Source of the DNA: Planctomycetota bacterium
GTDB taxonomy: Bacteria; Planctomycetota; UBA1135; GCA-002686595
Direction: 5' to 3'
DNA length: 64,000 nucleotides
Assembly (NCBI GenBank): GCA_038757895.1
Contig: JBCDGE010000012.1
Span: 1 to 64,000 of the forward strand
Part shown: positions 1 through 64,000 of the stretch, one piece after another
Numbering within the stretch: position 1 is the first letter of the stretch
Layout: every line of letters begins with the position of its first letter
Program-made: the position numbers and the translations under genes
The notes under the pieces: model-generated
Told to the model about the DNA's origin: nothing
What the model saw: the letters and a program-made list of their open reading frames with translations, nothing else
Database searches by the model: none

Positions 1-381
1 CGCGGCGACCTCTACTGCGTGATCCGCGAGAAGGAGCACAAGGTGTTCCAGCGCTCCGGCCCCGACGTGCTGACCGAGGTCCCGTTCTCGTTCGCCCAGC
101 TCGCGCTCGGCGACAAGGTCGAGATCCCGACGCTGCGCGGCAAGGTCGAGATGACGGTCCCTGCGGGCACGCAGAGCGGCAAGGTCTTCCGGCTGCGGTC
201 CCAGGGCCTGCAGCGACTGGAGGGGCGCGGGCGCGGCGACCAGCTCGTGCGCGTGTTCTGCGAGATCCCTACCAAGCTCACCGACAGGCAGCGCCAGCTC
301 CTGGAGGAGTTCCACGAGATCGAGGGCGAGACGAGCGGCAAGCGGTCGTTCTTCGATCGCGTGACCGAGTACTTCAAGTGA
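1..381 (+). CDS. dnaJ: Chaperone DnaJ, C-terminal fragment (5' end lies outside the window)
   Basis: Translation ...GDLYCVIREKEHKVFQR...LRSQGLQRLEGRGRGDQLVRVFCEIPTKLTDRQRQLLEEFHEI matches the DnaJ C-terminal substrate-binding/dimerisation region. Stop TGA at 379-381. Confidence 0.8.
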   Translation, partial: RGDLYCVIREKEHKVFQRSGPDVLTEVPFSFAQLALGDKVEIPTLRGKVEMTVPAGTQSGKVFRLRSQGLQRLEGRGRGDQLVRVFCEIPTKLTDRQRQLLEEFHEIEGETSGKRSFFDRVTEYFK

Positions 382-419
382 CCCCGATGGCCTTCGGACG
401 ACGCAAACGGAGGGAGACC

Positions 420-1037
420 ATGGACGAGACGATGGAAGGCACGGCCCCTGAGGAGACGACCGACCCCGAGGTCGGGACCGGTGAGACGGAGTCCGCCTCC
501 GGAGCCGACACCGATGCGGCCGAGGCGCCCGTCGACCCGCTGACCGAGGCGCAGAACGAGCGCGACGCCGCGGTCGACAAGTGGATGCGGCTGCAGGCGG
601 ACTTCCAGAACCAGCGCCGCCACGCGCAGGCCAACATCGACGCTGCGGCCCAGCGCGCGCGCTCCGAGATCCTGGCCGAGGCGCTGACGATCCTCGACTA
701 CCTCGACATGGCGCTCGCCACCGAGGTCACGACCGACGAGGCGAAGAACCTCAAGATCGGCGTCGAGATGACCCGCGGCCAGCTCGGCTCCCTGCTCGAC
801 CGCATGAACGTCCGCCCGATCGAGGCCACCGGCGCGTTCGATCCGTCGCGGCACCAGGCGGTCTCCACCGTCGACACGGACGAGGTCGAGCCGGGGACGA
901 TCGTCGAGATCGTGAGGTCCGGGTGGACCCTCGGCGAGGACGTACTGCGGTTCGCACAGGTCCGCGTGGCGGCGCGCCCCGACGCGGGCGAGTCGGCCGA
1001 CGAATCCGCGCCCGACGCCGGCGCGGAGCAGGACTGA
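420..1037 (+). CDS. grpE: Nucleotide exchange factor GrpE
   Basis: GrpE-like coiled-coil and beta-domain sequence (ERDAAVDKWMRLQADFQNQRRH...GVEMT...VEPGTIVEIVRSGWTLGEDVLRFAQVRV). ATG at 420 is preceded by GGAGGGA at 407-413. The upstream in-frame GTG at 378 is an alternative start. Confidence 0.8.
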   Translation: MDETMEGTAPEETTDPEVGTGETESASGADTDAAEAPVDPLTEAQNERDAAVDKWMRLQADFQNQRRHAQANIDAAAQRARSEILAEALTILDYLDMALATEVTTDEAKNLKIGVEMTRGQLGSLLDRMNVRPIEATGAFDPSRHQAVSTVDTDEVEPGTIVEIVRSGWTLGEDVLRFAQVRVAARPDAGESADESAPDAGAEQD

Positions 1038-1336
1038 TGCCGACGTACGACTACCGCTGCAAGGCGTGTGGGCACACGTTCGACGAGTTCCAGATGATGA
1101 GCGACCCCGTGCTCCGGAAGTGTCCGAAGTGCGGGAAGCTGAAGCTGGAGCGCCTCATCGGCGGCGGCGCCGGATTCGTGTTCAAGGGGTCGGGCTACTA
1201 CGTCACCGACTACCGCTCGAAGGGCTACGACGACGCCAAGAAGGCCGACGGTCCGTCGAAGGACTCGGGGGGCTCCGACTCCGGTAGCTCCGGCTCGTCG
1301 TCCTCCGGATCGACGTCTTCCGAGTCGGGCGACTGA
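1037..1336 (+). CDS. FmdB-family zinc-ribbon regulatory protein
   Basis: MPTYDYRCKACGHTFDEF...KCPKCG carries the CxxC...CxxC FmdB signature. C-terminal Ser/Gly-rich tail. 99 aa. Confidence 0.7.
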   Translation: MPTYDYRCKACGHTFDEFQMMSDPVLRKCPKCGKLKLERLIGGGAGFVFKGSGYYVTDYRSKGYDDAKKADGPSKDSGGSDSGSSGSSSSGSTSSESGD

Positions 1337-1347
1337 CGCGGGGCGCC

Positions 1348-2220
1348 TCAGCGGCCCGGGCGCGCGGCCGCTCCCCCGAGCAGGAGCTCCTCGACGAGCT
1401 CCGCGATCGCCTCGGTCCCGTGATCGCCGACGACGCGATCGGCCTCCGCCCGCACCTCGGGCAGCGCGTTTCCCATCGCCACGCCCAGGCCGGCGGCCCG
1501 CAGCATCGGAACGTCGTTATCGGCGTCGCCGACCGCGATGACCCGCTCGGGCAGGATGCCCTTCTGGTCCGCGAGGAAGCGCAGCGCCTCCGCCTTGCCG
1601 CGGCACGGCGCGTGGACGTCGATAGCGCTGTAGGTGTTGGTCCTGTGGCGCGGCAGGATCGACAGGGGGAAGTGCGAAACGTACACGGGCCCGCGGGCCG
1701 CCTCCTCCAGGTCGCGCACGACCGCGAGCGAGCCCGCCTCACCGCACTCGACGAGGAAGCTCAGACGAATCGTGTAGTCGCGCAGGAGCTCCTCCCGCTC
1801 GACGAACTGCACCCCGATGAACCCGTCGAAGTTCCGCTCCTCCGCGGCGCTGCGCGGAGCGAGGGCGAGCTTCTCGTCGGCCGTCATGACGATGACCTGG
1901 GCGTCGCGCCGGTCGGCCCAGTCGTGCAGCCGCGCGAGCGTGCGGTTGGACAGAGTCCGCTCCTCCAGCATCCGCTTCTCGGAGTGGCACCAGACGGCGC
2001 AGCCGTTGAAGAGCACCGCGGGCGCGCCGAGGTCGAGCTCCTCCACGATCGGCAGGGCCGAGATCTTGGACCGCCCCGTGACGACCATGACCTCCACGCC
2101 CTGGCGCTCGGCCTCCAGGATCGCCTCCCGCGTGCGGGGGTGGACCGTCTCGTCCGGGGTCAGGAGCGTTCCGTCGAGATCGAGCAGGAGGGCGTCGTAG
2201 GCGCGGTCCATCGGGCGCAT
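1348..2220 (-). CDS. HAD-superfamily hydrolase, Cof/HAD-IIB type
   Basis: N-terminal LLLDLDGTLL motif and C-terminal GDADNDVPML motif typical of Cof-type HAD phosphatases. 290 aa. Confidence 0.75.
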   Translation of the reverse strand: MRPMDRAYDALLLDLDGTLLTPDETVHPRTREAILEAERQGVEVMVVTGRSKISALPIVEELDLGAPAVLFNGCAVWCHSEKRMLEERTLSNRTLARLHDWADRRDAQVIVMTADEKLALAPRSAAEERNFDGFIGVQFVEREELLRDYTIRLSFLVECGEAGSLAVVRDLEEAARGPVYVSHFPLSILPRHRTNTYSAIDVHAPCRGKAEALRFLADQKGILPERVIAVGDADNDVPMLRAAGLGVAMGNALPEVRAEADRVVGDHGTEAIAELVEELLLGGAAARPGR

Positions 2221-2331
2221 GGTAGCCCTCCTGGGGCCCCCTTCCAGCCCGATTGGAGTCCTGCGCCCGGCCGGACGATAATCTCGGTCGAGGCCGGTCT
2301 TCCCCCGGCGCTCTCGCCCACCGCGCTCAGC

Positions 2332-3012
2332 ATGAATCGACTCCAGTCCCTCCCGCGTCGCCGCGCCGCGATCGCTGCGATCCTCGCGCTGTCCCTCCCG
2401 ATGGGCCTCACGGCCTGCTCCGGGTCACGCAAGGTCACCGATCCGGTCGTCGGTATCACGACCGAGCAGGGCACCGAACTCGGCGTCTCGACCGAGTACG
2501 GGGTGGTGTTCCTCGGCCGGACCGCGGAGCGCGGTGAGGTGCTCGTCGAGGCGTGGTTCGGCGACGGGCCGTCCCTCGAGAGATCGGTGATCGAGCCGGT
2601 CGGCGAGGGGATCTTCACCGCCGAGATGGACATCCGGCTGCCGCTGGTCACGGTCTCGTTCCTCGCTCCCGAGGACGGCGAGTCGCTGGAGATCCTCGGC
2701 CGGCAGGGCGCGAAGCAGTGGACCGCAAAGACCAAGGCCCGGCGCGTCGCCGGCGTCACCGGTGTCCTCGTCGACGAGCCGAAGAGCTTCGTCGACTCGC
2801 CCGACCAGGTCGGCGCCGGCGTCTACCGCCGGACCGGCACGTTCACGCGCGAGCTGATCGGGCTCGTCTCGGGCCGCGTCCAGCTCCAGCGCGAGGGCAA
2901 GGTCGAGACCTACCTCGCCGTCGTCGGCCCCGACACCCTCTGGCGCCTCGCGGCGCACCGCAAGGACCGGATCCGGCGCAAGCCGTTCGTGTACCGCGAA
3001 GACATCTTCTGA
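2332..3012 (+). CDS. Hypothetical lipoprotein
   Basis: Signal peptide with lipobox (LSLPMGLTAC). No recognisable catalytic motif. Start chosen at ATG 2332 inside the long ORF 1420..3012; the upstream part of that ORF is antisense to the HAD gene. Confidence 0.55.
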   Translation: MNRLQSLPRRRAAIAAILALSLPMGLTACSGSRKVTDPVVGITTEQGTELGVSTEYGVVFLGRTAERGEVLVEAWFGDGPSLERSVIEPVGEGIFTAEMDIRLPLVTVSFLAPEDGESLEILGRQGAKQWTAKTKARRVAGVTGVLVDEPKSFVDSPDQVGAGVYRRTGTFTRELIGLVSGRVQLQREGKVETYLAVVGPDTLWRLAAHRKDRIRRKPFVYREDIF

Positions 3013-3046
3013 GCGGCCTTCGCGCTCGCGTCCCCTACCGGATCTC

Positions 3047-4555
3047 CTACCGGCGCCAGAAGGACGGCATGAGCAGGACGACGAGCGCGTAGAACTCGAT
3101 CCGTCCGAGCACCATGCAGAAGGACAGCGCGAGCTTCGCGACCGCCGGGAGCCCGCCGAAGGACTCGGCGGGGCCGACGCCACCCAGGCCGGGCCCGACG
3201 TTGTTGAGCGTCACGAGCACCGCCGCCATCGACGTCTCCAGGTCGATCCCGTAGGACGCCAGGAGCAGCGTCGCGGCGACGAAGACGATCATCCACAGCG
3301 CGAGGAAGCTCGTCACGGACGCGGTCACCGACTCGTCGATCACCTGGCCGTCGATCCGCACCTGGTGGATCACGCGCGGCCGCGCGAACCGCCGCACGCT
3401 GACGAGCGCTGCCTTGAACAGGATCACGACCCTCACGAGCTTGAAGCCGCCGCTCGTCGAGCCCGCACACGCGCCGCAGAACCCCAGCATCATCAGCCCG
3501 ATGCGGCAGAACTGCGGCCACGCGTCGTAGTCGGCCGTCGAGTACCCGCAGGTCGTGACGAGGCACACGGTCTGGAAGAGGCTGTCCCGGAGCGCCCGCC
3601 CGGGGTCCCGGTAGTCCGGCGCCCCGGCGGCGGGATCGGCGGTCCCCGCGGCCGTCCAGAGGACCGCTGCGATCACGACCGTCGCGAAGACGACGAGACC
3701 GAGGAACAGCCGCACCTCGAGGCTCCCCACCAGCTTCCGCCACGCCGGACGCGGTCCGACGCGCAGCAGCGTGTCGTACACCGCGAAGTTGATCGCGGAG
3801 ATCAGCATGAACGCGACCAGCACGAGCTCGACCGACAGCGAGTCGAAGTACGCGATGCTCGTCCCGTGGTTCGAGAAGCCGCTGTTCGCGACCGTCGTGA
3901 ACGTGTGCAGGACCGCGTCGAACCCCGGGATGCCCATGAAGACGAGCACGAGCACGAGCGCCACGCTGAGCCCGACGTAGATCTTCATCAGCATCAGCGC
4001 CGCGTCCCCCACCCGCTGGTGCGCCGCCTCCCGCGAGATCCCCGGCACCTCCGAGCGGAAGAGGCTCCTGCCCCCGGTCGGGAACAGGACCACGAAGACC
4101 ATCACGATCCCGAAACCGCCCAGCCACTGGCTGAAGCTCCTCCAGAACGCGATCGCGCGCGGCATCGCGTCGATCTCCTCCGCGCTCATCACCGTCGAAC
4201 CGGTCGTCGTGATGCCCGAGACCGACTCGAAGAACGCGTCGACGGGCGACGCGAAGGTCCCGTCGAAGAGGTACGGGAGCGCGCCGCCGACGCTCGCGAC
4301 GAGCCACGCGAGGCCCACCGTCGCGAGCCCCTCGCGCCGGAAGTAGTCGGGCCGGCGCTGGGCGTCCCGGGTCGCGCCCCGGAAGACGTACGTCGCGAGG
4401 CCGCCGACGAGCGCGACGATGAACGCTCCGAGGCCGCAGCTCGTCGCCGGCCCCCACTCGCCGTAGCCCGCGCCGACGAAGGCGGGAACGGCCATGAAGC
4501 CCGCGAGGAGCAGCAGCACCACGCCGAGCATCTGGGCGACGGCGCGGAAGTTCAC
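3047..4555 (-). CDS. trkH: TrkH-family potassium uptake protein
   Basis: 502-aa polytopic membrane protein with TrkH/KtrB-like repeated pore segments (GFSNHGTS, TTCGYSTADY, LGRIEFYAL). Confidence 0.85.
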   Translation of the reverse strand: MNFRAVAQMLGVVLLLLAGFMAVPAFVGAGYGEWGPATSCGLGAFIVALVGGLATYVFRGATRDAQRRPDYFRREGLATVGLAWLVASVGGALPYLFDGTFASPVDAFFESVSGITTTGSTVMSAEEIDAMPRAIAFWRSFSQWLGGFGIVMVFVVLFPTGGRSLFRSEVPGISREAAHQRVGDAALMLMKIYVGLSVALVLVLVFMGIPGFDAVLHTFTTVANSGFSNHGTSIAYFDSLSVELVLVAFMLISAINFAVYDTLLRVGPRPAWRKLVGSLEVRLFLGLVVFATVVIAAVLWTAAGTADPAAGAPDYRDPGRALRDSLFQTVCLVTTCGYSTADYDAWPQFCRIGLMMLGFCGACAGSTSGGFKLVRVVILFKAALVSVRRFARPRVIHQVRIDGQVIDESVTASVTSFLALWMIVFVAATLLLASYGIDLETSMAAVLVTLNNVGPGLGGVGPAESFGGLPAVAKLALSFCMVLGRIEFYALVVLLMPSFWRR

Positions 4556-4619
4556 GGCGTCCCCCCCTGCTCGCGCGCGCGGGGCGAGCCCGCGCCTGGA
4601 CCCTGGACCGACCGTCCGA

Positions 4620-5960
4620 TCAGAGCGTCCCGAGCACGCGCTCGGCCTCCTCCAGCGCCTCGGTCATCGTGAACACGATCGCCGTGTCGCGGGGCCGCAC
4701 CGTCGTGTCGCCCGTCGGGATCGTGACCTGGCCGTCGCGCACGATGGCGCCGAGGACGACGCCGCGCGGAAGACCGAGCTTGCGCAGCTTGACCGGTTCC
4801 CGGATCCCGACCTCCAGCTCCAGCACCTCGGCCCGCCCGTTCCCGATGACCGCGATCGCGCGCGGCGATCCCGCGCGGACGAAGCGAATGATCGACTTCG
4901 CGACGAGCATGCGGGGGCTGATCGCCTGGTCGACGCCGTCGAGGAGGTCGAAGATCTCCGCGTACGACGCACGGTTCACGAGCGCGACCGTGCGCTCGAC
5001 GCCGAACGACTTGGCGAGCTGGCACGCGACGATGTTGTTCTCGTCGTCGTCCGTCGTGGCGACGAAGGCGCTCGCGTCCGCGATGCGCTCCTCGCGGAAG
5101 AGATTCATGTCGGTCGCGTCCCCCACCATGACCGAGATGTCCCCGGAGCACTCCAGGTCGAGCGCTCGCGCGCGGGCGGGGTCGCGCTCCAGCACGGTGA
5201 CGCTGATCCCGGGCGCGCCGCCGAGCCGCAGCGCGATCTGACGGCCGAGCCCGCCCGCGCCCATGATGACGACGGTGCGCTTCCACTCGACCTTCTCGCC
5301 GGCCAGTCGCTCGAACCGATCGAGGTCGTTCGCCGAGCCGAGCACGTAGACCTGGTCGCCGACCTTGAGTTCGTCCTCGCCCGACGGGACGACGAGGTTC
5401 CCCGAGCGCGAGATCGCGGCGACGAGGACGCCCGACGGGATGCGAAGCTCGCCGAGCGGCGCGGTCGTCAGCTCGGACGCCTCCCGGAGCCGCAGGCGAC
5501 GGAGCTGGACCCGTCCGTTGGCGAACGACTCGACCTCCAGCGCGTGGCGCTCGCGCACGAGGCCGAGGATCTCCTCGGCGACGAGCTCCTCGGTCGAGAG
5601 CACGACGTCGAAGCCGAGCGCGTCCTTGTAGAAGTACCGGTAGTCGTCGAGGATCCGCGTGTCCTTCAGGCGGATGATCACGCGCGAGGCGCCGAGCTTC
5701 TTCGAGACGACGCTCGTCAGCATGTTGACGCGGTCGTCGTCGGACACGGCGATGACCAGGTCGGTCGAAGACACGCCGGCCTCCGTCAGCACGTCCGCCC
5801 GCGTCCCGTCCCCCACCAGGGCCTGGACGTCGAGCGACTCCATCAGCTTGCGCGACTTCGACGGGTCGGGGTCGACGACCGTGACCGAGTGCGACTCGTG
5901 GCTGAGGAGGCCGGCGAGGTGCTGTCCCACCTCGCCAGCGCCGACGATGACGATGTTCAT
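4620..5960 (-). CDS. trkA: Trk system potassium uptake protein TrkA (two RCK/KTN NAD-binding domains)
   Basis: MNIVIVGAGEVGQHL... and a second VVIMGAGGLGRQIA Rossmann motif, each followed by a TrkA-C-like domain. Start placed at ATG 5958-5960 (447 aa). The upstream 183 codons of ORF 4620..6512 are spurious. Confidence 0.85.
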   Translation of the reverse strand: MNIVIVGAGEVGQHLAGLLSHESHSVTVVDPDPSKSRKLMESLDVQALVGDGTRADVLTEAGVSSTDLVIAVSDDDRVNMLTSVVSKKLGASRVIIRLKDTRILDDYRYFYKDALGFDVVLSTEELVAEEILGLVRERHALEVESFANGRVQLRRLRLREASELTTAPLGELRIPSGVLVAAISRSGNLVVPSGEDELKVGDQVYVLGSANDLDRFERLAGEKVEWKRTVVIMGAGGLGRQIALRLGGAPGISVTVLERDPARARALDLECSGDISVMVGDATDMNLFREERIADASAFVATTDDDENNIVACQLAKSFGVERTVALVNRASYAEIFDLLDGVDQAISPRMLVAKSIIRFVRAGSPRAIAVIGNGRAEVLELEVGIREPVKLRKLGLPRGVVLGAIVRDGQVTIPTGDTTVRPRDTAIVFTMTEALEEAERVLGTL

Positions 5961-6005
5961 CGCCGCGAACGATAGGCCCTCCCCCGGAGGGGGTACAACA
6001 GCGCC

Positions 6006-6593
6006 GTGATCGCACTGGTCGACAACCGGGACTCCTTCACGTTCAACCTGGTCCAGGAGCTCCAGGCGCTCGGTGCGGAGGTCCGCGTGCTCCAGGGCAG
6101 GACGGCCCGGCCGGCCGAGGTGCTGGACGCCGCCGGGGTGGTTCTCGGGCCGGGACCGGGGTCGCCGGCCGGGGCGGGGTGCTGCGAGGAGGTGGTCCGC
6201 CGGGCCGCCGCGGACGACAGCGCCCCTCCGCTGCTCGGCGTCTGCCTCGGGCACCAGGCGATCGCCACGGCGCTCGGCGGCCGCGTGCGACGGTCGGCCG
6301 ACATCGCGCACGGCCGGACCCGGGCCGTCCTGCACGACGGCACGGGCGTCCTGGACGGCCTCCCGAGCCCGTTCGAGATGGCGCGCTACAACTCCCTCGT
6401 CGTCGACGACGCCGCGCTGCCGCCGGAGCTCGTCGTGACCGGGAGGACCGAGGACGGCGACGTCGCGGCGCTCCGACACGCGGAGCGGCCGATCCACGGC
6501 GTGCAGGGGCACCCCGAGTCGGTGCTCTGCGTCGAGGGCGGACGGACGGTTCTGGCGAACTTCCTCGCCCTCTGCGGGGTCCAGATCCGCTAG
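6006..6593 (+). CDS. Glutamine amidotransferase, anthranilate/aminodeoxychorismate synthase component II type (PabA/TrpG paralogue)
   Basis: Class-I GATase triad context: GVCLGHQ with catalytic Cys, HGVQGHPES with His. 195 aa, GTG start. A second copy lies inside the trp operon. Confidence 0.8.
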   Translation: MIALVDNRDSFTFNLVQELQALGAEVRVLQGRTARPAEVLDAAGVVLGPGPGSPAGAGCCEEVVRRAAADDSAPPLLGVCLGHQAIATALGGRVRRSADIAHGRTRAVLHDGTGVLDGLPSPFEMARYNSLVVDDAALPPELVVTGRTEDGDVAALRHAERPIHGVQGHPESVLCVEGGRTVLANFLALCGVQIR

Positions 6594-6600
6594 CTGGCCG

Positions 6601-7401
6601 CTAGCGGGGCGGACCCACCGGATCGACCCACCGCGGCCAGGGACCCGCGCTCGGGCGCCCCTCCTCGCCGTCGCGCGTCCGTAGCAGGCGACGCGTGACG
6701 AAGCGGTAGACGGGCTTGACCGTGCGCTTCCACAGCAGCGCGAGGCCGGTCCGCGGCATGCGCTCGTGCTCCGCGACCGCGAGCTCCGCCGGCCCGCGTC
6801 CGTCCTTCGTGTAGCGGCGCCGGAGCTTCTGGACGTGACGCAGGTCGTCCCGGCAGCGGGAGTCGTAGGCGCGCCCGCTCCTCCGCGGGTGCACGCTCGC
6901 GAGCTGGAAGTCGATCAGGACCGGCCGGCCGCTCGGGTCGACGACGACGTTCTGCTCCTTGTGGAGGTCGTTGTGGCAGACGCCGGCGGCGTGGAGCGAG
7001 CGCGCCGCGTCCTCCAGGAGCTCGAAGAAGTCGAAGGGGAGCTCGTCGGCGAGGTGCAGCGGCGTCCCCGGCGCGTAGGGGCGCAGGAAGACGTCGCCAG
7101 GACGCGGACGCATTCCGGACAGGGTTGGCTCGCGGGCGAGCGCGTCGACGTCTGCGGGATCGAGCGACGGCGCCCGCGCGACGGCGGTCGACCCCGCAGC
7201 GCGCAGCGCCTCGAGCGCACGCCGCTCACGCCGCGCCAGGAGGCGTGCGAACCCGCGGATCCCGGGCGGGCCGAGGACGACCCGTCGCACGAGCTCGACC
7301 TCCTCCGCCCCGTCGGCCCCGTCGGCAGCCAGGCACCGGACCCGCTCGACCACGCCGAACACGTCGCGTTTCAACTCCTCCAGGATGCGGACGCCCGTCA
7401 C
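6601..7401 (-). CDS. Lipopolysaccharide-kinase (Kdo/WaaP/InaA)-like or RIO-like small protein kinase
   Basis: Catalytic-loop-like CHNDLHKEQNVVVD followed by VLIDFQLA (DFG-equivalent). Start is a guess at GTG 7399-7401. The region upstream of 7401 in ORF 6601..8340 is antisense to the ABC ATPase gene. Confidence 0.5.
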   Translation of the reverse strand: MTGVRILEELKRDVFGVVERVRCLAADGADGAEEVELVRRVVLGPPGIRGFARLLARRERRALEALRAAGSTAVARAPSLDPADVDALAREPTLSGMRPRPGDVFLRPYAPGTPLHLADELPFDFFELLEDAARSLHAAGVCHNDLHKEQNVVVDPSGRPVLIDFQLASVHPRRSGRAYDSRCRDDLRHVQKLRRRYTKDGRGPAELAVAEHERMPRTGLALLWKRTVKPVYRFVTRRLLRTRDGEEGRPSAGPWPRWVDPVGPPR

Positions 7402-7422
7402 GACTTGTACCGTACCGCCGCC

Positions 7423-8397
7423 GTGACGGACCTCGCCCCGACGGACACCGAGAAGGAAGGACCGCCCATCGCGGACGCCCCGGGAGCGATCGGCGTCCGC
7501 GGCCTCGCGCGTCGCTTCGGCGAGAAGGTCGCCCTCGCGCCGCTGGACCTCGACGTGGGTCCCGGCGGCGTCGTCGGCCTCCTGGGGCCGAACGGGAGCG
7601 GGAAGAGCACGTTCATGCGCCTCGTCACCGGCCTCGTGCGCGCGGACGAGGGCCAGATCGTCGTCGACGGGGTTCCGATGCGGGACGACGGCGCGTCCAT
7701 CCGTCGGCGCGTCACCTACGCTCCCGGTGAGCTGCACCTCTACGGCGAGATGACGGGCGCCGCGCACCTGGACTTCCTGCTGCGCGGCCGCGGCAAGGCC
7801 GCCGTCGAGCGCGCCCGCGCGCTCGGAGGAGACCTCGGTCTCCCTCTGGACCGGCGCGTCCGCGGCTACAGCCATGGCATGAAGCGCCAGCTCGTCTTCG
7901 CCGCTGCGATGGCGCCCGACGTGCGCGTGCGGATCCTGGACGAGATCAGCGAGGGCCTCGATCCGACCAAGCGGACGGAGATCCTCGACCGGATCGAGGA
8001 GGACGCCGCCGGCGGGCGCACGGTCCTCCTGTCGTCGCACCACCTCGGTGAGGTCGACCGGAGCTGCGACCGCCTCGTCTTCCTGAGCGCCGGCAAGATC
8101 ATCGCGGACGAGACCGCCGCCTCCGTGCGGCAGCGCGCCGGACGGCTCGTTCGGGTCACCTTCGGGGACGCCCGGATCTCGAAGACCGACCTCGGCACCG
8201 CGCTCGCAGGGCCCGGGGTGGAGTCGGTGCGGATCGACGGCGGCGAGGTCTCGGTGCTGCTCGACACGGACGACCCGCGGCCGTTCCTGCTGCGGCTGGC
8301 CTCGGCCTCCGAGATCCCCGCGCCGCGGTCGATCGAACACGGACGGATCTCGCTGCGCGAGCTCTACCGCGCGCTCTACGGCGTGGAGGGAACCTGA
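7423..8397 (+). CDS. ABC transporter ATP-binding protein
   Basis: Walker A GPNGSGKST, signature YSHGMKRQL, Walker B ILDEISEGLD, H-loop SSHHL. GTG start at 7423 is uncertain. Confidence 0.8.
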   Translation: MTDLAPTDTEKEGPPIADAPGAIGVRGLARRFGEKVALAPLDLDVGPGGVVGLLGPNGSGKSTFMRLVTGLVRADEGQIVVDGVPMRDDGASIRRRVTYAPGELHLYGEMTGAAHLDFLLRGRGKAAVERARALGGDLGLPLDRRVRGYSHGMKRQLVFAAAMAPDVRVRILDEISEGLDPTKRTEILDRIEEDAAGGRTVLLSSHHLGEVDRSCDRLVFLSAGKIIADETAASVRQRAGRLVRVTFGDARISKTDLGTALAGPGVESVRIDGGEVSVLLDTDDPRPFLLRLASASEIPAPRSIEHGRISLRELYRALYGVEGT

Positions 8398-9161
8398 TGG
8401 TGCGCGGCCTGCGCGGTTACGCCCTCTACGGGTTCGGCTTCTTCCTCGTGCTCGAGATCATGCTCGGCGCGGCCATCTACTGGTGGCCGAGCTTCGAGGA
8501 GAACATCGAGTCGCTGAAGACGTTCGCGACTCCGCTCCCGATGCTGACCGAGATGCTCGACCAGATCGACCGCGGCGGCGTCGCGGCCTACGTGGTCGGC
8601 CAGCACTTCTTCAAGGGGTGCAGCACGCTCGGCACGGCGGCGGCGGTCCTGTTCGCGGCGGGGGCGATCGCGGGCGAGGCGCACAGGGGCACGATGGAGA
8701 TGTGGCTCGCGCGGCCGGTCTCGCGCGCGCGCCTGCTCACCGAGCGCTGGGTCGGCGGGATGATCGCGATCGTCCTGCCCGTCTTCGCGACGAGCGCGAC
8801 GGTGCCGGCGATGCTCGTCATGTTCGACAAGACGATGGAGTGGAACGACCTGTGGATGTGCTCGTTCCACATGAGCGCGTTCCTGATGGTCGTCTACGCC
8901 GCCACGTTCCTGTGGTCGAGCTACGGCTCCGAGCCGCTCCGGATCAGCTTCGTGATGATGTTCGGCGCGATCCTCGTGTTCGCGCTCTACCTCGTCGAGA
9001 GCGTCACGAACTACTCGCTCTACCGGCTCGTCGACATCGAGGTCTTCATGGAGATCGTCCTCACCGACGGCCTCGACTGGCGGATGGTCGCGCCGATGCT
9101 GATCCTGACGCTGGTGCTCTACGGCCTCTCGCTGCGGGCCTTTCGCACCCGCGTGCCGTAG
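8397..9161 (+). CDS. ABC-2 type transporter permease
   Basis: Start overlaps the ATPase stop (TGATG at 8395-8399). 254-aa polytopic membrane protein. Confidence 0.7.
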   Translation: MVRGLRGYALYGFGFFLVLEIMLGAAIYWWPSFEENIESLKTFATPLPMLTEMLDQIDRGGVAAYVVGQHFFKGCSTLGTAAAVLFAAGAIAGEAHRGTMEMWLARPVSRARLLTERWVGGMIAIVLPVFATSATVPAMLVMFDKTMEWNDLWMCSFHMSAFLMVVYAATFLWSSYGSEPLRISFVMMFGAILVFALYLVESVTNYSLYRLVDIEVFMEIVLTDGLDWRMVAPMLILTLVLYGLSLRAFRTRVP

Positions 9162-9177
9162 CGGGCCAGGTCCCCGC

Positions 9178-10656
9178 TCAGCCCTGCCCGCGGCGGAGCC
9201 AGGCGAGGAACGCGCGCTCCAGGTCCGCGACGTCGATCCCGTCCAGCGCCGCCTCCAGCGCGGTGGCGCGCGACGCCTCGATGGCCGCCCCGTAGCGCTC
9301 CGAGGTGATCCCGGTCAGGGCGAGGTCCTCCGCAGCGCGCCGCCACGTGGCCCGCAGCGTCTCGAAGTACGTGTCGGGCAGCTTGCTCCAGCGCCGGTTC
9401 GACTGCGCCTCCCGGGAGGTGTGCAGGAACCGCAGGAGCGCGTACGCCATCGTGTAGTTGACGTCCGCGTCGGCGTAGAACTCGTCCTGCGTCATCTCCA
9501 GGAGCTCCGTGAGCGGCGGCAGGCGCCGCAACACCTCGGGACGCGCGATGTACTGGTCGCGCGCCTCCAGCCCGACGATCTCCTTCACGACGCCGGACTG
9601 CATCACGGCGCCCCCGTAGTACTCCGCCGTCCCCTCGTCGAACCACGAGTGCGGGCTCAGCGCGCTCGCCGTGTGGTACAGGAACTGGTGGCACGCCTCG
9701 TGGTACAGCGTGCGCATCGTCGGGTGGTCGTCCGGCATCGGGCCCTCGCGGTCCGTCCGGGCGTCGTACAGGACGAGCTCCTGGGAGCGCGCGTTGAAGT
9801 AGCCGACGGTGGTCGGGTTGCCGCCGTACGTGAGATACTCGCCTCGGTCGCGGCAGATGCGGACCACGGAGAGGGCGTCGATCGGCCGGTCGGGCGGCAG
9901 GTCGCGCGCGAAGCGCTTCCGGATCGTCACCAGGTTGCGCGCGAACTGCGCGAGCACCGGCGAGTCCTTCGGCCCGTGGTAGAGGATCATCGAGTGCGCC
10001 GTGTCCTCGATCGCCCAGCCCTCGACGAGCTCGGAGGCGACGCGGATCCGCTCGTCGCGGTGACCGAGCGACGTGCGCCGGTAGTGGCGCTCCCACTTCA
10101 GGCGGTCCTCGTCGACCTCGGCCTCGGTGAAGAACCGGAAGCTCATCGCGACGCGGTCGAACGTCCGCTTCTCGCGCCGGAGCCGGGTCGGCTCGCACTC
10201 CCCCACGAAGATCACGGCGTCCCCGTCGGCGACCCACGCGTGCACGAAGAGCGAGCGCTCGTTCCCCTCGTCGTCGAAGAACTTGCCCTCGTAGCGGACG
10301 GGGGAGCGGCCGTAGCGCTTGCGGACGGAGCGCACCGCCTCCAGCTCGCTCGGGCGGAACATCGCGAGCGTCCAGCGCTGCACGTCGCTCGCATCGTCGA
10401 CCTCGACCCGGAAGACCGCGTGGGTCACCGGCGACCGCCGGTCGACGGGCGCGTCCTTCGGCGCGTAGATCAGCTCGAGCCCCTCCATGCCGGGCGGCAG
10501 CGGCCGCGCCTCGAACTTCGAGGGACGGTCCAGGCTGAAGCCGAGCGAGGGGTGCTTCTCGGTCCGATCGAATCCGCTCGCGGTCGGGCTGGCCGAGACG
10601 GCCAGGACCGCCGCGAGGACGACGCGGAGGACGATCGAGAGCAGGGACGGAGCCAT
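9178..10656 (-). CDS. Secreted putative zinc metallopeptidase (HExxH; DUF1570-like)
   Basis: N-terminal signal peptide (MAPSLLSIVLRVVLAAVLAVSASPTASG). HEACH zincin motif in TLYHEACHQFLYH. 492 aa. Confidence 0.6.
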   Translation of the reverse strand: MAPSLLSIVLRVVLAAVLAVSASPTASGFDRTEKHPSLGFSLDRPSKFEARPLPPGMEGLELIYAPKDAPVDRRSPVTHAVFRVEVDDASDVQRWTLAMFRPSELEAVRSVRKRYGRSPVRYEGKFFDDEGNERSLFVHAWVADGDAVIFVGECEPTRLRREKRTFDRVAMSFRFFTEAEVDEDRLKWERHYRRTSLGHRDERIRVASELVEGWAIEDTAHSMILYHGPKDSPVLAQFARNLVTIRKRFARDLPPDRPIDALSVVRICRDRGEYLTYGGNPTTVGYFNARSQELVLYDARTDREGPMPDDHPTMRTLYHEACHQFLYHTASALSPHSWFDEGTAEYYGGAVMQSGVVKEIVGLEARDQYIARPEVLRRLPPLTELLEMTQDEFYADADVNYTMAYALLRFLHTSREAQSNRRWSKLPDTYFETLRATWRRAAEDLALTGITSERYGAAIEASRATALEAALDGIDVADLERAFLAWLRRGQG

Positions 10657-10699
10657 GCAGGGGCTGTCGACCCCCGGAGGCGCTCATCTCCAGCCCGGC

Positions 10700-11398
10700 T
10701 CAGCCGAAGACGCGGGCGAACAATGCCCTGACCGGCCACGTCCATCTTCGGGACGCGATATGCGCCGGAGCGGTGCGCGCGAGGGTCACGACCTCGTCGA
10801 AGGCCCGCCCGGCGTCCTCCCCGCGTTCGAGCGACTTCAGGAGCCTCCCGCGCAGCAGCGCGCTCGCCGGCGACGGCCCGTGGTTCCGCTCGAACCGCTC
10901 CGCGCGCTCCAGCGCACCCTCGGCGTCCCCCGCGCGACGCGCCGCGTCCGCGGAGAGCAGCATCGCGTCGCCGAAGGCGTGCTCCTCGTCGACGGCGAGG
11001 ACCGCGTCGAGGTCCTCCAGGGCCGCCTTCGGATCCTGGCGCGCCGCGAGCCGCGCCTGTCCGAGCCGGTAGCGGAACTCAAGCGACTCGGGGTCGCCGC
11101 GCGCGGCCTCCTCGAACAGCGGGATCGCCTTCCGCGGACGCCCCTGGCTGAGCAGCAGGGCGCCGAGCTTGCCCTTGTGGTGGGGCGTGTCGACCGAGCC
11201 GAGGCTGCGCTCCAGCGAGCGCCGTGCCCGCGCGTCGACGGCATCCGTCCCGACCTTCGCCAGAACGATGGAGAGCAGGATCGCCGTGAACCAGAACCCG
11301 AGGAACGGGATCCGGAACAGCGCCCCCAGGACCGGGATCTGCGCGAGCAGGCCGGTGAGGAGGAAGACGGCGATGAAGAAGCCCCGGAGCCGCAGCAT
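10700..11398 (-). CDS. Membrane-anchored TPR-repeat protein
   Basis: Two N-terminal TM helices (MLRLRGFFIAVFLLTGLLAQIPVLGALF...), then TPR-like helical repeats. Start at ATG ending 11398. The upstream 188 codons of ORF 10700..11965 run antisense to lpxB and are rejected. Confidence 0.6.
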   Translation of the reverse strand: MLRLRGFFIAVFLLTGLLAQIPVLGALFRIPFLGFWFTAILLSIVLAKVGTDAVDARARRSLERSLGSVDTPHHKGKLGALLLSQGRPRKAIPLFEEAARGDPESLEFRYRLGQARLAARQDPKAALEDLDAVLAVDEEHAFGDAMLLSADAARRAGDAEGALERAERFERNHGPSPASALLRGRLLKSLERGEDAGRAFDEVVTLARTAPAHIASRRWTWPVRALFARVFG

Positions 11399-11464
11399 CG
11401 GCGCCCAGGATAGCGGGCCGCGACCGGGCGCTCCCCGGGCATCCGAGTTCGTATCCTGCGCCGC

Positions 11465-12856
11465 GTGAGCGACCCGGCCCCGAACGACGGCGCCCAGCAG
11501 GGCAGTCCCGCGGAGCCGGGCGGTATGGCGCCGCGGACGGCAGCGCGCCTGGAGCTCGCGCGCGCGGTCGGCGGCGCCCTCGTCTCGCCCCTGCGCTACG
11601 CGGCTCACCTGACGGTCCGGGGCCGGATGAAGCGGGAGCTCGACCGGGACGTCGCGGAGGCCTCCGGCGTCATCGACGACCTCCCGGAGGCGGCGCTGCC
11701 GACCGACCGGCCCCTGCGCATCTTCCTCGGCGCCGCGGAGGCCTCGGGCGAGATCCACGCCGCGGGGCTCGTCCCGCGCCTCCGCGCTCGCGCGGAGGCC
11801 AGCGGCGCGCCGCCGCCCGAGATCACCGCGATCGGCGGCGAGCGGCTGCGAGCCCTGGGCATCCCGACGATCGCTGACCCGGTCGCGCGGGCCCAGGTGG
11901 GCTTCGACGGCGTGCTCGCGTCGCTGCCCTACTACGTCGGCCTCATCGAGGACGCGGCGCGCCACGCCCGCGAGACGCGGCCCGACGTGTTCGTGCCCGT
12001 CGATTCACCGGCGCTCCACGTGCCGCTCGCGCACGTGATGCGTCGCTACGACGTGCCGACCTGCCACGTCGTCGCGCCGCAGTACTGGGGCTGGGCGCCG
12101 TGGCGCGTGCGCGGCTATCGCAAGGCGGTCGACCTGGCGCTCACGATCCTCCCCCACGAACCGTCGTGGTACGCGCGCTACGGCGTGCGCACGCGCCACA
12201 TCGGCCACCCGCTGCTCGACGCTCTCCGCGAGGTCCCGGTGACGACGCCCGATCCGTCGTCGAAGACGCTCGCGGTCCTGCCGGGGAGCCGGCACGGGGT
12301 CATCCGCCGGAACCTGGAGTGGATGCTCGGGTCGCTCGGCCCGCTGCGTGAGCGCGTGCCCGACGTCGACGTCGCGATCCTCCAGTCCACCGACGAGCAT
12401 GTGGAGCAGATCGAGGAGATCGCGGCCCGCTGCGGCCAGAGCGTCCGCATCGCGATCGGCGACCTGCACGGCGAGCTCGCCGGGGCACGCGCTGCGATCG
12501 CGGCCTCGGGAACGATCGTGACCGACCTCCTCCACCACCGGCTGCCGACGGTCGTGATCTACCGCACGACGCGCAGGCGCGAGGACTGGCTCTACCGCTA
12601 CGTACTGATGACGCCGTACTTCGCGTCCACGAACCTGCTCGCGGGCCGGGAGGTCCTCCCGGAGCACTCCTTCCTCGGCGAAGGGCCCCGGGATCGGATC
12701 GCCGGCGAGATCGCCGACGCGTTCACCGACGAGGAGCGGAGGGCGCGCTACGCCGCGGACCTGGAGTTCGCCGCCGAGCGCCTCGGACCCGCGGGCGCGC
12801 TCGACCGCGCCGCGGCCCATGCGCTCGCGCTGGCCGTGCGCCCGGCGGCGCGCTGA
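11465..12856 (+). CDS. lpxB: Lipid-A-disaccharide synthase
   Basis: GT19 LpxB-like: conserved LPGSR and ...PTVVIYRT...TNLLAGREVLPE C-terminal region. 463 aa. Confidence 0.8.
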   Translation: MSDPAPNDGAQQGSPAEPGGMAPRTAARLELARAVGGALVSPLRYAAHLTVRGRMKRELDRDVAEASGVIDDLPEAALPTDRPLRIFLGAAEASGEIHAAGLVPRLRARAEASGAPPPEITAIGGERLRALGIPTIADPVARAQVGFDGVLASLPYYVGLIEDAARHARETRPDVFVPVDSPALHVPLAHVMRRYDVPTCHVVAPQYWGWAPWRVRGYRKAVDLALTILPHEPSWYARYGVRTRHIGHPLLDALREVPVTTPDPSSKTLAVLPGSRHGVIRRNLEWMLGSLGPLRERVPDVDVAILQSTDEHVEQIEEIAARCGQSVRIAIGDLHGELAGARAAIAASGTIVTDLLHHRLPTVVIYRTTRRREDWLYRYVLMTPYFASTNLLAGREVLPEHSFLGEGPRDRIAGEIADAFTDEERRARYAADLEFAAERLGPAGALDRAAAHALALAVRPAAR

Positions 12857-12885
12857 ACGGTCGAGGCGGCCCCGCCGCCGCCGGA

Positions 12886-13665
12886 TTGGAACGATCGCCG
12901 CCGATCCGCGACACTACGCCAATGCCCCCGCCTCCGGACGGACCCGCGAAACAGCCCGATGGGGAATCCCAGGAATCCCTGAATCGGCCCGAGCCGGCGG
13001 AGTACGGCGCCTCACAGATGCAGTGCGAGGCGACAGAGCTCATGACCGCGGCGCGGCAAGGCAGCGTGGATGCTTTCGAGACCCTCTTCCAGAGGATCCG
13101 GGGCAGCGCGTTCCAGGCCGCCCGCTCGCTCGTCGGCTCCCACGAGGACGCGCTCGACCTCACCCAGGAGGCCTTCATCAAGGCCTACCGGGCGCGGGAG
13201 AGCTACGACCCCGCTCAGCCGTTCCTGCCGTGGTTCCACCGGATCCTCCGGAACACGTGCTTCAGCTTCCTCCGCAAGCGCGGTCGGATCTCGAAGCGCT
13301 CGATCCACGGCGTGGACGAGTACGGCGAGGAGTCGTCGTGGGACATCGTCGACGAGGACGCGCCGGCGCCGTCGACGCGCGCCGAGGAGACCGAGCGGTC
13401 CGCGGCGTTCGAGGACGCGCTGGCGAAGCTTTCGGCGCGCGACCGCGAGATCATCGTGCTGCGTCACTACCAGGAGCTCAGCTACAAGGACATCGCCGCC
13501 GCGCTGACCATCCCCGAGGGCACGGTCATGTCGCGACTCTTCCACGCACGGAAGCGGCTCCGGACGCTGCTCCAGAGCCAGGTCGAGGACCTCGTGGGTC
13601 ACCAGGGAGACGAGATGCAGCCGAAGCGCAACGCGGGAGGCCGGCGGTCGAGGGACCGACGGTAG
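12886..13665 (+). CDS. ECF-type RNA polymerase sigma factor (sigma-70 regions 2 and 4)
   Basis: Region 2 (AFETLFQRIRGSAFQAARSLVGSHEDALDLTQEAFIKAYRA...PWFHRILRNTCFSFLRKR). Region 4 (LSARDREIIVLRHYQELSYKDIAAALTIPEGTVMSRLFHARKRLR). The true start may be an internal Met (e.g. MQCEATEL, about 13018). Confidence 0.75.
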   Translation: MERSPPIRDTTPMPPPPDGPAKQPDGESQESLNRPEPAEYGASQMQCEATELMTAARQGSVDAFETLFQRIRGSAFQAARSLVGSHEDALDLTQEAFIKAYRARESYDPAQPFLPWFHRILRNTCFSFLRKRGRISKRSIHGVDEYGEESSWDIVDEDAPAPSTRAEETERSAAFEDALAKLSARDREIIVLRHYQELSYKDIAAALTIPEGTVMSRLFHARKRLRTLLQSQVEDLVGHQGDEMQPKRNAGGRRSRDRR

Positions 13666-13673
13666 GGACGACG

Positions 13674-14144
13674 ATGGACGGCATCGATCGGAACAAGAAC
13701 GGGGCGGAGACGCCGCCCAGCGGGGACGAGCTCCTCGCGATGGCCTACGCGGACGGCGAGCTGTCCTCGGAGGCCACGTCGGAGTTCGAGTCGCGGCTCC
13801 GCACGGAGCCCGCGCTCGCGCACCTCGTGGCGGAGCACCGCGCCCTGGAGGTTCTCTCGCGCCGCGTCGCGCCGCTGGAGCCGGCCGACCACGAGTGGAA
13901 TCGCCTGCGCGAGGATCCCGTCTTCAAGACGTCGGTCGGCCTCGGCTGGAGCCTGGTCGTCGCGGGGGCCGCGATCTCCTTCGTACTCGCGGTCTGGGGC
14001 GTCGCGACGAACGACTCCCTCCCCGTCTGGGGACGCGCGCTGATCCTCGCGTCGCTCGCGGGCTTCGTCCTGCTCTTCCTGAGCGTCCTCTGGCGCCGCC
14101 TGCGGACCTACCCGCTCGACCCGTACCGCCACGTGGAGCGCTGA
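13674..14144 (+). CDS. Putative membrane anti-sigma factor
   Basis: Immediately downstream of the ECF sigma. ELLAMAYADGELS zinc-less anti-sigma N-terminal-like helix, single TM segment. 156 aa. Confidence 0.5.
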   Translation: MDGIDRNKNGAETPPSGDELLAMAYADGELSSEATSEFESRLRTEPALAHLVAEHRALEVLSRRVAPLEPADHEWNRLREDPVFKTSVGLGWSLVVAGAAISFVLAVWGVATNDSLPVWGRALILASLAGFVLLFLSVLWRRLRTYPLDPYRHVER

Positions 14145-14148
14145 CCCG

Positions 14149-14478
14149 ATGCTGATCCTCACGACGCACGAGATCCCCGGCGCGGAGATCACCGAGGCCC
14201 TCGGCCTCGTCCGCGGGACGACGGTCCGCAGCCGACACTTCGGCAGCAACTTCATCGGAGCGATGAAGGGCCTCGTCGGCGGCGAGGTGCACGAGTTCAC
14301 CAAGGTGATCGCCGAGGCGCGCGAGGAGGCGATCGACCGGATGAAGGCGGAGGCCTTCGCCCTGGGCGCGGACGCGATCATCGGGTTCAAGTTCGCGACC
14401 AGCGAGGTCGCGAAGAACGCCGCCGAGGTGGTCGCCTACGGCACGGCGGTAAAGATCGTGACGCCGGACGAAGGTTGA
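14149..14478 (+). CDS. YbjQ/UPF0145 family protein
   Basis: MLILTTHEIPGAEITEALGLVRG...GGEVHEFTK...AIIGFKF is highly characteristic of the YbjQ family. 109 aa. Confidence 0.8.
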   Translation: MLILTTHEIPGAEITEALGLVRGTTVRSRHFGSNFIGAMKGLVGGEVHEFTKVIAEAREEAIDRMKAEAFALGADAIIGFKFATSEVAKNAAEVVAYGTAVKIVTPDEG

Positions 14479-14560
14479 GATCGGCTGGGAGCGAGGGCCG
14501 CGCCTCGAACCGCGGCACGGCTCCCCCCGCTCGGCTCCCCCACTCGGCTCCTGGGGCGAT

Positions 14561-16858
14561 GTGCACAGCTATACTCCCGGCATGCGCACTCTCCCGGCCA
14601 CGGGCGGTCGGATCCTCGCCGCGACCGCCTGCCTCTCCACGCTCCTGATCTGGTCCTGCGGCTCGGACGACCCCGTGCCGACGACCGGCGATGGTTCGGG
14701 CGTCTACGTTCGAGACCTGTTCGACGGCGGCTCGATCGTGTCCGGCACGAGCCTGAGCGCCGAGCGCGTCCGATCGATCACCCGCGGAACGTGGGAGCTC
14801 AAGTCGTCCAACGGCACCGCGCAGGCGCCGGTCCGGGACAAGGGCGGCTTCCCGCTCGGCACGATCATGATCGGGAGCGGCGTCGATGGGAAAGGCGGGC
14901 GGAGCATCGGAGTCCCCGCCCCCGGGGACATCCGGCCCACCGACCTCTCGGTCCGCTTCCTGGCGACCGAAGGGGAGGTGCTGAAGCTCCGCCCGATCCT
15001 GGTCGGCGCGGACGGCGCGGTCCCGGGGACGATGGTCGAGCACGCCCCGACGGGCGAGCCGGTGACGGTCGACTTCGATCTGCCGGAGGTCGAGGGGCTG
15101 AGCAACGTCATCCTCGAGATCGGCGGCGACTGCGTCCGGCCCACGTTCACGGAGATCGTCCTCAAGGAGACGATCCCCGCCTCGGATCGCCTTCTGCGTA
15201 GCCGCCAGGGTTCCCTGAACGACCCCAGGCAGGCCGTCGGGCTCGCCGAGGGCGGCGTGCTCGAAGCCCCGCTGCGCGTCGCCGAGGCTGGCCGCATCAC
15301 GCTGTCCTTCCTGGGCGCCAACGGGGAGCGCGGCCGCGCGCGCATCGCGGTCCGGAGTGGCGAGGAGGTCGTGGCGGAGACCACCACCCGGTACGGCGAC
15401 GCCTGGCGGCAGGCCGAGCTCGCGGTCCCCGCGTCGGCGGGCGTGGACGCCGTCCTCGCCGTGCAGGTCGTCGACGGGCCCGGCGTATGGATCGCCGAGG
15501 AGCGCTTCGACGCCGTCGATCCCTCGCCGCCCACCGTGCTGCTGATCACCTCGGACACGCACCGCGGTGACCACCTCGGCGCATTCGGCGGGAGCGTCGA
15601 CGTCGCGACGCCGACGCTGGACGCGCTCGCGGACGAGGGCATCGTCTTCACCAACTGCTTCGCGCCCACGAACGTCACCAACCCCTCGCACATGGCGCTC
15701 ATGACCGGGCTCCCGCTGCGGGACACGCGCGTGACGAACAACGCGACGTCGCTCTCGAGCGCCGCGAACACGCTCGCGGAGGAGTTCAGGCGTGCGGGTT
15801 ACCGCACCTTCGCCGCGACGAGCGTGATGCACCTCAAGCCCTCGCAGAGTGGCCTCGACCAGGGCTTCGATCGCTACGACTCGCCGGACCAGAACCGCCG
15901 CGACGGCAAGGTCGCGGTCGAGACTCTCCTGCGCTGGGTGCCCGAGGCGGACGGAGCCCCGCTGTTCGTGTGGCTGCACGTCTACGACGCCCACGCGCCG
16001 TACCGTGCGCCCAAGAAGTACGTCAAGCGGCACTACAAGGGCGACCCCAAGTCACCCGACAAGTCGCTCGACATCCGGCCCGACGTCCTCGCCGACTGGA
16101 TCGAGCGCCAGGGAATCACGGACCGCGCCTACGTCGACGCGCTGTATGCGGGCGGGGTCGACTACGTCGACGAGTTGATCGGGCGCCTGGTCGCGATCGA
16201 GCGCCTGCAGGCGGGCATCGTCGCCTTCACGGCGGACCACGGGGAGTCCCTCGGGAACGAAGGCGTCTGGTGGGACCACAGCCGCCTCAACTTCGACTCC
16301 GTGCACATCCCGCTGCTGCTCCGGGCGCCCGGCCTGGCGCCCGCGAGGACCGACGCTCCGGTGGAGCAGATCGACGTCGGCCGGACGCTCCTCGATCTCT
16401 CCGGCATCGAGAGTCGGTTCCCGGGCCGCGACCTCCGCTGGGCGCTCGATCCCGACGCCGGGGTCGAGCCTCGATTCTCGCTGGCCGCGCACGGATGGAG
16501 CGCGGCGGTGGAGGTCGACGACTGGATGCTGACGCTGCAGATCAAGCCGTACCCGCGGGCGTTCAGCGAACGCGACTGGCAGCACGGTGAGACGGAGCTC
16601 TTCCACCTCGCCACGGACCCCGGTGCCACGAAGAACGTCCTCGACGAGCAGTTCGCCCGCGCCAAGAAGATGCGCGCGGCCCTCATCACGTGGCTCCTGG
16701 AAGCGCCCGAGGACGGACTCGGCGTCGACCTCGAGCTGACCGACGACGCGAAGGCGAGCCTGGAAGCGCTCGGCTACGGCGGCGGAACGACGGGGAAGAG
16801 CGAGGGCCGCTGGTGGAGCCCCGACGTCGACGCGGAGTGGAACCAGCGGTTCGAGTAG
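14561..16858 (+). CDS. Sulfatase-like hydrolase/transferase (alkaline-phosphatase superfamily) with N-terminal lipoprotein domain
   Basis: TVLLITSDTHRGDHLGAFGG...NCFAPTNVTNPSHMALMTG...TADHGESLGNEG. Sulfatase fold, but the nucleophile position is Thr and the signature Arg is His. Lipobox LIWSCG. Start may be ATG 14582. Confidence 0.7.
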   Translation: MHSYTPGMRTLPATGGRILAATACLSTLLIWSCGSDDPVPTTGDGSGVYVRDLFDGGSIVSGTSLSAERVRSITRGTWELKSSNGTAQAPVRDKGGFPLGTIMIGSGVDGKGGRSIGVPAPGDIRPTDLSVRFLATEGEVLKLRPILVGADGAVPGTMVEHAPTGEPVTVDFDLPEVEGLSNVILEIGGDCVRPTFTEIVLKETIPASDRLLRSRQGSLNDPRQAVGLAEGGVLEAPLRVAEAGRITLSFLGANGERGRARIAVRSGEEVVAETTTRYGDAWRQAELAVPASAGVDAVLAVQVVDGPGVWIAEERFDAVDPSPPTVLLITSDTHRGDHLGAFGGSVDVATPTLDALADEGIVFTNCFAPTNVTNPSHMALMTGLPLRDTRVTNNATSLSSAANTLAEEFRRAGYRTFAATSVMHLKPSQSGLDQGFDRYDSPDQNRRDGKVAVETLLRWVPEADGAPLFVWLHVYDAHAPYRAPKKYVKRHYKGDPKSPDKSLDIRPDVLADWIERQGITDRAYVDALYAGGVDYVDELIGRLVAIERLQAGIVAFTADHGESLGNEGVWWDHSRLNFDSVHIPLLLRAPGLAPARTDAPVEQIDVGRTLLDLSGIESRFPGRDLRWALDPDAGVEPRFSLAAHGWSAAVEVDDWMLTLQIKPYPRAFSERDWQHGETELFHLATDPGATKNVLDEQFARAKKMRAALITWLLEAPEDGLGVDLELTDDAKASLEALGYGGGTTGKSEGRWWSPDVDAEWNQRFE

Positions 16859-16919
16859 TCGCGCCGCGGGCCGATCGGCCGGACGGCGTTCCCCCGTTCC
16901 GCGAACACTCGCACCGCGC

Positions 16920-17588
16920 TCACTCGTAGCGGACCAGGATCTCGTCCAGCGCCTTGCGCTCGAGATCCGGCACCTCGCAGCCCTCGGTCGGATAGCCGAC
17001 GGGGATCAGCAGGAACGCCTTCTCGTTCTTCGGCCGCCCGAGCACCTCGCCGAGGAAGCCCATCGGGCTCGGCGTGTGGGTGAGTGTCACGAGCCCCGCG
17101 TCGTTGAGCGCCGCGAGCAGCATGCCCGACGCGATCCCGACGGACTCCTGCGTGTAGTAGTTCTGCCCGCGCTCGCCCTCCGCGCGCTCCTCCCACGCCT
17201 GGCGGAACACGATGATCAGCGCCGGCGCGATCTCCAGGAACGGCTTCTCCGCGTTGGTGCCGAACGGCCGAAGGTCCTCCAGCCACTCGTCGTTCATCCG
17301 GCCGCCGTAGTTCTCCTGCTCCTCCGCCTCGGCCGCCTCGCGGACCCGGCGCTTGATGTCCGGGTTCGTCACGAGCGCGAAGGTCCAGGGCTGCTTGTGG
17401 GCGCCCGAGGGCGCGGTCCCGGCGGCGCGGACGCACTCCTCGAGGACCTCCAGCGGGACCGGGTCCGGGGCGAAGGTGCGGACGGAGCGCCGTCGATCGG
17501 CGGTCGCCGCGAACCGGCGGGCCCGCTCCAGCATCTCGTCGGGGGAAAGCCGCTGGTGGTCTAGGGGAACGAAGGGGGCGTCGGGCAT
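16920..17588 (-). CDS. Nitroreductase-family protein
   Basis: RRSVRTF...GTAPSGAHKQPWTF motif typical of NAD(P)H nitroreductases. 222 aa. Confidence 0.8.
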   Translation of the reverse strand: MPDAPFVPLDHQRLSPDEMLERARRFAATADRRRSVRTFAPDPVPLEVLEECVRAAGTAPSGAHKQPWTFALVTNPDIKRRVREAAEAEEQENYGGRMNDEWLEDLRPFGTNAEKPFLEIAPALIIVFRQAWEERAEGERGQNYYTQESVGIASGMLLAALNDAGLVTLTHTPSPMGFLGEVLGRPKNEKAFLLIPVGYPTEGCEVPDLERKALDEILVRYE

Positions 17589-17729
17589 CGTCGGGGGCCG
17601 GTGCGGGGCCGGTGCGGAGGCGAGAATCGGTGAACCACTTCAGGGACCGCGCGTTCGCGCGGTCCACAGCTGGATCGAGGCGCCTCCGGTCTGGGAGGTC
17701 TCCTCGGCACGATCTACGTTACCGACGCC

Positions 17730-19496
17730 ATGCTGAGACTGCTCTTCGCCGCGATCGTCCCCCTCTCGATCGCGACCCCGTCCTGGTCTTCCCCCGCTCC
17801 GGTCCTCCCCGCCCCCCAGGCGGACGACCTCCCCGATCTGAAGGGCGAGATCGACCGCTCGATCCGGTGGCTGCGGAGCACGCAGAACCCCGAGACCGGC
17901 TCCTACGGCGGCGGCGTCGAGGGCACGTCCTGGGTCCTCACCGCCCTCGCGCGGAGCCCGCGGAAGTACGAGCGGCCCGATGGCCCCTTCATCTCCGACG
18001 CTCTGGACTTCCTCCTGTCGCAGCAGTCGACGGATGGAGCGATCCACGACCCGGACGCGAAGGGCACCGACCTGGTGCTCCAGACCGGCGCCGCGGCGAC
18101 CGCGCTCTCGGCGATGGTCGACGGCACGACCGCGCCGGCGCTGGGCAAGGCCGTGAAGTACCTGGCCAGCTCCGGGACCTCCGAGCCCACCCTGGACGAG
18201 ATCGAGGTGCCGAAGGACGAAGCGGGCGCGCGCAGGCTCGCCTTCCAGCTCCTCGGCCGGCGCGGCGCCGACGGCGCGTATGACGGCGAGCGCGGCAAGG
18301 TCGTCGAGACCGCCCGAGCCGTGCTCGCGCTGACCACGGTCCGCTCCCAGCTCGCGCCGCCCGCCGGCGCGGCGAAGACGGCGACGGCGCTCCCGAAGTC
18401 CTCGCCCGCGACGCGCATCCAGCTCGACGAGTCGGTGCTGCGCGGCGCCCGCTTCCTGCTGGCCGCCGGCGACGGGGCCCGCTGGGGCGCGCCCGGGGAG
18501 CCGGACGCGGGCCTGACCGCGATGGTGGTCGGCGCGCTGCAGGCGGTGCCGAAGCCGCGCCCCGACGACGTCCAGTCGGCGATCGATGACGCGCTCGGGT
18601 GGCTCCTGACCCTCCAGAAGGAGGACGGCTCAATCCACCAGGGCCGGCTGATGAACTACGTCACGTCGGCGTCGATCATGGCGCTCTCCGACGACGAGAA
18701 GTACGCGAAGCCGGTCGCGAAGGCCCGCACCTGGCTCATCGGCCTGCAGGCGGACGAGGGCGAGGGCTACTCCGAGGGCGACCTCTACTACGGCGGGATC
18801 GGCTACGGCGGCGACGAGCGCCCCGACCTCTCGAACCTCCAGATGGCGCTGCAGGCGCTCGCCGACTCCGGCCTCGACTCCGACGACCCGGCGTTCCAGC
18901 GCGCGATCAAGTTCCTGGAGCGCTGCCAGAACCGCTCCGAGACGAACGACGTCGAGGTCACGCGCAAGGGCATCGTCATCAAGTCCGGCAACGACGGCGG
19001 CGCCGGCTACGCGCCCGCGGATTCGAAGGCCGGATTCGTCGTCCTGCAGGACGGCACGAAGGTCCCGCGCTCGTACGGCTCGATGTCCTACGCGCTCCTC
19101 AAGAGCTTCGTGTTCGCCGGGCTGTCGAAGGACGACCCGCGCGTCGAGGCCTGCTGGAAGTGGCTGCAGGAGAACTACACGCTCGACGTGAACCCTGGCT
19201 TCGACCCCGGGGGCGATCCGACCGCTCCCTACCAGGGCCTCTACTACTACTTCCACACGATGGCGAAGGCGCTCGACGTCTACGGCACCGACGTGGTCGT
19301 GGACGGCGACGGGGTCGAGCACGACTGGCGGGCCGAGCTCGCCGGGCGTCTGATCGCGCTCCAGAGCAAGGCCGACGGCAGCTGGATCAACCGCAACGCG
19401 CCGCGCTGGTGGGAGGGGAACCCGGTGCTGGCGACGAGCTATGCGCTGCTCAGCCTCGACGCCGCGCGTGGCGGCGCGATGATGGCCGGCCGCTGA
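17730..19496 (+). CDS. Secreted prenyltransferase/squalene-oxidase (terpene-cyclase-like) repeat protein
   Basis: Signal peptide. Repeated QxxDGS/QxxDG(A) alpha/alpha-toroid repeats (QQSTDGAIH, QKEDGSIHQ, ...). 588 aa. Confidence 0.6.
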   Translation: MLRLLFAAIVPLSIATPSWSSPAPVLPAPQADDLPDLKGEIDRSIRWLRSTQNPETGSYGGGVEGTSWVLTALARSPRKYERPDGPFISDALDFLLSQQSTDGAIHDPDAKGTDLVLQTGAAATALSAMVDGTTAPALGKAVKYLASSGTSEPTLDEIEVPKDEAGARRLAFQLLGRRGADGAYDGERGKVVETARAVLALTTVRSQLAPPAGAAKTATALPKSSPATRIQLDESVLRGARFLLAAGDGARWGAPGEPDAGLTAMVVGALQAVPKPRPDDVQSAIDDALGWLLTLQKEDGSIHQGRLMNYVTSASIMALSDDEKYAKPVAKARTWLIGLQADEGEGYSEGDLYYGGIGYGGDERPDLSNLQMALQALADSGLDSDDPAFQRAIKFLERCQNRSETNDVEVTRKGIVIKSGNDGGAGYAPADSKAGFVVLQDGTKVPRSYGSMSYALLKSFVFAGLSKDDPRVEACWKWLQENYTLDVNPGFDPGGDPTAPYQGLYYYFHTMAKALDVYGTDVVVDGDGVEHDWRAELAGRLIALQSKADGSWINRNAPRWWEGNPVLATSYALLSLDAARGGAMMAGR

Positions 19497-19742
19497 GGTC
19501 CTGATCTGTCGCAAATCGGCGGCTCGGCCCCCGGCAGGACGAACGAGCCGCCGCAGTTGCGTCCGGAGGGAGCGTCGGGAAGCGGCGTTCGGACGCCGGG
19601 CGTTCGGTAGCACCCGAGCACGGCCTCCTGGTCGTCCGAGCCCCGCACGAGGAGGATCGGACGCAGGAGGAGACGCCCGCGTGGAGCCGCGGCGGACACA
19701 GACCGCCAGGAAGAGGAGGACGAGCGCTCACACCGCGCTATC

Positions 19743-20897
19743 GTGCCTGGCCGGCCCCCACGATTCCGCATGCAGGACGAGTTCGAAACGACCCTCTCGG
19801 TCGACGGTTTCCGCTCCGTCGACGGACAGCGCAGGACCGCGCGGCTCAAGCTGGACCAGGAGGGGATCGAGGCCGAGGACGGTGAGCGGATCCGCTGGCG
19901 CCAGGCGAGCCTCCGCCGCGACGAGGCCGATGGCGCGATCCTCGTCTCCGCAGGCAGCACGGTCTTCGGCTCGGCCGAGCCCGGATTCCTCCGGACGCTG
20001 GAGAGCGCAGCCGGGAACGACCTCGACCGCCAGCTCGCGCGCATCCAGGGGCTGAAGACGGGCTGGCGCGGCTCGCAGTTCATCGGCTGCTTCGCGTTCT
20101 TCCTGCTCATCGGCTGGACCGTCACCAGCATCCCGGGCTGCTACCGCTCCGCCGTCGACACCGCGATCGACTCGATGCCGTACGAGATCGACGTCGCGCT
20201 CGGCGAGGCGGCCCAGGAGTCGATGGATGCCGGAGACGTGATCGAGGACGAGGTCGTCGTCGAAGCGATGCGCGCGATGCTCGACCGCCTTTCCGACCAC
20301 TTCGGCGACACGGACGTCCCGGCTGCCGACGTCGAGTGGCAGATCCGGATCGTCGAGAGCGACCAGATCAACGCGTTCGCGCTGCCCGGCGGGTACATCA
20401 CGGTCTTCTCGTCGCTGATCGAAGCGGCCAACGACCCCGAGATGGTGGCCGGCGTGCTCGCCCACGAGATGGCGCACGTCGTCCAGCGCCACGGCCTGAA
20501 GCGGGTCGGGAACCAGGTCGGGCTCATGGCCGGGCTGCGCCTCGTGCTCGGGGACGCGGGCGGTCTGATCGGGATCGCGGGCGAGCTCTTCTCTCTCGCC
20601 TCGGCGAACGACTACAGCCGCGAACAGGAGACCGAGGCCGACCTGCTCGCCACGCGCGCCATGGTCCGCGCAGGCCTGGACGCGACCGCGTTCGCGGAGT
20701 TCTTCGAGGTCCTGGAGCGCGAGTACGGCGACGTGCCATCGAGCCTCGAGTGGATGTCGACCCACCCGGGCCACGACACCCGCATCGAAGCGATCGAGGT
20801 GATCATCGGCGAGATGGAACCGGTGGAGCGGCGCCCCCTGGAGATCGACTGGGACGAGGTCCAGTCGCGCGTCGGCGGCGAAAGCGACGGCGACTGA
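19743..20897 (+). CDS. M48-family zinc metallopeptidase (membrane-associated)
   Basis: HEMAHVVQRH zinc-binding motif with preceding NAFALPGGYI. N-terminal region is uncertain; an alternative start is ATG about 19770. Confidence 0.75.
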   Translation: MPGRPPRFRMQDEFETTLSVDGFRSVDGQRRTARLKLDQEGIEAEDGERIRWRQASLRRDEADGAILVSAGSTVFGSAEPGFLRTLESAAGNDLDRQLARIQGLKTGWRGSQFIGCFAFFLLIGWTVTSIPGCYRSAVDTAIDSMPYEIDVALGEAAQESMDAGDVIEDEVVVEAMRAMLDRLSDHFGDTDVPAADVEWQIRIVESDQINAFALPGGYITVFSSLIEAANDPEMVAGVLAHEMAHVVQRHGLKRVGNQVGLMAGLRLVLGDAGGLIGIAGELFSLASANDYSREQETEADLLATRAMVRAGLDATAFAEFFEVLEREYGDVPSSLEWMSTHPGHDTRIEAIEVIIGEMEPVERRPLEIDWDEVQSRVGGESDGD

Positions 20898-20903
20898 AGC
20901 CGC

Positions 20904-21301
20904 TCAGCTCAGCCCGAGCGCGGCGCGCAGCGGCGCATCGTCCGCGGCGGTGAGCTCGCCGTCCGCCTCGGAAGGGACGGCGGCGCCGCGCTCCACGAGC
21001 CGCAGCCCGACGGCCTGGGCGCCGAGGCTCGCCGCGGAGATCAGGAACGTGTCGCCCGACCGCGCATAGGCGCGATCCGGGTCGACGCCTGCCTCCAGCA
21101 GGACGTCCGCCATCGCGAGCGCGGCGTCCTGGCTCGCGAGGCCGCGGAAGACCGCGTCGCACACGAAGTGCAGCGGCGGCACCGCGTTCTTGCCGCCGGG
21201 CCCCCACCGCACGTCGGCGTCGGCGAGGGCAGGATCGCCGACGACGAGCCGCCGCAGCGCCTCCGCGTCACCCGCCTCGATCGCCTCCCGCACCTCGCCC
21301 G

Positions 21302-21305
<4 letters not shown>
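20904..21305 (-). CDS. Ankyrin-repeat protein (last gene of the trp supraoperon)
   Basis: Ankyrin repeats in 134 aa (EALRRLVVGDPALADADVRWG..., TPLHFVCD..., DVLLEAGVDPD...). ATG overlaps the DAHP-synthase stop (ATGA, 21302-21305). The rest of ORF 20904..22145 is spurious. Confidence 0.6.
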
Positions 21306-22344
<1,039 letters not shown>

Positions 22345-22348
<4 letters not shown>

Positions 22349-22578
22349 CGCGCGACCTCCCCCTCGAAGGGACGGCCGCAGCCGCGCTCGATCGCGCCGA
22401 ACACCTCGCGGAGCTCCTCGGCGGGGAAGTCACCCTCCGCGCGGCGCAGGAGGTCGGACGTGAACGGCTCGGCGGCCGACGCAGGCGCGCCGTCCCGGGC
22501 GAGGTCGCGCGCCAGCCGCGCGCGCTCGTCGAGCAGTCGGACGATGGCGCGGTCGAGGTGGGACAGGTGGGCTCGCAT
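22345..22578 (-). CDS. Chorismate mutase (AroQ class)
   Basis: LSHLDRAIVRLLDERARLARDL... is a typical short AroQ helix. 77 aa. Stop overlaps the DAHP synthase start (ATGA). Confidence 0.65.
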
Positions 22579-22587
22579 GGTCGGATC

Positions 22588-23444
22588 TCAGCGTCGGGAG
22601 GCCTTGGGGAGGAGGGAGTCCATGAACTCGGTGGCGCGGCGAACGGCCGCTTCGGTCGGGTCGGCATCGGACGCGACGGCGGCCTCGGCCGCGTCGTGGA
22701 TCGCGGCGACGAGCGCGCTGCCGACGATCGCCAGCTCGGCGTGCGGCGCGACGGCCGCGACCTGCTCGGCCGTTCGGATGCCGAAGCCGACTCCGATCGG
22801 CGTGTCGCCCGCGAGCTCGCGAGCGCGCGCGAGGTACGCGTCGGCATCGTGCGACATCGAGGTCGCGGCGCCGGTGACGCCGGTCCGCCCGACGGCGTAG
22901 AGGAATCCGCGGGTCGCCTCGGCGGCCTGACGGAGCCGCTCGTCGCTCGTCGTGGGCGCGCAGAAGAGCACGCACGCGAGGCCGTGGCTCTCCGCGAGTC
23001 CGACGATCGCGGGCGCCTCCTCGATCGGGAGGTCCGGCACGAGGACGCCGTCGAAGCCGGCGTCCGCGAGCGAGCGGAAGCGGCCTGCGAGGCCGCCCTC
23101 GACGCCGCCGCCGAGGAGCGGGTTGAGGTAGCTGAACGCGAGGATCGGGACCTCGCCTCCGCGCTCACGGAACGTGCGCACCGTCGCCTCGATCCCGTCC
23201 AGGTTCGTGCCCGCCTCCAGCGAGCGCGCCGCCGCGGCCTGGAGCGTCGGTCCGTCGGCGATCGGATCCGTGAACGGCACGCCGAGCTCGACGCACGCCG
23301 CGCCGGCGCGCTCGACCGCGAACAGGAGCTCCAGCGTGCGGTCCAGCCCGCCGTCGCCCGCCGTCAGGTAGGGCGCGACCCGCGTCGACCCGCTCTCCCG
23401 GAGCCCCGTCGTCGTGACGACGAGCCGGTTGCTCTCCAGCCCGC

Positions 23445-23448
<4 letters not shown>
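22588..23448 (-). CDS. trpA: Tryptophan synthase alpha chain
   Basis: TAGDGG...[14 protein letters not shown]...GVGFGI motifs. 286 aa. Confidence 0.9.
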
Positions 23449-24697
<1,249 letters not shown>

Positions 24698-24701
<4 letters not shown>

Positions 24702-25369
24702 CGTGCGTCGGAGGGTCGGTGTGCCGCCCGGCGGGCGGCCTGGACGTAGCGGGTGACGGCGCTCGGGTCCTTGCAGCCGAGGTCCGCCTCCAGGCGGGAC
24801 GAGGCGTCGAAGCCGACGAGCGCCCGCGGATCGAGCGGCTCGGGGAGTCCCGCCGCGAGCAGCTCGGCGTCGAGCCCGCCGGCGAGCAGGCACGGCACGC
24901 TCCGCGCCAGGTCGGCGGCGAGGCCGGGGTCGACGACGCGCCCGGTCCCGCCGGGGCTGGACGGGTGATCGAGCACGAACGCCTCGGCGACGCCGCGCCA
25001 GGCGGCGACCTCGTCGTGCGCGCCCTCGTCGACGCCGAGGCGGCGCAGCACCGGATAGGGCGCGTCGCGCCAGTCGCCGGGGTCCTCGGACCCGCAGAGC
25101 TGCACGGCCGCGAGCTCGGCGTCGCGCACGAGCCCGTCGACGTGGTCGCGTTCGGCGTCGACGATCACGAGCACGCAGCGCGCGCCGCGCTCCCGGGCCG
25201 CCGTCGCGAGCGCGACGAGGACGAGGTCGGACAGGTGCCTCGGCGAGCGGGGATAGGACACGAAGCCCAGGAGGTCCGCGCCGGCCTCGATGGCCGCGAG
25301 GACGTCGACCTCGCGCGTGAGCCCGCAGACCTTCACGAGCGGCCCCTCGGTCGAATCGGCGAGCCTCAT
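24698..25369 (-). CDS. trpF: Phosphoribosylanthranilate isomerase
   Basis: VKVCGLTR...[11 protein letters not shown]-barrel PRAI. Start at ATG ending 25369, overlapping the trpC stop (ATGA). Confidence 0.8.
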
Positions 25370-26175
25370 CGCGCGTCCTCCGACAGCTCGGTCCGCCACG
25401 ACGTCAGGGTCGCCGCGGGATCGCCCGACTTCATCAGCGCCTCGCCCACGAGCACGGCGTGTGCGCCAGCCTCCAGCATCCGGCGCGCGTCGGCCGGCGC
25501 GTGGATGCCGCTCTCGGCGACGCGCACGATCCCCTCGGGGATGCGCGGGATGAGTCGCTCCGGCACGCCGAGGTCGACCTCGAACGTGCGCAGGTCACGC
25601 GCGTTCACGCCGAGGCAGTCCGGAGAGACCTCGATCGCGCGCTCCAGCTCGGCCTCGTCGTGGACCTCCAGGAGCACCGCGAGGCCGAGGTCGCGCGCGG
25701 CGTCGCGCAGGTCGCGCAGCCGCGAGCCCTCCAGGCAGACCGCGAGGAGCAGCACCGCGTCCGCCCCCATCGCAACGCTCTCGACGACCATGTCCTCGGT
25801 CAGCAGGAAGTCCTTGCGCAGCCGCGGGAGCCCGGCGGCCTCGACCGCCGCGAGGTCCTCGGGCCGGCCCTCGAAGTGGTCCTCTTCGGTCAGGATCGAC
25901 AGCGCCGCCGCGCCGCCGTCCGCGTAGGACCGCGCGCGCGCGCCGAGGTCGACCTCCTCCGAGAAGCGGCCGACCGAGGGCGAGCGGCGCTTGCACTCGG
26001 CGATGAATGAGAGGCCGGGTCCGGCGAGGGCGCGGGTGAAGCGCGTGACGCGCGCGGGGTCGGGATCGGCGAGCGCCGGCCCGCCCCGCGCGGCGGCGCG
26101 CGCCTCGGCGTTCCGAAGGACGCTGGCGAGGATCGGGTCGAGCCGCGTCCCCGTCGTCGGTGCCTCACCGCTCAC
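25366..26175 (-). CDS. trpC: Indole-3-glycerol-phosphate synthase
   Basis: [11 protein letters not shown]...LRKDF...[14 protein letters not shown] motifs. GTG start at 26173-26175 (VSGEAPTTG), overlapping the trpD stop. The upstream 257 codons of ORF 25366..26949 are rejected. Confidence 0.85.
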
Positions 26176-27197
26176 GACGCACCTCCCGTGATCTCGACCC
26201 AGCCGTCGAGGACGCGGCGAGCAGCGCCGCCGTCGATCGCCTCGCTCGCGCGCGCGAGTCCGTCGGCCGGCTCGCTGGCGACGCCCGCGACCACGAGCGC
26301 CGCGGCCGAGTTCAGGAGGGTCGCGTCGCGCAGCGGCCCGGGCGCTCCGTCGAGGACGTCGCGCAGGAGGCCGGCGTTGTGCGCCGCCTCCTCGCCGGCC
26401 AGCGCGGACACCGGCGCGGCGTCGAGCCCGACCTGGTCCGCGTCGAAGCGATGTGTCCCCGCAGAGCCGAGCGCCCAGACGACGTTCGGCCCGCTCAGGG
26501 TCAGCTCGTCCGCCCCGCCGTCCCCGTGCACGACGTAGGCGGCGTCGACGCCGAGCGCGTCGAGCGCGCCGGCGACGCGAGCCTGGATCTCGCGCGAGGG
26601 CACTCCGACCACCTGGCGGCGGACGCGGCCGGGGTTCGCGAGCGGCCCGACGAGGTTGAACACCGTGCGGATCCCGAGCGCCTTGCGCACGGGCCCCGCG
26701 TGCCGCATCGCCGGGTGGAAGCGCGGCGCGAACAGGAACGTGAAGCCCGTCCGCTCCAGCGCCGCGCGCGCGACGTCGTCGTCGACGTCGATCGCCCCCC
26801 CGAGCGCCTCCAGCACGTCGGCCGACCCCGACCGCGACGACACGCTGCGGTTTCCGTGCTTGACGACCTTCGCGCCCGCGGCGGCGGCGACGAAGGCGGC
26901 GGCCGTCGAGAGGTTGAAGGTGCCGAGCCCGTCGCCGCCAGTCCCGCACGTGTCGATCGCGTCGTCGGCGTCGTGCTCGAACGGGGTCATCCGCGCGCGC
27001 AGCGCGGCGGCGACGCCCGCGACCTCGTCCGCGGTCTCACCGCGCTGCGCGAGCGCGGCGAGGAAGCCGCCGAGCAGCACGGGGTCGTCCGCGCCGTCGA
27101 GGACGCCCTCGAAGAGCCCCTGGACGTGCTCGCGCTCCAGCGTGCCGCCCGAAGCGACGGTCTTGAGCGCCCCTGCGAGTCCGTTCGATCCCGTCAC
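26172..27197 (-). CDS. trpD: Anthranilate phosphoribosyltransferase
   Basis: DTCGTGGDG...NPGR motifs. GTG start (VTGSNGLAG) overlaps the trpG TGA stop (GTGA). Confidence 0.85.
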   Translation of the reverse strand: MTGSNGLAGALKTVASGGTLEREHVQGLFEGVLDGADDPVLLGGFLAALAQRGETADEVAGVAAALRARMTPFEHDADDAIDTCGTGGDGLGTFNLSTAAAFVAAAAGAKVVKHGNRSVSSRSGSADVLEALGGAIDVDDDVARAALERTGFTFLFAPRFHPAMRHAGPVRKALGIRTVFNLVGPLANPGRVRRQVVGVPSREIQARVAGALDALGVDAAYVVHGDGGADELTLSGPNVVWALGSAGTHRFDADQVGLDAAPVSALAGEEAAHNAGLLRDVLDGAPGPLRDATLLNSAAALVVAGVASEPADGLARASEAIDGGAARRVLDGWVEITGGAS

Positions 27198-27802
27198 CGC
27201 AGGCCACCTCCGACGGCGTCGAGCGCGACCGCCTCGCCAGCGGCCGAGAGGAACCGGGCAAGGAGCTTCGAGCCGAGCGGCGTGAGGATCGACTCGGGGT
27301 GGAACTGGACGCCGTAGCGCGGCAGCTCGGTGTGCTCGACCGCCATCACGGCGCCGTCCTCGGTCCACGCGACGAGGCGCAGCGTGTCGGGGAGCCGCTC
27401 GCGCTCGGCGCGAAGCGAGTGGTAGCGCCCGCAGGTCAGCGGCGAGTCGAGCCGCTCGAACAGCCCGCTGCCGTCGTGGTGCACGAGGCTCGACTTGCCG
27501 TGCACCGGCGCGCCGTCGACCTCCAGGACGCCGCCCTCGGACTCGACGAGCGCCTGGTGCCCCAGGCAGACGCCGAGCACCGGCGTCTCGCGCGGGAGCG
27601 CCTTCAGGAGTTCGAGCACGATGCCCGCGCCCTGCGGCCGTCCCGGGCCCGGGCTGATGACGACGGCGGTCGGCTGCATCGCGAGCGCTTCGTCGACGGA
27701 CAGCGCGTCGTTGCGCACGACGCGGACCTCCGCGCCGAGGGCGGCGAGCGCCTGGTCGAGATTGAAGACGAACGAGTCGTAGTTGTCGATCAGGAGGATC
27801 AT
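27194..27802 (-). CDS. trpG: Anthranilate synthase component II (glutamine amidotransferase)
   Basis: MILLIDNYDSFVFNL...GVCLGHQ...YGVQFHPES. ATG overlaps the trpE stop (ATGA). Confidence 0.85.
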   Translation of the reverse strand: MILLIDNYDSFVFNLDQALAALGAEVRVVRNDALSVDEALAMQPTAVVISPGPGRPQGAGIVLELLKALPRETPVLGVCLGHQALVESEGGVLEVDGAPVHGKSSLVHHDGSGLFERLDSPLTCGRYHSLRAERERLPDTLRLVAWTEDGAVMAVEHTELPRYGVQFHPESILTPLGSKLLARFLSAAGEAVALDAVGGGLR

Positions 27803-29328
27803 CGCGCGGCTCCCGCGGTAGCGGACTCGGTGGACGTGTTCGGCGAGGCGCCCGGCTGGAACGCCGGCGACGCGGCGACGCGCGCGGCCTCGAAGAGCGC
27901 GCTCGACTTGTGGAGCGTCTCCTCGTATTCGGCGGCGGGGTTCGAGTCGAGGACGACTCCCGCGCCGGCCTGGACGAGCAGCTTGCCGTTCGCGCAGACG
28001 ATCGTGCGGATGGCGATCGCGACGTCGAGGTCGCCCGCGCGGTCGAGGTAGCCGAACGCGCCGGCGTAGGCGCCGCGCGCTCGCTGCTCCAGGCCGGCGA
28101 CGAGCTCCATCGCGCGGACCTTCGGCGCACCGCTGACCGTCCCGGCGGGGAACGCGGCCGCGAGCGCGTCGAGGGCGTCGCTTCCCGGCGCGAGCTCGGC
28201 GCCCACGCGGCTGACGAGGTGCTGGACGCGCGGGAACTTGACGAGCGTCCGGTGCTCCTCCACCTCGACGGTGCCGACGCGCGCGACGCGACCGGCGTCG
28301 TTCCGCGCGAGGTCGACGAGCATGTCGTGCTCGGCGCACTCCTTCTCGTCGCGCCGCAGCTCGGCGCCGAGGTCGTCGTCCTCCGCAGTCGTGGCGCCGC
28401 GCGGTCGCGTGCCGGCGATCGGCACCACCTCGATGTGTCCGCCGCTGACCGAGACGAGGCGCTCGGGGGACGAGCCGACGAGCGTCTTGCCGTCGGCCTC
28501 GAAGAAGAACATGTGCGGCGCGGGGTTCACGAGGCGCAGCACGCGGTAGAGCGTGAACGGGTCACCCTCGAAGCGCTGCTCGAAGCGCTGCGACAGCACC
28601 GCCTGGAAGATCTCGCCCTGTCGGATCGCCTCCTTGAGCGACTCGACGCCGGCCTCGAACTCCTCGCGCGTGGTGAGCGCGGTCGGCTCGTCGTCGAGGA
28701 GTCGGAAGCCTTCGTCGACGGGCTCGGCGCCCTCGAGGCTCGCCGCGATCCGCTCGACGCGCGCGCGGGCGGCGTCGGCGTCCGGAGCGCCGTTCGGCGC
28801 CGCGCACAGGATCGTGCACGTCTGCGCCGCGTGGTCGAACGCGACGACGTCGGGGTAGTGGTCGAAGACCGCCTCCGGCTCGTCGCCGGCGTCCGCGGGG
28901 CGGGGCACGCGGGGCTCCAGCGTGCACGCCCACTCGTACGAGAAGGTGCCGATCCAGCCGCCGCGGAAGGGCGGGAGGTCGGGGTGCGGGACGCCGGCGC
29001 CGTCGCGGCCGCGCCGCCGCGACGCCTCGCGCAGCGCCTCGTGGGGCGAAAGGTCGAGCGTGTCCTCGGTCCCGTCGGAGCCGCGCAGCGTCGCCGCGGC
29101 CCGTCCGGCACGGAGCGAGCCGTCGGGGTCGAGGGCGACGAAGCTGTACCGCGCGAGCCGCTCGGGCCCCTCGACCGACTCCAGCAGCGCGGCGTGGTGG
29201 CCGGCGCCACGGAGCTTCTCGAAGGCCCGGACCGGAGTGGTCCGATCTGCGGGCAGGACGGCCCAGACGAGCCGGTGTCGTTCGGTGTCCTCGGGGGTCG
29301 AGGCACGGAGGGGTCGCGCGGCGTTCAC
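27799..29328 (-). CDS. trpE: Anthranilate synthase component I
   Basis: Chorismate-binding enzyme C-terminal motifs (GGYxG..., ...SSPERLV, GAGIV). 509 aa. GTG start (VNAARPL...). Confidence 0.9.
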   Translation of the reverse strand: MNAARPLRASTPEDTERHRLVWAVLPADRTTPVRAFEKLRGAGHHAALLESVEGPERLARYSFVALDPDGSLRAGRAAATLRGSDGTEDTLDLSPHEALREASRRRGRDGAGVPHPDLPPFRGGWIGTFSYEWACTLEPRVPRPADAGDEPEAVFDHYPDVVAFDHAAQTCTILCAAPNGAPDADAARARVERIAASLEGAEPVDEGFRLLDDEPTALTTREEFEAGVESLKEAIRQGEIFQAVLSQRFEQRFEGDPFTLYRVLRLVNPAPHMFFFEADGKTLVGSSPERLVSVSGGHIEVVPIAGTRPRGATTAEDDDLGAELRRDEKECAEHDMLVDLARNDAGRVARVGTVEVEEHRTLVKFPRVQHLVSRVGAELAPGSDALDALAAAFPAGTVSGAPKVRAMELVAGLEQRARGAYAGAFGYLDRAGDLDVAIAIRTIVCANGKLLVQAGAGVVLDSNPAAEYEETLHKSSALFEAARVAASPAFQPGASPNTSTESATAGAAR

Positions 29329-29387
29329 GGGTTCGGTGGGTCTGGGTCGGTTCGAGGAGGCGGGCGGAGGCGGGGCGGTACGCGAGC

Positions 29388-29417
29388 GGGCCCCCGGAAG
29401 GTGACTTCCAGGGGCCC
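29388..29417 (-). terminator. GC-rich hairpin (13-bp stem incl. one G.U, UCAC tetraloop) between candidate leader peptide and trpE; possible attenuator/terminator lacking a U-tract
   Basis: Transcript sequence GGGCCCCUGGAAG-UCAC-CUUCCGGGGGCCC. 45 nt after the leader stop, about 60 nt before the trpE start. Confidence 0.35.
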
Positions 29418-29461
29418 GCGGGTGTTCGGCGTGCCGCGCTCGGCGGCGAGTGAGCTCTCGG

Positions 29462-29578
29462 GAGGGACTACGACCGCCCGAGCGCCCGGGAACATCCGGG
29501 GCCCTGCTGGCACCACCATCGCCAGGACCAGCGCTGCTGGGTCCCGCGGGTGGAGGTCGTCGCGTGGAGAGAGGTCAT
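29462..29578 (-). promoter_or_regulatory. Candidate trp leader peptide (38 codons, 4 Trp: ...QQRWSWRWWCQQ...) in the leader of trpE
   Basis: Hand translation of the reverse complement gives ATG ACC TCT CTC CAC GCG ACG ACC TCC ACC CGC GGG ACC CAG CAG CGC TGG TCC TGG CGA TGG TGG TGC CAG CAG GGC CCC GGA TGT TCC CGG GCG CTC GGG CGG TCG TAG. No convincing Shine-Dalgarno. Not in the supplied ORF track (too short). Confidence 0.4.
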
Positions 29579-29743
29579 CCGGGCCAGAGGCTAAGGCGCG
29601 TCGACGTCGCGTGGGGCCCGGGCGACCGTGAAAAAAGTGTGGGCATGGGCGGATCGGGACGCCCGCGGTGCGTCGCCGCAGCCGAGTGCCGGCGACGCGG
29701 TGTGCGGCCCGACGTCGCAAAACGGTTCAATGGCGGAGGGTGA

Positions 29744-30376
29744 ATGGACCCACCGCACCCGCGTACCGCACGCCGCGCGACTGCCGCCGCGCCCGCCATG
29801 ACCGAAACCGTCCTAGCCAACGTCCTCGGCCTCGGAGTCGCCGACCTGCCCGCTCGCACCATGTACCTCGGGTGCGCGGCGCTCGGCGGCGCCGTCCTCA
29901 CCATCCAGCTCCTCCTCATGTTCATCGGCGGCGACGTCGCGGACGGCGAGGTGGACATGGACGGGGACAGCGACGGCCTGTCGTTCTTCTCGATCCGCGC
30001 CGTCGCTTCGTTCCTGACCTTCTTCGGCCTCATCGGTCTCTACGGGATCCAGCAGGGCTGGACCTCGACCGAGACCGCCGCCGGTGCCGTGGGCGCTGGC
30101 GTGGGGATGATGGTCGTCGTCGGGTGGCTCTTCTCGCTGCAGCGCAAGCTGCACCAGGAGGGCAACCTCGACCCGTCCTCCGCCGTCGGCTCGGCGGCGA
30201 CCGTGTACCTGCGGATCCCCGGCAGCGGCGAGGGCAAGGGGAAGATCACCGTCGCGATCCAGGGCAGGACCGCCGAGTACGCCGCGATCACCGACGGCCC
30301 CGAGCTGCCCACGGGGTCCGACGTCGTCGTCACCCGCATGGTGAACGACACGACCTTCGAAGTGGAGAAAGCCTGA
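29744..30376 (+). CDS. NfeD-family membrane protein (partner of SPFH/flotillin)
   Basis: N-terminal TM helices and a C-terminal OB-fold-like soluble domain (GKITVAIQGRTAEYAAITDG...VVVTRMVNDTTFEV). Alternative start ATG 29798. Confidence 0.65.
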   Translation: MDPPHPRTARRATAAAPAMTETVLANVLGLGVADLPARTMYLGCAALGGAVLTIQLLLMFIGGDVADGEVDMDGDSDGLSFFSIRAVASFLTFFGLIGLYGIQQGWTSTETAAGAVGAGVGMMVVVGWLFSLQRKLHQEGNLDPSSAVGSAATVYLRIPGSGEGKGKITVAIQGRTAEYAAITDGPELPTGSDVVVTRMVNDTTFEVEKA

Positions 30377-30378
30377 CC

Positions 30379-32076
30379 ATGACCCTACCCACCGCCCCTG
30401 CCGCGCTCGCTGCAGCGCCCATCCCCCAGATCCCCGTTCCGATCGAGATCTGGATCGCGCTCGCCGCGGCGCTGATCCTCTTCGGGTTCGTCTTCGCGAT
30501 CGCGCGGCGCTACAAGCGCTGCCCGTCGAACCGCATCCTCGTCGTCTACGGACGCACCGCGAAGGGCCAGTCCTCGAAGCCGATCCACGGCGGCGGCACG
30601 TTCGTCTGGCCGCTGATCCAGAGCTACGACTTCATCTCGCTGGATCCGATGCAGATCGAGATCCCGCTGGAGGGCGCGCTCTCCCTAGAGAACATCCGCG
30701 TGAACGTGCCGAGCGTCTTCACGGTCGCCGTCGGCACCGAGCACGAGATCATGAACAACGCGGCGATCCGCCTCCTCGGTCTGACGCAGTCCGAGGTGAT
30801 GAAGCAGGCCGAAGACATCATCTTCGGCCAGCTCCGCCAGGTGATCGCGTCGATGCGGATCGAGGAGATCAACCGCGACCGCGACGTGTTCCTGTCGCGC
30901 GTCCAGGGCTCGCTGGAGCCCGAGCTCGCGAAGATCGGCCTCGTGCTGATCAACGTGAACATCAAGGACATCACCGACAGCTCCGGGTACATCGAGGCGA
31001 TCGGCCAGAAGGCCGCGTCCGAGGCGATCCAGCAGGCGGCGATCGACGTCGCCGAGCAGGAGCGCCACGGCTCGATCGGAGTCGCGGAGGCCCTGAAGGT
31101 GCAGGCGATCGAGGTCGCCGAGCGCGAGAAGGTCAGGGACATCGGCACCAAGGAAGCCGAGCGCGAGCGCGCCGTCCGGATCGCGGACCTCGACAAGGAG
31201 CGCGAGATCGGCGAGAAGCAGGCGGCGTTCGAGCAGGAGGCCCAGGTCCGCGACGCCGAGCGCGAGATGCGGATCCAGGTCGCGGCCGCGAACGCCAAGG
31301 CGGTCGACGGCGAGAACGAGGCGAAGGCTCAGATCGCGTCGGCCAACGCGTCGCTGAAGGTGCGCGAGGCCGAGGCCTACCAGACGGGTGAGACGCGCGA
31401 GCGCGAGGCCAAGGCCGCGGTGCTCGAGGCCCAGTACCTCGCCGAGGCGAAGGCCGCCGAGGCCGAGGCCAAGAAGATCGAGGCCGAGAAGCGCGCCGAG
31501 CTCGAGGCGTCGGCGCGAGCCGAGAAGGCCGAGACGATCGTCGCGGCCCAGGCGCAGGCCGAGAAGGACCGGATCCGCGCGGAGGGCGAGGCCGCCGCGA
31601 TGTTCGCCCGCCTCGACGCCGAGGCGCGCGGTCAGTACGAGATCCTCAAGAAGAAGGGCGACGGTCTCCGCGAGATCGTCAGCGCGTGCGGCGGCTCCCA
31701 GCAGGCGTTCCAGATGCTCATGCTCGAGCACATGGACCACCTCGCCGAGACGGCCGCGACGGCGATCTCGAACATCAAGTTCGACAAGGTCGTGGTCTGG
31801 GACGGCGCCGGAGGCGGCGGTGACGGACAGGGCAGCTCCAGCACGAGTCGCTTCCTGCAGTCGCTCGCCGGCTCCCTCCCGCCGACTCTCCAGATGATGC
31901 GAGACATCGGCGGCGTCGAGATGCCGGAGTTCCTCGGCAAGCTGGTCAACGAGAACGGCGCGCCCCAGCGCGACGTGGCGGCCGAAGAGGTCGCGGCTGC
32001 GGACGACGATGCCACCGAGGAGCCGGCGGCGGAGAACGGCGCCGCGACGGCCGGCGCGGACACGAACGAGGTGTGA
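30379..32076 (+). CDS. Flotillin-family (SPFH/band-7) protein with long Glu/Ala-rich coiled coil
   Basis: N-terminal TM, SPFH domain (RILVVYGRTAKG...FVWPLIQSY...), extensive EA-rich heptad region. Start 2 nt after the NfeD stop. Confidence 0.85.
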   Translation: MTLPTAPAALAAAPIPQIPVPIEIWIALAAALILFGFVFAIARRYKRCPSNRILVVYGRTAKGQSSKPIHGGGTFVWPLIQSYDFISLDPMQIEIPLEGALSLENIRVNVPSVFTVAVGTEHEIMNNAAIRLLGLTQSEVMKQAEDIIFGQLRQVIASMRIEEINRDRDVFLSRVQGSLEPELAKIGLVLINVNIKDITDSSGYIEAIGQKAASEAIQQAAIDVAEQERHGSIGVAEALKVQAIEVAEREKVRDIGTKEAERERAVRIADLDKEREIGEKQAAFEQEAQVRDAEREMRIQVAAANAKAVDGENEAKAQIASANASLKVREAEAYQTGETREREAKAAVLEAQYLAEAKAAEAEAKKIEAEKRAELEASARAEKAETIVAAQAQAEKDRIRAEGEAAAMFARLDAEARGQYEILKKKGDGLREIVSACGGSQQAFQMLMLEHMDHLAETAATAISNIKFDKVVVWDGAGGGGDGQGSSSTSRFLQSLAGSLPPTLQMMRDIGGVEMPEFLGKLVNENGAPQRDVAAEEVAAADDDATEEPAAENGAATAGADTNEV

Positions 32077-32406
32077 CCTCTGCCGGATCCGAGCTGACCT
32101 GCCCGACAGGACTCACTCTGTTGAGGATGCGAAATCGAGACGGTGGGCGTTGGCGTATGGGCGCGCCCTGCCCGCCGCAATTGTCATGAGGAGGAGAGCA
32201 GGCCCATTCCAGATGACCGGCGTCGTTTCGATACGACGAATGACTGGGCGGATGCACGTGCGCCCGCCGTCGAACCACAGGGCGATCGTGACCGAACGCT
32301 ACCGACGTCCCTAGTGTCACGTCGCCCAAGACAGGCCCGCCGCCCCCGCCTTGCTATCAGGCCGAGACGGGGACGGGGGCCCTCACTGATTCACCCGGAG
32401 GTGAAC

Positions 32407-32682
32407 GTGAAACTGAATAGGAAGCGTACCGCTCAGCGGTCCGAATGGCACTTCGATGAGACTGATCGACCGTTCCACGAGCATCCTGAACTCCCCAGGC
32501 GCGCTCGAATTCTAGTCAAGGTGGCATATTTGCGGCTCCTCGTCGCGCTGCGCCGCCTGATCAGAGTCTGCACGCAGCTCATGCAGGCCGTCGTCAAGTG
32601 GATTCACACCGCTGGCTGGAGCGCTCGTGTGGTCCGACTCATCGTTCTGGTCCTCCTCGCAGTCGCGTCCGACGAGGCCTAA
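32407..32682 (+). CDS. Small hypothetical protein with C-terminal TM helix
   Basis: GGAG at 32397-32400 followed by GTG 32407. 91 aa with basic N-terminus and hydrophobic tail (VVRLIVLVLLAVAS). Lies in a lower-GC intergenic stretch. Confidence 0.3.
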   Translation: MKLNRKRTAQRSEWHFDETDRPFHEHPELPRRARILVKVAYLRLLVALRRLIRVCTQLMQAVVKWIHTAGWSARVVRLIVLVLLAVASDEA

Positions 32683-32830
32683 CAGCGATTCCGCGCGAGT
32701 CGCGGGCCGGCCTCCGCGCTGGACGCGGCTCAGGAGCCCGACGCCCCCAGCGGCATCGTTGGTCCACGACTCATGACGACGCCTGACCGGAGGTCTAGCG
32801 ACAGGAGCCGAGCTCCAGGAGAGCGCTAGG

Positions 32831-32869
32831 AAGGGCCCCCTTCATGCCAGCAAGCGGAAGGGGGCCCTT
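32831..32869. repeat. Perfect 12-bp inverted repeat (AAGGGCCCCCTT ... AAGGGGGCCCTT) with 15-nt loop
   Basis: Seen directly in sequence at 32831-32842 and 32858-32869. Intergenic, no flanking U/A tract. Confidence 0.5.
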
Positions 32870-33041
32870 ACTACGAATCTGAGACGAGGCCTCGATGCTG
32901 TTGCCAGCCGTGGGCCCATGCTCCTCGTCGGCAGCAGGAGCAGGGTCGGCCTCCGGCTAGACGAAGACGGCTAATTCGTAGCGCTCTCGCGGTGAGCTGG
33001 CGGCCGGTCGACCACGCGCAACGGAGGTATCCTCCCCGCCC

Positions 33042-34904
33042 GTGACCGACGCGCCCGACAACGCTCGACCGACTTGGAGGGTCGCCGCGCTCGCGGCGGC
33101 CCTCTTCGTCGTTTCGCTTGCGCTGCGCTTCGTCGGGGTCGACCAGGGGCTGCCCCACCGCGGCGAGCCGGACACGTACATCGTCCAGCAGGCGGAAGCG
33201 CTCGTCCTCGACGGACTGACCGACCGCTACCGCGCCGGGTGGAAGTACCCCCACCTCGTCGCGACCGTCGTCGCGGCCGTGCCGGCGGAGGACATCGTTC
33301 GCCCGCCCGACGGCGCTTCTCTGGAGGAGCACGAGCGCGCCGCGACGGCGCTGCACCTTCGGACCCGAAAGGTCGCCGCGGTCCTGTCGGCGCTCGCGGC
33401 GCCGGCGACGTTCCTGATCGCGCTCCGCTTCCTGCCGCTCGCGTGGGCGGCGATGGCCGGGCTGCTGGTCGCTGCGAGCCTCCTCCACGTGTGCTTCAGC
33501 GTGCAGGCGCGGCCGCACGGGCCGGTGTCCGCGTTCGCCGCGCTGGCGCTCCTCGCGTCGCTGCGCTGGGCGGAGCGGCCGACGCTGCTGCGCGCGCTCG
33601 CTCTGGCGGCCGCGTCGGCGTGCGCGGTCGGGTCGCTGCACACGGGCTTCGCGGTGCTCGCACCGATCGCGGTCGCGACGATCGCGGCGCTGCGGAAGAC
33701 CGGCGTCCAGCGCGCGCACGTCGTGGCGGGCCTGCTCCTTGTCGGTGCGCTCGTGGCCGCGAGCACGGCGTGGTTCTACGTGCGCGCCGAGGACGGGTTC
33801 GGCAAGGACCCGACGAAGACGGCCGCCGCCCAGTCGCAGAGGCGCGGCGGGCTCGGATCGGACGAGCTCAACGAGGCCGCGGGCACGGGCCGGAACGTCG
33901 ATACGGAGTACGAGGGTCGCCGCGTCATCCAGTTCAGCGGCCACGTGGTCGCGCTCGACCTGTTCGACGGTGGCGGCTTCGGCGTCGCGTGGCGGACGCT
34001 GAGGACCTACGACCCGCTGATCCTCGCGTTCGCGCTCCTGGGCCTCGCGGCCGCTCTCGCGCGAGCGAGGCCAGGACTGAGCTTCAGCGCGACGTGGATC
34101 GTGCTCGGATTCGGGGTGCCGACGCTGCTGCTCTACGGGCTCTACGCCCGCAGCACGGACCGGTTCCTCCTGATCCTGGTGCCGATGGCGGCACTCGCCG
34201 CGGCGTACGGACTGCGCGTCGTCGCAGCGCGCGTCCCGCGCGTGGGCGGCGTCGTCGCGGGCGTCGCGATCCTCGCCATCACGGTCGCCGCGGCCAACGC
34301 CGCGCGCCTCCGCACGCTGCCGGACACGACGCAGCAGGCCGCTCGCTGGCTGCAGACGAACGTCGACCCGGAGACGTCGGTCCACCTGGCGAACCTGCGC
34401 TCGATCCCCCTCTTCATGCGGCCCAGTGACCTACGCGCGGACATGACGTGGGCGAACGGTCCGTGGGAGTCGTACCAGTGGGCGCTCCTGCGCCCGCGCG
34501 GCAAGTCCGTGCGCGGCGAGCGCGACGTCCCCACCGAGCCGACCCTGGAGGGCCCGCGTCGCCTCGGCCGCAACCTGGTCTACCCGACGACGGCCGAGCA
34601 GTACCGCATGGTCCTGAGCGACCGCCCGAGCGAGGTCGCGACCGAGATCCTCGACGGCGCAGCGCCCGACCGCGCGATCCTCGCCGTGCACCCCACCGTC
34701 CACGCGGGCCCGGTCGACCACTGGGCGCTCGCGAAGGCCTGGCGCACGCCGCTGCAACAGGAGCCGTGGCGCCAGGTCCACCGGATCGAGAACGGCCTCG
34801 CGGACGACGAGCCCGCGATGGAATACCGCCTCGACTTCTGGAAGGTGCTGCGCGCGCGCGCGTACGGATCGACGCTGGAGATCTACGCGGCGGCTACGCC
34901 CTAG
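33042..34904 (+). CDS. GT39/GT83-like (ArnT/PMT-like) membrane glycosyltransferase
   Basis: 620 aa, multiple N-terminal TM helices with a conserved acidic loop (RGEPDTYIVQQAE). Large C-terminal periplasmic domain. Confidence 0.65.
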   Translation: MTDAPDNARPTWRVAALAAALFVVSLALRFVGVDQGLPHRGEPDTYIVQQAEALVLDGLTDRYRAGWKYPHLVATVVAAVPAEDIVRPPDGASLEEHERAATALHLRTRKVAAVLSALAAPATFLIALRFLPLAWAAMAGLLVAASLLHVCFSVQARPHGPVSAFAALALLASLRWAERPTLLRALALAAASACAVGSLHTGFAVLAPIAVATIAALRKTGVQRAHVVAGLLLVGALVAASTAWFYVRAEDGFGKDPTKTAAAQSQRRGGLGSDELNEAAGTGRNVDTEYEGRRVIQFSGHVVALDLFDGGGFGVAWRTLRTYDPLILAFALLGLAAALARARPGLSFSATWIVLGFGVPTLLLYGLYARSTDRFLLILVPMAALAAAYGLRVVAARVPRVGGVVAGVAILAITVAAANAARLRTLPDTTQQAARWLQTNVDPETSVHLANLRSIPLFMRPSDLRADMTWANGPWESYQWALLRPRGKSVRGERDVPTEPTLEGPRRLGRNLVYPTTAEQYRMVLSDRPSEVATEILDGAAPDRAILAVHPTVHAGPVDHWALAKAWRTPLQQEPWRQVHRIENGLADDEPAMEYRLDFWKVLRARAYGSTLEIYAAATP

Positions 34905-35063
34905 GCTGGCGCCAATACTGATAGCCACCCCCTTGAGTCTCGACGCTCTTCGAGAACCTAAGAACAGAGAGTCGGTGTCCCCCGTCTGGCAGAGCGTGAT
35001 CTGCTAGATTCTAATGAGTAGGAGACCGTAGCGGCCAGACGCGTAGGCCACTCAAGTCATGCA

Positions 35064-35720
35064 CTAGCGACTCCGCCCATCAGCCATTTGCAGTCCATGC
35101 TGAGCAAGCTCGGTCAATATTTGCTCCAAGCGCGCCTCTTTAATTCCAGGCGTCTCCAGCAGCTGGTCAGCTGTCATACTGCACAGCTGCTCAATACTCC
35201 CGATGCCGGAGTCACGAAGGCATCGATAGACACTCTGATCGAACTCGATCTGCAAACCTGTTCGCGCGACGACCCATCGCTCGGCCCCTGTACTCAACCC
35301 AACAGTTGCTTCATGGATCATCGAGACGATCCGATCGAGCCGTTCCTTCACCGCCTGCTGGGCTTCCTCTCGACCGAACAGGTAAAGATGACTCGCAATC
35401 GCAGCCTCCCTGATCAGGTACGGCGAAACGGACCAAGCTCCTCCTATATCGGCAAGGCAGCGAAGGGCCTGAAATCGACGATCTGGCTGCTCCGAGAGGT
35501 ACAAGACAGCGCGCTTCATCTGCAAGTGCAGACTATCTACTTCTCTTTCTTCGTCGCTGCAGTGGAACCACTCCTCGTACGCACTAATAGTCTGCAGTAG
35601 CGCCTCTCGCACCTCAGAGGAGTCAATCAAAGGACGTGACCAATCCACCCCGATTTCCCTGGCCACGCTATGCTGGCTCCGCCGTCTCGCGAGCAGCGAA
35701 CTCTCTGTCCATCTGATCAA
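35064..35720 (-). CDS. Protein with C-terminal RNA-polymerase alpha-subunit CTD-like helix-hairpin-helix domain (island gene D)
   Basis: C-terminus VYRCLRDSGIGSIEQLCSMTADQLLETPGIKEARLEQILTELAQHGLQM aligns with the RpoA alpha-CTD pattern (SVRSANCLK...I..LV.....ELL...N.GKKSL.EIK..L...GL.L). About 150-aa N-terminal domain unassigned. Low-GC island. Start uncertain (53-nt overlap with the upstream gene if ATG 35720). Confidence 0.5.
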   Translation of the reverse strand: MIRWTESSLLARRRSQHSVAREIGVDWSRPLIDSSEVREALLQTISAYEEWFHCSDEEREVDSLHLQMKRAVLYLSEQPDRRFQALRCLADIGGAWSVSPYLIREAAIASHLYLFGREEAQQAVKERLDRIVSMIHEATVGLSTGAERWVVARTGLQIEFDQSVYRCLRDSGIGSIEQLCSMTADQLLETPGIKEARLEQILTELAQHGLQMADGRSR

Positions 35721-36216
35721 GAATCATACCAACCGGACGATTTCGCTTCCTGAACATTTGTTCCTCTGGAACTCCAAGCGCCGATAGCCGCTGCTGATAC
35801 TCATCTACGAGAAACTCACTCAGTACGCCAACCCGGGCTGAGTCGTACCCAGCCCGGACCGCTTCTGCAGCGAAGTCTAGGCCAGCAGGCACACCGGCAC
35901 GAAACATGCTGTCGACTCGCGACGGCACTTCAAGATCGATAAGTATGTAGGTAAACCGATCGCGCATCACCTCGAAAGCTTCATGGGCCTCGGCGTGAGA
36001 TCGGGCTAGCACGACTACGAATCTCTCACCAAGATCTCTGACACGATCAATCGTGGTCGAATCATCCTCCAAATGCAGCACGACGGCGCGATCGTCGCAG
36101 CGGTTGACACGCCGCAAGGCTACACTATAGGCGTGGCCCGCACCCTCAGCATCATCAATGGGGGGCAAACGCCGTCTCCCCAGCGCTGATCTCAGCCACT
36201 TGACTGCTCGCTTCAT
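35668..36216 (-). CDS. Stand-alone response-regulator receiver (REC) domain protein (island gene C)
   Basis: VVLHLEDD (acidic pair), FTYILIDLEVPS (phospho-acceptor Asp context) and VGVLSEF (conserved Ser/Thr) in REC-like spacing. No output domain. 182 aa. Confidence 0.5.
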   Translation of the reverse strand: MKRAVKWLRSALGRRRLPPIDDAEGAGHAYSVALRRVNRCDDRAVVLHLEDDSTTIDRVRDLGERFVVVLARSHAEAHEAFEVMRDRFTYILIDLEVPSRVDSMFRAGVPAGLDFAAEAVRAGYDSARVGVLSEFLVDEYQQRLSALGVPEEQMFRKRNRPVGMILDQMDREFAARETAEPA

Positions 36217-36318
36217 TGCAAACTACCCCCCATCAGCGAGCCACTGATGGAATCCGGCTCCAACTGGAGTTGGAAGACTAGCGCGCTGCAATCCGCTCGC
36301 GCAATTGACGTCGATGCC

Positions 36319-37218
36319 TCAGCCATGAAACGACGGTGCAGCAGGAAGCCGCATCTCGACTTTGAATCTTCTTGGATTACCTGAAGTGATAAGTGGGTCG
36401 CCTGTCAGTGTCAGGCGCCCACCTTGCGACTCCACAGCCGATCGGGCGAGACTAAGCCCAAGTCCAGAGCCCTGTTTCGGCCGCTCACGGCGAGCTTCCT
36501 CTCCGCGCACACCGGGAGCGGCTAGATAGTCTAGCGAAAGCTCTTCCCGAAGCAAAGGTACGCCAAATGAAGAGATCGAAAGAACGACCTCGCGCGGCAT
36601 GGACAGATTCCTGCCAACAAGCTCGATGTATCTGCCGCTTCCTCTAAAGGAATATTTCACGGCGTTATGCACCAAATTATAGACCGCCACCCTAATTGGC
36701 TCAGCGTACCCAAGAACCCATCCTCGGCCATGAAACTGCGACACGAAGCGAATGCCCGCACTCGCAGCATCCTCGCCAAACACCTCTGACGCTGCCTGTA
36801 CCTGCTCGTAGAGATCGAAGCGCTCCTTTCGCCCAGCGTCCGCCCAGTACCCGGAGTCTAGTGCGGTGATCGCATTCAGGCAGGACAGTTGCATCCGGTC
36901 GATTCTCCCGGCGAGCCGCATACACAACGCCTTGGACGAAGACGATTCGTCAACTTCAACCAGTCCTTTGACGGCGCTGTATAGACCAGTCGCAGGGGTG
37001 ACGCGTGTCTCAGACGCTTGCGCCTCCACGTAGGCAGGACTCGCTAGGATCCCCGAGAGAAGAGCGTGGTAGAGGGCGCTCACATCGTGCAATGCAGCGA
37101 TCGCAATCCGACTCGATTCCTCCATTAGCAATGCGTTGGGCTGGGCATAGACAGTATTCGCGTTACTCATCGGGAAGCATGAAGTCGCGAATGAGGTTCG
37201 AGTCGAGCTCCGCTTCAC
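36319..37218 (-). CDS. Soluble histidine-kinase-like protein (DHp + HATPase_c; no sensor or TM domain) (island gene B)
   Basis: Candidate H-box IAIAALHDVSALYH. N-box VYNLVHNAVKYS. G2-box GSGLGLSLARSAVESQGG. Probable start is ATG ending 37170, giving an 8-nt overlap (ATGAGTAA) with the upstream gene stop. Confidence 0.55.
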   Translation of the reverse strand: MKRSSTRTSFATSCFPMSNANTVYAQPNALLMEESSRIAIAALHDVSALYHALLSGILASPAYVEAQASETRVTPATGLYSAVKGLVEVDESSSSKALCMRLAGRIDRMQLSCLNAITALDSGYWADAGRKERFDLYEQVQAASEVFGEDAASAGIRFVSQFHGRGWVLGYAEPIRVAVYNLVHNAVKYSFRGSGRYIELVGRNLSMPREVVLSISSFGVPLLREELSLDYLAAPGVRGEEARRERPKQGSGLGLSLARSAVESQGGRLTLTGDPLITSGNPRRFKVEMRLPAAPSFHG

Positions 37219-38947
37219 GGAGCCAAGTCAGCGTGTCGCTATGCAAGACGTCTACTGTAGGCGCACCACACATTCTCGCAGCCGAAAGTGCAGCGATGCC
37301 TCTCGCGGCGATCATTGAAACGCTACGCCGCTCTTCATCTCGATTTGGCGTACCATCATCCGGCGTCGCCGCTACCGCGTTGTTTAGAATTACGGGGCTG
37401 CCCAAGATCGCGGCTGCGCGCGGTAGATCAATAGAGTCCGCGTACTCTCCGAGAAGCGAGTAGTACTCGGCGATAGTGATGTAGACTTCACGACGAGCGG
37501 CGCCGGGCGCCTCGATCTCCGACTCTAGCGACAGTATGGTTTGACACGTACGTTTGAGAAAGCGCTGGGCGCCGCGCAAGCCGCAGTCCTCTCTGAGGAA
37601 CCGCACTGTCGCAGCTGCATGAGCGATCTCCTTACCTCCAACCCACGTTTCTTTCCCATACTCGTCAATCCATAGACGGATCGCACGCAGTCGGATGTCT
37701 GCGAGATTATTCACAGCACGCAAGACTGAGAAACGCGAAGTAAATCGGTCCGGTTCGCCGGAATAGCACGAATGCGCCCGCTCCAGAAGATCGAAGCGAG
37801 TTAGTGCCTCGCCGCTTGTCGCACTGACTAGCCTAAGATCGCGAAAAGCCGAATCTTCGCGGAGGGCGTCTGTCGCCCACTCGCCGTGTTCCTCGGCAAG
37901 CGAGATATAGGCGATTGCACGAGCAGATTGACGCATTGATAACCCTGTCGCACCGCTGCTAGCCTGTAGGCTCGATTCGATTAAGCCGGTGAGGGCCAAA
38001 ACGCGTAGAGCATTGCGAACGCGCTCGTCCGCCCCACGAGCCGTTGCATTATTCAACGCTACGCAGACCAGAGATGCGAGCATCGCATCCGGCGGAGTTA
38101 TCTGCTGACATCGATCGGCAAACTCGTCCGTGAATTCGACGCAGCTCGACCCGGACCAAATCAGCTGTGGGTAGGTCAAGGCAAGTCTGTCTACCGACGC
38201 TTCAAAGGCTCCCCTCCCTTGCGGTTGAACAAAGAGAGAGTGGCAGGCGCCCTCAAGCCCACGCCATCCGAACTCTGCGCGCTTCGCCGACTGTGGCGAA
38301 AGCTCGGCAGACGCAATTAATGGGCGCAGCTGCGACAGAGGCGTATACTCGAGTGCTGACCCAGACGCGAGTGCGAGTACTGCAAGTTCGCGGCTGCTCG
38401 GATTCGAAGCGTAGATTACTGTTCGCCGGAAACCGACGACACCAAGTGCGACGATCGACGCAGCAACGACGATGCCAGCTCTGCGGTCCCGTCGTCTTCG
38501 AAATTCGACGCGACGTTGGCGGTCGGCGAGAGTGTGCATCTGGGTAACGAGGTCGTACCAGTTCGGCTCGTCTGGCTCAAGCTGTTGATACCTAGCACTG
38601 GTGCCGTCTGTGCCAGCTTCTGGTTTGCCGACTTCTTCGGTCGGTCGAGCGGCACGAACTCCATGCTCATCGCTCAGTCGTAGCGCGTCGCCCAGCGGGG
38701 CAAAGTTCCCGCTTGTTGCTGGCGGAACGGCTAGCAGAATCCTGTACACACGCGGGATGAGCAAGAACAGTAGGCCGAGAGCGGCAGCCGCCGTCATTAG
38801 CGACGTTGCCCCGAGACGCTTGGGCGCGGTCCGCCAGAGGTCTCGAACTTGAAGATAAGACGCAGGATCAAACAACCAACTCTCAAAGAGCAGGCCGATC
38901 GTACCGAGGATCAGAAGGGCTGCGCCGACCTTGCGGGTGCGGTCCAT
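37163..38947 (-). CDS. Large membrane protein of unknown function (3 predicted TM helices + about 380-aa soluble domain) (island gene A)
   Basis: Start placed at MDRTRKVGAALLILGTIGLLF (ATG ending 38947). No recognisable motif. Low-GC. The N-terminal 82 codons of ORF 37163..39193 are probably not translated. Confidence 0.45.
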   Translation of the reverse strand: MDRTRKVGAALLILGTIGLLFESWLFDPASYLQVRDLWRTAPKRLGATSLMTAAAALGLLFLLIPRVYRILLAVPPATSGNFAPLGDALRLSDEHGVRAARPTEEVGKPEAGTDGTSARYQQLEPDEPNWYDLVTQMHTLADRQRRVEFRRRRDRRAGIVVAASIVALGVVGFRRTVIYASNPSSRELAVLALASGSALEYTPLSQLRPLIASAELSPQSAKRAEFGWRGLEGACHSLFVQPQGRGAFEASVDRLALTYPQLIWSGSSCVEFTDEFADRCQQITPPDAMLASLVCVALNNATARGADERVRNALRVLALTGLIESSLQASSGATGLSMRQSARAIAYISLAEEHGEWATDALREDSAFRDLRLVSATSGEALTRFDLLERAHSCYSGEPDRFTSRFSVLRAVNNLADIRLRAIRLWIDEYGKETWVGGKEIAHAAATVRFLREDCGLRGAQRFLKRTCQTILSLESEIEAPGAARREVYITIAEYYSLLGEYADSIDLPRAAAILGSPVILNNAVAATPDDGTPNRDEERRSVSMIAARGIAALSAARMCGAPTVDVLHSDTLTWLREAELDSNLIRDFMLPDE

Positions 38948-39508
38948 ACGTTTGGCGTCTACTTGACGAGAGGCGTTGGCAGGTGCGACTCCGTCGAGCT
39001 CGAGATTCTTGGGGCAGGAACTATGCGACAATCCTGACGTCGTCGCCTTGCGGTGGCGCTCGTTTGATTCTTCAGCGCGACTGCGAGAACTGCAACCCGT
39101 CGCAGATGATCCTTGTGCCGGAGTTGCGCAAAAGGGGCCAAGCGATCGCGACCTGGGCGCCTTGACAACGTGACAGGGGAGCGCCGGACGCAAAACCGTC
39201 CCATATGCGGGACGGCCCGAACGGGACCTCGATGCCGTTTCGCTCGTGGTCGTCGCACTCGAACGAGTCTGGCTCGCTCCCGCGCGATGGCCAAGCAGTG
39301 AGGGCTCCGTGTACTACACCGTCGGCGGCGGAGAGATGTCGAGGCTGCTGGTCGACGGCTCGCGCGACGCAGCTGCTGCGATCAGCGCTCGGCGACACGC
39401 CAGAAGTCGAAGAGTCGCCCTCCGAACCGAGTCGACTGCAGCCGCGATCTGTGCGGTCGTTGCTCCAGGACGAAGCGTGTGTCCTGGCCCGAGTGAGTTG
39501 TGTGTCGA

Positions 39509-40900
39509 TCATCCGCGCGCCACCGAGATCGTCTTCGGTACCGTGAACTGGCGGTGCCCGTCCGGGCCGCCGTGGAAGCCGTAGCCCGACTGGCGCGCGC
39601 CCACCCACGGCGAGCCCGGCGCGCCGCCGAGGTAGCGGTTCACCCCCACCTGGCCCGCGCGGATGCGGGACGCCACGCGCTCGCCGCGGCGGCGGTCCGC
39701 GGTCCAGACGTTCGCGCCCAGGCCGTACACCGTGTCGTTCGCGAGGCGCACCGCCTCGTCCTCGTCGCCGCTGAAGCGCGTCACCGCGACCACGGGGCCG
39801 AACGTCTCGACGTGCGTGATGCGGTGGTCCTGCTCGACGCCGGTCAGCACCGTCGCCGGGTAGAACCAGCCGGGACCGTCGGGGGTGGCGCCGCCGACGC
39901 GCAGCTGCGCCCCGTCCGCGACCGCGTCCTCGACCTGCTCGGCGACCTTGGCGCGCTGGTCCTCGCTCACGAGCGGGCCCATCTTCACGCCCTTCTCGCG
40001 ACCGTCGCCGTGGGTCCACTCGCGCGCGAGTTCGACCACGCGCTCCTCGAACGCGTCCGCCACCTCGTCGGCCACGTAGACGCGCTCGATCGAGCAGCAG
40101 ACCTGGCCCGTGTTGCGGAGCGAGTGTTCGACCGCTGACTTCGCCGCTTCTTCGACGTCCGCGTCCGCGAACACGACCATCGGGTCCTTGCCGCCGAGCT
40201 CCAGCACGAGCCGCTTCAGCGTCCCGACCGCGGCGTGCATGATCTTCTGGCCCGTGTCGCGGCTGCCGACGAACCCGACCATGTCGACGTCTGCGTCCAC
40301 GAGCGCCGCGCCGGTCCGTCCGTCGCCCTGGACGAGCACGAGCACGTCCTCGGGCAGCACCTGCTGCAGCAGCTCTGCGATCCGCGCGCCGGCGAGCGGC
40401 GTGTGCTCGCTCGGCTTGAACACGACCGTGTTGCCGGCGACCAGCGCCGGGACCAGGATCGTCAGCGGCATCCCCACCGGGAAGTTCCACGGCGTGATCG
40501 CCGCCACGACGCCGTGCGGGTCGCGGACCGTGCGCACCGTCTGGCCCTCGATGTCGTAGGTGATCGGCGCCAGTGACTCGACGATCTCGGCGGTCTTCGG
40601 AGCCACACCGATGGCGTAACCCTTGACCTCGCCGACCGACGTCCTGAGCGTCTTCCCCATCTCGCGGGTCGCGAGCAGCCCGAGCGCGTCGGCGTCCCTG
40701 CCCAGCGCCTCCCCGAAGCGGTCGAGCGCCGCGGCACGCTCCTCGATGGGCGTGGCCGCCCAGCCGTCGGCGGCAGCGCGCGCCCGCGCGACGGCCTGCA
40801 CGACCTCGTCGGACGTGGCGCAGGGGATCTCGGCGATCAGCTCGCCGGTGGCGGGGTCGATGTCGCGGATCGTGCGCGCGTCGCTGGCAACGGAGGTCAT
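39509..40900 (-). CDS. NAD(P)-dependent aldehyde dehydrogenase
   Basis: ITPWNFP, FKPSEHTP, VLELGGKDP (catalytic Glu), GQVCCSIERV (catalytic Cys), GFFYP-like WFYPATVL. 463 aa. Confidence 0.85.
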   Translation of the reverse strand: MTSVASDARTIRDIDPATGELIAEIPCATSDEVVQAVARARAAADGWAATPIEERAAALDRFGEALGRDADALGLLATREMGKTLRTSVGEVKGYAIGVAPKTAEIVESLAPITYDIEGQTVRTVRDPHGVVAAITPWNFPVGMPLTILVPALVAGNTVVFKPSEHTPLAGARIAELLQQVLPEDVLVLVQGDGRTGAALVDADVDMVGFVGSRDTGQKIMHAAVGTLKRLVLELGGKDPMVVFADADVEEAAKSAVEHSLRNTGQVCCSIERVYVADEVADAFEERVVELAREWTHGDGREKGVKMGPLVSEDQRAKVAEQVEDAVADGAQLRVGGATPDGPGWFYPATVLTGVEQDHRITHVETFGPVVAVTRFSGDEDEAVRLANDTVYGLGANVWTADRRRGERVASRIRAGQVGVNRYLGGAPGSPWVGARQSGYGFHGGPDGHRQFTVPKTISVARG

Positions 40901-40973
40901 GGCGCTCGCATCCTAGTGCCCTGATCGCAGCTCGACCGCACAATGGGGCGCCGCCGCGCCGCCACGCCAAGCC

Positions 40974-43349
40974 TTGGAATCCACACCTCACTCCTGGACC
41001 CGCACGCGCGAGGTCTTCCTCGAGCTGGCCGACCTGGGCGCCGGGGCCCGGAGCGAGGCGCTCGATCGGCTCCGCGCGTCGGACCCCGCCCTGGCGCGCG
41101 AGGTCGCAGAGCTCCTCGACCACGACCTCGACGCGACCGAGCTGCCCGCGGAGTCGTCCAACGCGCGCTTCGGCCCCTACGTTGCCATCGAGCGCATCGG
41201 CGCCGGCGGCATGGGCGAGGTCTACCTCGCACGCCGCGACGACGGCGAGTTCGAGCGCGAGGTTGCGGTCAAGGTCCTGCGCGGCGGCGCCGCAGGACCG
41301 GACCTGACGGCCCGCTTCCAGCGCGAGCGACAGACCCTCGCCGCCCTGAGCCACGAGTCGATCGTGCGGCTGCTCGACGGCGGGACGACCGCGGACGGCC
41401 GCGCGTACTTCGTCATGGAGTACGTCGAGGGGCTCAACCTCGACCACCACGCGCGCGACCTCGGACGCCGCGAGCGCCTGGAGCTCTTCCTGCGCGTGCT
41501 CCACGCCGTCGCGCACGCCCACGGGCGAGGCGTCGTGCACCGAGATCTCAAGCCCTCGAACATCCTCGTCCGCGCCGACGGCGCGGTGCGGCTCGTCGAC
41601 TTCGGGATCGCGCGCCTCCTGGGGACGGACCCGGAGCTCGGACGGGGCCAGACGCTCACGCGGACGGGGCAGCGCGTGTTCACGCCCGAGTACGCGAGCC
41701 CCGAGCAGGTCGGCGGGGAGCGCACGTCCCCCGCAACGGACGTCTTCGCGCTCGGCGTGATCCTGTACGAGCTGCTGGCGGGCAGCTCGCCCTGGCCCTC
41801 GGGTGGGACCACGCACGACCTGGAGCGAGCGATCCTGGAGGCGAGCCCGCCGGCGCCCAGCCGCCGCGCGACCGGAACCCAGGCGCGCGCGCTCCGGGGC
41901 AACCTGGACACGATCGTCCTGAAGTGCCTGGAGCGCGATCCTGCGCGGCGTTACCCGGATGCCGCCGCGCTCGCGGCGGACATCGAGCGCGAGCTCAGCG
42001 GACGCACGATCGAGGCGCGCCGCGCCACCGCGCTCGAGCGCGGCCTTCGCTTCGTCCGCCGTCGGCCCTGGCACACGCTCGCGGCCGCCTCGTCCGTCGT
42101 GGCCATCGTGGCGGCGGGCCTCGTCCTCGTCTCCCGCGGCGAGGAGACGCGACGCCAGGGGGCACTGGCCGACCAGATGCCCGACCGGCTCGCGGCCGTC
42201 CACGGCCTGATCCAGGCGCGTGCGTTCGACCGCGCGGAGTCCCAGCTCGCGCGGGCGGCCGAGGACATCGCGTCCCTCTCGGACGCGGGTGCGCTCGACG
42301 CCCTCCGTCGCCTGCGCGTCATGGAGCTCGAGCTGGCGCAGGGTCGATCGGCGCGCGTCCTGGACGAGGTCGAAGCCGCGCGCTCCGTCGCCGCGTTCGA
42401 GTCTCCCGACCACGTGCACCTCGCGCTGGAGCTGCGCTTCTTCGAGGCCAACGCGCTCGCCGGCCTGGGTCGGATCCCGGAGGCGGAGCGGGTGGCCCGC
42501 GAGACCATGAAGGCCGCCGAGGGCGTCCTGCCGGCTTCCCACTCGATCCGGATCGACCTGGCGACGATCCTCGCCCGCGCGCACCTGGAGCGCGGCGAGC
42601 TCGACGCGGGTCACGAGCTGCTGGAGTCGGTCCGGCAGCCGGCCCTGGAGCGTGGGATCGAGAACGACCCGGTCGTCGCGCGGATCGACGGACTCCTCGG
42701 TCGCTGGCTCCGCGAGGTCGGCCGCCCGAAGGAGGCGCTCGAGCGCCTGGAGAGCGCTCGCTCGGCCCTGCGCTGGAGCTACGGCGACCGCCACCCCGAC
42801 GTCGCCGAGCTCACGATGGTCCTCGCTCGCATCCGCTTCGAGCAGGGAGATCTCGACCGCGCATGGGAGGAGATCCAGGCCGCGCGCGCCGCGTTCCGCG
42901 CGTTCAACAGCCCGATGATGCGGGCCTACCTCCTGGAGCTCGCGAGCCACGTCGCGTCCGCACGCGGAGACCTGGAAGGGAAGCTCGGCGCGCTGGAGGA
43001 GAACCTGGAGAACGTCGAGACCCACCTCTTCCCCGACTTCCGGCCGCAGTGGTGCGTCAGCCAGATGCACCGCGGCATCACGCTGGGCGAGATGGGCCGG
43101 CTCGACGAGTCGATCGAGGCGTTCGAGGCGGCGCTCGCTCCGGCACCGGGCAGCGACGTGCCGGCGGTCGCTCCGAAGGGACCCCAGGTCGAGGCCGAGA
43201 TCCGCGCGAGCTTCGCGGAGGTCCTTCGCGCAGCGGGGTTCCCGGACGAGGCGCGCGACGAGTTCGCGCACGCCGCGGACCTCTTCGAGGAGGCCCTCGG
43301 TGCGGACCATCCCGTGACGAAGAAGGCGCGCGCGCTCGGCGGCGGCTGA
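40974..43349 (+). CDS. Serine/threonine protein kinase with C-terminal TPR-repeat domain
   Basis: Hanks kinase motifs: GAGGMGEVY, VAVK, HRDLKPSNIL, DFGIAR, SPEQ. About 500-aa TPR-like helical C-terminus. 791 aa. Confidence 0.8.
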   Translation: MESTPHSWTRTREVFLELADLGAGARSEALDRLRASDPALAREVAELLDHDLDATELPAESSNARFGPYVAIERIGAGGMGEVYLARRDDGEFEREVAVKVLRGGAAGPDLTARFQRERQTLAALSHESIVRLLDGGTTADGRAYFVMEYVEGLNLDHHARDLGRRERLELFLRVLHAVAHAHGRGVVHRDLKPSNILVRADGAVRLVDFGIARLLGTDPELGRGQTLTRTGQRVFTPEYASPEQVGGERTSPATDVFALGVILYELLAGSSPWPSGGTTHDLERAILEASPPAPSRRATGTQARALRGNLDTIVLKCLERDPARRYPDAAALAADIERELSGRTIEARRATALERGLRFVRRRPWHTLAAASSVVAIVAAGLVLVSRGEETRRQGALADQMPDRLAAVHGLIQARAFDRAESQLARAAEDIASLSDAGALDALRRLRVMELELAQGRSARVLDEVEAARSVAAFESPDHVHLALELRFFEANALAGLGRIPEAERVARETMKAAEGVLPASHSIRIDLATILARAHLERGELDAGHELLESVRQPALERGIENDPVVARIDGLLGRWLREVGRPKEALERLESARSALRWSYGDRHPDVAELTMVLARIRFEQGDLDRAWEEIQAARAAFRAFNSPMMRAYLLELASHVASARGDLEGKLGALEENLENVETHLFPDFRPQWCVSQMHRGITLGEMGRLDESIEAFEAALAPAPGSDVPAVAPKGPQVEAEIRASFAEVLRAAGFPDEARDEFAHAADLFEEALGADHPVTKKARALGGG

Positions 43350-43364
43350 CCCGCGGGGGCCGAG

Positions 43365-43925
43365 TCAGTCGACCTCGGAGACGCGGCGCGCGAGCCAGGC
43401 GCGGGCCGCCCGCCAGGACCGCTCGACCGTTCGGTCGGAGACCCCGAGGAGGGCCGCCACCTCCGCCACGGACAGCCCACCGAACCAGCGGAGCTCGACG
43501 ATGCGTGCTCCCTGCGCGTCGATCTCGGCGAACGCCACGAGCGCCTCGTCGAGGGCGACGACGGCCTCGGGCTCGTCCTCCAGCGGGCTCGCGACCTCGA
43601 ACAGCGTCACGCGCGCCCCACCCCCGCCGCGCCGGTCCGCGAGGCGCGCTCGCGCGTGCTCCAGGAGGACGCGCCGCATCGCGGTGGAGGCGTAGGACAG
43701 GAACGCCCCCTTGCCGTCCCACTCGGCCCGCGCGCCCTGGACGAGCCGCACGTAGGCCTCGTGGACGAGGGCAGTGGGCTGGAGCGTGTGCCCCTTGCGC
43801 TCACTCGCGAGCTGGCGCGCGGCGATGGAGCGAAGCTCGGCGTGCAGGGTCGCCACGAGGTCGGAGACGGCGCCGTCGTCGCCGGCGCGGGCGGCGTCGA
43901 TGAGGTGGGTGACGTCGGTCGCCAT
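43365..43925 (-). CDS. ECF RNA polymerase sigma factor (convergent with the Ser/Thr kinase)
   Basis: Region 2 LVHEAYVRL and region 4 ARIVELRWFGGLSVAEVAALLGVSDRTVERSWRAARAWL. Start at ATG ending 43925. The upstream part of ORF 43365..44687 is spurious. Confidence 0.75.
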   Translation of the reverse strand: MATDVTHLIDAARAGDDGAVSDLVATLHAELRSIAARQLASERKGHTLQPTALVHEAYVRLVQGARAEWDGKGAFLSYASTAMRRVLLEHARARLADRRGGGGARVTLFEVASPLEDEPEAVVALDEALVAFAEIDAQGARIVELRWFGGLSVAEVAALLGVSDRTVERSWRAARAWLARRVSEVD

Positions 43926-44117
43926 GGCCGGAGGGTACGGCGATCGCTCCGACCGCAGGCCCGGCGCGCTGGCCGTTGCCGCCTTTTTTCGAACTCGGTG
44001 TCGGCCCACGGGCGGGGCCTGCACTCGGGGGGGTGAGGCCGCGGGACAAGGGTGCCCGGGCCGACCCGAACCCCCTGAAGAAACCGGCGCGGAGCACGCC
44101 TCCGCGCGGATCGACCG

Positions 44118-46565
44118 ATGACACCGACCACTCGTTCCTTCCTGTCCCCCCGCGCTCTCATGCTCGCGATGGGACTCCCCCTGGGAGTCCTCGCGCCGGC
44201 CTCGGCACAGTCTCTCGATGGGGCCTTCGACGGCACCGGCTCCGAGTCCGTCGAGGCGTCCGCGCCCCGCTCCTTCCAGGTCCGCGATCTCCTGGACGCC
44301 CCCCTGATCGACGCGACCGCCGAGCCGGGCGCGGTCTGGACGCGCGATCGCAACCAGCGCCTGCGCTTCGGCGAGGGCTCGATCGAGGTCCTCCCGGTCT
44401 TCGGCACGAACTCGCCCCAGGAGTGGCCCGTCGAGATCACGGTGCACGGGGCGACGGTCGGCGCCGAGTCCCTGAACGTGACCCCAACGGGCGCCCCCAT
44501 CGTCCTGGAGTCCCGCGTCGTCCAGCCCCGTGCGGCGCTGCGCGGCGTCCACCACCTCGGACGCGACGGGTTCGAGCAGACCTTCGTCTTCGACACGCTC
44601 CCGACGCGCGGTGAGCTCTCCCTGCTGCTCGGCGTCGAGACCGAGCTCGGGGTGGAGACCGGAGGCGGCGCGCTGTCGTTCGTCCACCCGACGCTCGGGC
44701 GCGTCGACGTGGGCGAGGCGACCGCGATCGACGCCGACGGGCGTCGCTCACCGGTCGAGCGCCGCTGGGTCGGCGAGGGCATCGAGCTCGTCGTCCCCGC
44801 GGACTTCGTCGAGACCGCCCAGCTGCCGCTGACCATCGACCCGGTCTGGCAGACCTTCGTGAACGACTTCGGCGCTCCGGACGATGGCCACTCGGACATC
44901 GTCTACGCGGGTGAGTCGCAGCGCTACGTGTTCGTGTGGGAGGAGTTCACCTCTCTGGTGAACCGGGACGTCTACGCGACGTTCCTCGACGCTTCGCTGA
45001 ACAACCAGGGCAACGCGATCGCGATCGACATGACGAACGAGGATTGGACTGCGCCTGCGATCGCGTACGCCAACCTGGAAGATCGTGTGCTCATCGCAGC
45101 CACGGCGCTCAACGGCACCAGCTCGCGCCGCGTCGCCGGGCGTCTCGTGAACGTCGGTTCATTCACTCCCTTCGGAGGGACTCTCTCGATCAGCACGATC
45201 GGGACGACGATCAAGAGCAGCGTCGACGTCGGCGGCTCGAACGCGATGAGCTCGATCCAGTCGAACTTCGCGGTGACCTGGTCGCGCCAGACAGGAAGCG
45301 GCAACGGCAACATCGAGCACCGCATCGTCAAGTCCGACGGCACGTTCGTGACGCCCGTGGTCACCGTGGACTCCTCGAGCGCCAACGACATACAGGTCGC
45401 GATCTCCCAGGGACTCGGAGATACGTCGCTGCTGGGCGACAACTGGCACCTCGTGTGGATCCGCGAGGGCAACAACGACGATCGGGGCGATCTCTTCGGC
45501 AAGCGCCTCTACTACAACGGCAGCCAGGCGTCCTCGTCGGACCAGTTCCTGATCGACTCGTCCGGCGACTACGCGCACCCCGACGTCAGTTCTCTCTTCG
45601 ACGAGCCCGACGCGTTCACCGGAGAGCGCGGCGCGATCGTCGTCGCCGAGGCGTTCAAGTTCGACAACCTCCGTCCGGGCGGATACCGGACAGACATCGA
45701 GGCGCGCCTGATCAGCGACGACGACTTCACGGGCGAGCGGCTCTACCTCAGCGCCATGGAGGACGCCGAGCGCCAGCTCCTTCAGGCGCGACCGCGGGTC
45801 GCAACGGACGGGACGGCGTTCTACGTCACGTACATGGAGGAGGAGCCGACGATGATCAACGGCGGTGTCTGGAACATCTTCATGACGTCCGGCGACACCA
45901 TCGAAGGCACCCTGCGGAGCGGCGTCGCCCTCGGCGAGCGCCACGTCGAGCTCGCGGCCGCCCTCGGCTCGGAGTCGGACGTCAGCGTGACGACGCGCTG
46001 GAACGGTGAGAGGAACTCGGCGTCGAAGGAGGGAGTTGCGATCTGGACGGTCGTCGACGACAACCTCGCCGGCGGCTACGGCCAGATCGATGGAGCTGGC
46101 TTCGAGCACATCCTTCCCTTCATCACGCCGATCCGCTCGGTGGGCGTCCAGTACGGCGAAGCACTCCTCACGTCGTCCGATGACGATGCAACGGGCTGGA
46201 TGCGCATCTTCGGCAACCAGAATCGATCGACCACTCACATCGCCCAGGCGATCGACCTTCCGCCGGACGTCTTCGGGTTCCTGCTCGTCTCGCGCGAGCC
46301 GGGGCAGGTGAACTTCCCCGGCGGCAGCTCGGGTCGGCTCCTCCTCGGGGGACAGATCGGTCGCTACGTGGACCAGATCACGTCCAGCGGGACCTTCGGT
46401 CGAATGAGCTTCAACATCGATCCGTTCGACCTGCCCCAGCCCGCCGGCGCAGCGTCGGCTCTCGTCAACGAGACCTGGCACTTCCAGGCATGGCACCGCG
46501 ACTCCGTGAATGGCCAGCCCACGTCGAACCTGACGAACGGCGTGCGGGTGACGTTCAAGAACTGA
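44118..46565 (+). CDS. Large secreted protein of unknown function with conserved C-terminal about 95-aa domain
   Basis: Signal peptide (MLAMGLPLGVLAPASAQS). 815 aa, Ser/Thr/Gly/Asp-rich beta-like sequence. C-terminus homologous to the C-terminus of the S8 peptidase at 58281..60137. Confidence 0.6.
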   Translation: MTPTTRSFLSPRALMLAMGLPLGVLAPASAQSLDGAFDGTGSESVEASAPRSFQVRDLLDAPLIDATAEPGAVWTRDRNQRLRFGEGSIEVLPVFGTNSPQEWPVEITVHGATVGAESLNVTPTGAPIVLESRVVQPRAALRGVHHLGRDGFEQTFVFDTLPTRGELSLLLGVETELGVETGGGALSFVHPTLGRVDVGEATAIDADGRRSPVERRWVGEGIELVVPADFVETAQLPLTIDPVWQTFVNDFGAPDDGHSDIVYAGESQRYVFVWEEFTSLVNRDVYATFLDASLNNQGNAIAIDMTNEDWTAPAIAYANLEDRVLIAATALNGTSSRRVAGRLVNVGSFTPFGGTLSISTIGTTIKSSVDVGGSNAMSSIQSNFAVTWSRQTGSGNGNIEHRIVKSDGTFVTPVVTVDSSSANDIQVAISQGLGDTSLLGDNWHLVWIREGNNDDRGDLFGKRLYYNGSQASSSDQFLIDSSGDYAHPDVSSLFDEPDAFTGERGAIVVAEAFKFDNLRPGGYRTDIEARLISDDDFTGERLYLSAMEDAERQLLQARPRVATDGTAFYVTYMEEEPTMINGGVWNIFMTSGDTIEGTLRSGVALGERHVELAAALGSESDVSVTTRWNGERNSASKEGVAIWTVVDDNLAGGYGQIDGAGFEHILPFITPIRSVGVQYGEALLTSSDDDATGWMRIFGNQNRSTTHIAQAIDLPPDVFGFLLVSREPGQVNFPGGSSGRLLLGGQIGRYVDQITSSGTFGRMSFNIDPFDLPQPAGAASALVNETWHFQAWHRDSVNGQPTSNLTNGVRVTFKN

Positions 46566-46666
46566 CCCGAGGCCGTCACGTCCTGCCCGGGCGGCGTCAC
46601 CATGGACCCTCGACGGGAGCGAAGGCTCCCCTCGGGGGTCCGCTTCGTTGCCGGGACGCCCGACGA

Positions 46667-47257
46667 CTACCGGACCATGCCGGCGCGCATGAGCGGCCAG
46701 AGCCGCACGCGCACCTTGCCGCGCAGGTACTCACGCGGGACCTGGCCGAACTCGCGGCTGTCCGAGCTGCGGATCCGGTTGTCGCCGAGGACGAAGTACG
46801 AGTCCTCCTCGACGACCGTGTCCACGAAGGCGTACGGGTCGTTCGCGTTCGGGTCGACGTAGGGCTCCTCGAGGAGCTCGCCGTTCACCCACACGAGCCC
46901 GTCGATGATCTGGACCCGGTCGCCGGGCAGGCCGACCACGCGCTTCACGTAGTCGAGCGACGGGTTCATCGGGTAGCGCAGGACGACGACGTCGCCGCGG
47001 CCGACCGACGCGAACAGGTACGAGACGTGGTCGACGAGGATCCGGTCGCGGTCGCGGATGCCGGGCATCATCGAGCTGCCGCGGACCTCGCTGAAGTTGA
47101 AGCAGAGCGCCCACGCCAGCAGCATCATCACGAAGCTCTTGGCGGTGAACGTCACCGCCACGCGGGTGAAGCTACGGCGGGGCCGCGGGCGCTGCGGCAG
47201 CGGCGGGAGCGGCCGCCCTTTGCGGCGCTCGGCCTCGCCGTCGCGCGGCCGGAACAT
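46667..47257 (-). CDS. lepB: Signal peptidase I
   Basis: SSMMPGI (catalytic Ser box B), VKRVVGLPGD (box D, Lys), VLGDNRIRSSDSR (box E). Start at ATG ending 47257. The rest of ORF 46667..48157 is spurious. Confidence 0.8.
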   Translation of the reverse strand: MFRPRDGEAERRKGRPLPPLPQRPRPRRSFTRVAVTFTAKSFVMMLLAWALCFNFSEVRGSSMMPGIRDRDRILVDHVSYLFASVGRGDVVVLRYPMNPSLDYVKRVVGLPGDRVQIIDGLVWVNGELLEEPYVDPNANDPYAFVDTVVEEDSYFVLGDNRIRSSDSREFGQVPREYLRGKVRVRLWPLMRAGMVR

Positions 47258-47631
47258 CGAGCTCCGACGCCCGGGATGGTCGTGCTCGACCTCACCGCGG
47301 CGTACGCGGCGGCGGCGATCCTCGACGGGGCGCGCCTCGGGGCCTACCCCGTGCCCTCTGTTCCCTCTCTGCGGCGTCACCCGTCCCGCATCGGAGACGT
47401 GCGACGCGTGAATCAAGCCGTTGAGAACGAACTGGACGAGCGTCCTCGGTCGAGACGCGCCGGGTCCAGGATCTGTACAGGCGCTCCGGATGAGGCGTCG
47501 GCGGACGCTCCGACGCATGGGGAGCCCGACGGACGTTCGCGAGGCCCCCGTTCGGCTCGAATTTCGCTCCCCGACGGGCGAACGGACCGGCCAGCGGCGC
47601 GCCGCGCTGCCCCGTTCCCTACCCTCCCCGC

Positions 47632-48861
47632 ATGGCGATCTCCCCCACCCCGCCGTCGGCGCCGGCCGCGGACGACCCCCGTGCGTCCGCGATCCGCGCC
47701 GCCCTCGCCGGAACCCCCGACCCGCCCGCCCCGCTGACCCCGGACGAGCGCACCGCGTTCCGCGCCAGGCTGTCCGCGCTGCTCGCCGCCGAGGGCGCCG
47801 ACGCGCTCCTCGTCGAGCCCGGCGGCACGCTGGAGCACCTGACGGGCGTCGTCCTCGGCCGCTCCGAGCGCCTGCTCGCCGCCGCCGTGCTGGCCGACGG
47901 CACCTTCGTGTGGGTCTCGCCGGCCTTCGAGGCCTCGCGGGTCGGGACCCTCTGCGAGCGCGCCTCGGGCAGCCCGGAGCTTGGCTCGAACGTCCTCCCG
48001 TGGGACGAGCACGAGAGCGCTGTCTCGGCCCTCGCGGCCGACCTCGGCCGGCGCGGCGTCGGGCGCGTCCTCGCCGACCCGGACGTGCGCACGCGCTTCG
48101 CCCTCCCGCTCGGCGCCGCGCTCGGCCGGCCCGTCGAGGACGGCGCGGCGGTCGCACGCTCTCTCCGCGGCGTGAAGACGGAGCGCGAGCTGGACATCCT
48201 GCGCTCGGCGCAGGAGCGCACCCAGGCCGCGATCCGCGCCGTCTACGAGGTCACCGAGCCCGGCATGCGCTCCTCCGAGGTCGGCGCGCTGGCCCACTTC
48301 GCCCAGCAGCATCTCGGCCTCGACGGCACCTGGGACCTCTCCCTCGCCGGGCCGTCGGGCGCCTTCCCCCACGGCGACGAGGTCGACCGCGAGTTGGAGA
48401 CGGGCAGCGTGATTCTGCTCGACACCGGCGGACGGCTGCACGGGTACTGCTCGGACACGACGCGGACCTGGGTCGTCGGCGCGCCGCCGTCGGACGAGGT
48501 CCAGCGCGTCTGGGACGCCGTGCGCTCCGCCCAGCTCGCTGGCTACGAGGCGATGCGCCCCGGCGCGCGGACGGGCGACGCCGACCGCGCGGCCCGGGAG
48601 GCGCTCGCCGGGGCCGGCTACGACGGCGGATACCGGCACCTCTCCCACCGCCTCGGCCACGGGATCGGCGTCGAGATCCACGAGCCGCCCTACCTCGACG
48701 GCGGGTCGGACGTCCCCATGGAGGCCGGCATGTGCTTCACGAACGAGCCCGGGATCTACCTGCCCGGCAGCTTCGGGCTACGCATCGAGGACATCTGCGT
48801 GGTGACCGAGGACGGCGCGGACCACTTCGGCCAGTGGCAGGAGGGCCCGGCGGCGCCGTGA
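47632..48861 (+). CDS. M24-family Xaa-Pro peptidase (creatinase/prolidase fold)
   Basis: Pita-bread metal ligands (DTGGRLHGYCSDTTRT, HRLGHGIGVEIHE, NEPG, RIEDI). 409 aa. Confidence 0.75.
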   Translation: MAISPTPPSAPAADDPRASAIRAALAGTPDPPAPLTPDERTAFRARLSALLAAEGADALLVEPGGTLEHLTGVVLGRSERLLAAAVLADGTFVWVSPAFEASRVGTLCERASGSPELGSNVLPWDEHESAVSALAADLGRRGVGRVLADPDVRTRFALPLGAALGRPVEDGAAVARSLRGVKTERELDILRSAQERTQAAIRAVYEVTEPGMRSSEVGALAHFAQQHLGLDGTWDLSLAGPSGAFPHGDEVDRELETGSVILLDTGGRLHGYCSDTTRTWVVGAPPSDEVQRVWDAVRSAQLAGYEAMRPGARTGDADRAAREALAGAGYDGGYRHLSHRLGHGIGVEIHEPPYLDGGSDVPMEAGMCFTNEPGIYLPGSFGLRIEDICVVTEDGADHFGQWQEGPAAP

Positions 48862-48899
48862 GCCCGGACGAGTCGCGCCACGCATCGAGGCGCGGGCCC

Positions 48900-50174
48900 A
48901 TGTCGACCCTCGCTGCCGCGTTCGCGGTCGCGCGCAAGGAGCTCGGCGAGGGCTTCCGCGACCGCCAGACGCTGCTCTACACCTTCGTGCTGCCCGTGTG
49001 CATGTACCCGGCGCTGTTCTGGGTCATGGTGCAGGGCTTCCTGCTCGTCGAGGGCCAGAAGAACGCGAAGGACGTCGAGGTCGGACTCGTCGCGCCTGCG
49101 TCGGTCGCCGAGGAGGCGACGGCCGCGATCGCCGCGGATCCCGAGAATGGCGGCTCGGTCGAGGTGCGCGCCGTCGACGTTGGGACCGACGACGACGAGG
49201 TCCGCGCGCTGGTCGACCCGAAGGCGAGGGGCGGCCTCCACGCAGTGCTCGTCCTCCCGGCGGAGCGCTCTGACGAGGAGCCAGCGACGCTCTACTACGA
49301 CAGCACGAACGGACGCTCCGAGGTCGCCAGGGACCGGGTCGAGAACTCGCTGCGTCGCTGGTCGAACGAGCTGCGCGAAGCGGCGGCGGAGGCGCGTTCG
49401 ATCGATCCGGACGTCCTCGACCCGTTCGAGATCCGGGATACGAACGTGGCCGAGAAGGAGAGCCAGGGCGCCCGAGCGCTGTCGCTCCTGCTGCCGATGC
49501 TCCTGGTCGTGATGTGCGTCCTCGGGGCCTTCTTCCCCGCCGTGGACCTCACGGCCGGCGAGAAGGAGCGCCGTACCGCCGAGACGACGATGCTCCTGCC
49601 TGTCCCCAGGCTCGGGCTCCACCTCGGGAAGATCTTCGCCGTCTGCGCGTCGTCGATGATCGCAACGACACTCAACCTCCTCGCGATCGGGCTCTCCGCG
49701 GGGCACCTCCTGCAGCAGATCGCGGGCGCGGACGGCGTCGTCGTCGAGCTGCCGGTCGGCGCTCTTCTGGCCGTCGCGCCGCTTGCGGTCCTGTTCGCCT
49801 TCACGGTGAGCGCGGCTCTCACCGGCATCGCCGGACTCGCGTCGAGCTTCAAGGAGGGCCAGGCGCTGCTCGGCCCGGTCCAGATGGTATTCATCTTCCC
49901 CGCGATCGCCGCGAGCCTCCCGGGGCTCGAGCTCGACGCCAGCACCGCGTGGATCCCCGTCGTGAACGTCGGCCTCGCCTTCCGCGCGATGCTGCTCGGC
50001 GACTTCGCGCTCGTCCCGCTCGCGCTGTGCGTGGTCGCGCTCGTCGCCACCGCCGCGCTCGCGATCTGGGTCTCCGTCCGCCTGCTCGCCAACGAGCAGG
50101 TCGCCCTGTCCGGTGAGACGCTCTCCCTCGGGCGAGCGCTCCGCCTCCTGCGCGCCCCGCGCGCCGACCGATGA
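48900..50174 (+). CDS. ABC-2 type transporter permease (NatB-like)
   Basis: 424-aa polytopic membrane protein. Immediately followed by an ATPase whose start overlaps its stop (50171-50174). Confidence 0.6.
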   Translation: MSTLAAAFAVARKELGEGFRDRQTLLYTFVLPVCMYPALFWVMVQGFLLVEGQKNAKDVEVGLVAPASVAEEATAAIAADPENGGSVEVRAVDVGTDDDEVRALVDPKARGGLHAVLVLPAERSDEEPATLYYDSTNGRSEVARDRVENSLRRWSNELREAAAEARSIDPDVLDPFEIRDTNVAEKESQGARALSLLLPMLLVVMCVLGAFFPAVDLTAGEKERRTAETTMLLPVPRLGLHLGKIFAVCASSMIATTLNLLAIGLSAGHLLQQIAGADGVVVELPVGALLAVAPLAVLFAFTVSAALTGIAGLASSFKEGQALLGPVQMVFIFPAIAASLPGLELDASTAWIPVVNVGLAFRAMLLGDFALVPLALCVVALVATAALAIWVSVRLLANEQVALSGETLSLGRALRLLRAPRADR

Positions 50175-50941
50175 GCCAAGACTCGATCGCCATCCTCGCC
50201 GAAGGACTCGCCAAGACCTTCCACGACCCCCAGCGGGGCGTCGTCGAGGCGGTCAAGGGCGTCGACCTCGACTGCCGCCGCGGCGAGATCTACGGCCTCC
50301 TCGGACCGAACGGCGCCGGCAAGACGACGACGCTCCGGATGCTGTCGACGATCCTCGCGCCGACCGCGGGACGCGCCGAGATCGACGGGATCGACGTCCG
50401 CTCGGACCCGCTGGAGGTGCGGAGACGCATCGGATTCCTGTCCGGGAGCACCGGCCTGTACCCGCGGCTGACCGGCCGCGAGACGCTGCGCTACTTCGGC
50501 AAGCTGCACGGGCTGGAGGGCGACGACCTGGAGTCCGCGATCGCGCGGGCGATGGACACGTTCGACCTGCACGCCTTCGCCGACGGTCGCTGCGAGTCGC
50601 TCTCGACCGGTCAGAAGCAGCGCGTCTCGATCGCCCGCGCCGTCGTGCACGACCCGCCGGTCCTGATCCTCGACGAGCCCACGACCGGCCTCGACATCAT
50701 GGCGTCGAGCGACATGATCGACTTCATCGAGTCGCGTCGGACCGCAGGCACGTGCGTGCTCTTCAGCACGCACATCATGAGCGAGGCCGAGCAGCTCTGC
50801 GATCGCATCGGGATCGTCTACGACGGGCGCATGCTCGCGGTCGGGTCCCTGGAGGAGCTCGCCGCCCAGACCGGGACGTCGTGGCTGAAGGAGACGTTCC
50901 ACGAGCTCGTCCGACGCGCGGACGCCGAGGTCTCCGCTTGA
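50171..50941 (+). CDS. ABC transporter ATP-binding protein
   Basis: Walker [10 protein letters not shown], signature LSTGQKQRV, Walker [12 protein letters not shown]-loop STH. 256 aa. Confidence 0.85.
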
Positions 50942-52989
50942 GGACTCCGCTGGAGGTTCTGCGCGTCGAGCTGCTCCAGCTCGCGCGCGACAGGCGGGCG
51001 CTGTTCTCGGCGGTCGTCCTGCCGGCGCTGCTCTATCCCCTGCTCTTCCTGGGGATGGGCAAGCTGGAGTCGGTCGGCGAGGAGACGATGGCCGAGCGGA
51101 CGATCAAGGCTCGGATGGACCTGGAGGGCGTCGCCGACGCGACGCGCGAGGCGTTCCTGGCCGCGTTCGTCGACGAGGGCCCCGTCACGATCGAAGACGT
51201 CGACGCGTCGCGCCTCTCCGCGCTGGAGGACGACGAGGAGCGCCGGCTCGCGGCGCGCGAGATCCTTGGGCTCGACGGCGACGAGTCCTCGGCGGACGTC
51301 CTCGTCGTCGGCGTCCAGGACGACGGCGCGGCCGGCCAGGAGCGTATGACGTTCGACCTCTGGTACAACGTCAAGAACGACGACTCCCAGGAGGGTCGTT
51401 CGCGCGCGCGCGGTGCGCTGCGCGACCTGGAGAAGGAGGTCGCGATCCAGCGGCGCGAAGAGCTCCTCGGCGGCGATCCCGCGGCCGGGCTCGACGCGGC
51501 CGAGGAGGACGTCGCGACCGCAGAGGACACGAGCGGCGCCGCGCTCGGCAAGTGGCTGCCGTTCATCGTCCTGCTGGTGATGATCTCCGGCGGCGCGTAC
51601 GCCGCGCTGGCTGTGTTCGCGGGGGAGCGCGAGGCGGGCACGCTGGAGACGCTGCTCGTCCAGCCCGTCGACCACCGCTCGATCGCGACCGGCAAGTTCC
51701 TGGCCGTGTTCGTCGCGGGCACCGCGACGCTGCTCGTCAACCTCGGGAGCCTCGTCGCGTGCGTTGTCTCGGGGATCGCGGACATGGACGCCTTCGGCGG
51801 CGCCTCCGGCGGTATCAGCGCGGGCCGGCTCGCCGCGCTCGGCGTCGAGCTGCCGGCGTGCCTCCTGCTGTGCGCCGTGCTGTGCCTGGTCTGCGGCAGG
51901 GCGAAGACGTTTCGCGAGGGGCAGCTCCTCGTGTTCCCCGTCACGCTCCTGACCGCGCTGCCGACGGCGATCGTGCTGCGGCCGGACGCCGAGCTGAGCG
52001 TGTTCTGGGCGATGGTGCCGTTCTCCGGCTCGGGCCTCGCGCTGCGCGATGGGCTCGCGGGCGACCTGAGCCTGCCGCTGGCGGCACTCGTCGTCGCGTC
52101 GCACCTGGGCTGGACGTGGCTCGCGCTGGTTCGACTCGCAGGCATCCTCGACGCCGAGAAGGTCCTGGGCGGCGGCGGCGACGCGAAGGCCGAGTCCCAC
52201 CTGCAGCAGGCCGGCGGGCGCCATGGCGTCCGCTGGGGCTTCGCGGTCGTGATGACCGTGTACCTCATCGCGATGTCCGTGCAGCGCGTGGACATCGACG
52301 TCGGGCTGTGGTTCACGTTCTGGGTGCTGCTGCCCGCGTTCGCGCTCGCGATCGCCTGGACCGCGCCGCGGGCCGAGGGCGAGCGGCGGAACCTCGCCGG
52401 CGCGCTCGGCCTTCAGCTCCCCCGCCTGGCGCATGTCGCCGGCGCGCTGCTGATGGTCCCCGCGCTGACGAAGGGTGCGCTGTGGCTCGGCGAATGGCAG
52501 CAGCACGTGTTCCCGTATCCGCCCGGTATCGAGGCGCAGATGAACGGGATGGAGGCGTTCCTCGGCACGGCGAGCACGATGTGGCTCGTGTTCTTCTTCG
52601 CGATCTCCCCCGGTGTCACGGAGGAGCTCGTCTTCCGCGGCTCGCTCCTGTCGGCGATGAAGCGCGACTGGACGTGGCCGCGGATCATGGCCTGGCAGGC
52701 GCTCTACTTCGCACTCGTCCACGCCGACCTGTACCGGCTGCTCCCGACAGGGATCATGGGCGCGCTGCTGACCCTGATCGCGCTCCGGGCTCGGAGCGTC
52801 CTGCCGACGATCGCGCTGCACGTCGCCTACAACGCTGTCCTGGTGCTCGGCGCCGCGGAACGGCTCCCGTTCTCCGACGCCGAGTGGTTCGAGTACGCGC
52901 CGTGGGCCGCGATCCCCGGAGTGCTGCTGTTCGTGCTGGTGCCACCGCGCGCGAAGGCCGAGCCCAAGAAAGACCGCGACGTCGACTGA
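50938..52989 (+). CDS. ABC-2 permease fused to C-terminal CPBP (CAAX-protease/Abi) intramembrane metalloprotease-like domain
   Basis: N-terminal ABC-2-like TM region. C-terminal CPBP motifs EELVFRG, FALVHA, HVAYN. Probable TTG/GTG start near 50938, overlapping the ATPase stop. An alternative ATG lies at 51054. Confidence 0.55.
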   Translation: MRTPLEVLRVELLQLARDRRALFSAVVLPALLYPLLFLGMGKLESVGEETMAERTIKARMDLEGVADATREAFLAAFVDEGPVTIEDVDASRLSALEDDEERRLAAREILGLDGDESSADVLVVGVQDDGAAGQERMTFDLWYNVKNDDSQEGRSRARGALRDLEKEVAIQRREELLGGDPAAGLDAAEEDVATAEDTSGAALGKWLPFIVLLVMISGGAYAALAVFAGEREAGTLETLLVQPVDHRSIATGKFLAVFVAGTATLLVNLGSLVACVVSGIADMDAFGGASGGISAGRLAALGVELPACLLLCAVLCLVCGRAKTFREGQLLVFPVTLLTALPTAIVLRPDAELSVFWAMVPFSGSGLALRDGLAGDLSLPLAALVVASHLGWTWLALVRLAGILDAEKVLGGGGDAKAESHLQQAGGRHGVRWGFAVVMTVYLIAMSVQRVDIDVGLWFTFWVLLPAFALAIAWTAPRAEGERRNLAGALGLQLPRLAHVAGALLMVPALTKGALWLGEWQQHVFPYPPGIEAQMNGMEAFLGTASTMWLVFFFAISPGVTEELVFRGSLLSAMKRDWTWPRIMAWQALYFALVHADLYRLLPTGIMGALLTLIALRARSVLPTIALHVAYNAVLVLGAAERLPFSDAEWFEYAPWAAIPGVLLFVLVPPRAKAEPKKDRDVD

Positions 52990-53067
52990 GCAGAGCCGAC
53001 GCCGCGGTCGAGACGCGGCATCGCCACGCGCGATGCCGACCCCCGTTCGGTGTCTCGCGTTCCGGGC

Positions 53068-54582
53068 TCAGAGCCCGCCGAACGCGGCGATCTTCTTCTG
53101 CGCCTTGACGAGCGCCTCCTCCAGCACTGCGACGTGCTCGCCGACGTCGTCGCCGGCCACGAGCGCCTCGCGGTACGCGGTCCACGCCTTGCCGACCTTC
53201 TTGTCCTCGCCGTCGACGAGGAAGTGCACGAGGAGGCCGGCCTCGTGGATCAGCCGGCAGGAGGCCTCCGGCTCGTTGGTGTCGATCTGCAGCGCGAGGA
53301 CGTCCTCGATCGGGTCGAGCGTTCCGCCCGACTTCAGGTTCTGGAGCGCCCACTTGCGCGCCCACAGAGGGTCACCTCCCTCGCCGACGTTCGCGTCCTC
53401 GAAGAACCGTTCGCAGTACGCCGCTGCGCCGTAGCGGAGCCAGCGAGGGATGCGCTTCTCGTCCCAGAACGGCCGATCGGGGAAGCCGCCGCCGGGCGAG
53501 GTGAGCATCTGGCTCACCGCCGTCCACGAGGGATCGACCGCCTCGAGCCACGCGAGCGCGGCGGCGTGGCGGACGGCGTGCTGGCCGAACGGCTCCAGCG
53601 CCGGGTCGTTCGCGTCGTAGTACGCCGCGCCGGTGCCCTTGAAGGCGGGGACCGCGCTGGACGCGTCCATCCACCCGTCGGTGAAGAAGGCGTAGTGGAC
53701 CGAGCTGTAGCCGTTCGCGTCCGCGGGCCCGAAGCCCGCCGCGGGATCCCCGGCCGAGAACTGGTTGTACTGGGCGATGCTGTCGAGCACGACGAACTCG
53801 GGCTTCGAGGGCGCCGCGAGGCCGAAGATGCGCGCGAGGTCGGCGTGCGCCGCGTCCGCCCACCACACGACCCAGCGGCCCTTGTCCTCGGGAACGGTCG
53901 TCAGCGCGACGAAGTGCTCGCCGGGGACCTGCCACCACGCACCGATCTTGGAGTGCGCCTCGTTGGCGGCCGCGGTCTCGAGCCACTCGTCGCCGACCTT
54001 CCACAGGCCCTGGCGCCACTTGCCGAAGTCCTGCGGGTCGATCCACGTGGTGTGCTGCTTCTCCCACCCCGCCGCGGCCTTCGCGGCGTCGTCCGCGAGG
54101 CGCTCCCGCGTCCCCGGCGGCGCGAACGTGCCGTCGTCGAGCTTCTCCCATCCCATGCGGTGGTACGGGAGTTCGTCCGCGAGGACCCAGAGATCTCCGA
54201 AGCGCACGGTGCCGTCGGTCTCGAAGCGGCGCTTCGCCTCCGCGCGCCGCACCTTCGCGAGCGCGGCGTAGGTCTCGTACCACTGGCCGTCGTAGCGGTG
54301 GTGCCGGAGGCCGCGCCGCGCTCCCTCGTGGTCGCCGTCGACCTCGAGGACCCGCTCCCACGCGCGAACGGCGTCCCGTTCGCGCTCTTCCTCGGACCAG
54401 GCGTCGGCGAGCGCGGCGAGCTTCGCCGCGTCGTCGCCCGCCGCCTCGATCGCGTCCGCGACGTCGTCGACCGGCTGGCCGCTCTCGAAGGAAAGCGTGG
54501 GGCCGGGGCAGGGGGGAGAGAGCGGCGCGGCCGGCGCTCCCGTCAGGGAGGCCGCGAGGGGAATGGCGAGGGGGAGCAGCAT
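53068..54582 (-). CDS. Secreted hypothetical protein
   Basis: Signal peptide MLLPLAIPLAASLTGAPA. 504 aa, Trp-rich, no assignable motif. The N-terminal 134 codons of ORF 53068..54984 are rejected. Confidence 0.5.
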   Translation of the reverse strand: MLLPLAIPLAASLTGAPAAPLSPPCPGPTLSFESGQPVDDVADAIEAAGDDAAKLAALADAWSEEERERDAVRAWERVLEVDGDHEGARRGLRHHRYDGQWYETYAALAKVRRAEAKRRFETDGTVRFGDLWVLADELPYHRMGWEKLDDGTFAPPGTRERLADDAAKAAAGWEKQHTTWIDPQDFGKWRQGLWKVGDEWLETAAANEAHSKIGAWWQVPGEHFVALTTVPEDKGRWVVWWADAAHADLARIFGLAAPSKPEFVVLDSIAQYNQFSAGDPAAGFGPADANGYSSVHYAFFTDGWMDASSAVPAFKGTGAAYYDANDPALEPFGQHAVRHAAALAWLEAVDPSWTAVSQMLTSPGGGFPDRPFWDEKRIPRWLRYGAAAYCERFFEDANVGEGGDPLWARKWALQNLKSGGTLDPIEDVLALQIDTNEPEASCRLIHEAGLLVHFLVDGEDKKVGKAWTAYREALVAGDDVGEHVAVLEEALVKAQKKIAAFGGL

Positions 54583-54703
54583 CGCGGGAAGGGAGGCGAA
54601 CCGATGGGAGCCGAGTCGAAGGAACGTGGAGCGTGGAGGTGGCCCCCCGGGCGCCGGCAGGACGCCCGGGAAGCCGCTGCTTGGAGCAGGAAGTCCGGGT
54701 GGA

Positions 54704-55627
54704 TCAGCCGATCGGCGTTGCGTCCTGGATGATCTCGAAGATCTCATCCGCGGACGCGAGTTCGCCGTGCTCCTCGGCGGAATGGATCCACTCGGCGCGC
54801 TTGAGGTAGGAGAGGGACAGGATCGGCTTGCTGCTCTGCGTGACGGAGTGGCCGATCTTTGCGGAAATCGCCATCGCCCGCGCGGCGGTGAGGTCGTCGG
54901 TGTCGAGCGCGGCGACCGTGGCGTCGTGGACGCGGACCTGTGCGGACAGGAGCGCGCCGGACTGGCCAAGCTCCTCGAGCGCATACCCGGCGAGAAGCAC
55001 GTCGAGCGCGTTCTCCGCGTCGACGACCTTGGCCTTGTGGGCGCGCTTGAGGATCTTCTTGCCGGTCTTGTCGCCCTGGAGCGCCAGGAACGCGGCCGAC
55101 GGTACGCCCGACTCGCCCTTCTTGACGCGCTTGACGAGCGTCGCCTTCAGGGGCTTCGAGCCCATCTCGCTGAAGGCGAGCACGCTCGTGCAGCAGAAGC
55201 GCTCGGGCGCCGCGACGTGCATCGCCTCGGCGACCGGGAGGACGGAGGGTGAGCGCGTGTCCAGAAGGACGCCGATGAGCGCCTGCCCCTGCTTCTCGGT
55301 GGTCTTCTTCGAGCGCATCGCGTCCACGGCGATCGGCTGCAGGACCATGGCCGACTCGGGGTGCTTGACGAGCATCGACGCGAGCAGCGCGTTCGGCGCG
55401 GTGGTCGTCGGGCAGGTCTCGCCCTCCGAGCCTTCCTTGCCGCAGATGCACTCGTAGACGGTCTCGTTCTCGGCGTCGTGCATGACGCGCTGGACGAGCG
55501 ACTCGATCTTGGCCCTCGCCTTCTCGAGCTTCTCACCGGAGAGGCCGTCGCCGCCGGCGATGGCCGCAGAGCACGGAAGGAGGAGGGCAGTCAGGGCGAG
55601 GCCGGTCGCGAACGCACGTTGTGTCAT
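54704..55627 (-). CDS. Secreted Lys-rich hypothetical protein (helical-repeat-like)
   Basis: Signal peptide MTQRAFATGLALTALLLPCSAAIAGG. 308 aa. Somewhat lower GC than its surroundings. Confidence 0.5.
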   Translation of the reverse strand: MTQRAFATGLALTALLLPCSAAIAGGDGLSGEKLEKARAKIESLVQRVMHDAENETVYECICGKEGSEGETCPTTTAPNALLASMLVKHPESAMVLQPIAVDAMRSKKTTEKQGQALIGVLLDTRSPSVLPVAEAMHVAAPERFCCTSVLAFSEMGSKPLKATLVKRVKKGESGVPSAAFLALQGDKTGKKILKRAHKAKVVDAENALDVLLAGYALEELGQSGALLSAQVRVHDATVAALDTDDLTAARAMAISAKIGHSVTQSSKPILSLSYLKRAEWIHSAEEHGELASADEIFEIIQDATPIG

Positions 55628-55765
55628 GGCGGGAATGGGAGTGAGGTTCGGTGCGTCCGGTGGGTCGCGGAACACGCGCCGGTCGCAGGACGCGTGACCC
55701 ATCCCGCGGGGTGGCGCACCGGGCGCAGCGAATCTCGGAATCTCTCCGAAGTCGCGCTCGCGACT

Positions 55766-57496
55766 TCAAATCGACGCGAGGACGTCGAGCTCGTCGGCGA
55801 GTGCTTCCGCGCTCCGCTCGTCCGCGTTGCGCGCGCGGTGGTGCACGCCCACCCAGTGCTCCGCGAGCCCGATCCGTGCGTCGGGGACAGCCTCCGGGTC
55901 GTCCCCCACGCCGTCGAGGCGCTCGCCGTCGCGCAGCGCGAGGGCGTACGACAGCAGGTCGACGCGCATCGCCGCGTTCTCCAGGTCGCCGTCCTCCAGG
56001 AGGCCGCGGGTCGCGGCGACGAATGGCTCGACCACCGTCTCCCACGCGTCGTCGTCGCCGAGACGGTCGAGGCACGCGGCGACGATCAACGGTCGTCCAG
56101 CGTTCTCCCCCTTCCATTGCTCCGGGGTCACGTCGAGGGTGACCTCACGGAGGAACGCGAGGCCGCGGTCGTCCCCGCGGAGCGCGAGCCAGAGCGCGAT
56201 CGGCAGCGGGTCGCCCTCTGCGCCGGGCTCCCACTCGTCGAGCCACGCCAGCGCCTCGCGCTCGAACTCGAACGCGCCGCGCTCGGCCATCGCGACGATC
56301 GTCTCGGTATCGAAGACCTCCGGGTCGTCGAGCCACGCCCGACGGACGCGCCGGGCGGCCATCGGGCTCGGATCCACGGCGAGCGCGCGCAGGAGCGCGG
56401 AGCGGAAGTACGCCGGCGAGACGTCGAGCGCGAGGAGCCGGTCCACCGAATCGGCGACGAACGGCCAGAGCTCGGGCGAACGCCGGAGCTGGGCGAGCGC
56501 GCCCTCGCGGTAGGCCATGCCCAGCATCTCCAGGCGCAGCGCCGGCGGCAGGGCCTCGTAGCTGAGCTCCTTGATCGACTCGTGGGCGACCAGGTCGTCG
56601 TTCGACGCCCGGCGGCCGGCGCCGCGCGCGATCAGGTAGAAGGTCGGCTCCGCGTCGGGCGCGAGCCTCTCGGGGGCCTCGCCGCCGATCGTGACGGAGA
56701 CCGCACCGCGCTCGACGCGTACGTCGACCACTCCGTTCGCGGTCGGGAGCGCGGTCGCCAGCCAGTGCCCGGGGTCGACGGGGCGACGCGCCTCGCGGTC
56801 GGTGCGGAACGCGACGCGCATCGCGGCGCCCGCGGGGAGGTCGAGCCGGACGCCGCCGGGGAGCTCGAGGCGCGCCGCGGCACGCGCGGCGTCGACGCGG
56901 AACGTGCCGCCGCCGAGCTCCAGGAGGTCGCGCTCGACGAACGCGAACAGCGCGCCGGGCTCGGCCTCCACGGCCGCGCCGTCGGGCAGGGTCACGCGCG
57001 CCGACGCTCCGCGGGGGACGAACGCCGCGCGGCCGACGCCGAGTTCACGCTCGACCGCGTCCGACGCGCTGCCGACGCGGAGGGCGCGGTCGGCGCGCGC
57101 GAGGACCGCCGTGGCGGGGCTCGCGGGGCTCTGGATGCTCGGCGCGGGACCGACGCCGGTTCCGTCCGCGGGTCCACCTCCGCGGGTCGAGAGGAGCGCG
57201 ACCGCGCCGCCGGCCACGAGGACCGCGGCAGCCGCAGCGACCCGACGCCCGGGACGCCATCCATGCGCTTCACGCACGAGACGCGGTCGGGGTGCGCGGT
57301 CCGGGGGCGGCTCCCGCAGCGCGGCGTCGATCGCTTGCTCACGCCTGGAGCGGCGGACGAGGCGCGGCGCCGGACGGCGCTCGCCCCGCTCCCAGGCCTC
57401 GCGCACGAGCCGGCTCAGGTCCGGCCCCGCCTCGGAGCTCTCGCCGAGGACCTCGCGCAGCGCGTGGTCGACGAGCCTGTCTTCGGGATCGGTCAC
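55766..57496 (-). CDS. Anti-sigma factor, FecR-like, single TM with large periplasmic domain
   Basis: GTG start overlaps the sigma-factor stop (GTGA, 57493-57496). Cytoplasmic N-terminus, TM (VAAAAAVLVAGGAVALL), periplasmic beta-rich and helical domains. 576 aa. Confidence 0.55.
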   Translation of the reverse strand: MTDPEDRLVDHALREVLGESSEAGPDLSRLVREAWERGERRPAPRLVRRSRREQAIDAALREPPPDRAPRPRLVREAHGWRPGRRVAAAAAVLVAGGAVALLSTRGGGPADGTGVGPAPSIQSPASPATAVLARADRALRVGSASDAVERELGVGRAAFVPRGASARVTLPDGAAVEAEPGALFAFVERDLLELGGGTFRVDAARAAARLELPGGVRLDLPAGAAMRVAFRTDREARRPVDPGHWLATALPTANGVVDVRVERGAVSVTIGGEAPERLAPDAEPTFYLIARGAGRRASNDDLVAHESIKELSYEALPPALRLEMLGMAYREGALAQLRRSPELWPFVADSVDRLLALDVSPAYFRSALLRALAVDPSPMAARRVRRAWLDDPEVFDTETIVAMAERGAFEFEREALAWLDEWEPGAEGDPLPIALWLALRGDDRGLAFLREVTLDVTPEQWKGENAGRPLIVAACLDRLGDDDAWETVVEPFVAATRGLLEDGDLENAAMRVDLLSYALALRDGERLDGVGDDPEAVPDARIGLAEHWVGVHHRARNADERSAEALADELDVLASI

Positions 57497-58068
57497 GCGC
57501 CCAGCCTCCTCTCGACGCACTCGCGGAGGCGACGTCGAGCGCGGACGAGGATCGAGTGCACGCCGGACTCGGAGAGCTGGAGCCGCTGCGCGATCGCGGC
57601 GCGGCCGAGGTTGCCGGCGTACCGGAGCTCCAGCGCGTCCTTGGTCCGACCGGTGACGCCGGTGAGGCAGCGGCGGAGCGCGTCGAGGTACGGCGCGCCG
57701 CCCGCGTCCTCCTGGAACTCGGACCAGACCGTCTCGGCGGCGTCGAGGTCGACCGACGGCGGGTCGCGGTCGAGCCTGCGCAGGCTCTTGAGGAAGAGGT
57801 GCCGGGCGATCGACCGCAGGTACCGGGCCGTCGCGCGATCGTCCCGCTCCTCGAAGCGCGCGGAGAGGAACGTCAGGAACGTCTCCTGGACGAGGTCGTC
57901 GACGTGCGCCCGCGGGCAGCCCAGATAGCGGAGGAAGCCCCGCACCGCGCCCTGGTGGGTCACGACGAGGGCCTCGACGGCCTCGCCGTCGAGGGCCGCT
58001 GATCCGCCCTCCAACGACTGATCCGCTGACGGGGGGGCTCCGTTCGTCCTGCGAGAGTGCACGCTCAC
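57493..58068 (-). CDS. ECF RNA polymerase sigma factor
   Basis: Region 2 DLVQETFLTFL and region 4 LELRYAGNLGRAAIAQRLQLSESGVHSILVRARRRLRE. Confidence 0.75.
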   Translation of the reverse strand: MSVHSRRTNGAPPSADQSLEGGSAALDGEAVEALVVTHQGAVRGFLRYLGCPRAHVDDLVQETFLTFLSARFEERDDRATARYLRSIARHLFLKSLRRLDRDPPSVDLDAAETVWSEFQEDAGGAPYLDALRRCLTGVTGRTKDALELRYAGNLGRAAIAQRLQLSESGVHSILVRARRRLRECVERRLGA

Positions 58069-58280
58069 CGGACGACCATCCCCCGCCGCAGCGGATCGGT
58101 CGCAACGATCTCGGGAATTCCATCCGGGGCGGCTGGAAACCGCCCTGGAGGGTCTTCAGAGCCTGCTCAGGAATCTCCGATTCTGCTGCCCAGGCTCTGA
58201 GCCGACCTTGCTGGCGCACCCGCGAACGCGGGTGCGCTGTTCGCGTGGGCAAATGCTGCCCACGCTCTCAGGGCCGGTCG

Positions 58281-60137
58281 CTACTCGAAGAAGACGGCCA
58301 GGCCGTCGGTGAAGTTCGAGATCGGGAACCCGAAGATCGTGTCGCGGTACCAGGCCTGGAAGCGCCAGGTGTCACCGGCGGCGACCGAGACCGCGCCCAG
58401 CGGCTGCGGGATCGTCGTCAGGTCGATGTCGATCGACGCCGTACCGGCACCGGTGGCGCCGACGACCTGGTTCACGAACCGCCCGATGTCGCCGCCGAGG
58501 CACAGGTTGCCGGCGCTCCCGCCGGGGTTCACGACGAAGCTCTCGTCCCGCGACACCAGGAACAGCGTCGGCGAGAACGGCGGAAGGCTGGACGCGGCGA
58601 GCTCGAAGTCGTTGAGGGCGACCTCGTTGGAGCCCGCGAACGTGATCTCGGCCGAGAGCCCGGAGGAGTTCGCGATGGCGGGACCGCAGTAATTGACGCC
58701 GGCCGCGCCGAAGGCGACGGCCTCGTCGGCGGCGGCCTCGAGGTTCATGCGACCACCGGACACCGTGAATCCGTCGAGGGTCGGACGCACGTCGACGGTG
58801 TCGATCAGGATGCGCTTGATCTCCAGCGCCGCGGCGGCCGGGTCGGCGTCGCGGAAGAGGGCGAATTCGGGGCTCGCGACCGAGTGCAGGAGAGCGATCG
58901 CGCCGGTGACCTGCGGCGTCGCCATCGAGGTCCCGGTCAGGTTGCCGTAGCCGCCACCGGTGACCGTGCTGCGGATCGACGCACCGGGCGCGCCGAGGTC
59001 GATCTGCGTGAGGCCGAAGCCCGAGAACGTCCGGCGGTCGTCGTCGTTGGTCGCGGTGACCGACACCACCCAGTCGCTGGTGCACCCGGTCGGGACGTCA
59101 CCCTGCGTGTCGACGTTGATCTGACTGTTGGCCGTCGCGGCGCACGACAGGATGCCCGACTGCCCCATCAGGTCGTACATGTCGTTCCACGGCCGGTACT
59201 GGGGCGAGTTGCAGTTGGCAAAGTCGATGCCGAAGCTGGAGTTGGTGGCGACGATGTTCGCGCCCTCCGTTCCGTTCGAGGTCAGCCAGTCGTCCTTGAG
59301 ATCGAGCGCGTAGCCGTACGCGATCAGGACGGTCGAGGTGCTGCCGGACGAGCCCGCGATCGCGACGAACTGGCTGTTCCAGGACACGCCCGCGATGCCG
59401 ATACCGTTGTCGCCCTGGGCGGACGCGATTCCGGTGACGTGGGTGCCGTGCGTGCTGCCGGTGACCGAACCGGAGTTCGAGAACGCGTTCCAGCCGAAGC
59501 GGTCGTCGACGTAGCCGTTGCCGTCGTCGTCGACGCCGGGGGTGCCGTTGACCTCGGCGGTGTTCTCCCACCGGTTCCCGATCAGGTCGGGGTGGGTGTG
59601 CTCGGTGCCGCCGTCGACGATCGCGACGGCGAACTCGGACGAGCCGGTGCCGCGGTCCCAGGCCTCGGGCGCATCGATGTCGGCGTCGGTGGTTCCACCC
59701 GTCTGCCCCGTGTTGCGCTTGCCGTACTGCTGGTTGAACTGCGGGTCGTTCGGGATCGTGTCGCGGTTGGTGACCACGTGGTCGGGAGTCGCGTACTGGA
59801 TCCCAAGGCGCTGCTCCAGGTCCGCGGTGGCGTCGACGACCGAGGTGCCGTCGAGGATCTGGACGAGGAACAGGTCGAGGCCGCGGACGATCGGCCGCTC
59901 GATCGCGAAGCGCTCGCCGAGGATCGAGGCGCGCAGGTCCTCGGAGAGGCCCGCGCTGAACCGGACGAGCACCTGACCGTCGATGTACGACGGCTGCGGG
60001 CGGCCGTCACGGCCGTCCGCCGGCGTCACGACCGGACGCTCGGTGATCGGCCCGCGCTCCTGGGAGACGGCGGGCGGCGTGGGCGCCTGGGCGGGAGCGA
60101 CGAAGGGCGCAGCGACGACGAGTGCGACGTGGAGCAT
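58281..60137 (-). CDS. Secreted S8-family (subtilisin-like) serine peptidase with conserved C-terminal about 95-aa domain
   Basis: Signal peptide. Asp box AIVDGG, His box HGTHVTG, Ser box GTSMATPQVTG. C-terminus homologous to the C-terminus of the protein at 44118..46565. Confidence 0.85.
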   Translation of the reverse strand: MLHVALVVAAPFVAPAQAPTPPAVSQERGPITERPVVTPADGRDGRPQPSYIDGQVLVRFSAGLSEDLRASILGERFAIERPIVRGLDLFLVQILDGTSVVDATADLEQRLGIQYATPDHVVTNRDTIPNDPQFNQQYGKRNTGQTGGTTDADIDAPEAWDRGTGSSEFAVAIVDGGTEHTHPDLIGNRWENTAEVNGTPGVDDDGNGYVDDRFGWNAFSNSGSVTGSTHGTHVTGIASAQGDNGIGIAGVSWNSQFVAIAGSSGSTSTVLIAYGYALDLKDDWLTSNGTEGANIVATNSSFGIDFANCNSPQYRPWNDMYDLMGQSGILSCAATANSQINVDTQGDVPTGCTSDWVVSVTATNDDDRRTFSGFGLTQIDLGAPGASIRSTVTGGGYGNLTGTSMATPQVTGAIALLHSVASPEFALFRDADPAAAALEIKRILIDTVDVRPTLDGFTVSGGRMNLEAAADEAVAFGAAGVNYCGPAIANSSGLSAEITFAGSNEVALNDFELAASSLPPFSPTLFLVSRDESFVVNPGGSAGNLCLGGDIGRFVNQVVGATGAGTASIDIDLTTIPQPLGAVSVAAGDTWRFQAWYRDTIFGFPISNFTDGLAVFFE

Positions 60138-60309
60138 GTGCGTGGGATCGCACGGTGGGAACCGGGCGACGGGACAGGCCGGGGGATGGAGAGGCCGCGC
60201 GGGGGACGCGCGGCACTGAAGCGTCGCTCATAGACGCAGAGCGCGCCGCTGAGGATCCCCAGGCTTCTCGATTCGATCCCCATCGAAGGGGCACATGCGA
60301 CCCTCCGCC

Positions 60310-62637
60310 TCAATCGGAGAGCGCGGGCGCCCCGGACGTGGCCGCTCCACGACGCACGTCGATCCGGGCGCCCTGGACGCCGACGCCGCTCGTCCAGACG
60401 GCCGTGACGCTCCCGAGGCCGTCCGGCCCGGACGCGGAGCCGGCCGCCCCGGAGGGCGCGCTGACGGCGAGCTCCAGCCGGCCGCTGCGGCGCTCGGGCT
60501 CGACGTCCGCGATCCGGACCGGGGCCGACGGAGCCGCGCCGGGCGCGAGCAGGAGCGCGGACCAGCTCGCGCTGGACGTCGCACCGTCCGCGCCCGCGAC
60601 CTCGGCCAGGTGCACGAGCACGAAGCGCCCGTCGCCGACGGACGCGAGGTCGACGCGCCCCTGGGTCGCCCCCACCGCGACGTCGATCGGCGCGTCGTAC
60701 GTCCGTCCTCGATTGCGCGAGAACGCGACGCGGACGCGGCGCACGTCGAGGCCCTCGGCCTGCGTGAACCAGGCCACGGCGACGATGCGGCCGCTCGCGG
60801 CGACCGCGGGTCCGCTCACGGGGCAGCCCTCGATCCGCCAGCCGTCCTCATGCACGGGCGCGGGGTCGGTCCATCCGTCGGTGCGTCCGCCCTCCGCGCT
60901 CCCCCCTTCCGCGCCGGGCAGCCGCCGCACGGTCCAGATGTCCCGGACCTCGGAGTCCGAGCGGTCGCGGTACGCGACGACGACCGTGCCGTCGTCCAGC
61001 AGGGCCGCGTCCGTCGGGCAGCAGTCGCACACGCGATCGTCGAGCACGATCTCGTCGAGCCGCTCGCCGTTCGCGCGGATCGTCCTCGCGAGGAGCTGCG
61101 CTCCGCGGTTCGACGGGGACGGTCGCGCGTCGAGCCAGACGGCGAGCGCGCTCCCGCCGATCTCGGGGACCAGTGTGACGAAGCCGTGTTCGACCGCTGA
61201 CGCGTCGTCGTGCAGCCAGCCGAGATCACGGGCCGGTGGCCCGTCCTCCTCGATCGACAGGCGCACGCCGTGCGCGAAGGTCGACTCGGCCGCGATGCGC
61301 TCCAGCGTCGCGACGAGGAGCGCGCCGGAGGCCAGTCGCGTCGCGCGCGGGAGATCGGCCCAGTTCACGAACAGCGGACCGCGGTCCGCCGGGCTGCCGG
61401 GCCCGGGCTCGACGAGGGTGCGCTCGGGGAGCATCGATGGGTCGCGCCCACCGAGCAGCACGACGCGCCAGCCGTCGTCCCCGGCGGCCGCGGACGTCGC
61501 GCTCGCGATCAGGGGCGGGACCGCTCGGACCGCACCGGTCGCATCGCTCGCAGAGGATCCGTCCCCCGGCGAGCCGCGCTCGAGCGGCGAGAGCGCGGTC
61601 ATCCGCTCCACGAACGACGGGAACCGCGCGCTCGTCGGCCCGGGGACGGTCACGCGCGTCACCTCGAGACGGAGGCCCTCCAGCCGACGGTCGGGCGCGT
61701 CGCCCAGGAGGATCCCGGCGACGCCCGCGAATCCCACGAGCGTGCCGAGGATGCCCACCGGACCCGCGCGCTGACCGACGAACAGAGCGAGCGGAAGCGT
61801 GAACAGCGGCGTCGACGCGAACAGGAGCGCCGACACGCCACCGGGCAGCTCGCGGAGCGCGTAGTGGTACGGCAGCAGTCCGAAGATCGCGCAGCCGACG
61901 CCGGTGAGCGAAGCGCGCCCCCACACCGAAGCGGGCCCGGGCGCGACGAAGAGGGGCTGGATGAGGCGACTCACCTCCGCCGTGGCGGACGACCCCTGGC
62001 GGAGCCCGACGAGGAGCGCGAGGGGGAAGGCGCCGATCGCGCCGCCGAGCAGGCGAATGAACCCGCCGGGGCACACACCGACCTCGTCGAAGCGGCCGCG
62101 CCCGAGCGGCACCGCGGTCCCGATCGCGAACGCCGCGCACATGGCGAGGCCGACGCCGATCGCGTAGCTCGAACGCCCCCGCGGGCTCGACGGGTCGCCG
62201 CCGCGCCCGTGACGCGCGTCGAGGATGACGAGCAGGACCCCGACGAGTACGACCGCCATGAACGGCAGCATCTGCGTCTGGATGGCGTCCCCGGCGAGCG
62301 GCACCGCGAGCACGGTGGCGATCGGGACGTTGAGGAGCATCACCGTCGCCGCGGTCTGGACTCCGCAGCGCCGGAAGGCCGCGAAGTACAGCGTGTCCGC
62401 GACCGTGAAGCCGAGGAGCCCCGAGAGGAACAGCCAGCCCCAGGCCTCACCCACGGGCCACCTGCCGCCGAGCGTGAGCGCGGCGACGAAGAAGCAGAAG
62501 GCCGCGAGACCGTTCTTGAAGAGGTTGGCCGCCGCCGGCGTGACGTGGCCGTGCTCCAGAAGCCGGCTGATCGCGACCGACGCGACCGCCCAGCTTGCCG
62601 CGGCGCTCAGCGCGGCCAGGATCGCGAGCGTGGACAC
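60310..62637 (-). CDS. EamA/DMT-family transporter (about 10 TM) fused to a C-terminal BNR/sialidase-like beta-propeller-type domain
   Basis: N-terminal about 300 aa with duplicated EamA-like 5-TM halves. C-terminal about 470 aa carries Asp-box-like FSRNRGRTYD and repeated W/T-rich beta segments. 775 aa. Confidence 0.55.
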   Translation of the reverse strand: MSTLAILAALSAAASWAVASVAISRLLEHGHVTPAAANLFKNGLAAFCFFVAALTLGGRWPVGEAWGWLFLSGLLGFTVADTLYFAAFRRCGVQTAATVMLLNVPIATVLAVPLAGDAIQTQMLPFMAVVLVGVLLVILDARHGRGGDPSSPRGRSSYAIGVGLAMCAAFAIGTAVPLGRGRFDEVGVCPGGFIRLLGGAIGAFPLALLVGLRQGSSATAEVSRLIQPLFVAPGPASVWGRASLTGVGCAIFGLLPYHYALRELPGGVSALLFASTPLFTLPLALFVGQRAGPVGILGTLVGFAGVAGILLGDAPDRRLEGLRLEVTRVTVPGPTSARFPSFVERMTALSPLERGSPGDGSSASDATGAVRAVPPLIASATSAAAGDDGWRVVLLGGRDPSMLPERTLVEPGPGSPADRGPLFVNWADLPRATRLASGALLVATLERIAAESTFAHGVRLSIEEDGPPARDLGWLHDDASAVEHGFVTLVPEIGGSALAVWLDARPSPSNRGAQLLARTIRANGERLDEIVLDDRVCDCCPTDAALLDDGTVVVAYRDRSDSEVRDIWTVRRLPGAEGGSAEGGRTDGWTDPAPVHEDGWRIEGCPVSGPAVAASGRIVAVAWFTQAEGLDVRRVRVAFSRNRGRTYDAPIDVAVGATQGRVDLASVGDGRFVLVHLAEVAGADGATSSASWSALLLAPGAAPSAPVRIADVEPERRSGRLELAVSAPSGAAGSASGPDGLGSVTAVWTSGVGVQGARIDVRRGAATSGAPALSD

Positions 62638-62664
62638 GTCCTTGCGCTCACGCGCGCGAAGGGA

Positions 62665-62823
62665 TCAGCCCTTCGCGTCGTCCTTCGCGGCGTCCTTGGG
62701 AACGACGACGCCCTTGCGTGCGTCGCGGCGGGCGAGGAGGTACTTCCCCGACCCCATGCCGATCTTGCGGACGCGACGTCGGCCGCGCGTCGGGCCGCCT
62801 GCTTTGAACTGAGACTTCGCCAT
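62665..62823 (-). CDS. Small basic protein (52 aa; MAKSQFKAGGPTRGRRRVRKIGMGSGKYLLARRDARKG...)
   Basis: Hand-translated, not in the ORF track. Lys/Arg-rich, ribosomal-protein-like composition. 27 nt upstream of the DMT gene start. Confidence 0.3.
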   Translation of the reverse strand: MAKSQFKAGGPTRGRRRVRKIGMGSGKYLLARRDARKGVVVPKDAAKDDAKG

Positions 62824-63017
62824 GGCTGATGACCGCGAGCCGCCGCGGCGAGGAGGGCGGCGGCGCGAATGCGGCCCAAGAGACTAGGGGCGCCCCGGGG
62901 CCGTGTCGAGCCTCCCTGCGGTGGATCCGTGCGGTGGAACCGACTGGCCGGCGGCGGAGCCCCTCGACGATGACGAAGCCTGCCGGCCCCCCCCAGGACG
63001 CCCCGTAGACTCCCCGA

Positions 63018-63746
63018 ATGGCCGATCGGCGCATCTTCGTGGGCGACCTCCAGGGCTGCCGGGCCGAGTTCGAGGACCTGCTGGAGGCCGTCGGCTACGA
63101 CCCGGGAACCGACTCCCTCCACCCCGTCGGCGACCTCGTGAACCGTGGCCCGGACTCGCTCGGCGCCCTCCGGCTGTGCCGCGAGCTGGGGACGGAGCCG
63201 GTCCTGGGCAACCATGACGTCCACCTCCTTCGCCAGTGGCGCGATCCCGCCTGGCGGGGACGCCGGGACACGCTGGAGTCGATCCTCGCCGCGGACGACG
63301 GCCAGGAGCTGCTCGGCTGGCTCGAGTCCCTCCCCCTCGCGCTGGGCTGGGACGACGTCGTGTGCGTCCACGCGGGGATCCACCCGCGGTGGAGTGACCC
63401 CGTCGCGGCGGTCGCGGGCCGATCGCTCTTCGACCCCGACGACGACGCGGTCGAGTTCGTCGTGCGCGCCCGCTACTGTGACGACGAGGGCCGCATGCCG
63501 CGGGGCGGGGACTGGCCGCCGCCGGGCGCCCCCTTCCGTCCGTGGGACGAGCTCTGGCGCGCGCGCACGGACGAGTCGCGCACCGTCGTCTTCGGGCACT
63601 GGGCGCGACGTGGGATCGTCGACCTCGAACGGACGCGCGGCCTCGATGCGGGCTGCGTGTACGGCGGAGAGCTCGCCGCGTGGATCGCGGAAGAGGACCG
63701 GATCGTCCGTGTCCCCGCGCGCCGCGTGTGGTACGAGACGGCATGA
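63018..63746 (+). CDS. apaH: Bis(5'-nucleosyl)-tetraphosphatase (symmetrical)-like metallophosphoesterase
   Basis: [31 protein letters not shown] motifs of calcineurin-like phosphoesterases and ApaH. Confidence 0.7.
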
Positions 63747-64000
63747 CCGGAGCGACCGCACCGAAGCCCGCGAGCCGCGCTCGCTACGTGGAGTTCGACT
63801 GGTACGAGACGCCCAAGTACTACGACGCGATCTTCGACGTCGACTCCGACGTCGAGGGCGCCTTCCTCGACGCCGCGTTCGAGAAGCACGCGACGCCCTC
63901 CGCGCGCGGACGCAAGCGCGTCCTGGAGCCGGCCTGCGGCTCGGGGCGCCTGCTCGTCGAGATGGCGCGCCGCGGCTGGAAGGCGCACGGGTTCGACCTG
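63743..64000 (+). CDS. Class I SAM-dependent methyltransferase (5' end; 3' end lies outside the window)
   Basis: [10 protein letters not shown] is motif I. ATG overlaps the apaH stop (ATGA). Confidence 0.5.

Follow-up and report, generated by a model that had tools for sequence, protein, structure and literature searches.

A candidate ribosome-mediated attenuator upstream of the trpEGDCFBA operon in a Planctomycetota bacterium

The DNA analysed here, called the window throughout, is a stretch of 64,000 nucleotides from a Planctomycetota bacterium (contig JBCDGE010000012.1, positions 1 to 64,000). Its minus strand carries a complete trpE-G-D-C-F-B-A operon. The first gene, which the preliminary description had named trpE, encodes anthranilate synthase component I and stands at the head of the full operon, and the remaining genes were recognised by matches to the profiles GATase, TIGR01245, IGPS, PRAI, PALP and Trp_syntA. 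The identical gene order was called in relatives. The closest TrpE relatives belong to Planctomycetota MAGs (99%, 83%, 81% identity and lower), and TrpE of the cultured strain Poly30 (Saltatorellus ferox) is 77% identical. These relatives speak against an actinomycete such as Streptomyces as the source. The genes of the locus are as follows.

27799..29328, minus strand: trpE, anthranilate synthase component I, GTG start (TIGR00564, 470 bits, E 9e-141)
22588..27802, minus strand: trpG, trpD, trpC, trpF, trpB and trpA, with approximate gene boundaries
22345..22578, minus strand: 77-aa ORF directly after trpA
21302..22348, minus strand: DAHP synthase (NF006421, 408 bits)

The first helix of the 77-aa ORF weakly resembles chorismate mutase type II (sub-threshold Pfam CM_2 match, E 6e-4), and the stop of this ORF overlaps the start of the DAHP synthase gene (ATGA). 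A split pair of regulatory domain and DAHP synthase may thus form an extension of the trp operon. On the other side of trpE, the plus strand carries a divergent NfeD-like/SPFH gene pair that begins at 29798; because this start is set by homology, the intergenic region measures 469 bp, and the 415-bp leader given earlier, which runs to an ATG at 29744, is replaced by this value. The transcribed leader probably comprises about 250 nt, and trpE would be the first gene regulated by the element described here.

A short trpL-like ORF lies in this intergenic region and ends 139 nt before trpE.

29468..29578, minus strand: leader-peptide ORF, ATG at 29578, TAG stop at 29470..29468
29513..29530, minus strand: regulatory codon run TGG-TCC-TGG-CGA-TGG-TGG (W S W R W W)
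29519..29521, minus strand: Arg codon CGA within the W run
29588..29593, minus strand: -10-like hexamer TAGCCT (TAnnnT), 9 nt before the leader ATG
29631..29636, minus strand: TTTTTT block, some 35 nt before the -10-like box

The ORF is composed of 36 sense codons and a stop (111 nt) and encodes the peptide MTSLHATTSTRGTQQRWSWRWWCQQGPGCSRALGRS. The peptide quoted in the preliminary description is exact; its count of 38 codons was too high, and its 3' end at 29462 lay 6 nt too far, as the TAG ends at 29468. The Trp residues occupy positions 16, 18, 20 and 21, which bears out the earlier reading of four Trp codons within six positions including a tandem WW. The view that such a cluster is improbable by chance also holds: it is the sole site in all six frames of the window with at least four TGG per six consecutive in-frame codons, and second-order Markov simulations gave a mean expectation of 0.06 such runs per 64 kb. 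Trp accounts for 11% of the codons in the leader ORF vs 0.73% in the downstream trp/aro cluster, the latter value being calculated from five ORFs (trpE, trpF, trpB, trpA and DAHP synthase). Of 17 leaders, 14 have CGA as the Arg codon in or adjoining the W run, and CGA makes up only 9.5% of the Arg codons in the local trp genes; slow decoding of this codon or a constraint on the RNA could explain the preference.

No Shine-Dalgarno sequence precedes the leader ATG, and a simple consensus scan of the leader region called no full sigma-70 promoter. The T, A and final T of the TAGCCT hexamer are invariant in A1, an alignment of nine sequences, and 14 of the 17 tabulated leaders have a TAnnnT motif 9-14 nt before their anchored start codon; the hexamer is accordingly read as a candidate -10-like box. 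With such a box 9 nt before the ATG, the leader-peptide mRNA is probably leaderless or nearly so, and transcription would probably start 0-3 nt before the leader AUG. The T6 block, conspicuous in DNA of 73% GC, is kept as a T run in A1 and is possibly a UP-element-like promoter part, shared with or facing the divergent NfeD-like gene. The assignments of promoter and terminator are based on conservation, since consensus scans called neither.

To follow the element beyond the window, the trpE-upstream DNA of relatives was chosen by TrpE similarity only. Upstream DNA was available for 20 related loci (TrpE 59-83% identical; loci are denoted by L numbers), and 16 of them have an ORF with a W run at the corresponding place, each followed by a GC-rich hairpin. 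Conservation of the short ORF in orthologous trpE leaders, which had been suggested as a check, is thus observed; four relatives (L004, L005, L007 and L169) lack the element. The close group (L001/L162, L002, L003, L161 and L163-L166) shares the peptide ..SWSWRWWP.GPGCS.., and L161, which is Poly30, carries a near-identical copy of the window element. More distant W runs are RWWWAGPG (L006), RWWWCTRPDPG (L081), RRWWWRSRPE (L082), QWWRWSPA (L083/84), RWWWRSRPG (L167), RWWWSSRPG (L168) and GWTWRWIGPE (L170). The N-termini and the length of the ORF (23-49 codons) vary freely and the frame and W codons persist; the indel adjoining the W run is of 3 nt. Within A1 the regulatory codon run TGGCGATGGTGG is invariant. 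ORFs with W runs before trpE were also seen in unrelated lineages of the TrpE-based sample (for example WWWW in Syntrophaceae and WWW in Anaerolineae), which shows the device to be widespread.

At 57% identity or above, the TrpE clade includes MAGs labelled Planctomycetota, Acidimicrobiia and Byssovorax (Myxococcota) (loci L007, L008 and L082), and the terminator of L008 is the same as that of L082. This suggests that the whole operon together with its leader was horizontally transferred.

Between the W run and trpE, the leader RNA contains two alternative helices and several smaller structures.

29490..29504, minus strand: segment 2, antiterminator 5' strand GGGCCCCGGATGTTC, inside the leader ORF (codons G-P-G-C-S)
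29485..29500, minus strand: local hairpin P1, CCCGG-ATGTTC-CCGGG, overlapping segment 2
29452..29487, minus strand: inner hairpin nested in the antiterminator, with the leader stop UAG in its apical loop
29412..29427, minus strand: segment 3, antiterminator 3' strand GAACACCCGCGGGCCC
29386..29419, minus strand: attenuator (terminator-like) hairpin GCGGGCCCCUGGAAG-UCAC-CUUCCGGGGGCCCGC, 15 bp, -35.4 kcal/mol
29377..29385, minus strand: tail UCGCGUACC, 2 U in 9, no canonical U-tract
29329..29385, minus strand: C-rich, G-poor spacer from the hairpin to the trpE start, 57 nt, 58% C, 18% G

The attenuator hairpin is the most stable uninterrupted hairpin of the window when both strands are considered (z = -5.6 against shuffles). 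It is specific to the minus strand, as a U.G pair in the stem becomes an A.C mismatch on the other strand, and the stem is conserved in A1 with compensatory changes (92.4% paired).

Segment 2, which reads GGGCCCCGGAUGUUC as RNA, pairs with the terminator 5' arm and its upstream flank GAACACCC in a 15-bp helix that can be extended to 19 bp. The 3' half of segment 3 doubles as the base of the terminator 5' arm, and with an overlap of at least 8 nt the two helices are mutually exclusive. A search for alternative pairings overlapping the Trp codons had been suggested as a check; the exclusive helices exist, and they lie just downstream of these codons and do not overlap them. When the full leader was folded by plain MFE, the terminator was returned every time, whether or not a ribosome was masked, and the antiterminator stayed hidden; the latter appears only in folds that omit the terminator 3' arm and thus correspond to the moment before its transcription. 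In such constrained folds the antiterminator was present in nine of nine leaders tested, and RNAalifold recovered the 15-bp helix independently from nine close relatives, the two sets of nine overlapping in part. Over the nine sequences of A1 the antiterminator is 98.5% paired, vs 26-53% with slid partners, and a column common to both helices is C-G/G-C in five sequences and U-A/A-U in four; the segment 3/4 sequences GGACCC/GGGTCC occur naturally in L002 and L161. One evolutionary event may account for this covariation, which was seen within the close group.

In distant lineages the segment-2 sequences differ, each fitting its own terminator flank, as in the pairs GGCCCTGAGTTCG/CGAACTCGGGCC of L083 and GGCCCCGAGGGCTC/GAGCCCTCGGGCC of L170. 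Taken singly, the duplexes are of modest significance, because GC-rich RNA makes complementarity cheap: with RNAduplex the window duplex of segments 2 and 3 beats 458 of 500 shuffles (the other 42 do as well), and the L082 duplex is no better than shuffles. The palindrome CCCGCGGG (29544..29551, minus strand), in the 5' part of the leader ORF and apparently specific to the window, can pair with the CCCGCGGG of segment 3.

In every lineage a hairpin equivalent to P1, but different in sequence, comes after the W run; examples read directly from the DNA are CCCGAGC/GCTCGGG in L082, CCCTGAG/CTCAGGG in L083 and CCCGAGG/CCTCGGG in L170. P1 could serve as an anti-antiterminator, trapping segment 2, or as a pause hairpin for RNA polymerase. 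In relatives too, the stop codon lies in or near the loop of the inner hairpin. A segment 1:2 hairpin over the W codons, as in E. coli, is not present in the window, and small GGCC/GGCC pairings were seen in L001-L003.

Taken together, these features make it probable, with good confidence, that the element is a classical ribosome-mediated transcription attenuator of the trpEGDCFBA operon, trpL-like in function. Ribosome-mediated attenuation had been proposed from the Trp codons, and the proposal is now supported by the conservation of the ORF and of the mutually exclusive helices. In the proposed mechanism, translation of the leader by a ribosome would begin before RNA polymerase has finished transcribing it. 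A shortage of charged tRNA-Trp would make the leading ribosome stall at the first of the four UGG codons and leave segment 2 exposed, so that emerging segment 3 would be captured in a 15-19 bp antiterminator; the base of the terminator 5' arm would then be tied up and the polymerase would read into trpE. When Trp is plentiful, the ribosome would cross segment 2, no antiterminator could form while the 3' arm is being made, and the hairpin of -35 kcal/mol would form and stop or strongly reduce transcription before trpE.

The geometry of the leaders is consistent with this scheme. From the first base of the last W codon to the start of segment 2 the distance is 8-11 nt (11 in the window), and from that of the first W codon it is 23-26 nt (26 in the window); with a stall at the first or second UGG, segment 2 begins 17-26 nt past the first base of the A-site codon. 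In a thermodynamic scan of ribosome positions, which ignores kinetics and sterics, the antiterminator persisted as long as the A site had not moved past the first W codons, was lost with the A site about 1-12 codons past the W run, and was favoured again once the ribosome stood at the stop codon or had departed. The relatives give a cleaner scan than the window, owing to the palindrome at 29544..29551 in the latter. Since the antiterminator is regained at the stop codon, repression must depend on timing, and the polymerase would be roughly 90-130 nt ahead of the ribosome. Masking of segment 2 by a ribosome at the stop codon, as in E. coli, was considered and is ruled out by the distances, the stop lying at least 20 nt beyond segment 2. 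The codon run and its conservation, the two exclusive helices, their covariation and the spacing are observed; translation of the ORF, the transcription start site, the timing that selects the helix and actual termination at a U-poor hairpin in this organism are deduced.

The window tail holds only 2 U in 9, and no terminator was called there by consensus scan. The 57-nt spacer that follows, which also lacks a Shine-Dalgarno sequence before trpE, is C-rich and G-poor, a bias shared by most relatives (L001-L003, L081 and L161-L168); it could be a rut-like or Rho-loading tract or a region of SD-independent initiation. In L163 the spacer (~1390..1470) is made up of about five tandem copies of a 15-nt CCCCTCTACTGGGTC-like unit between the hairpin and trpE. 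A hybrid scheme, in which the position of the ribosome selects the helix and Rho or NusG-assisted termination on the C-rich tract took over after loss of the U-tract, is unlikely, if still worth entertaining. It is quite improbable that, in a control still dependent on the leader peptide, the hairpin merely pauses the polymerase, with Rho ending transcription on the C-rich tract, or that the hairpin affects RNA stability. The poor tail and the composition of the spacer would fit such a role, but most homologous hairpins of relatives carry T-rich tails (L002, L003, L006, L163 and L167 show 5-7 T among the 9 nt that follow the stem; a TTTT/TTTTT run directly after the core stem in L164, L081, L082 and L170, which the script counted as part of the hairpin), as for an intrinsic terminator eroded in the genomes richest in GC. 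Moreover, the C-rich tract lies outside the alternative pairings, and Rho loading alone therefore cannot tell starved from replete cells. Two other very stable hairpins of the window, at 52972..53009 (minus strand) and 33076..33105 (plus strand), have T-rich tails (TTTCTTGGG and TCGTCGTTTCGC) and the look of canonical terminators, so the genome uses U-tracts elsewhere.

Invariance in the close group extends over TGGCGATGGTGG and the next 20 nt, third codon positions included, and, together with the leader ATG that lacks a Shine-Dalgarno sequence, would suit an RNA element that is not translated and binds a protein or ligand, with conservation of the TGG triplets as RNA and not as codons. This reading is very doubtful: the TGG triplets are always in frame with a start codon at a fixed distance from the -10-like box, and distant lineages keep the W run with different surrounding nucleotides. 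Known RNA elements were not detected either. At the gathering score, Rfam gave no match in the whole window or in 19 related loci, and on the leader at E up to 10 it returned only chance sub-threshold hits to the sodF sRNA and a frameshift element. A TRAP-type leader, with about 9-11 (G/U)AG triplets spaced 2-3 nt apart, is not seen in the 469 nt, where five such triplets are scattered and the longest properly spaced chain is 1; the T-box covariance model gave no match even at E up to 10.

Conservation of the close-group peptide past the W run (W-R-W-W-P-x-G-P-G-C-S), rich in Pro and Gly, raises the alternative that WRWW-P-x-GPG is a TnaC-like arrest peptide, sensing free tryptophan in the exit tunnel and not the charging of tRNA-Trp. 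Across lineages the segment-2 core GG[C/T/A]CC, whose distance from the last W codon (first base) is 6-12 nt, occurs in each of the three reading frames; the peptide 3' of the W run is therefore not conserved, and the apparent GPG conservation reflects an RNA constraint, not a peptide constraint. The polarity would also be wrong for a biosynthetic operon, as free Trp would cause stalling and hence readthrough, and the W...D...P-stop arrangement of the TnaC arrest peptide is not visible in the tabulated leader peptides; an arrest peptide is thus extremely improbable. Open frames are common at 73% GC and several spurious long ORFs overlap the region, but a chance ORF of no regulatory role is effectively refuted by the conservation of the W run, expected 0.06 times per 64 kb, and of the paired helices before trpE across many lineages, and retains a barely perceptible probability.

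Judged from its sequence, the conserved element is probably a genuine trp attenuator of the classical type, in a lineage for which literature searches of limited scope found nothing relevant on a planctomycete trp attenuator. It stands out by a leader ORF that is probably leaderless, by the location of an antiterminator strand within this ORF and by an eroded U-tract; apart from these points, it is the regulatory device expected for a trp operon. Ribosome-mediated attenuation requires ribosomes that translate the nascent RNA right behind RNA polymerase, and the planctomycete cell plan was once argued to separate transcription from translation. Because attenuation requires coupling, the conserved attenuator of these Saltatorellus-like Planctomycetota would be sequence-level evidence of tight transcription-translation coupling in a deep-branching planctomycete lineage. 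The leaders constitute an uncatalogued trp leader family with no Rfam, Pfam or NCBIfam model (the leader peptide matched neither Pfam nor NCBIfam, even at E up to 1), which annotation pipelines currently miss. With its near-identical copy in a cultured strain, the element offers a compact and testable case: Poly30 could show an attenuator working with SD-less, probably leaderless ORFs and U-poor terminators in GC-rich genomes.

Among known systems, trpL of E. coli is similar in having a short ORF before trpE with clustered Trp codons adjoining an Arg codon, and in antiterminator and terminator sharing a strand, so that a stall at UGG favours the antiterminator. It differs in several respects. 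There is no sequence or covariance-model similarity, and neither RF00513 Trp_leader (gathering score in the window and 19 relatives; no Rfam trp leader model at E up to 10) nor PF08255 Leader_Trp (E up to 1) gave a match. Four W codons are present here vs two in E. coli; the ORF runs through the antiterminator strand and has its stop at least 20 nt beyond, in the loop of the inner hairpin; the local hairpin that competes is placed 3' of segment 2 and not over the Trp codons; and no clear 5' segment 1 partner is present. Unlike the E. coli leader, moreover, that of the window lacks a Shine-Dalgarno sequence, is probably leaderless and has no U-tract.

In Sinorhizobium meliloti, trpL is a ribosome-dependent attenuator before trpE(G) that gives rise to the sRNA rnTrpL and the peptide peTrpL, and the released leader RNA and peptide can act in trans (PMC6614838, PMC7298713); a trans role for the planctomycete leader RNA or peptide would be pure speculation. 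A leader peptide encoded on a leaderless transcript was described for trpEGD of Deinococcus deserti, where the start was mapped by dRNA-seq (PMC4007540). The distance from the -10-like box to the start codon, about 6-14 nt here, is similar, whereas the planctomycete start is deduced from the conserved TAnnnT. Attenuators of actinobacterial trp genes, such as trpE of Streptomyces venezuelae and trp of Corynebacterium glutamicum, contain complementary gGCC-rGCy-GGCC triples common to antiterminator and terminator, and all actinobacterial terminators in that study carry poly-U tracts (Seliverstov et al., 2005; PMC1262725). The planctomycete element belongs to a different phylum and, in the window, has no poly-U, but it shares with them a GC-rich leader and UGG clusters (double or triple in actinobacteria), and its GGGCCC/GGGCCC/GGGCCC triple resembles theirs, a likeness that may reflect convergence of GC-rich attenuators.

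Follow-up and report, generated by a model that had tools for sequence, protein, structure and literature searches.

A 4.6-kb islet of foreign DNA carrying four orphan genes between two conserved genes of a Saltatorellus-clade planctomycete

Positions 34905 to 39508 of the window (the whole stretch of 64,000 nucleotides that we analyzed) are foreign DNA, a lineage-specific insert of 4,604 bp and lower GC content whose site is empty or otherwise filled in relatives. The best explanation overall, to which we give a probability of roughly 55%, is a horizontally acquired 4.6-kb islet with an operon of orphan genes, coupled to a low-confidence mechanism built around a putative pseudokinase. A donor of roughly 55 to 60% GC would have supplied a single operon of four intact orphan genes, which would have landed where two convergent core genes of a Saltatorellus-clade planctomycete MAG meet, at an intergenic junction that is variable. 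As genomic islets go, the segment is genuine but of a rather common type.

The original prediction, made from the letters of the DNA, had described a fall from about 70% to about 50% GC. The break is sharp and lies where it had been placed, but the floor is nearer 58%: GC content is 57.9% at 34905 to 39200 versus 72.2% in the remainder of the window, and the lowest 100-bp windows inside the island reach 52 to 55%. With every other 4.3-kb window falling between 0.694 and 0.756 (standard deviation, 0.014), the island has a z score of −10.2. Tetranucleotide usage, the second proposed check, was likewise discordant: the island correlates with the remaining sequence of the window at 0.63, and non-overlapping 4-kb windows do so at 0.89 to 0.97. 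The deviant codon usage was also borne out. GC at third codon positions (GC3) is 0.55 to 0.60 in the four island genes, which use synonymous codons almost evenly; the three flanking genes for which it was determined have values of 0.83 to 0.96, and all host frames have 0.80 to 0.98. When calibrated against aldehyde dehydrogenase orthologues, the island genes resemble those from a donor of about 58% GC.

Homology to relatives in blastn searches stops at about 34891 and about 39511, exactly at the stop codons of both flanking genes, which sets the lineage-specific DNA at 34905 to 39508 and thus at 4.6 kb rather than the approximately 4.3 kb first estimated. The left anchor (33042 to 34904, plus strand; GC3, 0.94) encodes a conserved 620-amino-acid multi-pass membrane protein; a Pfam search gave no match, leaving its earlier label, GT39, without Pfam support. 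The right anchor (39509 to 40900, minus strand; GC3, 0.96) is an aldehyde dehydrogenase gene (Pfam Aldedh, 1e-143) whose orthologues in Saltatorellus-clade genomes are 59 to 79% identical. The genes around the island are housekeeping genes, and the neighborhood is not a defense island.

We compared this junction in four distant related loci, of which L002, L003, and L005 share 41 to 53% identity at the left anchor, while L082 shares 92% but ends about 20 bp past the anchor stop codon. In the related MAGs L003 and L005, the left-anchor gene directly adjoins the aldehyde dehydrogenase gene in convergent orientation, the two genes being about 240 bp and about 35 bp apart; such empty sites had been named beforehand as confirming an insertion. 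In L002, the closest relative, the same junction holds two hydrolase-like paralogues of native GC content that are unrelated to the island genes. Homologues of the island proteins were found in none of 80 related loci; relatives with the same genes at this locus in native composition, named beforehand as counterevidence, are absent from this set. Together, the empty site in L003 and L005 and the different cargo in L002 support horizontal acquisition at a variable junction.

An abrupt change in composition could also arise if another organism's DNA had been joined into a planctomycete contig during assembly. A Logan contig of 4,989 bp covers positions 34793 to 39781, including both junctions, with 0 mismatches, so that two assemblers, working from one common read set, arrived at identical sequence. 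This contig ends just 112 bp and 273 bp past the junctions, which could reflect branching of the assembly graph near the island. Such a chimera would nevertheless require two precise joins, each falling at the stop codon of a conserved gene that neighbors the other in relatives, at a junction that is independently variable in L002, and we regard it as extremely improbable.

Integrase genes, tRNA genes, direct or flanking repeats, and terminal inverted repeats were looked for at the island, and none were found. For want of these, the segment is not a classic island; its foreign origin stands. A variable site without recognizable mobility machinery fits recombination through the flanking genes, with DNA gained or replaced, better than it fits site-specific integration. 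Flexible (replacement or additive) genomic islands between core genes are a concept from the pangenome literature on marine bacteria. The present junction resembles them in being empty, occupied by two hydrolase-like paralogues, or occupied by the cassette, and in having no integrase or att-like repeats, in a comparison that covered four distant loci.

Four genes, all on the minus strand, fill the segment in the tightly packed order isl1-isl2-isl3-isl4, with an 8-nucleotide overlap between the isl1 stop and the isl2 start and a single nucleotide between isl3 and isl4. As predicted, none has a paralogue elsewhere in the window. These closely coupled frames are genuine genes: GC at the first codon position exceeds that at the second in all four, and at island GC content the chance of a 594-codon frame remaining open is 6.5e-10. 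Upstream of the operon lies a 561-bp leader (38948 to 39508, minus strand) of intermediate GC content (0.58 to 0.70), in which searches found neither homology to relatives nor an Rfam family nor a clear promoter; a 146-codon frame overlapping it (39512 to 39072) lacks coding periodicity. At the other end, a 159-bp spacer (34905 to 35063, minus strand) separates the isl4 stop from that of the convergent flanking gene and contains one weak terminator-like hairpin (34983 to 34967, minus strand), although such sites are not enriched over shuffled sequence. All four proteins are singletons among about 15 billion proteins, and no second copy of the cassette, whose conservation as a unit in unrelated genomes had been proposed as a check, turned up in public data. 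Because homologues are absent, conservation, co-occurrence, and covariation could not be used for these proteins.

The first gene, isl1 (37163 to 38947, minus strand, ATG to TAA; GC at the three codon positions, 0.66, 0.51, and 0.59), encodes a 594-amino-acid orphan membrane protein deposited at NCBI as MEM1448595.1, “hypothetical protein.” The three transmembrane segments originally proposed agree with three hydrophobic segments at residues 7 to 27, 45 to 77, and 155 to 178. They are followed by a C-terminal domain of about 415 residues that contains all eight cysteines and, judged by the positive-inside rule from hydropathy and charge counts, is probably extracytoplasmic. Both a search of 5.8 billion clusters and an exhaustive phmmer (HMMER) search of 1.84 billion representatives returned only isl1 itself; searches of Pfam, PADLOC, PHROG, PDB, plasmid, and phage collections gave no match, and the protein has no internal repeats.

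The product of isl2 (36319 to 37170, minus strand) is a soluble, 283-amino-acid histidine-kinase-like protein with a remnant of the HAMP AS2 helix, DHp-like helices, and a HATPase_c domain (36340 to 36702, minus strand). The last of these scores above the Pfam threshold (7.7e-9; 36.4 bits against a cutoff of 26.4) and retains the N box (NLVHNAVKY) and the G2 box (GSGLGLS). PDB sequence matches are to HK853-type kinases, and the best relatives are canonical HAMP-HisKA-HATPase kinases, to which isl2 is homologous from the HAMP AS2 helix to the C terminus at 27 to 30% identity. It differs from them in having no transmembrane or sensor part, no Pfam HisKA match, and no acceptor histidine. In the segment equivalent to the H box, AQASETRVTPATG (36985 to 37023, minus strand), Glu54 (codon 37009 to 37011) or Ser53 occupies the phosphoacceptor position. 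In a MAFFT alignment with nine kinases, each of the nine has histidine at this site and the T-P-x-T context is conserved; pairwise BLASTP set either E54 (P0011, ungapped) or S53 (P0013) against the histidine. Residues 1 to 120 contain just two histidines, H28 and H35, each within the HAMP-AS2-like helix. The G1 box is degenerate as well, reading S201-F-G203-V-P205 (S201 codon, 36568 to 36570) in place of the ATP-binding motif D-x-G-x-G, whose Asp is established as the residue that contacts adenine in all GHKL ATPases. Because both the acceptor histidine and this motif are replaced, isl2 is likely a pseudokinase, and a gene in decay would account for the loss of both residues just as well. The proposed sensorless HisKA/HATPase kinase is thus genuine as far as its HATPase_c domain is concerned but not as a canonical HisKA protein.

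The best functional analogy for isl2 together with isl3 is DivL of Caulobacter crescentus, which has Tyr in place of the acceptor histidine, lacks kinase and phosphatase activity, has weak affinity for ATP analogues, and exerts its function by binding DivK~P, a single-domain regulator (PMC4211667). Both proteins have a histidine-kinase fold with a substituted acceptor, a likeness at the level of the shared superfamily. However, DivL keeps the motifs of its H, N, G1, F, and G2 boxes, carries PAS sensor domains, and is encoded by a cell-cycle gene that is conserved on alphaproteobacterial chromosomes (PMC4211667), whereas isl2 is a foreign singleton with Glu or Ser rather than Tyr, a lost G1 box, and no PAS domain.

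At the place of the regulator in a canonical two-component operon, downstream of isl2, lies isl3 (35668 to 36168, minus strand), a singleton encoding a small alpha/beta protein of 166 amino acids (182 from an alternative ATG at 36216). It had been called a stand-alone receiver, a label that found no backing: Pfam, NCBIfam, PADLOC, PHROG, and PDB sequence searches gave no match, Pfam Response_reg did not match even at an E value of ≤1, and a home-made receiver profile scored 2.2 bits, which 20 of 1,000 shuffles equaled or bettered. A single-sequence AF2 model (pLDDT, 49) shows alternating beta and alpha elements, and its Foldseek matches (best E value, 0.014) are to generic beta/alpha folds. 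A receiver-like fold is possible but unproven. Compared with canonical systems, isl3 lacks a detectable receiver signature and a fused output domain, and the operon holds two further orphan genes; the original statement that this combination of genes corresponds to no canonical two-component operon is right.

For the operon to be a functioning phosphorelay of an unusual kind, isl2 would have to bind ATP through its intact N and G2 boxes and phosphorylate a noncanonical residue (H28 or H35, or one in trans), or act as a phosphatase only, with isl3 as a highly divergent receiver phosphorylated at Asp78. In HisKA kinases, the threonine four residues after the histidine matters for phosphatase activity, and isl2 keeps it within the conserved T-P-x-T context, in addition to its N and G2 boxes. 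In isl3, acidic, Asp, Ser, and Lys residues stand in receiver-like order (E34-D35-D36, D78, S117, and K141) along the alternating beta/alpha elements, “ILIDLEVPS” is the sole segment that the profile aligned to the phospho-Asp motif, and a few receiver domains occur among the weak Foldseek matches. Against this, the G1-box Asp is Ser, H28 and H35 lie in the segment aligned to HAMP AS2, 19 to 26 residues from the canonical site, and 2% of shuffles match the receiver score of a protein that Response_reg does not detect. We therefore consider such a relay unlikely.

The same losses could instead mark nonfunctional cargo: part of some foreign operon, transferred not long ago, in which the two-component genes have already been inactivated and are drifting towards loss. 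The truncation of isl2 inside HAMP and its missing catalytic residues, the undetectable receiver signatures of isl3, the flat, unadapted codon usage, the absence of a promoter-like site upstream, and the singleton status in all public data would all agree with this. However, four intact frames with coupled starts and stops fill one strand of the segment, a run of 594 open codons is not expected in random sequence, codon periodicity is retained, and unadapted codons indicate recent arrival rather than decay. This too appears an improbable reading.

The last gene, isl4 (35064 to 35666, minus strand), encodes a 200-amino-acid singleton with an all-helical N-terminal domain of about 135 residues. 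The predicted C-terminal domain resembling that of the RNA polymerase alpha subunit (alpha-CTD) was supported at residues 138 to 194 (35085 to 35255, minus strand). All 25 PDB sequence matches with E values of ≤1 are alpha subunits (best, 2.8e-3), this segment matching only their C-terminal domains, and NCBIfam rpoA models match by their C-terminal ends only. Foldseek superposed the segment (pLDDT, 63 to 82 in the AF2 model) on isolated alpha-CTD chains with a probability of 1.00, a root mean square deviation of 0.7 to 0.9 Å over 50 to 55 residues, and TM scores of 0.57 to 0.79, normalized to target length. In Pfam, HHH_5 reached the cutoff (6.4e-6; 27.0 bits), and RNA_pol_A_CTD remained below it (2e-4; 21.5 against 23.8 bits), consistent with an alpha-CTD/(HhH)2-like fold. 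Unlike the alpha subunit, isl4 lacks the N-terminal assembly domain, having the unrelated helical domain instead, and its second hairpin, “PGIK,” is nearer to classical HhH motifs. DNA binding by alpha-CTD depends on the R265 group of residues. As the aligned positions are not conserved in isl4, binding of DNA in the same manner appears doubtful.

We tentatively propose that the cassette is a module for signaling or regulation, descended from a two-component system but no longer relying on His-to-Asp phosphotransfer. In this proposal isl1 would serve as the input, translationally coupled to isl2; isl2, a kinase truncated within HAMP and devoid of the acceptor histidine and the adenine-binding Asp, would bind isl3 as a pseudokinase scaffold in the manner of DivL; and isl4 would be the output, its alpha-CTD/HhH-like domain touching either DNA or an RNA polymerase partner. 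We infer these functional links only from the adjacency of the genes. No promoter was found upstream of the operon. The original term, signaling cassette, is upheld only in part, being weakened by the missing acceptor histidine and G1 Asp and the unsupported receiver.

Alternatively, the four genes might form a defense cassette against phages or mobile elements, with isl1 as the effector, the GHKL-type ATPase and its small partner as sensor or switch, and the HhH protein binding nucleic acid. Foreign, strain-specific, operonic orphans in a variable junction show the population genetics typical of defense genes. In PADLOC, which had been suggested as a check, the one clear match is that of isl2 to the candidate model PDC-M43B (1.5e-7), on which we found no literature; like the matches of isl2 to four PHROG families, it is confined to the generic HATPase_c region (profile positions 226 to 317 of 347), and no other component clearly matches any PADLOC model. 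A faint PADLOC WYL match of isl4 (0.008) is probably noise, since the Pfam WYL match falls on other residues. No nuclease, protease, NADase, or other recognizable effector domain was present. A defense role thus seems quite unlikely for these genes, which lie in a neighborhood of housekeeping functions.

The sliding-window composition of the contig (JBCDGE010000012.1) revealed a plateau of 55-60% GC that begins just past position 34900 and extends to ~39200, from where it ramps to >70% by 39500, and every 1-kb bin of the 64-kb window outside this island has at least 65.5% GC. The GC content is 57.9% in 34905..39200 compared to 72.2% in the remaining window, which corresponds to z = -10.2 relative to all non-overlapping 4.3-kb windows (0.694-0.756, sd 0.014). 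Consistently, the correlation of tetranucleotide usage deviation with the remaining window is 0.63 for the island and 0.89-0.97 for non-overlapping 4-kb windows. GC3 is 0.55-0.60 in the four genes of the island (isl1-isl4), compared to 0.83-0.96 in three measured flanking genes and 0.80-0.98 across all plausible host frames of the window, and synonymous codon use in the island genes is nearly flat. The low-GC island of the original prediction is thus borne out by GC, tetranucleotide usage and GC3, although a drop to "roughly 50%" was overstated: values of 52-55% occur only in a few 100-bp windows of the island. Milder GC dips (0.63-0.67) are found at 30400-33000 and 44800-46000, amid 70-77% GC; the latter sits within an 828-codon frame (44079..46565, plus strand, GC3 of 0.90) that has no Pfam match.

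The blastn matches to relatives break off at 34891 (left) and 39511 (right), at the stop codons of the two anchoring genes, a membrane-protein gene (33042..34904, plus strand) and an aldehyde dehydrogenase (ALDH) gene (39509..40900, minus strand). We therefore take the lineage-specific DNA to be 34905..39508. Codon-position GC was calibrated on 79 ALDH orthologues with a gene GC of 35-74%, among which 58%-GC genes typically show GC1/2/3 of ~0.64/0.44/0.66. Compared to this expectation (0.66 +/- 0.035 for GC3), the island genes have a mild deficit at most, and GC3 lies below GC1 in 6 of 46 comparable genes; the "odd" GC1 > GC3 pattern was therefore dropped as a special signal. In these respects the island genes resemble what a donor of roughly 55-60% GC would ordinarily encode, and Planctomycetota of such GC are present among the fetched loci (e.g., L021).

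Four open reading frames occupy the island, all on the minus strand: isl1 (38947 to 37163, 594 amino acids [aa]), isl2 (37170 to 36319, 283 aa, with an 8-nt overlap with the isl1 stop), isl3 (36168 to 35668, 166 aa), and isl4 (35666 to 35064, 200 aa, starting 1 nt past the isl3 stop). All four were called on a Logan contig that derives from the same sequencing run, was assembled independently and maps to 34793..39781 of the window with 0 mismatches. GC1 exceeds GC2 in each of the four (4/4), and the chance of a 594-codon open frame at the island GC is ~6.5e-10. They are genuine genes, or at least were so until very recently, the rival reading being that they are by now non-functional cargo in early decay. 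None of them has a paralogue within the window, in line with the predicted set of four same-strand genes found nowhere else in it. We also considered an assembly chimera, in which the island would have been joined artificially to its flanks; this is very unlikely, since the output of two assemblers is the same over both junctions, and each break falls on a conserved stop codon. The Logan contig (4,989 bp) ends 112 bp and 273 bp past the island junctions (at window positions 34793 and 39781), and these short ends may reflect assembly-graph branching, caused by strain heterogeneity around the island, or low coverage.

A possible fifth gene on the minus strand (39512 to 39072, 146 codons), whose ATG overlaps the ALDH stop (ATGA), was rejected because it lacks coding periodicity: its GC1/2/3 is 0.61/0.61/0.73, and each of the six frames in this stretch stays open for 64-146 codons. 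The frame has no Pfam match, and 39072-39512 probably belongs to a non-coding leader of the island. No Rfam match was obtained at E <= 1, and a promoter and terminator scan yielded sites no better than those in shuffled sequences. By cluster look-up among about 15 billion sequences, isl1-isl4 are all singletons. Only isl1 has an NCBI protein record of exactly its sequence (MEM1448595.1, annotated as a "hypothetical protein" from a Planctomycetota MAG), and the exact sequences of isl2, isl3 and isl4 (36319-37170, 35668-36168 and 35064-35666) are known solely from the Logan gene calls. The deposited MAG annotation probably uses other starts for these three genes or leaves them out.

Orthologues of the ALDH (Pfam Aldedh, 1e-143) with 59-79% identity occur in Saltatorellus ferox, Engelhardtia mirabilis and many Planctomycetota MAGs. 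A genome scan with the left-hand membrane protein as the query returned no match, and related loci were retrieved with ALDH as the anchor. This conserved multi-pass membrane protein (33042-34904) has no Pfam match at E <= 0.01, which leaves its earlier "GT39" label without Pfam support. Flanking and island proteins were then compared by tblastn with 80 fetched loci. In two of these (L003 and L005), the membrane-protein orthologue lies directly downstream of ALDH in convergent orientation, with gaps of ~240 bp and 35 bp, respectively. The closest relative (L002, ALDH 79% identical) has ~2.9 kb between the two genes, filled by two tandem paralogues of 512 and 487 aa that are 57% identical to each other and have a native GC of 66-72%. 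No match to an island protein was detected in any of the 80 loci. The juxtaposition of the two anchors in L003 and L005, proposed beforehand as the sign of an insertion, supports one, and the comparison shows that Saltatorellus-clade planctomycetes vary in what lies at the ALDH/membrane-protein junction.

The cargo of the closest relative, which is not in our window, spans positions 2146-5132 of that locus, between ALDH (854-2242) and a membrane-protein gene ending at ~5161. By eye, the C-terminal part of its proteins is like alpha/beta-hydrolases, and a homologue was found downstream of ALDH in another locus (L069). Although its label is that of a Paracoccaceae MAG, L005 (JBLIHL010000232.1) is probably mis-binned, since it carries a planctomycete-type ALDH (74%) with an adjacent membrane-protein orthologue (45%).

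The left boundary could be compared with a 1.1-kb metagenome contig (L082) encoding a membrane protein 92% identical to ours, with DNA about 95% identical across the gene. Between L082:1080-1134 and window positions 34885-34925, the sequences diverge abruptly in the last four codons (…FAAVRD-stop versus …YAAATP-stop) and beyond. This suggests that the variable DNA begins a few codons ahead of the membrane-protein stop; L082 ends 17 nt past that stop and is too short to show what follows.

The segment is therefore both compositionally deviant and absent from the syntenic site in relatives, as expected of a mobile genomic island. No integrase, transposase, relaxase or phage-family gene was found among the four island proteins or in the flanks, and a tRNA scan of the 64-kb window detected no tRNA. 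A scan for direct repeats in the flanks and inverted repeats at the termini revealed no convincing case, only short imperfect repeats such as chance predicts. PHROGs gave nothing past generic HATPase matches, and tblastn searches revealed no similarity of isl1 to phages and plasmids or of isl3 and isl4 to plasmids. The islet is thus not a classic integrative element. Of the predicted "classic horizontal-acquisition signature", the insertion itself stands, on synteny and composition, but the integrase, tRNA and repeats are missing. The neighboring genes are housekeeping genes (tryptophan/aromatic amino acid biosynthesis, peptidases, a Ser/Thr kinase with TPR repeats, and an SPFH protein). As the most economical mode of arrival, we infer recombination through the conserved flanks, leading to gain or replacement. 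It is firmly supported that the island is an operon of four orphan genes that was acquired recently, is lineage-specific and occupies a variable junction between core genes. The Ser/Thr protein kinase (791 aa, C-terminal TPR repeats; 40974-43349, plus strand) is transcribed divergently from ALDH, has native composition and is unrelated to the island.

Among the four products, isl2 (36319-37170) has the clearest family relationship. Its HATPase_c domain (PF02518), a Bergerat fold, scores 36.4 bits against a curated cut-off of 26.4 (E = 7.7e-9), its PDB matches are HK853-type kinases, and a word-indexed search of 5.8 billion clusters returned generic kinases. It aligns with canonical HAMP-HisKA-HATPase_c kinases from the HAMP AS2 helix to the C terminus at 27-30% identity, beginning within HAMP and having no membrane or sensor part, in line with its earlier description as "sensorless". 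No HisKA-type Pfam domain was found at E <= 1, but when isl2 is aligned with canonical kinases, singly or as a set, the alignment does extend through the DHp region. The acceptor column, which holds His in all nine aligned kinases, is occupied in isl2 by Glu54 in the ungapped or by Ser53 in the gapped pairwise alignment, beside a conserved T-P-x-T context. The only His residues in positions 1-120 are H28 and H35, both in the HAMP-like helix. The G1 box (D-x-G-x-G) reads S201-F-G203-V-P205, with Asp and Gly present there in all nine other kinases, and the N box (NLVHNAVKY) and G2 box (GSGLGLS) are kept in invariant columns of the alignment. Across GHKL ATPases the G1 Asp contacts adenine, and isl2 is therefore unlikely to bind ATP and autophosphorylate in the canonical way. 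To judge by these residues, isl2 is best described as a pseudokinase. The predicted "HisKA/HATPase kinase" is therefore upheld for its HATPase half but not for HisKA, for which there is no Pfam match, with the acceptor His replaced and the G1 box lost. An atypical but active phosphorelay is a rival to the pseudokinase reading, and the same residues bear on it: the N box, G2 box and T-P-x-T context are kept, and the acceptor His and the G1 Asp are not.

Another rival is an uncharacterised defence cassette. In PADLOC-DB v2, isl2 matches PDC-M43B, a component of the candidate system PDC-M43, at 1.5e-7, but this match is confined to the generic HATPase core; isl1 and isl3 have no match there, and hence the models identify no complete defence system. 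Similarly, isl2 matches four PHROG families by its generic ATPase core only. A literature search for "PDC-M43" found nothing.

For isl4 (35064-35666), a word-indexed search of the 5.8 billion clusters retrieved only the protein itself, and Pfam matches hover near the cut-offs: HHH_5 lies exactly at its threshold (27.0 versus 27) and RNA_pol_A_CTD below its gathering score (21.5 versus 23.8 bits). NCBIfam rpoA models match by the last ~60 positions only. All PDB sequence matches at E <= 1 (25/25, best 2.8e-3) are RNA polymerase alpha subunits, and the modelled C terminus superimposes on isolated alpha-CTD chains with an rmsd of 0.7-0.9 A over 50-55 residues (Foldseek probability, 1.00). With so short a domain, the Foldseek E-values are weak (0.02-0.6), and the model, of low overall confidence when built without an alignment, is confident only in the alpha-CTD part (local pLDDT, 63-82). 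This convergent evidence from sequence and structure prediction supports an alpha-CTD-like domain at the C terminus of isl4, as originally proposed. No alpha N-terminal assembly domain was found in isl4; its N-terminal ~135 aa form an unrelated helical region. At the "265 determinant" positions R, N, G, K and S, which we take to be the DNA-contacting residues of alpha-CTD, isl4 has S, R, K, A and R in an ungapped HMMER alignment with the B. subtilis alpha-CTD. Its second hairpin, "PGIK", is more like a classical helix-hairpin-helix. A WYL domain was rejected, the Pfam and PADLOC matches falling on different residues, and a literature search for "alpha-CTD-like" found nothing.

The third gene, isl3 (35668-36168), had been called a stand-alone receiver. 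It matched nothing in Pfam, NCBIfam, PADLOC, PHROG or PDB sequences, and its AF2 single-sequence model (pLDDT 49, pTM 0.40) shows alternating strands and helices, as expected for a receiver but also for flavodoxin-like or Rossmann-like folds in general. In Foldseek, the best E value was 0.014, the top matches being TIM-barrel pieces and generic beta/alpha structures, with receivers only at ranks 12, 14 and 28. Since the fetched loci hold almost no receivers, we built a profile from six textbook receivers; isl3 scored 2.2 bits, equalled by 20/1000 shuffles, and only "ILIDLEVPS" aligned to the phospho-Asp motif. D35/D36, D78, S117 and K141 occur in receiver-like order, with a ~9-residue insertion past D78, an assignment made by eye except for the D78 segment. 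A receiver is thus possible but not established.

For the largest product, isl1 (37163-38947), neither the word-indexed search of the 5.8 billion clusters nor an exhaustive phmmer search of 1.84 billion representatives retrieved any protein but isl1. It has no match in Pfam, NCBIfam, PADLOC, PHROG or PDB and no internal repeats. Hydropathy indicates hydrophobic segments at 7-27, 45-77 and 155-178, in agreement with the three transmembrane segments predicted for this 594-aa protein. An Arg cluster lies ahead of the third segment. The ~415-aa C-terminal domain contains every one of the eight Cys (8/8) and by the positive-inside rule is probably extracytoplasmic.

Bacterial genomes and MAGs commonly contain low-GC islets of orphan genes, and the island is of this known kind. 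Its combination of an orphan membrane protein, a kinase fold without the acceptor His and G1 box, a cryptic alpha/beta protein and a free-standing alpha-CTD-like protein appears to be undescribed. Because the four singletons come from one uncultured MAG, comparative inference is not possible, which limits their value in practice. With low confidence, the cassette might be a module derived from a two-component system and working without phosphotransfer. Here isl1 would be the membrane input, translationally coupled to isl2 as a pseudokinase scaffold, isl3 would be a small binding partner of isl2, and isl4 would provide the output through alpha-CTD/HhH-like contact with DNA or RNA polymerase partners. 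This functional reading is speculative; of the proposed "signalling cassette", the HATPase_c domain of isl2 and the alpha-CTD-like domain of isl4 persist, but the receiver, acceptor His and HisKA are absent or not established. We regard as a long shot, at odds of less than one in ten, its most far-reaching form, a phosphorylation-independent and self-contained regulatory module not yet described. In it, an orphan membrane sensor would control a His-less, ATP-blind kinase-fold scaffold and a cryptic receiver-like partner. These would release or sequester a free-standing alpha-CTD mimic that competes with the RNA polymerase alpha-CTD for activators or promoter DNA, rewiring host transcription or blocking phage transcription after transfer.

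The precedent for a kinase fold used in this way is the Caulobacter crescentus pseudo-histidine kinase DivL, which has Tyr in place of His and neither kinase nor phosphatase activity, shows weak binding of an ATP analogue and exerts its signalling role by binding DivK~P, a single-domain regulator (PMC4211667). If functional, the island would hold a second, independent case of a histidine-kinase fold reused without phosphotransfer, one more degenerate than DivL-type proteins in that the His and the adenine-binding Asp are both missing. This fold would be encoded on DNA acquired by horizontal transfer and have as its partner a free-standing alpha-CTD-like protein with a possible action on transcription. 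Like DivL, isl2 has a substituted acceptor His. Unlike DivL, which keeps the other kinase boxes (PMC4211667), it has Glu or Ser rather than Tyr at this position, no PAS match and a degenerate G1 box, so its relation to DivL is one of analogy, not family membership.

Follow-up and report, generated by a model that had tools for sequence, protein, structure and literature searches.

Four co-directional minus-strand genes occupied the whole gap between two host genes in the 64-kb window (the whole stretch of DNA that was analysed). [quoted passage not shown] The genes formed two tightly coupled pairs: the membrane and kinase-like genes overlapped by 8 nt, and the small acidic and alpha-CTD genes were separated by 1 nt. 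The features of the locus were as follows:

34905..39508, no strand assigned: low-GC insertion of 4.6 kb, spanning the entire gap between two host genes
37163..38947, minus strand: TM_594, an orphan membrane protein of 594 aa that has three hydrophobic segments
36319..37170, minus strand: HK_283, a 283-aa soluble histidine-kinase-like protein with a CA/HATPase_c domain and a helical N-terminal part
35668..36216, minus strand: small acidic protein of 166–182 aa, soluble, translationally coupled to the alpha-CTD gene, candidate receiver-like
35064..35666, minus strand: alpha-CTD gene, encoding the 200-aa two-domain protein P0001, with the start (GTG) and coding status taken from the public gene call and GC phase
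35262..35666, minus strand: orphan N-terminal domain, residues 1–135 of P0001, predicted to be all-helical and followed by a short beta-hairpin linker
35085..35255, minus strand: alpha-CTD-type (HhH)2 domain, residues 138–194 of P0001, about 57 aa

Foreign insertion and gene coordinates

The 4.6-kb cassette is a recently acquired foreign insertion. Its GC content was 53–61%, compared with 70–83% in the adjacent flanks and 65–77% in the rest of the window, and positions 34,905–39,508 were the only low-GC stretch of the 64 kb. GC3 was 0.55–0.60 in the four cassette genes and 0.94–0.96 in three host genes. An independent Logan contig was identical over 34793–39781 and contained both junctions; therefore, a mis-join in the metagenome-assembled genome is unlikely. 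Three of the four cassette proteins were orphans, and the cassette was a singleton. The foreign, low-GC and largely orphan nature of the cassette had been overlooked in the preliminary description of this DNA.

No relatives of the insertion were found in phage, plasmid, viral, or GTDB collections. Neither an integrase nor convincing flanking direct or inverted repeats were present at the insertion, and the 64-kb window contained no tRNAs and no host RpoA gene. No Rfam match was obtained, and promoter and terminator scans stayed at background level. The empty site was searched for with the flanking 620-aa host gene as query; GTDB yielded nothing, and metagenomes yielded only a 1.1-kb fragment that stopped at the end of the gene. 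The boundaries of the insertion were therefore defined by composition alone, because the empty site was not found.

The maximal open reading frame at 35064..35720 in the ORF list lies on the minus strand and encodes 218 aa from a TTG codon. Its translation contains the tail peptide VYRCLRDSGIGSIEQLCSMTADQLLETPGIKEARLEQILTELAQHGLQM, as quoted in the preliminary description. The first 17 codons of this frame were shared with the upstream ORF at 35668..36216. The GTG at 35666, which lies 1 nt past the TAG of the upstream ORF and 10 nt past a GGAG, is a likelier start than the TTG. The public gene call on the identical contig used the same GTG and gave the same 200-aa product, P0001, in which all residues of the alpha-CTD protein are numbered here. 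With this likelier start, the N-terminal part comprises about 135 aa rather than the 150 aa first proposed; the fusion of an alpha-CTD to an orphan domain held. GC1, GC2, and GC3 of the gene were 0.64, 0.43, and 0.60, and this GC1 > GC3 > GC2 phase pattern supported its coding status. The opposite-strand ORF at 35088..35600 gave no matches and was rejected as a shadow ORF. The whole protein is soluble and acidic, with a pI of 5.0 and no basic region.

The alpha-CTD-type tail and the orphan N-terminal domain

By sequence profile alone, membership of the tail in the RNA_pol_A_CTD family (PF03118) is borderline. With the whole ORF, HHH_5 (PF14520) was matched at its gathering score (27.0 bits, cut-off 27), and RNA_pol_A_CTD stayed under its cut-off (21.5 bits against 23.8). 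With the isolated 65-aa tail, both families scored above the cut-off (29.6 bits for HHH_5 and 24.6 bits for RNA_pol_A_CTD), and the PF03118 match spanned only model positions 24–66 of 67. The PF03118 check thus succeeded for the isolated tail and failed for the whole ORF. NCBIfam rpoA models matched residues 149–215 of the ORF only.

Comparisons with sequences and structures were clearer. A phmmer search against PDB sequences gave 26 matches, all of them RpoA alpha-CTDs, with that of Bacillus subtilis the best (E 2.8e-3). An exhaustive phmmer search against 1.84 billion cluster representatives gave 54 foreign matches with a best E of 2.6e-12; 53 of these fell on residues ~140–196 of P0001, the exception being the weak match P0049. 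When 10 of the library matches were scanned with Pfam, all carried PF03118, with 2–7 domains each. The modelled tail formed a compact four-helix (HhH)2 fold and superposed on solved alpha-CTD structures to ~1 Å. Its helices (residues 144–152, 158–162, 166–170, and 177–189) coincided exactly at their boundaries with those of E. coli alpha-CTD residues 264–309 when 120 was added, and the ungapped HMMER alignment gave the same register, in which subtracting 120 from the E. coli number gives the P0001 residue. Only ~20–34% identity was shared with any RpoA alpha-CTD. The core residues C269, L270, I275, L281, T285, P293, L300, and I303 (E. coli numbering) were kept, and L150, I155, L161, T165, L180, and I183 of P0001 agreed with the family consensus. 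The tail was thereby confirmed as a true (HhH)2 domain of the alpha-CTD type that is not part of RpoA, and the resemblance of the last ~55 residues to the RpoA alpha-CTD, first noticed by eye, was borne out by the PDB and library matches and by the modelled fold, including the superposition proposed as a check.

Compared with the RpoA alpha-CTD (PF03118), the tail has the same four-helix double helix-hairpin-helix fold and conserved core, but P0001 has an orphan domain in place of the alpha N-terminal dimerisation domain. The ORF gave no Pfam match to the alpha-NTD, so that the alpha N-terminal dimerisation and assembly domain was absent. An RpoA paralogue was ruled out by this absence together with the orphan residues 1–135.

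The N-terminal domain had no relative among the 1.84 billion cluster representatives. None of the 54 library matches had its best-scoring stretch in residues 1–92, and one weak match (P0049) fell on residues 93–123. No Pfam, NCBIfam, PHROG, or PADLOC family was matched at a meaningful E-value, and the structural model of this domain had low confidence (pLDDT 40–65). Full-length relatives extending beyond the tail were not found by word-index search, exhaustive HMMER search, searches of GTDB genomes and viral contigs, or tblastn against phages and plasmids.

The DNA-binding patch of the alpha-CTD is the 265 determinant, consisting of R265, N268, C269, N294, G296, K298, and S299, and the 261 and 287 patches are protein-contact patches (PMC1874639, PMC9178005). 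The 265 determinant was mapped onto P0001 by the ungapped alignment, with the register confirmed by the helices of the structural model:

R265: S145
N268: R148
C269: C149 (kept)
N294: G174
G296: K176
K298: A178
S299: R179

A gapped hmmalign register with a two-residue deletion at R265–S266 was dropped, since the ungapped register fits the helix boundaries of the model; neither register places an Arg at the 265 position. The preliminary description had proposed looking for conserved equivalents of the 265 determinant, and only C269 was kept among the seven, with the determinant lost at the other 6/7 positions of an acidic tail. Of the protein-contact residues of E. coli, E261 was kept in the 261 patch (D258 was replaced by L and D259 by Q), and T285 was kept in the 287 patch (E286 was replaced by A, V287 by D, and E288 by Q).

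The core of the tail (residues 138–194) contains 4 K+R and 9 D+E and has a pI of 4.4; the equivalent E. coli segment has a pI of 8.1. Among 32 full-length related repeats, only one was equally poor in K+R or equally negative. Some of these replacements are common among non-RpoA repeats: of 158 such repeats, 75 have Gly at position 294 and 22 have Ala at position 298. Arg or Lys is usually retained at position 265 where this position is aligned. With the 265 determinant lost and the core acidic, UP-element-type DNA binding by the tail is unlikely. The idea that the protein serves as a DNA-binding output of the cassette of that type was accordingly weakened.

Neighbouring proteins and relatives

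HK_283 clearly has an ATPase of the histidine-kinase type. HATPase_c (PF02518) was matched at 36.4 bits against a cut-off of 26.4, sensor-kinase models of NCBIfam were matched, and only histidine kinases were matched in the PDB, at E ~1e-4. Its N box ('NLVHNAVKYS') and its G2 box ('GSGLGL') aligned. The G1-box 'DxGxG' aligned to 'SSFGVP' ('ISSFGVP' against 'ISDQGLG'), in which the Asp is replaced by Ser. No HisKA-family (H-box) profile matched the first 131 residues, even with the threshold relaxed to E ≤ 10. A stretch 'AALHDVSAL' was picked out by eye as a candidate site of the phospho-accepting His. The cassette had been described as carrying a kinase; its HATPase_c domain was found, but the H-box profile and the G1 Asp were not. 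The ATPase core also gave a weak PADLOC match to the candidate system PDC-M43B (E 1.5e-7), and the other three cassette proteins matched no PADLOC-DB 2.0 or PHROG model meaningfully.

TM_594 had Kyte–Doolittle peaks at residues 7–27, 45–75, and 155–178. No family or PDB match was obtained in Pfam, PADLOC, NCBIfam, PHROG, and PDB searches, and its sole match was itself, named 'MAG: hypothetical protein AAGI22_05750 [Planctomycetota bacterium]' at NCBI; going by this name, the host is a Planctomycetota MAG.

The small acidic protein, previously called a receiver, had no Pfam, NCBIfam, or PDB sequence match and was an orphan in the library search. It was compared by hhalign with six canonical receivers, each confirmed as PF00072. 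'LHLEDD' aligned to the acidic DD pair and 'ILIDLEVPS' to the phospho-Asp strand. The alignment was weak (P 0.026, probability 1.9%), and its score was reached by 1 of 300 shuffles. The structural model had a pLDDT of 48 with beta-alpha alternation, and Foldseek on this single-sequence model returned generic alpha/beta proteins. The placement of the acidic motifs is thus suggestive of a receiver, although database matches were absent and the model was of low confidence. Two-component systems with a single-domain response regulator and a separate partner share with the cassette the gene order and the coupled last pair; they differ in that the phospho-accepting His region and the receiver fold were not detected in the cassette and the G1 Asp is replaced by Ser.

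Stand-alone alpha-CTD-domain proteins are an already annotated, uncharacterised class on plasmids and phages, to which P0001 is a new, divergent addition. A literature search turned up nothing on how non-RpoA alpha-CTD proteins function. One member, WP_024542472.1, is a 234-aa protein of the Ralstonia mannitolilytica plasmid pRMAN01, and its class is named 'DNA-directed RNA polymerase subunit alpha C-terminal domain-containing protein' at NCBI. Like P0001, it consists of a unique N-terminal region (~160 aa) and one C-terminal PF03118 domain in a mobile-element context, and the two tails are 33% identical (pairwise E 1e-8). However, its N-terminal domain is unrelated to that of P0001, its tail matches PF03118 strongly (58.8 bits), and its gene adjoins DNA-modification genes rather than a kinase.

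The metagenomic relatives P0002–P0055 were nearest to the P0001 tail by sequence, with 27–41% identity and E down to 2.6e-12. They share with P0001 the Gly at the N294 position and often the Ala at the K298 position. They contain 2–8 repeats, in contrast to the single copy in P0001, and most of the repeats are net positive. Many lie behind signal-peptide-like N-termini, and some are fused to sigma-70 region 4. One alpha-CTD-like relative is a phage protein encoded directly after the terminase gene, and another adjoins a 911-aa sigma-r4/alpha-CTD fusion. In none of four genomic contexts of alpha-CTD-like relatives was a kinase or receiver present.

Possible role of P0001 in the cassette

The function of P0001 can only be guessed. 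The best guess, held tentatively and at somewhat less than even chances, is that P0001 serves a foreign signalling cassette as its output or adaptor, with a tail that docks on a protein of the transcription apparatus and not on DNA. TM_594 would sense a signal, and the kinase-like HK_283 would signal to the small, possibly receiver-like protein. This protein would act by way of the orphan N-terminal domain of P0001, with which it is co-translated, and the alpha-CTD-like tail would dock on the transcription apparatus or on a regulator. At most, the tail would be a weak, non-specific DNA tether rather than a reader of UP elements. Since the tail has lost R265, G296, K298, and S299 and is net negative, a protein–protein docking module is its most likely nature. 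Protein docking is the second documented role of the genuine alpha-CTD. The operon layout, the coupling, the kinase-like neighbour, the weak receiver signal, and the foreign origin were counted for the adaptor reading, as was the recurrence of alpha-CTD-like domains in fusions with sigma-70 region 4 and on mobile elements. The singleton status of the cassette, its three orphans out of four proteins, the lack of a kinase or receiver beside any examined relative, the tentative nature of the receiver assignment, and the low-confidence model of the N-terminal domain were counted against it. Phosphotransfer may not occur, since HK_283 has no H-box profile match and no G1 Asp.

Other explanations were weighed against this adaptor reading. 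It is unlikely, though the least so among them, that the tail binds DNA, whether by generic contacts to the backbone or with a novel specificity, as an island transcription factor or nucleoid-associated protein. The best Pfam match of the tail is HHH_5, a generic DNA-binding HhH family; the second hairpin 'LLETPGIKEARLEQIL' is near the canonical HhH pattern; R148, R151, K176, and R179 lie close to the equivalent of the DNA face; and DNA is bound by the B. subtilis alpha-CTD despite its own mild acidity. However, Ser replaces the key minor-groove residue R265 and Lys the hairpin Gly G296, K298 and S299 are not kept either, and the core, with its pI of 4.4 and 4 K+R, is at the low extreme of the 32 related repeats in a protein of pI 5.0. 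Somewhat less probable is a form of the decoy idea raised in the preliminary description, in which the tail would mimic the host alpha-CTD and titrate an alpha-CTD-binding partner such as an activator, an Spx-like factor, NusA AR2, or sigma region 4. By analogy, such a decoy may be controlled by the kinase and small-protein pair; sigma mimicry in PhyR–NepR partner switching offers the parallel. A fold matching the alpha-CTD to ~1 Å, kept with the DNA-binding residues lost, is to be expected of a mimic that only binds proteins, and mobile elements do carry alpha-CTD-like proteins. The 261 and 287 contact patches, on the other hand, are mostly unlike those of E. coli, and the identity to any RpoA alpha-CTD is low (~20–34%). 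The more elaborate form of this idea is a signal-controlled mimic, in which a foreign kinase and receiver-like pair would switch a DNA-binding-stripped alpha-CTD look-alike so that it captures or releases a host factor whose usual docking site is the alpha-CTD of the polymerase; this is speculative and the least probable of the readings given here.

The cassette might also be mobile-element cargo without two-component signalling, for instance in defence or anti-defence, with a GHKL-type ATPase that is not a kinase and an HhH protein that handles nucleic acid. This is about as improbable as the simple decoy. In its favour, the island consists of orphan genes of foreign origin, the ATPase core weakly matches PDC-M43B, the G1-box Asp and an H-box profile match are missing from HK_283, and alpha-CTD-like proteins are also encoded by a phage and, next to DNA-modification genes, by a plasmid. 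Against it, neither PADLOC nor PHROG has a model that fits any of the other three proteins, and the best NCBIfam and PDB matches of the ATPase are all sensor histidine kinases and reach upstream of the CA domain; moreover, no integrase, tRNA, or flanking repeat accompanies the island, and relatives are absent from the phage and plasmid collections. That the cassette is a recently landed fragment of decaying foreign genes, with no current function in the host, is very unlikely. A singleton without homologues, with degenerate catalytic and binding motifs and a composition not ameliorated towards the host, would be consistent with decay, but all four reading frames are intact, compact, and start–stop coupled, the cassette genes show a coding GC-phase pattern, and the hydrophobic core positions of the alpha-CTD are kept.

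The alpha-CTD is the main docking point for the activators and UP elements that recruit RNA polymerase. Plasmids, phages, and metagenomes contain free-standing copies of it, joined to a wide range of partners, sigma region 4 among them. As a singleton in an uncultured organism, the present locus is a weak entry point for testing the role of the class, and the plasmid and phage examples are better ones. The locus is nevertheless a clear case in which the alpha-CTD fold is kept and the DNA-binding residues are lost within a foreign signalling-type cassette. A signal-controlled mimic, if true, would be the alpha-subunit counterpart, on mobile DNA, of the sigma-mimicry switch of PhyR/NepR. If the class modulates host transcription, as adaptor or decoy, it would represent a new layer of control by mobile elements.

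Foreign island and adjoining host DNA

Three features define the island and its borders:
34905-39508, foreign insertion of four genes (4.6 kb), recognized by low GC
33042-34904 (+), host gene for a 620-aa hydrophobic protein, abutting the left end of the island
39509-40900, genuine aldehyde dehydrogenase gene (PF00171, 479.6 bits)

The stretch 34905-39508 is a foreign insertion. Its GC content was 53-61%, and it was the sole low-GC stretch within the 64-kb window. In its genes GC3 was 0.55-0.60, whereas host genes had 0.94-0.96. Neither an integrase nor a tRNA was found in the island, and no repeats flank it. Searches of protein collections totalling about 15 billion sequences returned no relative for three of the four island proteins.

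The 620-aa host protein had no Pfam match, and only one relative was detected in the scanned collections: a fragment with 92% identity, carried by a metagenome contig of 1.1 kb. On the other side, one further reading frame was considered:
39072-43310 (-), 1412-aa ORF in very GC-rich DNA

This ORF overlaps the aldehyde dehydrogenase gene in a different frame. It is almost certainly spurious. In the end fragment of the short Logan contig, an independent assembly identical to the window over 34793-39781, the gene caller took the frame of the 1412-aa ORF.

Kinase-like protein and membrane-type orphan

Two island genes lie next to each other:
36319-37170 (-), histidine-kinase-like protein
37163-38947 (-), 594-aa orphan protein

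The histidine-kinase-like protein retained the N and G2 boxes. At the G1 motif (DxGxG) it reads SSFGVP, with Ser replacing the adenine-contacting Asp. HisKA/H-box profiles did not match its N-terminal half. The protein could be a pseudokinase, or else bind ATP in an atypical way.

The 594-aa orphan had three hydrophobic segments (residues 7-27, 45-75 and 155-178), followed by a C-terminal soluble region of about 415 residues without a family match. The stop of its gene and the start of the kinase-like gene overlap by 8 nt; therefore, the orphan may be the sensor partner of the kinase-like protein.

Alpha-CTD-like relatives on other replicons

Many of the nearest metagenomic relatives of the P0001 tail (P0002, P0005, P0009, P0012, P0024, P0037 and others) carried 3-8 alpha-CTD-like repeats in long tandem arrays. 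The N-termini preceding these arrays were hydrophobic and signal-peptide-like, which suggests that the array proteins are exported. The alpha-CTD domain is normally regarded as cytoplasmic and DNA- or polymerase-associated.

Three loci carried other arrangements:
L009:6001-6486 (metagenome contig ERZ27269073 k141_755784), 161-aa protein
L008:163-3949 (JGI 3300027914 Ga0268387_1022619), sigma-70 region 4/alpha-CTD-like locus
L002:4494-5198 (NZ_CP010801.1 150179-150883), 234-aa protein of Ralstonia mannitolilytica plasmid pRMAN01

The 161-aa protein consists of two alpha-CTD-like domains. Its contig is phage-like, and the gene sits between a large terminase gene and a portal-type (Head-tail_con) gene region. 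In the metagenomic relatives P0011, P0018 and P0025, sigma-70 region 4 was fused with several alpha-CTD-like domains; P0025 additionally had a HARE-HTH domain. At L008, a 337-aa alpha-CTD-like protein has such a fusion, of 911 aa, as its neighbour, and a PAPS-reductase-domain protein comes next. It is unusual for a single chain to combine two of the modules through which RNA polymerase contacts promoters.

In the pRMAN01 protein the N-terminal region is unique, and a single alpha-CTD domain, a strong match (PF03118, 58.8 bits), lies at the C-terminus. Directly downstream are genes for a DNA cytosine methyltransferase, a nucleoside 2-deoxyribosyltransferase, a phage Gp37/Gp68 protein and a PAPS-reductase-family protein. 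This plasmid protein would be a better-supported way into the stand-alone alpha-CTD class.

Follow-up and report, generated by a model that had tools for sequence, protein, structure and literature searches.

Two exported proteins with a common terminal domain

The window analyzed here, a 64-kb (64,000-nucleotide) contig stretch from a Planctomycetota bacterium, contains two genes, on opposite strands, whose products end in copies of the same domain. The genes and features are as follows.

44118..46565, plus strand: gene of an 815-aa exported protein, the carrier of copy 1 (ORF call)
44118..44207, plus strand: predicted Sec signal peptide, MTPTTRSFLSPRALMLAMGLPLGVLAPASA followed by QS (read from the translation of the 815-aa protein)
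44295..46112, plus strand: copy-1 cargo, an N-terminal beta-sandwich region and then a 7-bladed-type beta-propeller (residues ~60–665)
46137..46562, plus strand: terminal domain copy 1 (family HMM positions 2–141, E = 1.4e-53, match to 46559)
58281..60137, minus strand: gene of a 618-aa S8 serine peptidase, the carrier of copy 2 (ORF call and PF00082)
58794..59636, minus strand: S8 catalytic domain (residues 168–448, Pfam envelope)
58284..58706, minus strand: terminal domain copy 2 (family HMM positions 2–141, E = 9e-59)

The 815-aa protein is the NCBI MAG protein AAGI22_05770, which is 17 aa shorter in the NCBI annotation; a database entry named 'Planctomycetota bacterium' (P0286, 798 aa) is 100% identical to it. 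The gene has a GC3 of 0.90, and about 17 full-length homologues of its product, 770–856 aa in length, all come from Planctomycetota MAGs or metagenomes. The predicted signal peptide has a basic n-region, a hydrophobic core and an A-S-A motif, and is probably cleaved before QS. Residues 4–50 are disordered in the AF2 model.

The 618-aa protein matches Peptidase_S8 (PF00082) with E = 1.4e-28, scoring 100.5 bits where the cutoff is 21.8, and the catalytic motifs of S8 peptidases, IVDGG for D, HGTHV for H and GTSMATP for S, are readable in its translation. Orthologues of the peptidase at related loci L001, L002 (Saltatorellus ferox) and L004 retain the terminal domain. PPC (PF04151) was considered as the identity of the C-terminal extension and rejected, as no profile match was found on the protein or its tail.

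The similarity of the two C-termini, predicted earlier from the DNA alone, was confirmed by BLASTP. Residues 711–814 of the 815-aa protein align with residues 515–618 of the peptidase at 47% identity (49 of 104 residues, 0 gaps, E = 1e-24), and outside the C-terminal domain the proteins share no alignment. When either C-terminus was used in a tblastn search of the whole window only the two copies were found, with cross-matches at E ~1e-26 and the next hit at E = 0.17. The domain length of about 95 aa given in the original prediction was not borne out. According to the family HMM the full unit is about 141 aa long and starts at a G-x-x-Y-C motif; the span 46266–46562 (99 aa) is the C-terminal 70% of it and has to be extended by ~43 codons at the 5′ side.

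The copy-1 HMM match ends one residue before the stop codon. The last residues of both proteins (...GVRVTFKN in the 815-aa protein, ...GLAVFFE in the peptidase) form a beta strand of the globular domain, and neither has a hydrophobic tail. Copy 2 is a typical family member, in which the cysteine pair, NSS and NFT are all intact. Copy 1 is atypical: both conserved cysteines are replaced, by G and L, which makes it one of only two members out of 301 that miss both, and the first N-S-[ST] motif is absent as well. With the disulfide and one conserved motif lost, copy 1 may be a weakened member.

Extent, position and structure of the domain family

A profile search with the domain returned 10,037 protein clusters (at 50% identity) with E ≤ 1e-3 and 2,933 with E ≤ 1e-30. 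Among at least 567 genome matches, the 80 strongest fall in 24 assemblies, almost exclusively Planctomycetota MAGs, together with a cultured organism, Saltatorellus ferox Poly30. Saltatorellus belongs to an early-branching, shape-shifting clade. Copies are abundant per genome: besides the two in our window, at least two are present in 36 of 79 related loci, and S. ferox has at least 16 in ~200 kb of sequence, with several per 20 kb in places. The terminal domain lacks a counterpart in Pfam, NCBIfam and the PDB and is not a known family. The best reading of these searches is that it represents a very large, unnamed and apparently lineage-specific family of Saltatorellus-type planctomycetes.

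A check suggested with the original prediction was whether all matches are C-terminal on secreted proteins. The position is C-terminal in 149 of the 150 best cluster representatives and 186 of 187 retrieved proteins, and in related loci 127 of ~136 copies stop 0–3 aa short of the stop codon. It is different in a minority, about 6% of the copies in related loci, that sit just downstream of a signal peptide. Such N-terminal placement is seen in FGE-sulfatase fusions (L027, L018 and L041), where the domain is ahead of the FGE-sulfatase domain, and in P0152, where it is ahead of another module. Every non-C-terminal copy directly follows the signal peptide, as would suit a binding module for which one terminus must stay free. 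Two significant copies were never found in one protein, nor was an internal one (0 of 187). Stand-alone copies, made up of just a signal peptide and the domain, were sought as evidence against a tag. Most of the short proteins with the domain have no signal peptide and resemble truncated gene calls; the only plausible stand-alone version is P0242.

The cargo is diverse, of the sort expected in a secretome, and the prediction of a cargo-independent module holds both in the window, where an S8 peptidase and a propeller protein carry it, and in the family at large. Associated domains include S8 and M12/M12B peptidases, endonuclease I, GH16, beta-helix, PPC, GBD_T9SS_assoc (9 of 78 members), BNR/sortilin and other propellers, FG-GAP, LamG and Kelch. 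PPC, which matches 7 of 78 full-length members, is distinct from the terminal domain, since no Pfam family matches the latter. A hydropathy test revealed a hydrophobic N-terminal segment in 124 of 137 members starting with M (~90%), compared to 47 of 146 control segments. The signal peptides read from the sequences indicate that the carriers are exported by the Sec pathway.

An AF2 model of copy 2 (pLDDT 93.4, pTM 0.88) confidently predicts an all-beta sandwich of 12 strands. No solved structure in the PDB matched it as a counterpart; about two-thirds of the domain superposes on Ig-like, FN3 and macroglobulin-type beta-sandwiches with 4–17% identity, and no family-level relationship to these is detectable. 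A fold of this kind is also expected of a plain ligand-binding module. Conservation reaches 85% or more at about 45 positions, with R119 and D120 at 100% and W117 and R74 at 99%; W112, W117, R119, D120 and N129 are the conserved aromatic and polar residues. The near-invariant motifs are NS[ST]G, PGGSxGNLCLGGxIGR, TWxFQxWxRD and TSNFTD, and the N-terminal boundary, (I/V)G-T-N-Y-C, is sharp and conserved. The first of two N-x-[ST] sequons (N-S-[ST]) is kept in 278 of 302 members and the second (N-F-T) in 297 of 323. Both conserved cysteines are present in 299 members, neither in 2 and a single one in 0. Since they are retained or lost together, we infer a Cys6–Cys67 disulfide.

All-versus-all clustering of ORFs in the 79 related loci revealed no sortase, translocon or other candidate machinery near the domain genes, and no real neighbour family occurs in more than 6 loci. 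An apparent neighbour family of 52 members was rejected: it consists of ORFs that run antisense to the sequence encoding the domain itself and arise artefactually from the high GC content. Both window genes adjoin ECF sigma genes. This link is incidental, as no more than 1 to 2 of the 79 related loci have homologues of these sigma genes. In the literature on Saltatorellus, on T9SS in Planctomycetes and on sorting domains in Planctomycetes no description of the domain was found, nor any experimental localisation of a member.

Comparison with known sorting and anchoring domains

In agreement with the original prediction, which saw no T9SS, PEP-CTERM or LPXTG motif, no known sorting- or binding-domain profile matched in Pfam and NCBIfam scans that included both types of T9SS C-terminal domain (CTD), type A (TIGR04183/PF18962, Por_Secre_tail) and type B (TIGR04131/PF13585). 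The window copies gave no T9SS CTD match at E ≤ 1, none of 78 full-length members did at 1e-3, and scans of 15 and of 70 domain-only members with E up to 10 yielded no consistent family match and none to T9SS CTDs. Neither an internal CBM- or fibronectin-like module nor a match to the T9SS/Por_Secre_tail profiles, both looked for as evidence against the prediction, was found.

The logic of the T9SS is nevertheless close. Its CTD is also a folded beta-sandwich at the end of many unrelated Sec-exported proteins, one in each and many per genome, and the cargo types are similar, the GBD_T9SS_assoc module included. However, the T9SS CTD is a 7-strand Ig-like sandwich of ~70–100 aa, and the terminal domain, with its 141 aa, 12 strands, conserved putative disulfide and N-terminal location in some proteins, falls outside that size and fold. 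With no profile match, no structural similarity and a position that is not always C-terminal, identity with the T9SS CTD was ruled out. Neighbour clustering over the 79 loci turned up none of the T9SS machinery proteins (SprA/Sov, PorK/L/M/N, PorU/V). According to published surveys the T9SS occurs only in Bacteroidetes, while the host here belongs to Planctomycetota.

Dockerins are also small, single-copy terminal modules, usually C-terminal and occasionally N-terminal, that bind a common partner and are borne by dozens to hundreds of different secreted enzymes per organism. They are ~70-aa Ca-binding, alpha-helical modules of duplicated EF-hand-like type; a dockerin (PF00404) was ruled out by the absence of a Pfam match and by the all-beta 141-aa model. 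Dockerins are cellulosome modules that bind cohesin, whereas no cohesin-like partner is known for the terminal domain. SLH domains and other non-covalent surface anchors likewise occur N- or C-terminally on exported proteins and tether a variety of cargo by binding an envelope polymer common to all of it. SLH domains are, however, helical, mostly present as triplets, and occur where the organism has secondary cell-wall polymers, and neither their sequence nor their fold is similar to the terminal domain.

PEP-CTERM, LPXTG and MYXO-CTERM tags resemble the domain in being lineage-restricted and C-terminal on many exported proteins. Signals of the PEP-CTERM/LPXTG type have ~25–35 aa, in which a motif is followed by a transmembrane helix and then a basic tail, and their processing enzyme is an exosortase or sortase. 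The terminal domain, in contrast, is a 141-aa globular unit ending in ...V-T-F-K-N or ...V-F-F-E; lacking a hydrophobic tail and any match to NCBIfam CTERM models, it was not assigned to this class. Pfam CBM families were likewise rejected, there being no profile or fold match.

Possible roles of the terminal domain

We put at about even the chances that the domain is a lineage-specific, disulfide-stabilised beta-sandwich of ~141 residues that serves as a cargo-independent terminal module for targeting or retention of Sec-exported proteins in Saltatorellus-clade Planctomycetota. A carrier would cross the inner membrane via the Sec pathway, and its terminal domain would then fold outside the cytoplasm, where the Cys6–Cys67 disulfide presumably forms. 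The near-invariant motifs, which we assume to be at the surface, may recognise a single partner shared by all carriers, which would be a component of the cell envelope or else a protein acting as receptor or scaffold. Many enzymes and binding proteins would in this way be gathered at one place, most likely the cell surface; binding may give retention alone or passage through the outer membrane too. The module would resemble dockerins, SLH domains and T9SS CTDs in logic, being homologous to none of them. Members with an N-terminal domain would be compatible with such a partner-binding or anchoring module and incompatible with a strictly C-terminal translocation signal of the T9SS, PEP-CTERM or LPXTG kind. 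Terminal position and independence of cargo are the parts of the originally predicted sorting or anchoring role that stand. The N-terminal minority speaks against a strictly C-terminal signal, and no sortase or translocon was found at the loci, so 'sorting signal' is a hypothetical description of the domain. Counting against the targeting or retention module itself are the lack of any recurring neighbour family at the 79 loci, the fold, which plain ligand-binding modules would share, and the losses in copy 1.

An unlikely alternative is that the domain is a true secretion signal, read as a folded unit in the periplasm by a putative clade-specific outer-membrane translocon that would export the cargo, with the domain possibly cut off or serving for covalent attachment as does the T9SS CTD in Bacteroidota. 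The near-exclusive extreme C-terminal position, the single copy per protein with many per genome, the sharp N-terminal boundary and a cargo spectrum parallel to that of the T9SS (proteases, nuclease, glycosidase, adhesin-like repeats, GBD_T9SS_assoc) agree with it. Few secretion systems are known from phyla that have been little studied, and with the T9SS confined to Bacteroidetes an analogous system in other phyla is conceivable. Against this, the domain is at the mature N-terminus in at least two architectures, the FGE-sulfatase fusions and P0152, and we know of no C-terminal secretion signal that occurs there. The lack of candidate machinery near any of the loci and of sequence or structural similarity to T9SS CTDs also argues against a secretion signal, as does the 40–55% identity of paralogues with unrelated cargo. 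T9SS CTDs are usually less conserved than this, and the higher conservation would point to a precise binding interface.

It is improbable that the domain is an ordinary CBM- or lectin-like module, directing enzymes to substrates outside the cell (polysaccharides of algae or bacteria, for example) and playing no part in where proteins reside on the producing cell. Its beta-sandwich with conserved tryptophans and polar residues, its tolerance of either terminus and the hydrolytic part of the cargo (GH16, beta-helix, peptidases, nuclease) suit such a module, and faint CBM49 matches were seen in 2 of 70 members (E = 0.011, essentially noise). However, most of the cargo is not carbohydrate-active (FG-GAP, Kelch, LamG, propellers, peptidases, nuclease), and CBMs are commonly internal and tandem, an arrangement seen in none of the 187 proteins. 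Neither profiles nor folds of CBM families match, and a single specificity across ~10^4 clusters of one clade would be unusual.

N-x-[ST] sequons, kept in most members, account for the two most conserved polar motifs, so the domain could also be a glycosylation or attachment handle that links cargo to a surface glycan, by analogy with T9SS cargo, which is linked to A-LPS following CTD processing; this is highly improbable, being an idea from pattern only, with N-x-S/T triplets also common as Asx-turn formers in beta-sandwich loops and the first sequon lost from copy 1.

A targeting or retention module would bear on how Planctomycetota carry proteins past the periplasm or keep them at the surface, which is poorly understood. 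A large part of the Saltatorellus clade's exported proteins carry this one unnamed domain, and the list of its carriers is a ready-made catalogue of the likely surface and secreted proteome. The domain is also a defined bait for the partner that reads the tag, and the cultured, fully sequenced carrier S. ferox Poly30 makes direct testing possible. A database profile for the family would be worthwhile, since it would give thousands of 'hypothetical proteins' a meaningful annotation. A bolder proposal, which we hold to be rather unlikely, is that the domain is the recognition handle of an unrecognised surface-export or attachment pathway of the Saltatorellus clade, functionally analogous to the T9SS CTD system, which would have a dedicated receptor or translocon and might use the two conserved N-x-[ST] motifs for glycan-linked attachment; if true, that pathway would serve, to an order of magnitude, a hundred cargo proteins per genome.

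Two copies of a terminal domain on unrelated proteins

BLASTP comparison of the 815-aa protein with the S8 peptidase gave an ungapped alignment confined to the C-termini, with 47% identity (49 of 104 residues) and E = 1e-24. The original prediction of a C-terminal domain common to two unrelated proteins of the window is thus borne out. Just two copies were detected when either tail was compared with the six frames of the window by tblastn, the next best match having E = 0.17. Alignment with relatives and the family HMM revealed a unit of about 141 residues that opens at a conserved G-x-x-Y-C motif; the extent predicted earlier for copy 1, 46266–46562, was too short. The carrier genes and their domains are:

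44118..46565, + strand, 815-aa ORF, carrier of copy 1 (GC3 0.90)
46137–46562, + strand, terminal domain copy 1
58281..60137, − strand, 618-aa ORF, subtilase, carrier of copy 2 (GC3 0.94)
58284–58706, − strand, terminal domain copy 2

In both ORFs GC is distributed over the codon positions as expected for real genes in a sequence of 71% GC, a value that agrees with the ~70% reported for the Saltatorellus clade. The carrier of copy 2 belongs to the subtilases (PF00082, E = 1.4e-28), and its Asp, His and Ser motifs can be read in the sequence. Pfam and NCBIfam scans of the 815-aa protein returned zero matches. This protein shares 100% identity with AAGI22_05770 at NCBI, and the window comes from a Planctomycetota MAG. 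AAGI22_05770 is annotated as 798 aa, its start lying 17 codons after the first ATG (window 44118–44168, + strand). The longer start agrees better with export, since the shorter one would remove the basic n-region of the signal peptide.

Size, hosts and predicted fold of the family

An initial search with the S8 peptidase tail yielded 40 relatives. Most are fragmentary genes of "Planctomycetota bacterium" MAGs, and in every one the domain forms the very end. When 1.84 billion cluster representatives were searched with a family profile of 15 sequences, 10,037 matched at E ≤ 1e-3, 6,944 at E ≤ 1e-10 and 2,933 at E ≤ 1e-30. At least 567 copies were confirmed in a scan of one genome per species; the 80 best of them fall in 24 assemblies, nearly all of them Planctomycetota MAGs of 60–74% GC, together with the cultured Saltatorellus ferox Poly30. 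Non-planctomycete labels among the matches (Paracoccaceae, Gemmatimonadetes, Chloroflexi) are possible binning or labelling errors. In at least one case the odd label is a binning artefact: the "uncultured Klebsiella sp." contig (L023) and one from the same co-assembly that bears the label "uncultured Planctomycetaceae bacterium" (L024) share 99.96% identity over 19.3 kb. Copies are dense, with two in the 64-kb window, two or more in 36 of 79 related loci, up to 10 in 20 kb (locus L027) and at least 16 within ~200 kb of S. ferox sequence.

No Pfam or NCBIfam model matched the domain consistently, even when 70 domain-only sequences were scanned at thresholds relaxed to E = 10, and a profile search of PDB gave no match at E ≤ 10. 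In papers on Saltatorellus and planctomycete secretion the domain goes unmentioned. The domain family is new, very large and unannotated.

AlphaFold2, supplied with the 15-sequence alignment, produced a confident all-beta model of the S8 peptidase copy with 12 strands (pLDDT 93.4, pTM 0.88). In an alignment of 324 members, conservation reaches 85% or more at about 45 of 139 positions; G23, R119 and D120 are conserved in 100%, and C6, C67, W117, R74 and N129 in 99%. Conserved motifs are NS[ST]G, PGGSxGNLCLGGxIGR, TWxFQxWxRD and TSNFTD. Of the polar motifs, the two with the highest conservation are N-x-[ST] triplets, N-S-[ST] at HMM positions 11–13 (278 of 302 members) and N-F-T at positions 129–131 (297 of 323), which may be plain Asx-turns or modification sites. 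The cysteines co-vary perfectly: both are present in 299 of 301 members, neither in 2, and a single one in none. Their retention or loss as a pair suggests a disulfide and, hence, folding outside the cytoplasm. The two members that lack the cysteines are copy 1, with G and L in their place, and a minus-strand ORF of related locus L039 (0-based reverse-complement offsets 1380–2469). In copy 1 the first NS[ST] motif is gone as well (TSS), which makes this copy an atypical member; the second motif is kept as NLT.

Position, cargo and neighbouring genes

The match ends 0–2 residues from the C-terminus in 149 of the 150 best representatives and 186 of 187 retrieved proteins, and 127 of ~136 strong copies in the related loci and the window end 0–3 residues before the stop codon. 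None of the 187 proteins contains a second significant copy. Short "stand-alone" copies mostly appear to be truncated gene calls. The expected C-terminal position on secreted proteins thus holds for most members; the exceptions carry the domain at the mature N-terminus. In L027 (JAWKUK010000007.1, 1800–15850) five tandem genes encode a signal peptide, the domain, a short linker and an FGE-sulfatase domain (PF03781, E ~1e-44 to 1e-46 in these fusions), and the same order is found in loci from two other assemblies (L018 and L041). The family member P0152 consists of a signal peptide, the domain and 234 residues of unknown fold. The domain is always terminal, usually at the C-terminus, sometimes at the mature N-terminus and never internal.

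A hydrophobic N-terminal segment is present in 124 of 137 M-starting members, compared with 47 of 146 control segments, and cleavage motifs of the usual kind, A-x-A-Q for example, can be seen. Pfam cargo among 78 representatives includes GBD_T9SS_assoc, PPC, FG-GAP, Laminin_G_3, Kelch, a reprolysin-type peptidase, BNR and others. In S. ferox the cargo comprises two S8 peptidases, BNR/sortilin propellers, a right-handed beta-helix, endonuclease I, FG-GAP and GH16 with SdrD_B.

No recurring neighbour gene or candidate machinery was found around the 79 related loci. The genes next to the window carriers are:

40974–43349, + strand, Ser/Thr kinase with TPR repeats, adjoining the ECF sigma gene
43365–44000, − strand, planctomycete-type ECF sigma factor (PF07638, E = 4e-54)
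46667–47299, − strand, signal peptidase I (Peptidase_S26, E = 1.7e-42), converging on the 3′ end of the 815-aa gene
55766–57499, − strand, 577-aa protein without Pfam match, possible anti-sigma factor, downstream of the S8 peptidase gene on the same strand
57493–58068, − strand, second ECF sigma factor, directly downstream of the S8 peptidase gene on the same strand
60310–62637, − strand, 775-aa protein with an N-terminal EamA transporter domain and a ~470-aa C-terminal extension without Pfam match

The first sigma gene, with the kinase beside it, lies directly upstream of the 815-aa gene and is transcribed away from it; in related loci this association with terminal-domain genes is not repeated. 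Sigma genes adjoin both window carriers, but their homologues occur in only 1 to 2 of the 79 related loci, and a link to the domain was rejected. In the related loci the 577-aa protein has no homologue and the second sigma factor no close one, with a weak sigma match (E = 2e-7) in two. A signal peptidase I homologue also lies ~5 kb from the S8 peptidase orthologue in locus L004, which is probably ordinary synteny. The EamA gene is upstream of the S8 peptidase gene, in the same order as in S. ferox (L002, 5910–8394). A 52-member "neighbour family" was discarded as antisense ORFs over the domain's own coding region; owing to the 71% GC content, long antisense ORFs overlap real genes at 58201–58689 (+), 58245–60233 (+) and many other places.

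Possible mode of action

The domain occurs once per protein and at a free end, is joined to unrelated cargo exported by Sec, recurs very many times per genome and is confined to one lineage. Such a distribution most likely marks a localisation module and not a catalytic or substrate-specific one. Identity of 40–55% between paralogues on unrelated cargo, with invariant polar and aromatic residues, suggests a precise interaction with a single common partner. Of four readings we rank first a module for targeting to, or retention by, a shared partner, and give it about an even chance of being correct.

Second, and rather doubtful, would be a genuine signal for export across the outer membrane, comparable to the T9SS CTD. 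A published survey found T9SS only in Bacteroidetes. The N-terminal occurrences argue against a strictly C-terminal translocation signal and in favour of a module acting by binding, in which respect the domain is likened to dockerins and SLH domains. The domain matches none of T9SS CTD, PEP-CTERM and LPXTG, as first noted; signals of the latter two types are excluded because the carriers end in a beta strand and lack the hydrophobic tail that distinguishes such signals. An ordinary substrate-binding module, ranked third, is improbable, as most cargo is not carbohydrate-active and internal or tandem copies are absent. The two conserved N-x-[ST] motifs prompted a fourth reading, a glycosylation or attachment handle, which we consider very improbable.

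The idea of a sorting or anchoring signal is therefore partly supported: the family has the logic of a cargo-independent terminal tag, with a putative mode of action that the N-terminal cases shift from C-terminal secretion to binding. The domain itself, its distribution, position and cargo, the signal peptides and the co-varying cysteines rest directly on the data. As a targeting or retention module, the domain would bind one shared partner through a surface that we infer together with the partner and the final location of the domain-bearing proteins, and would bring varied Sec-exported cargo to a common location.
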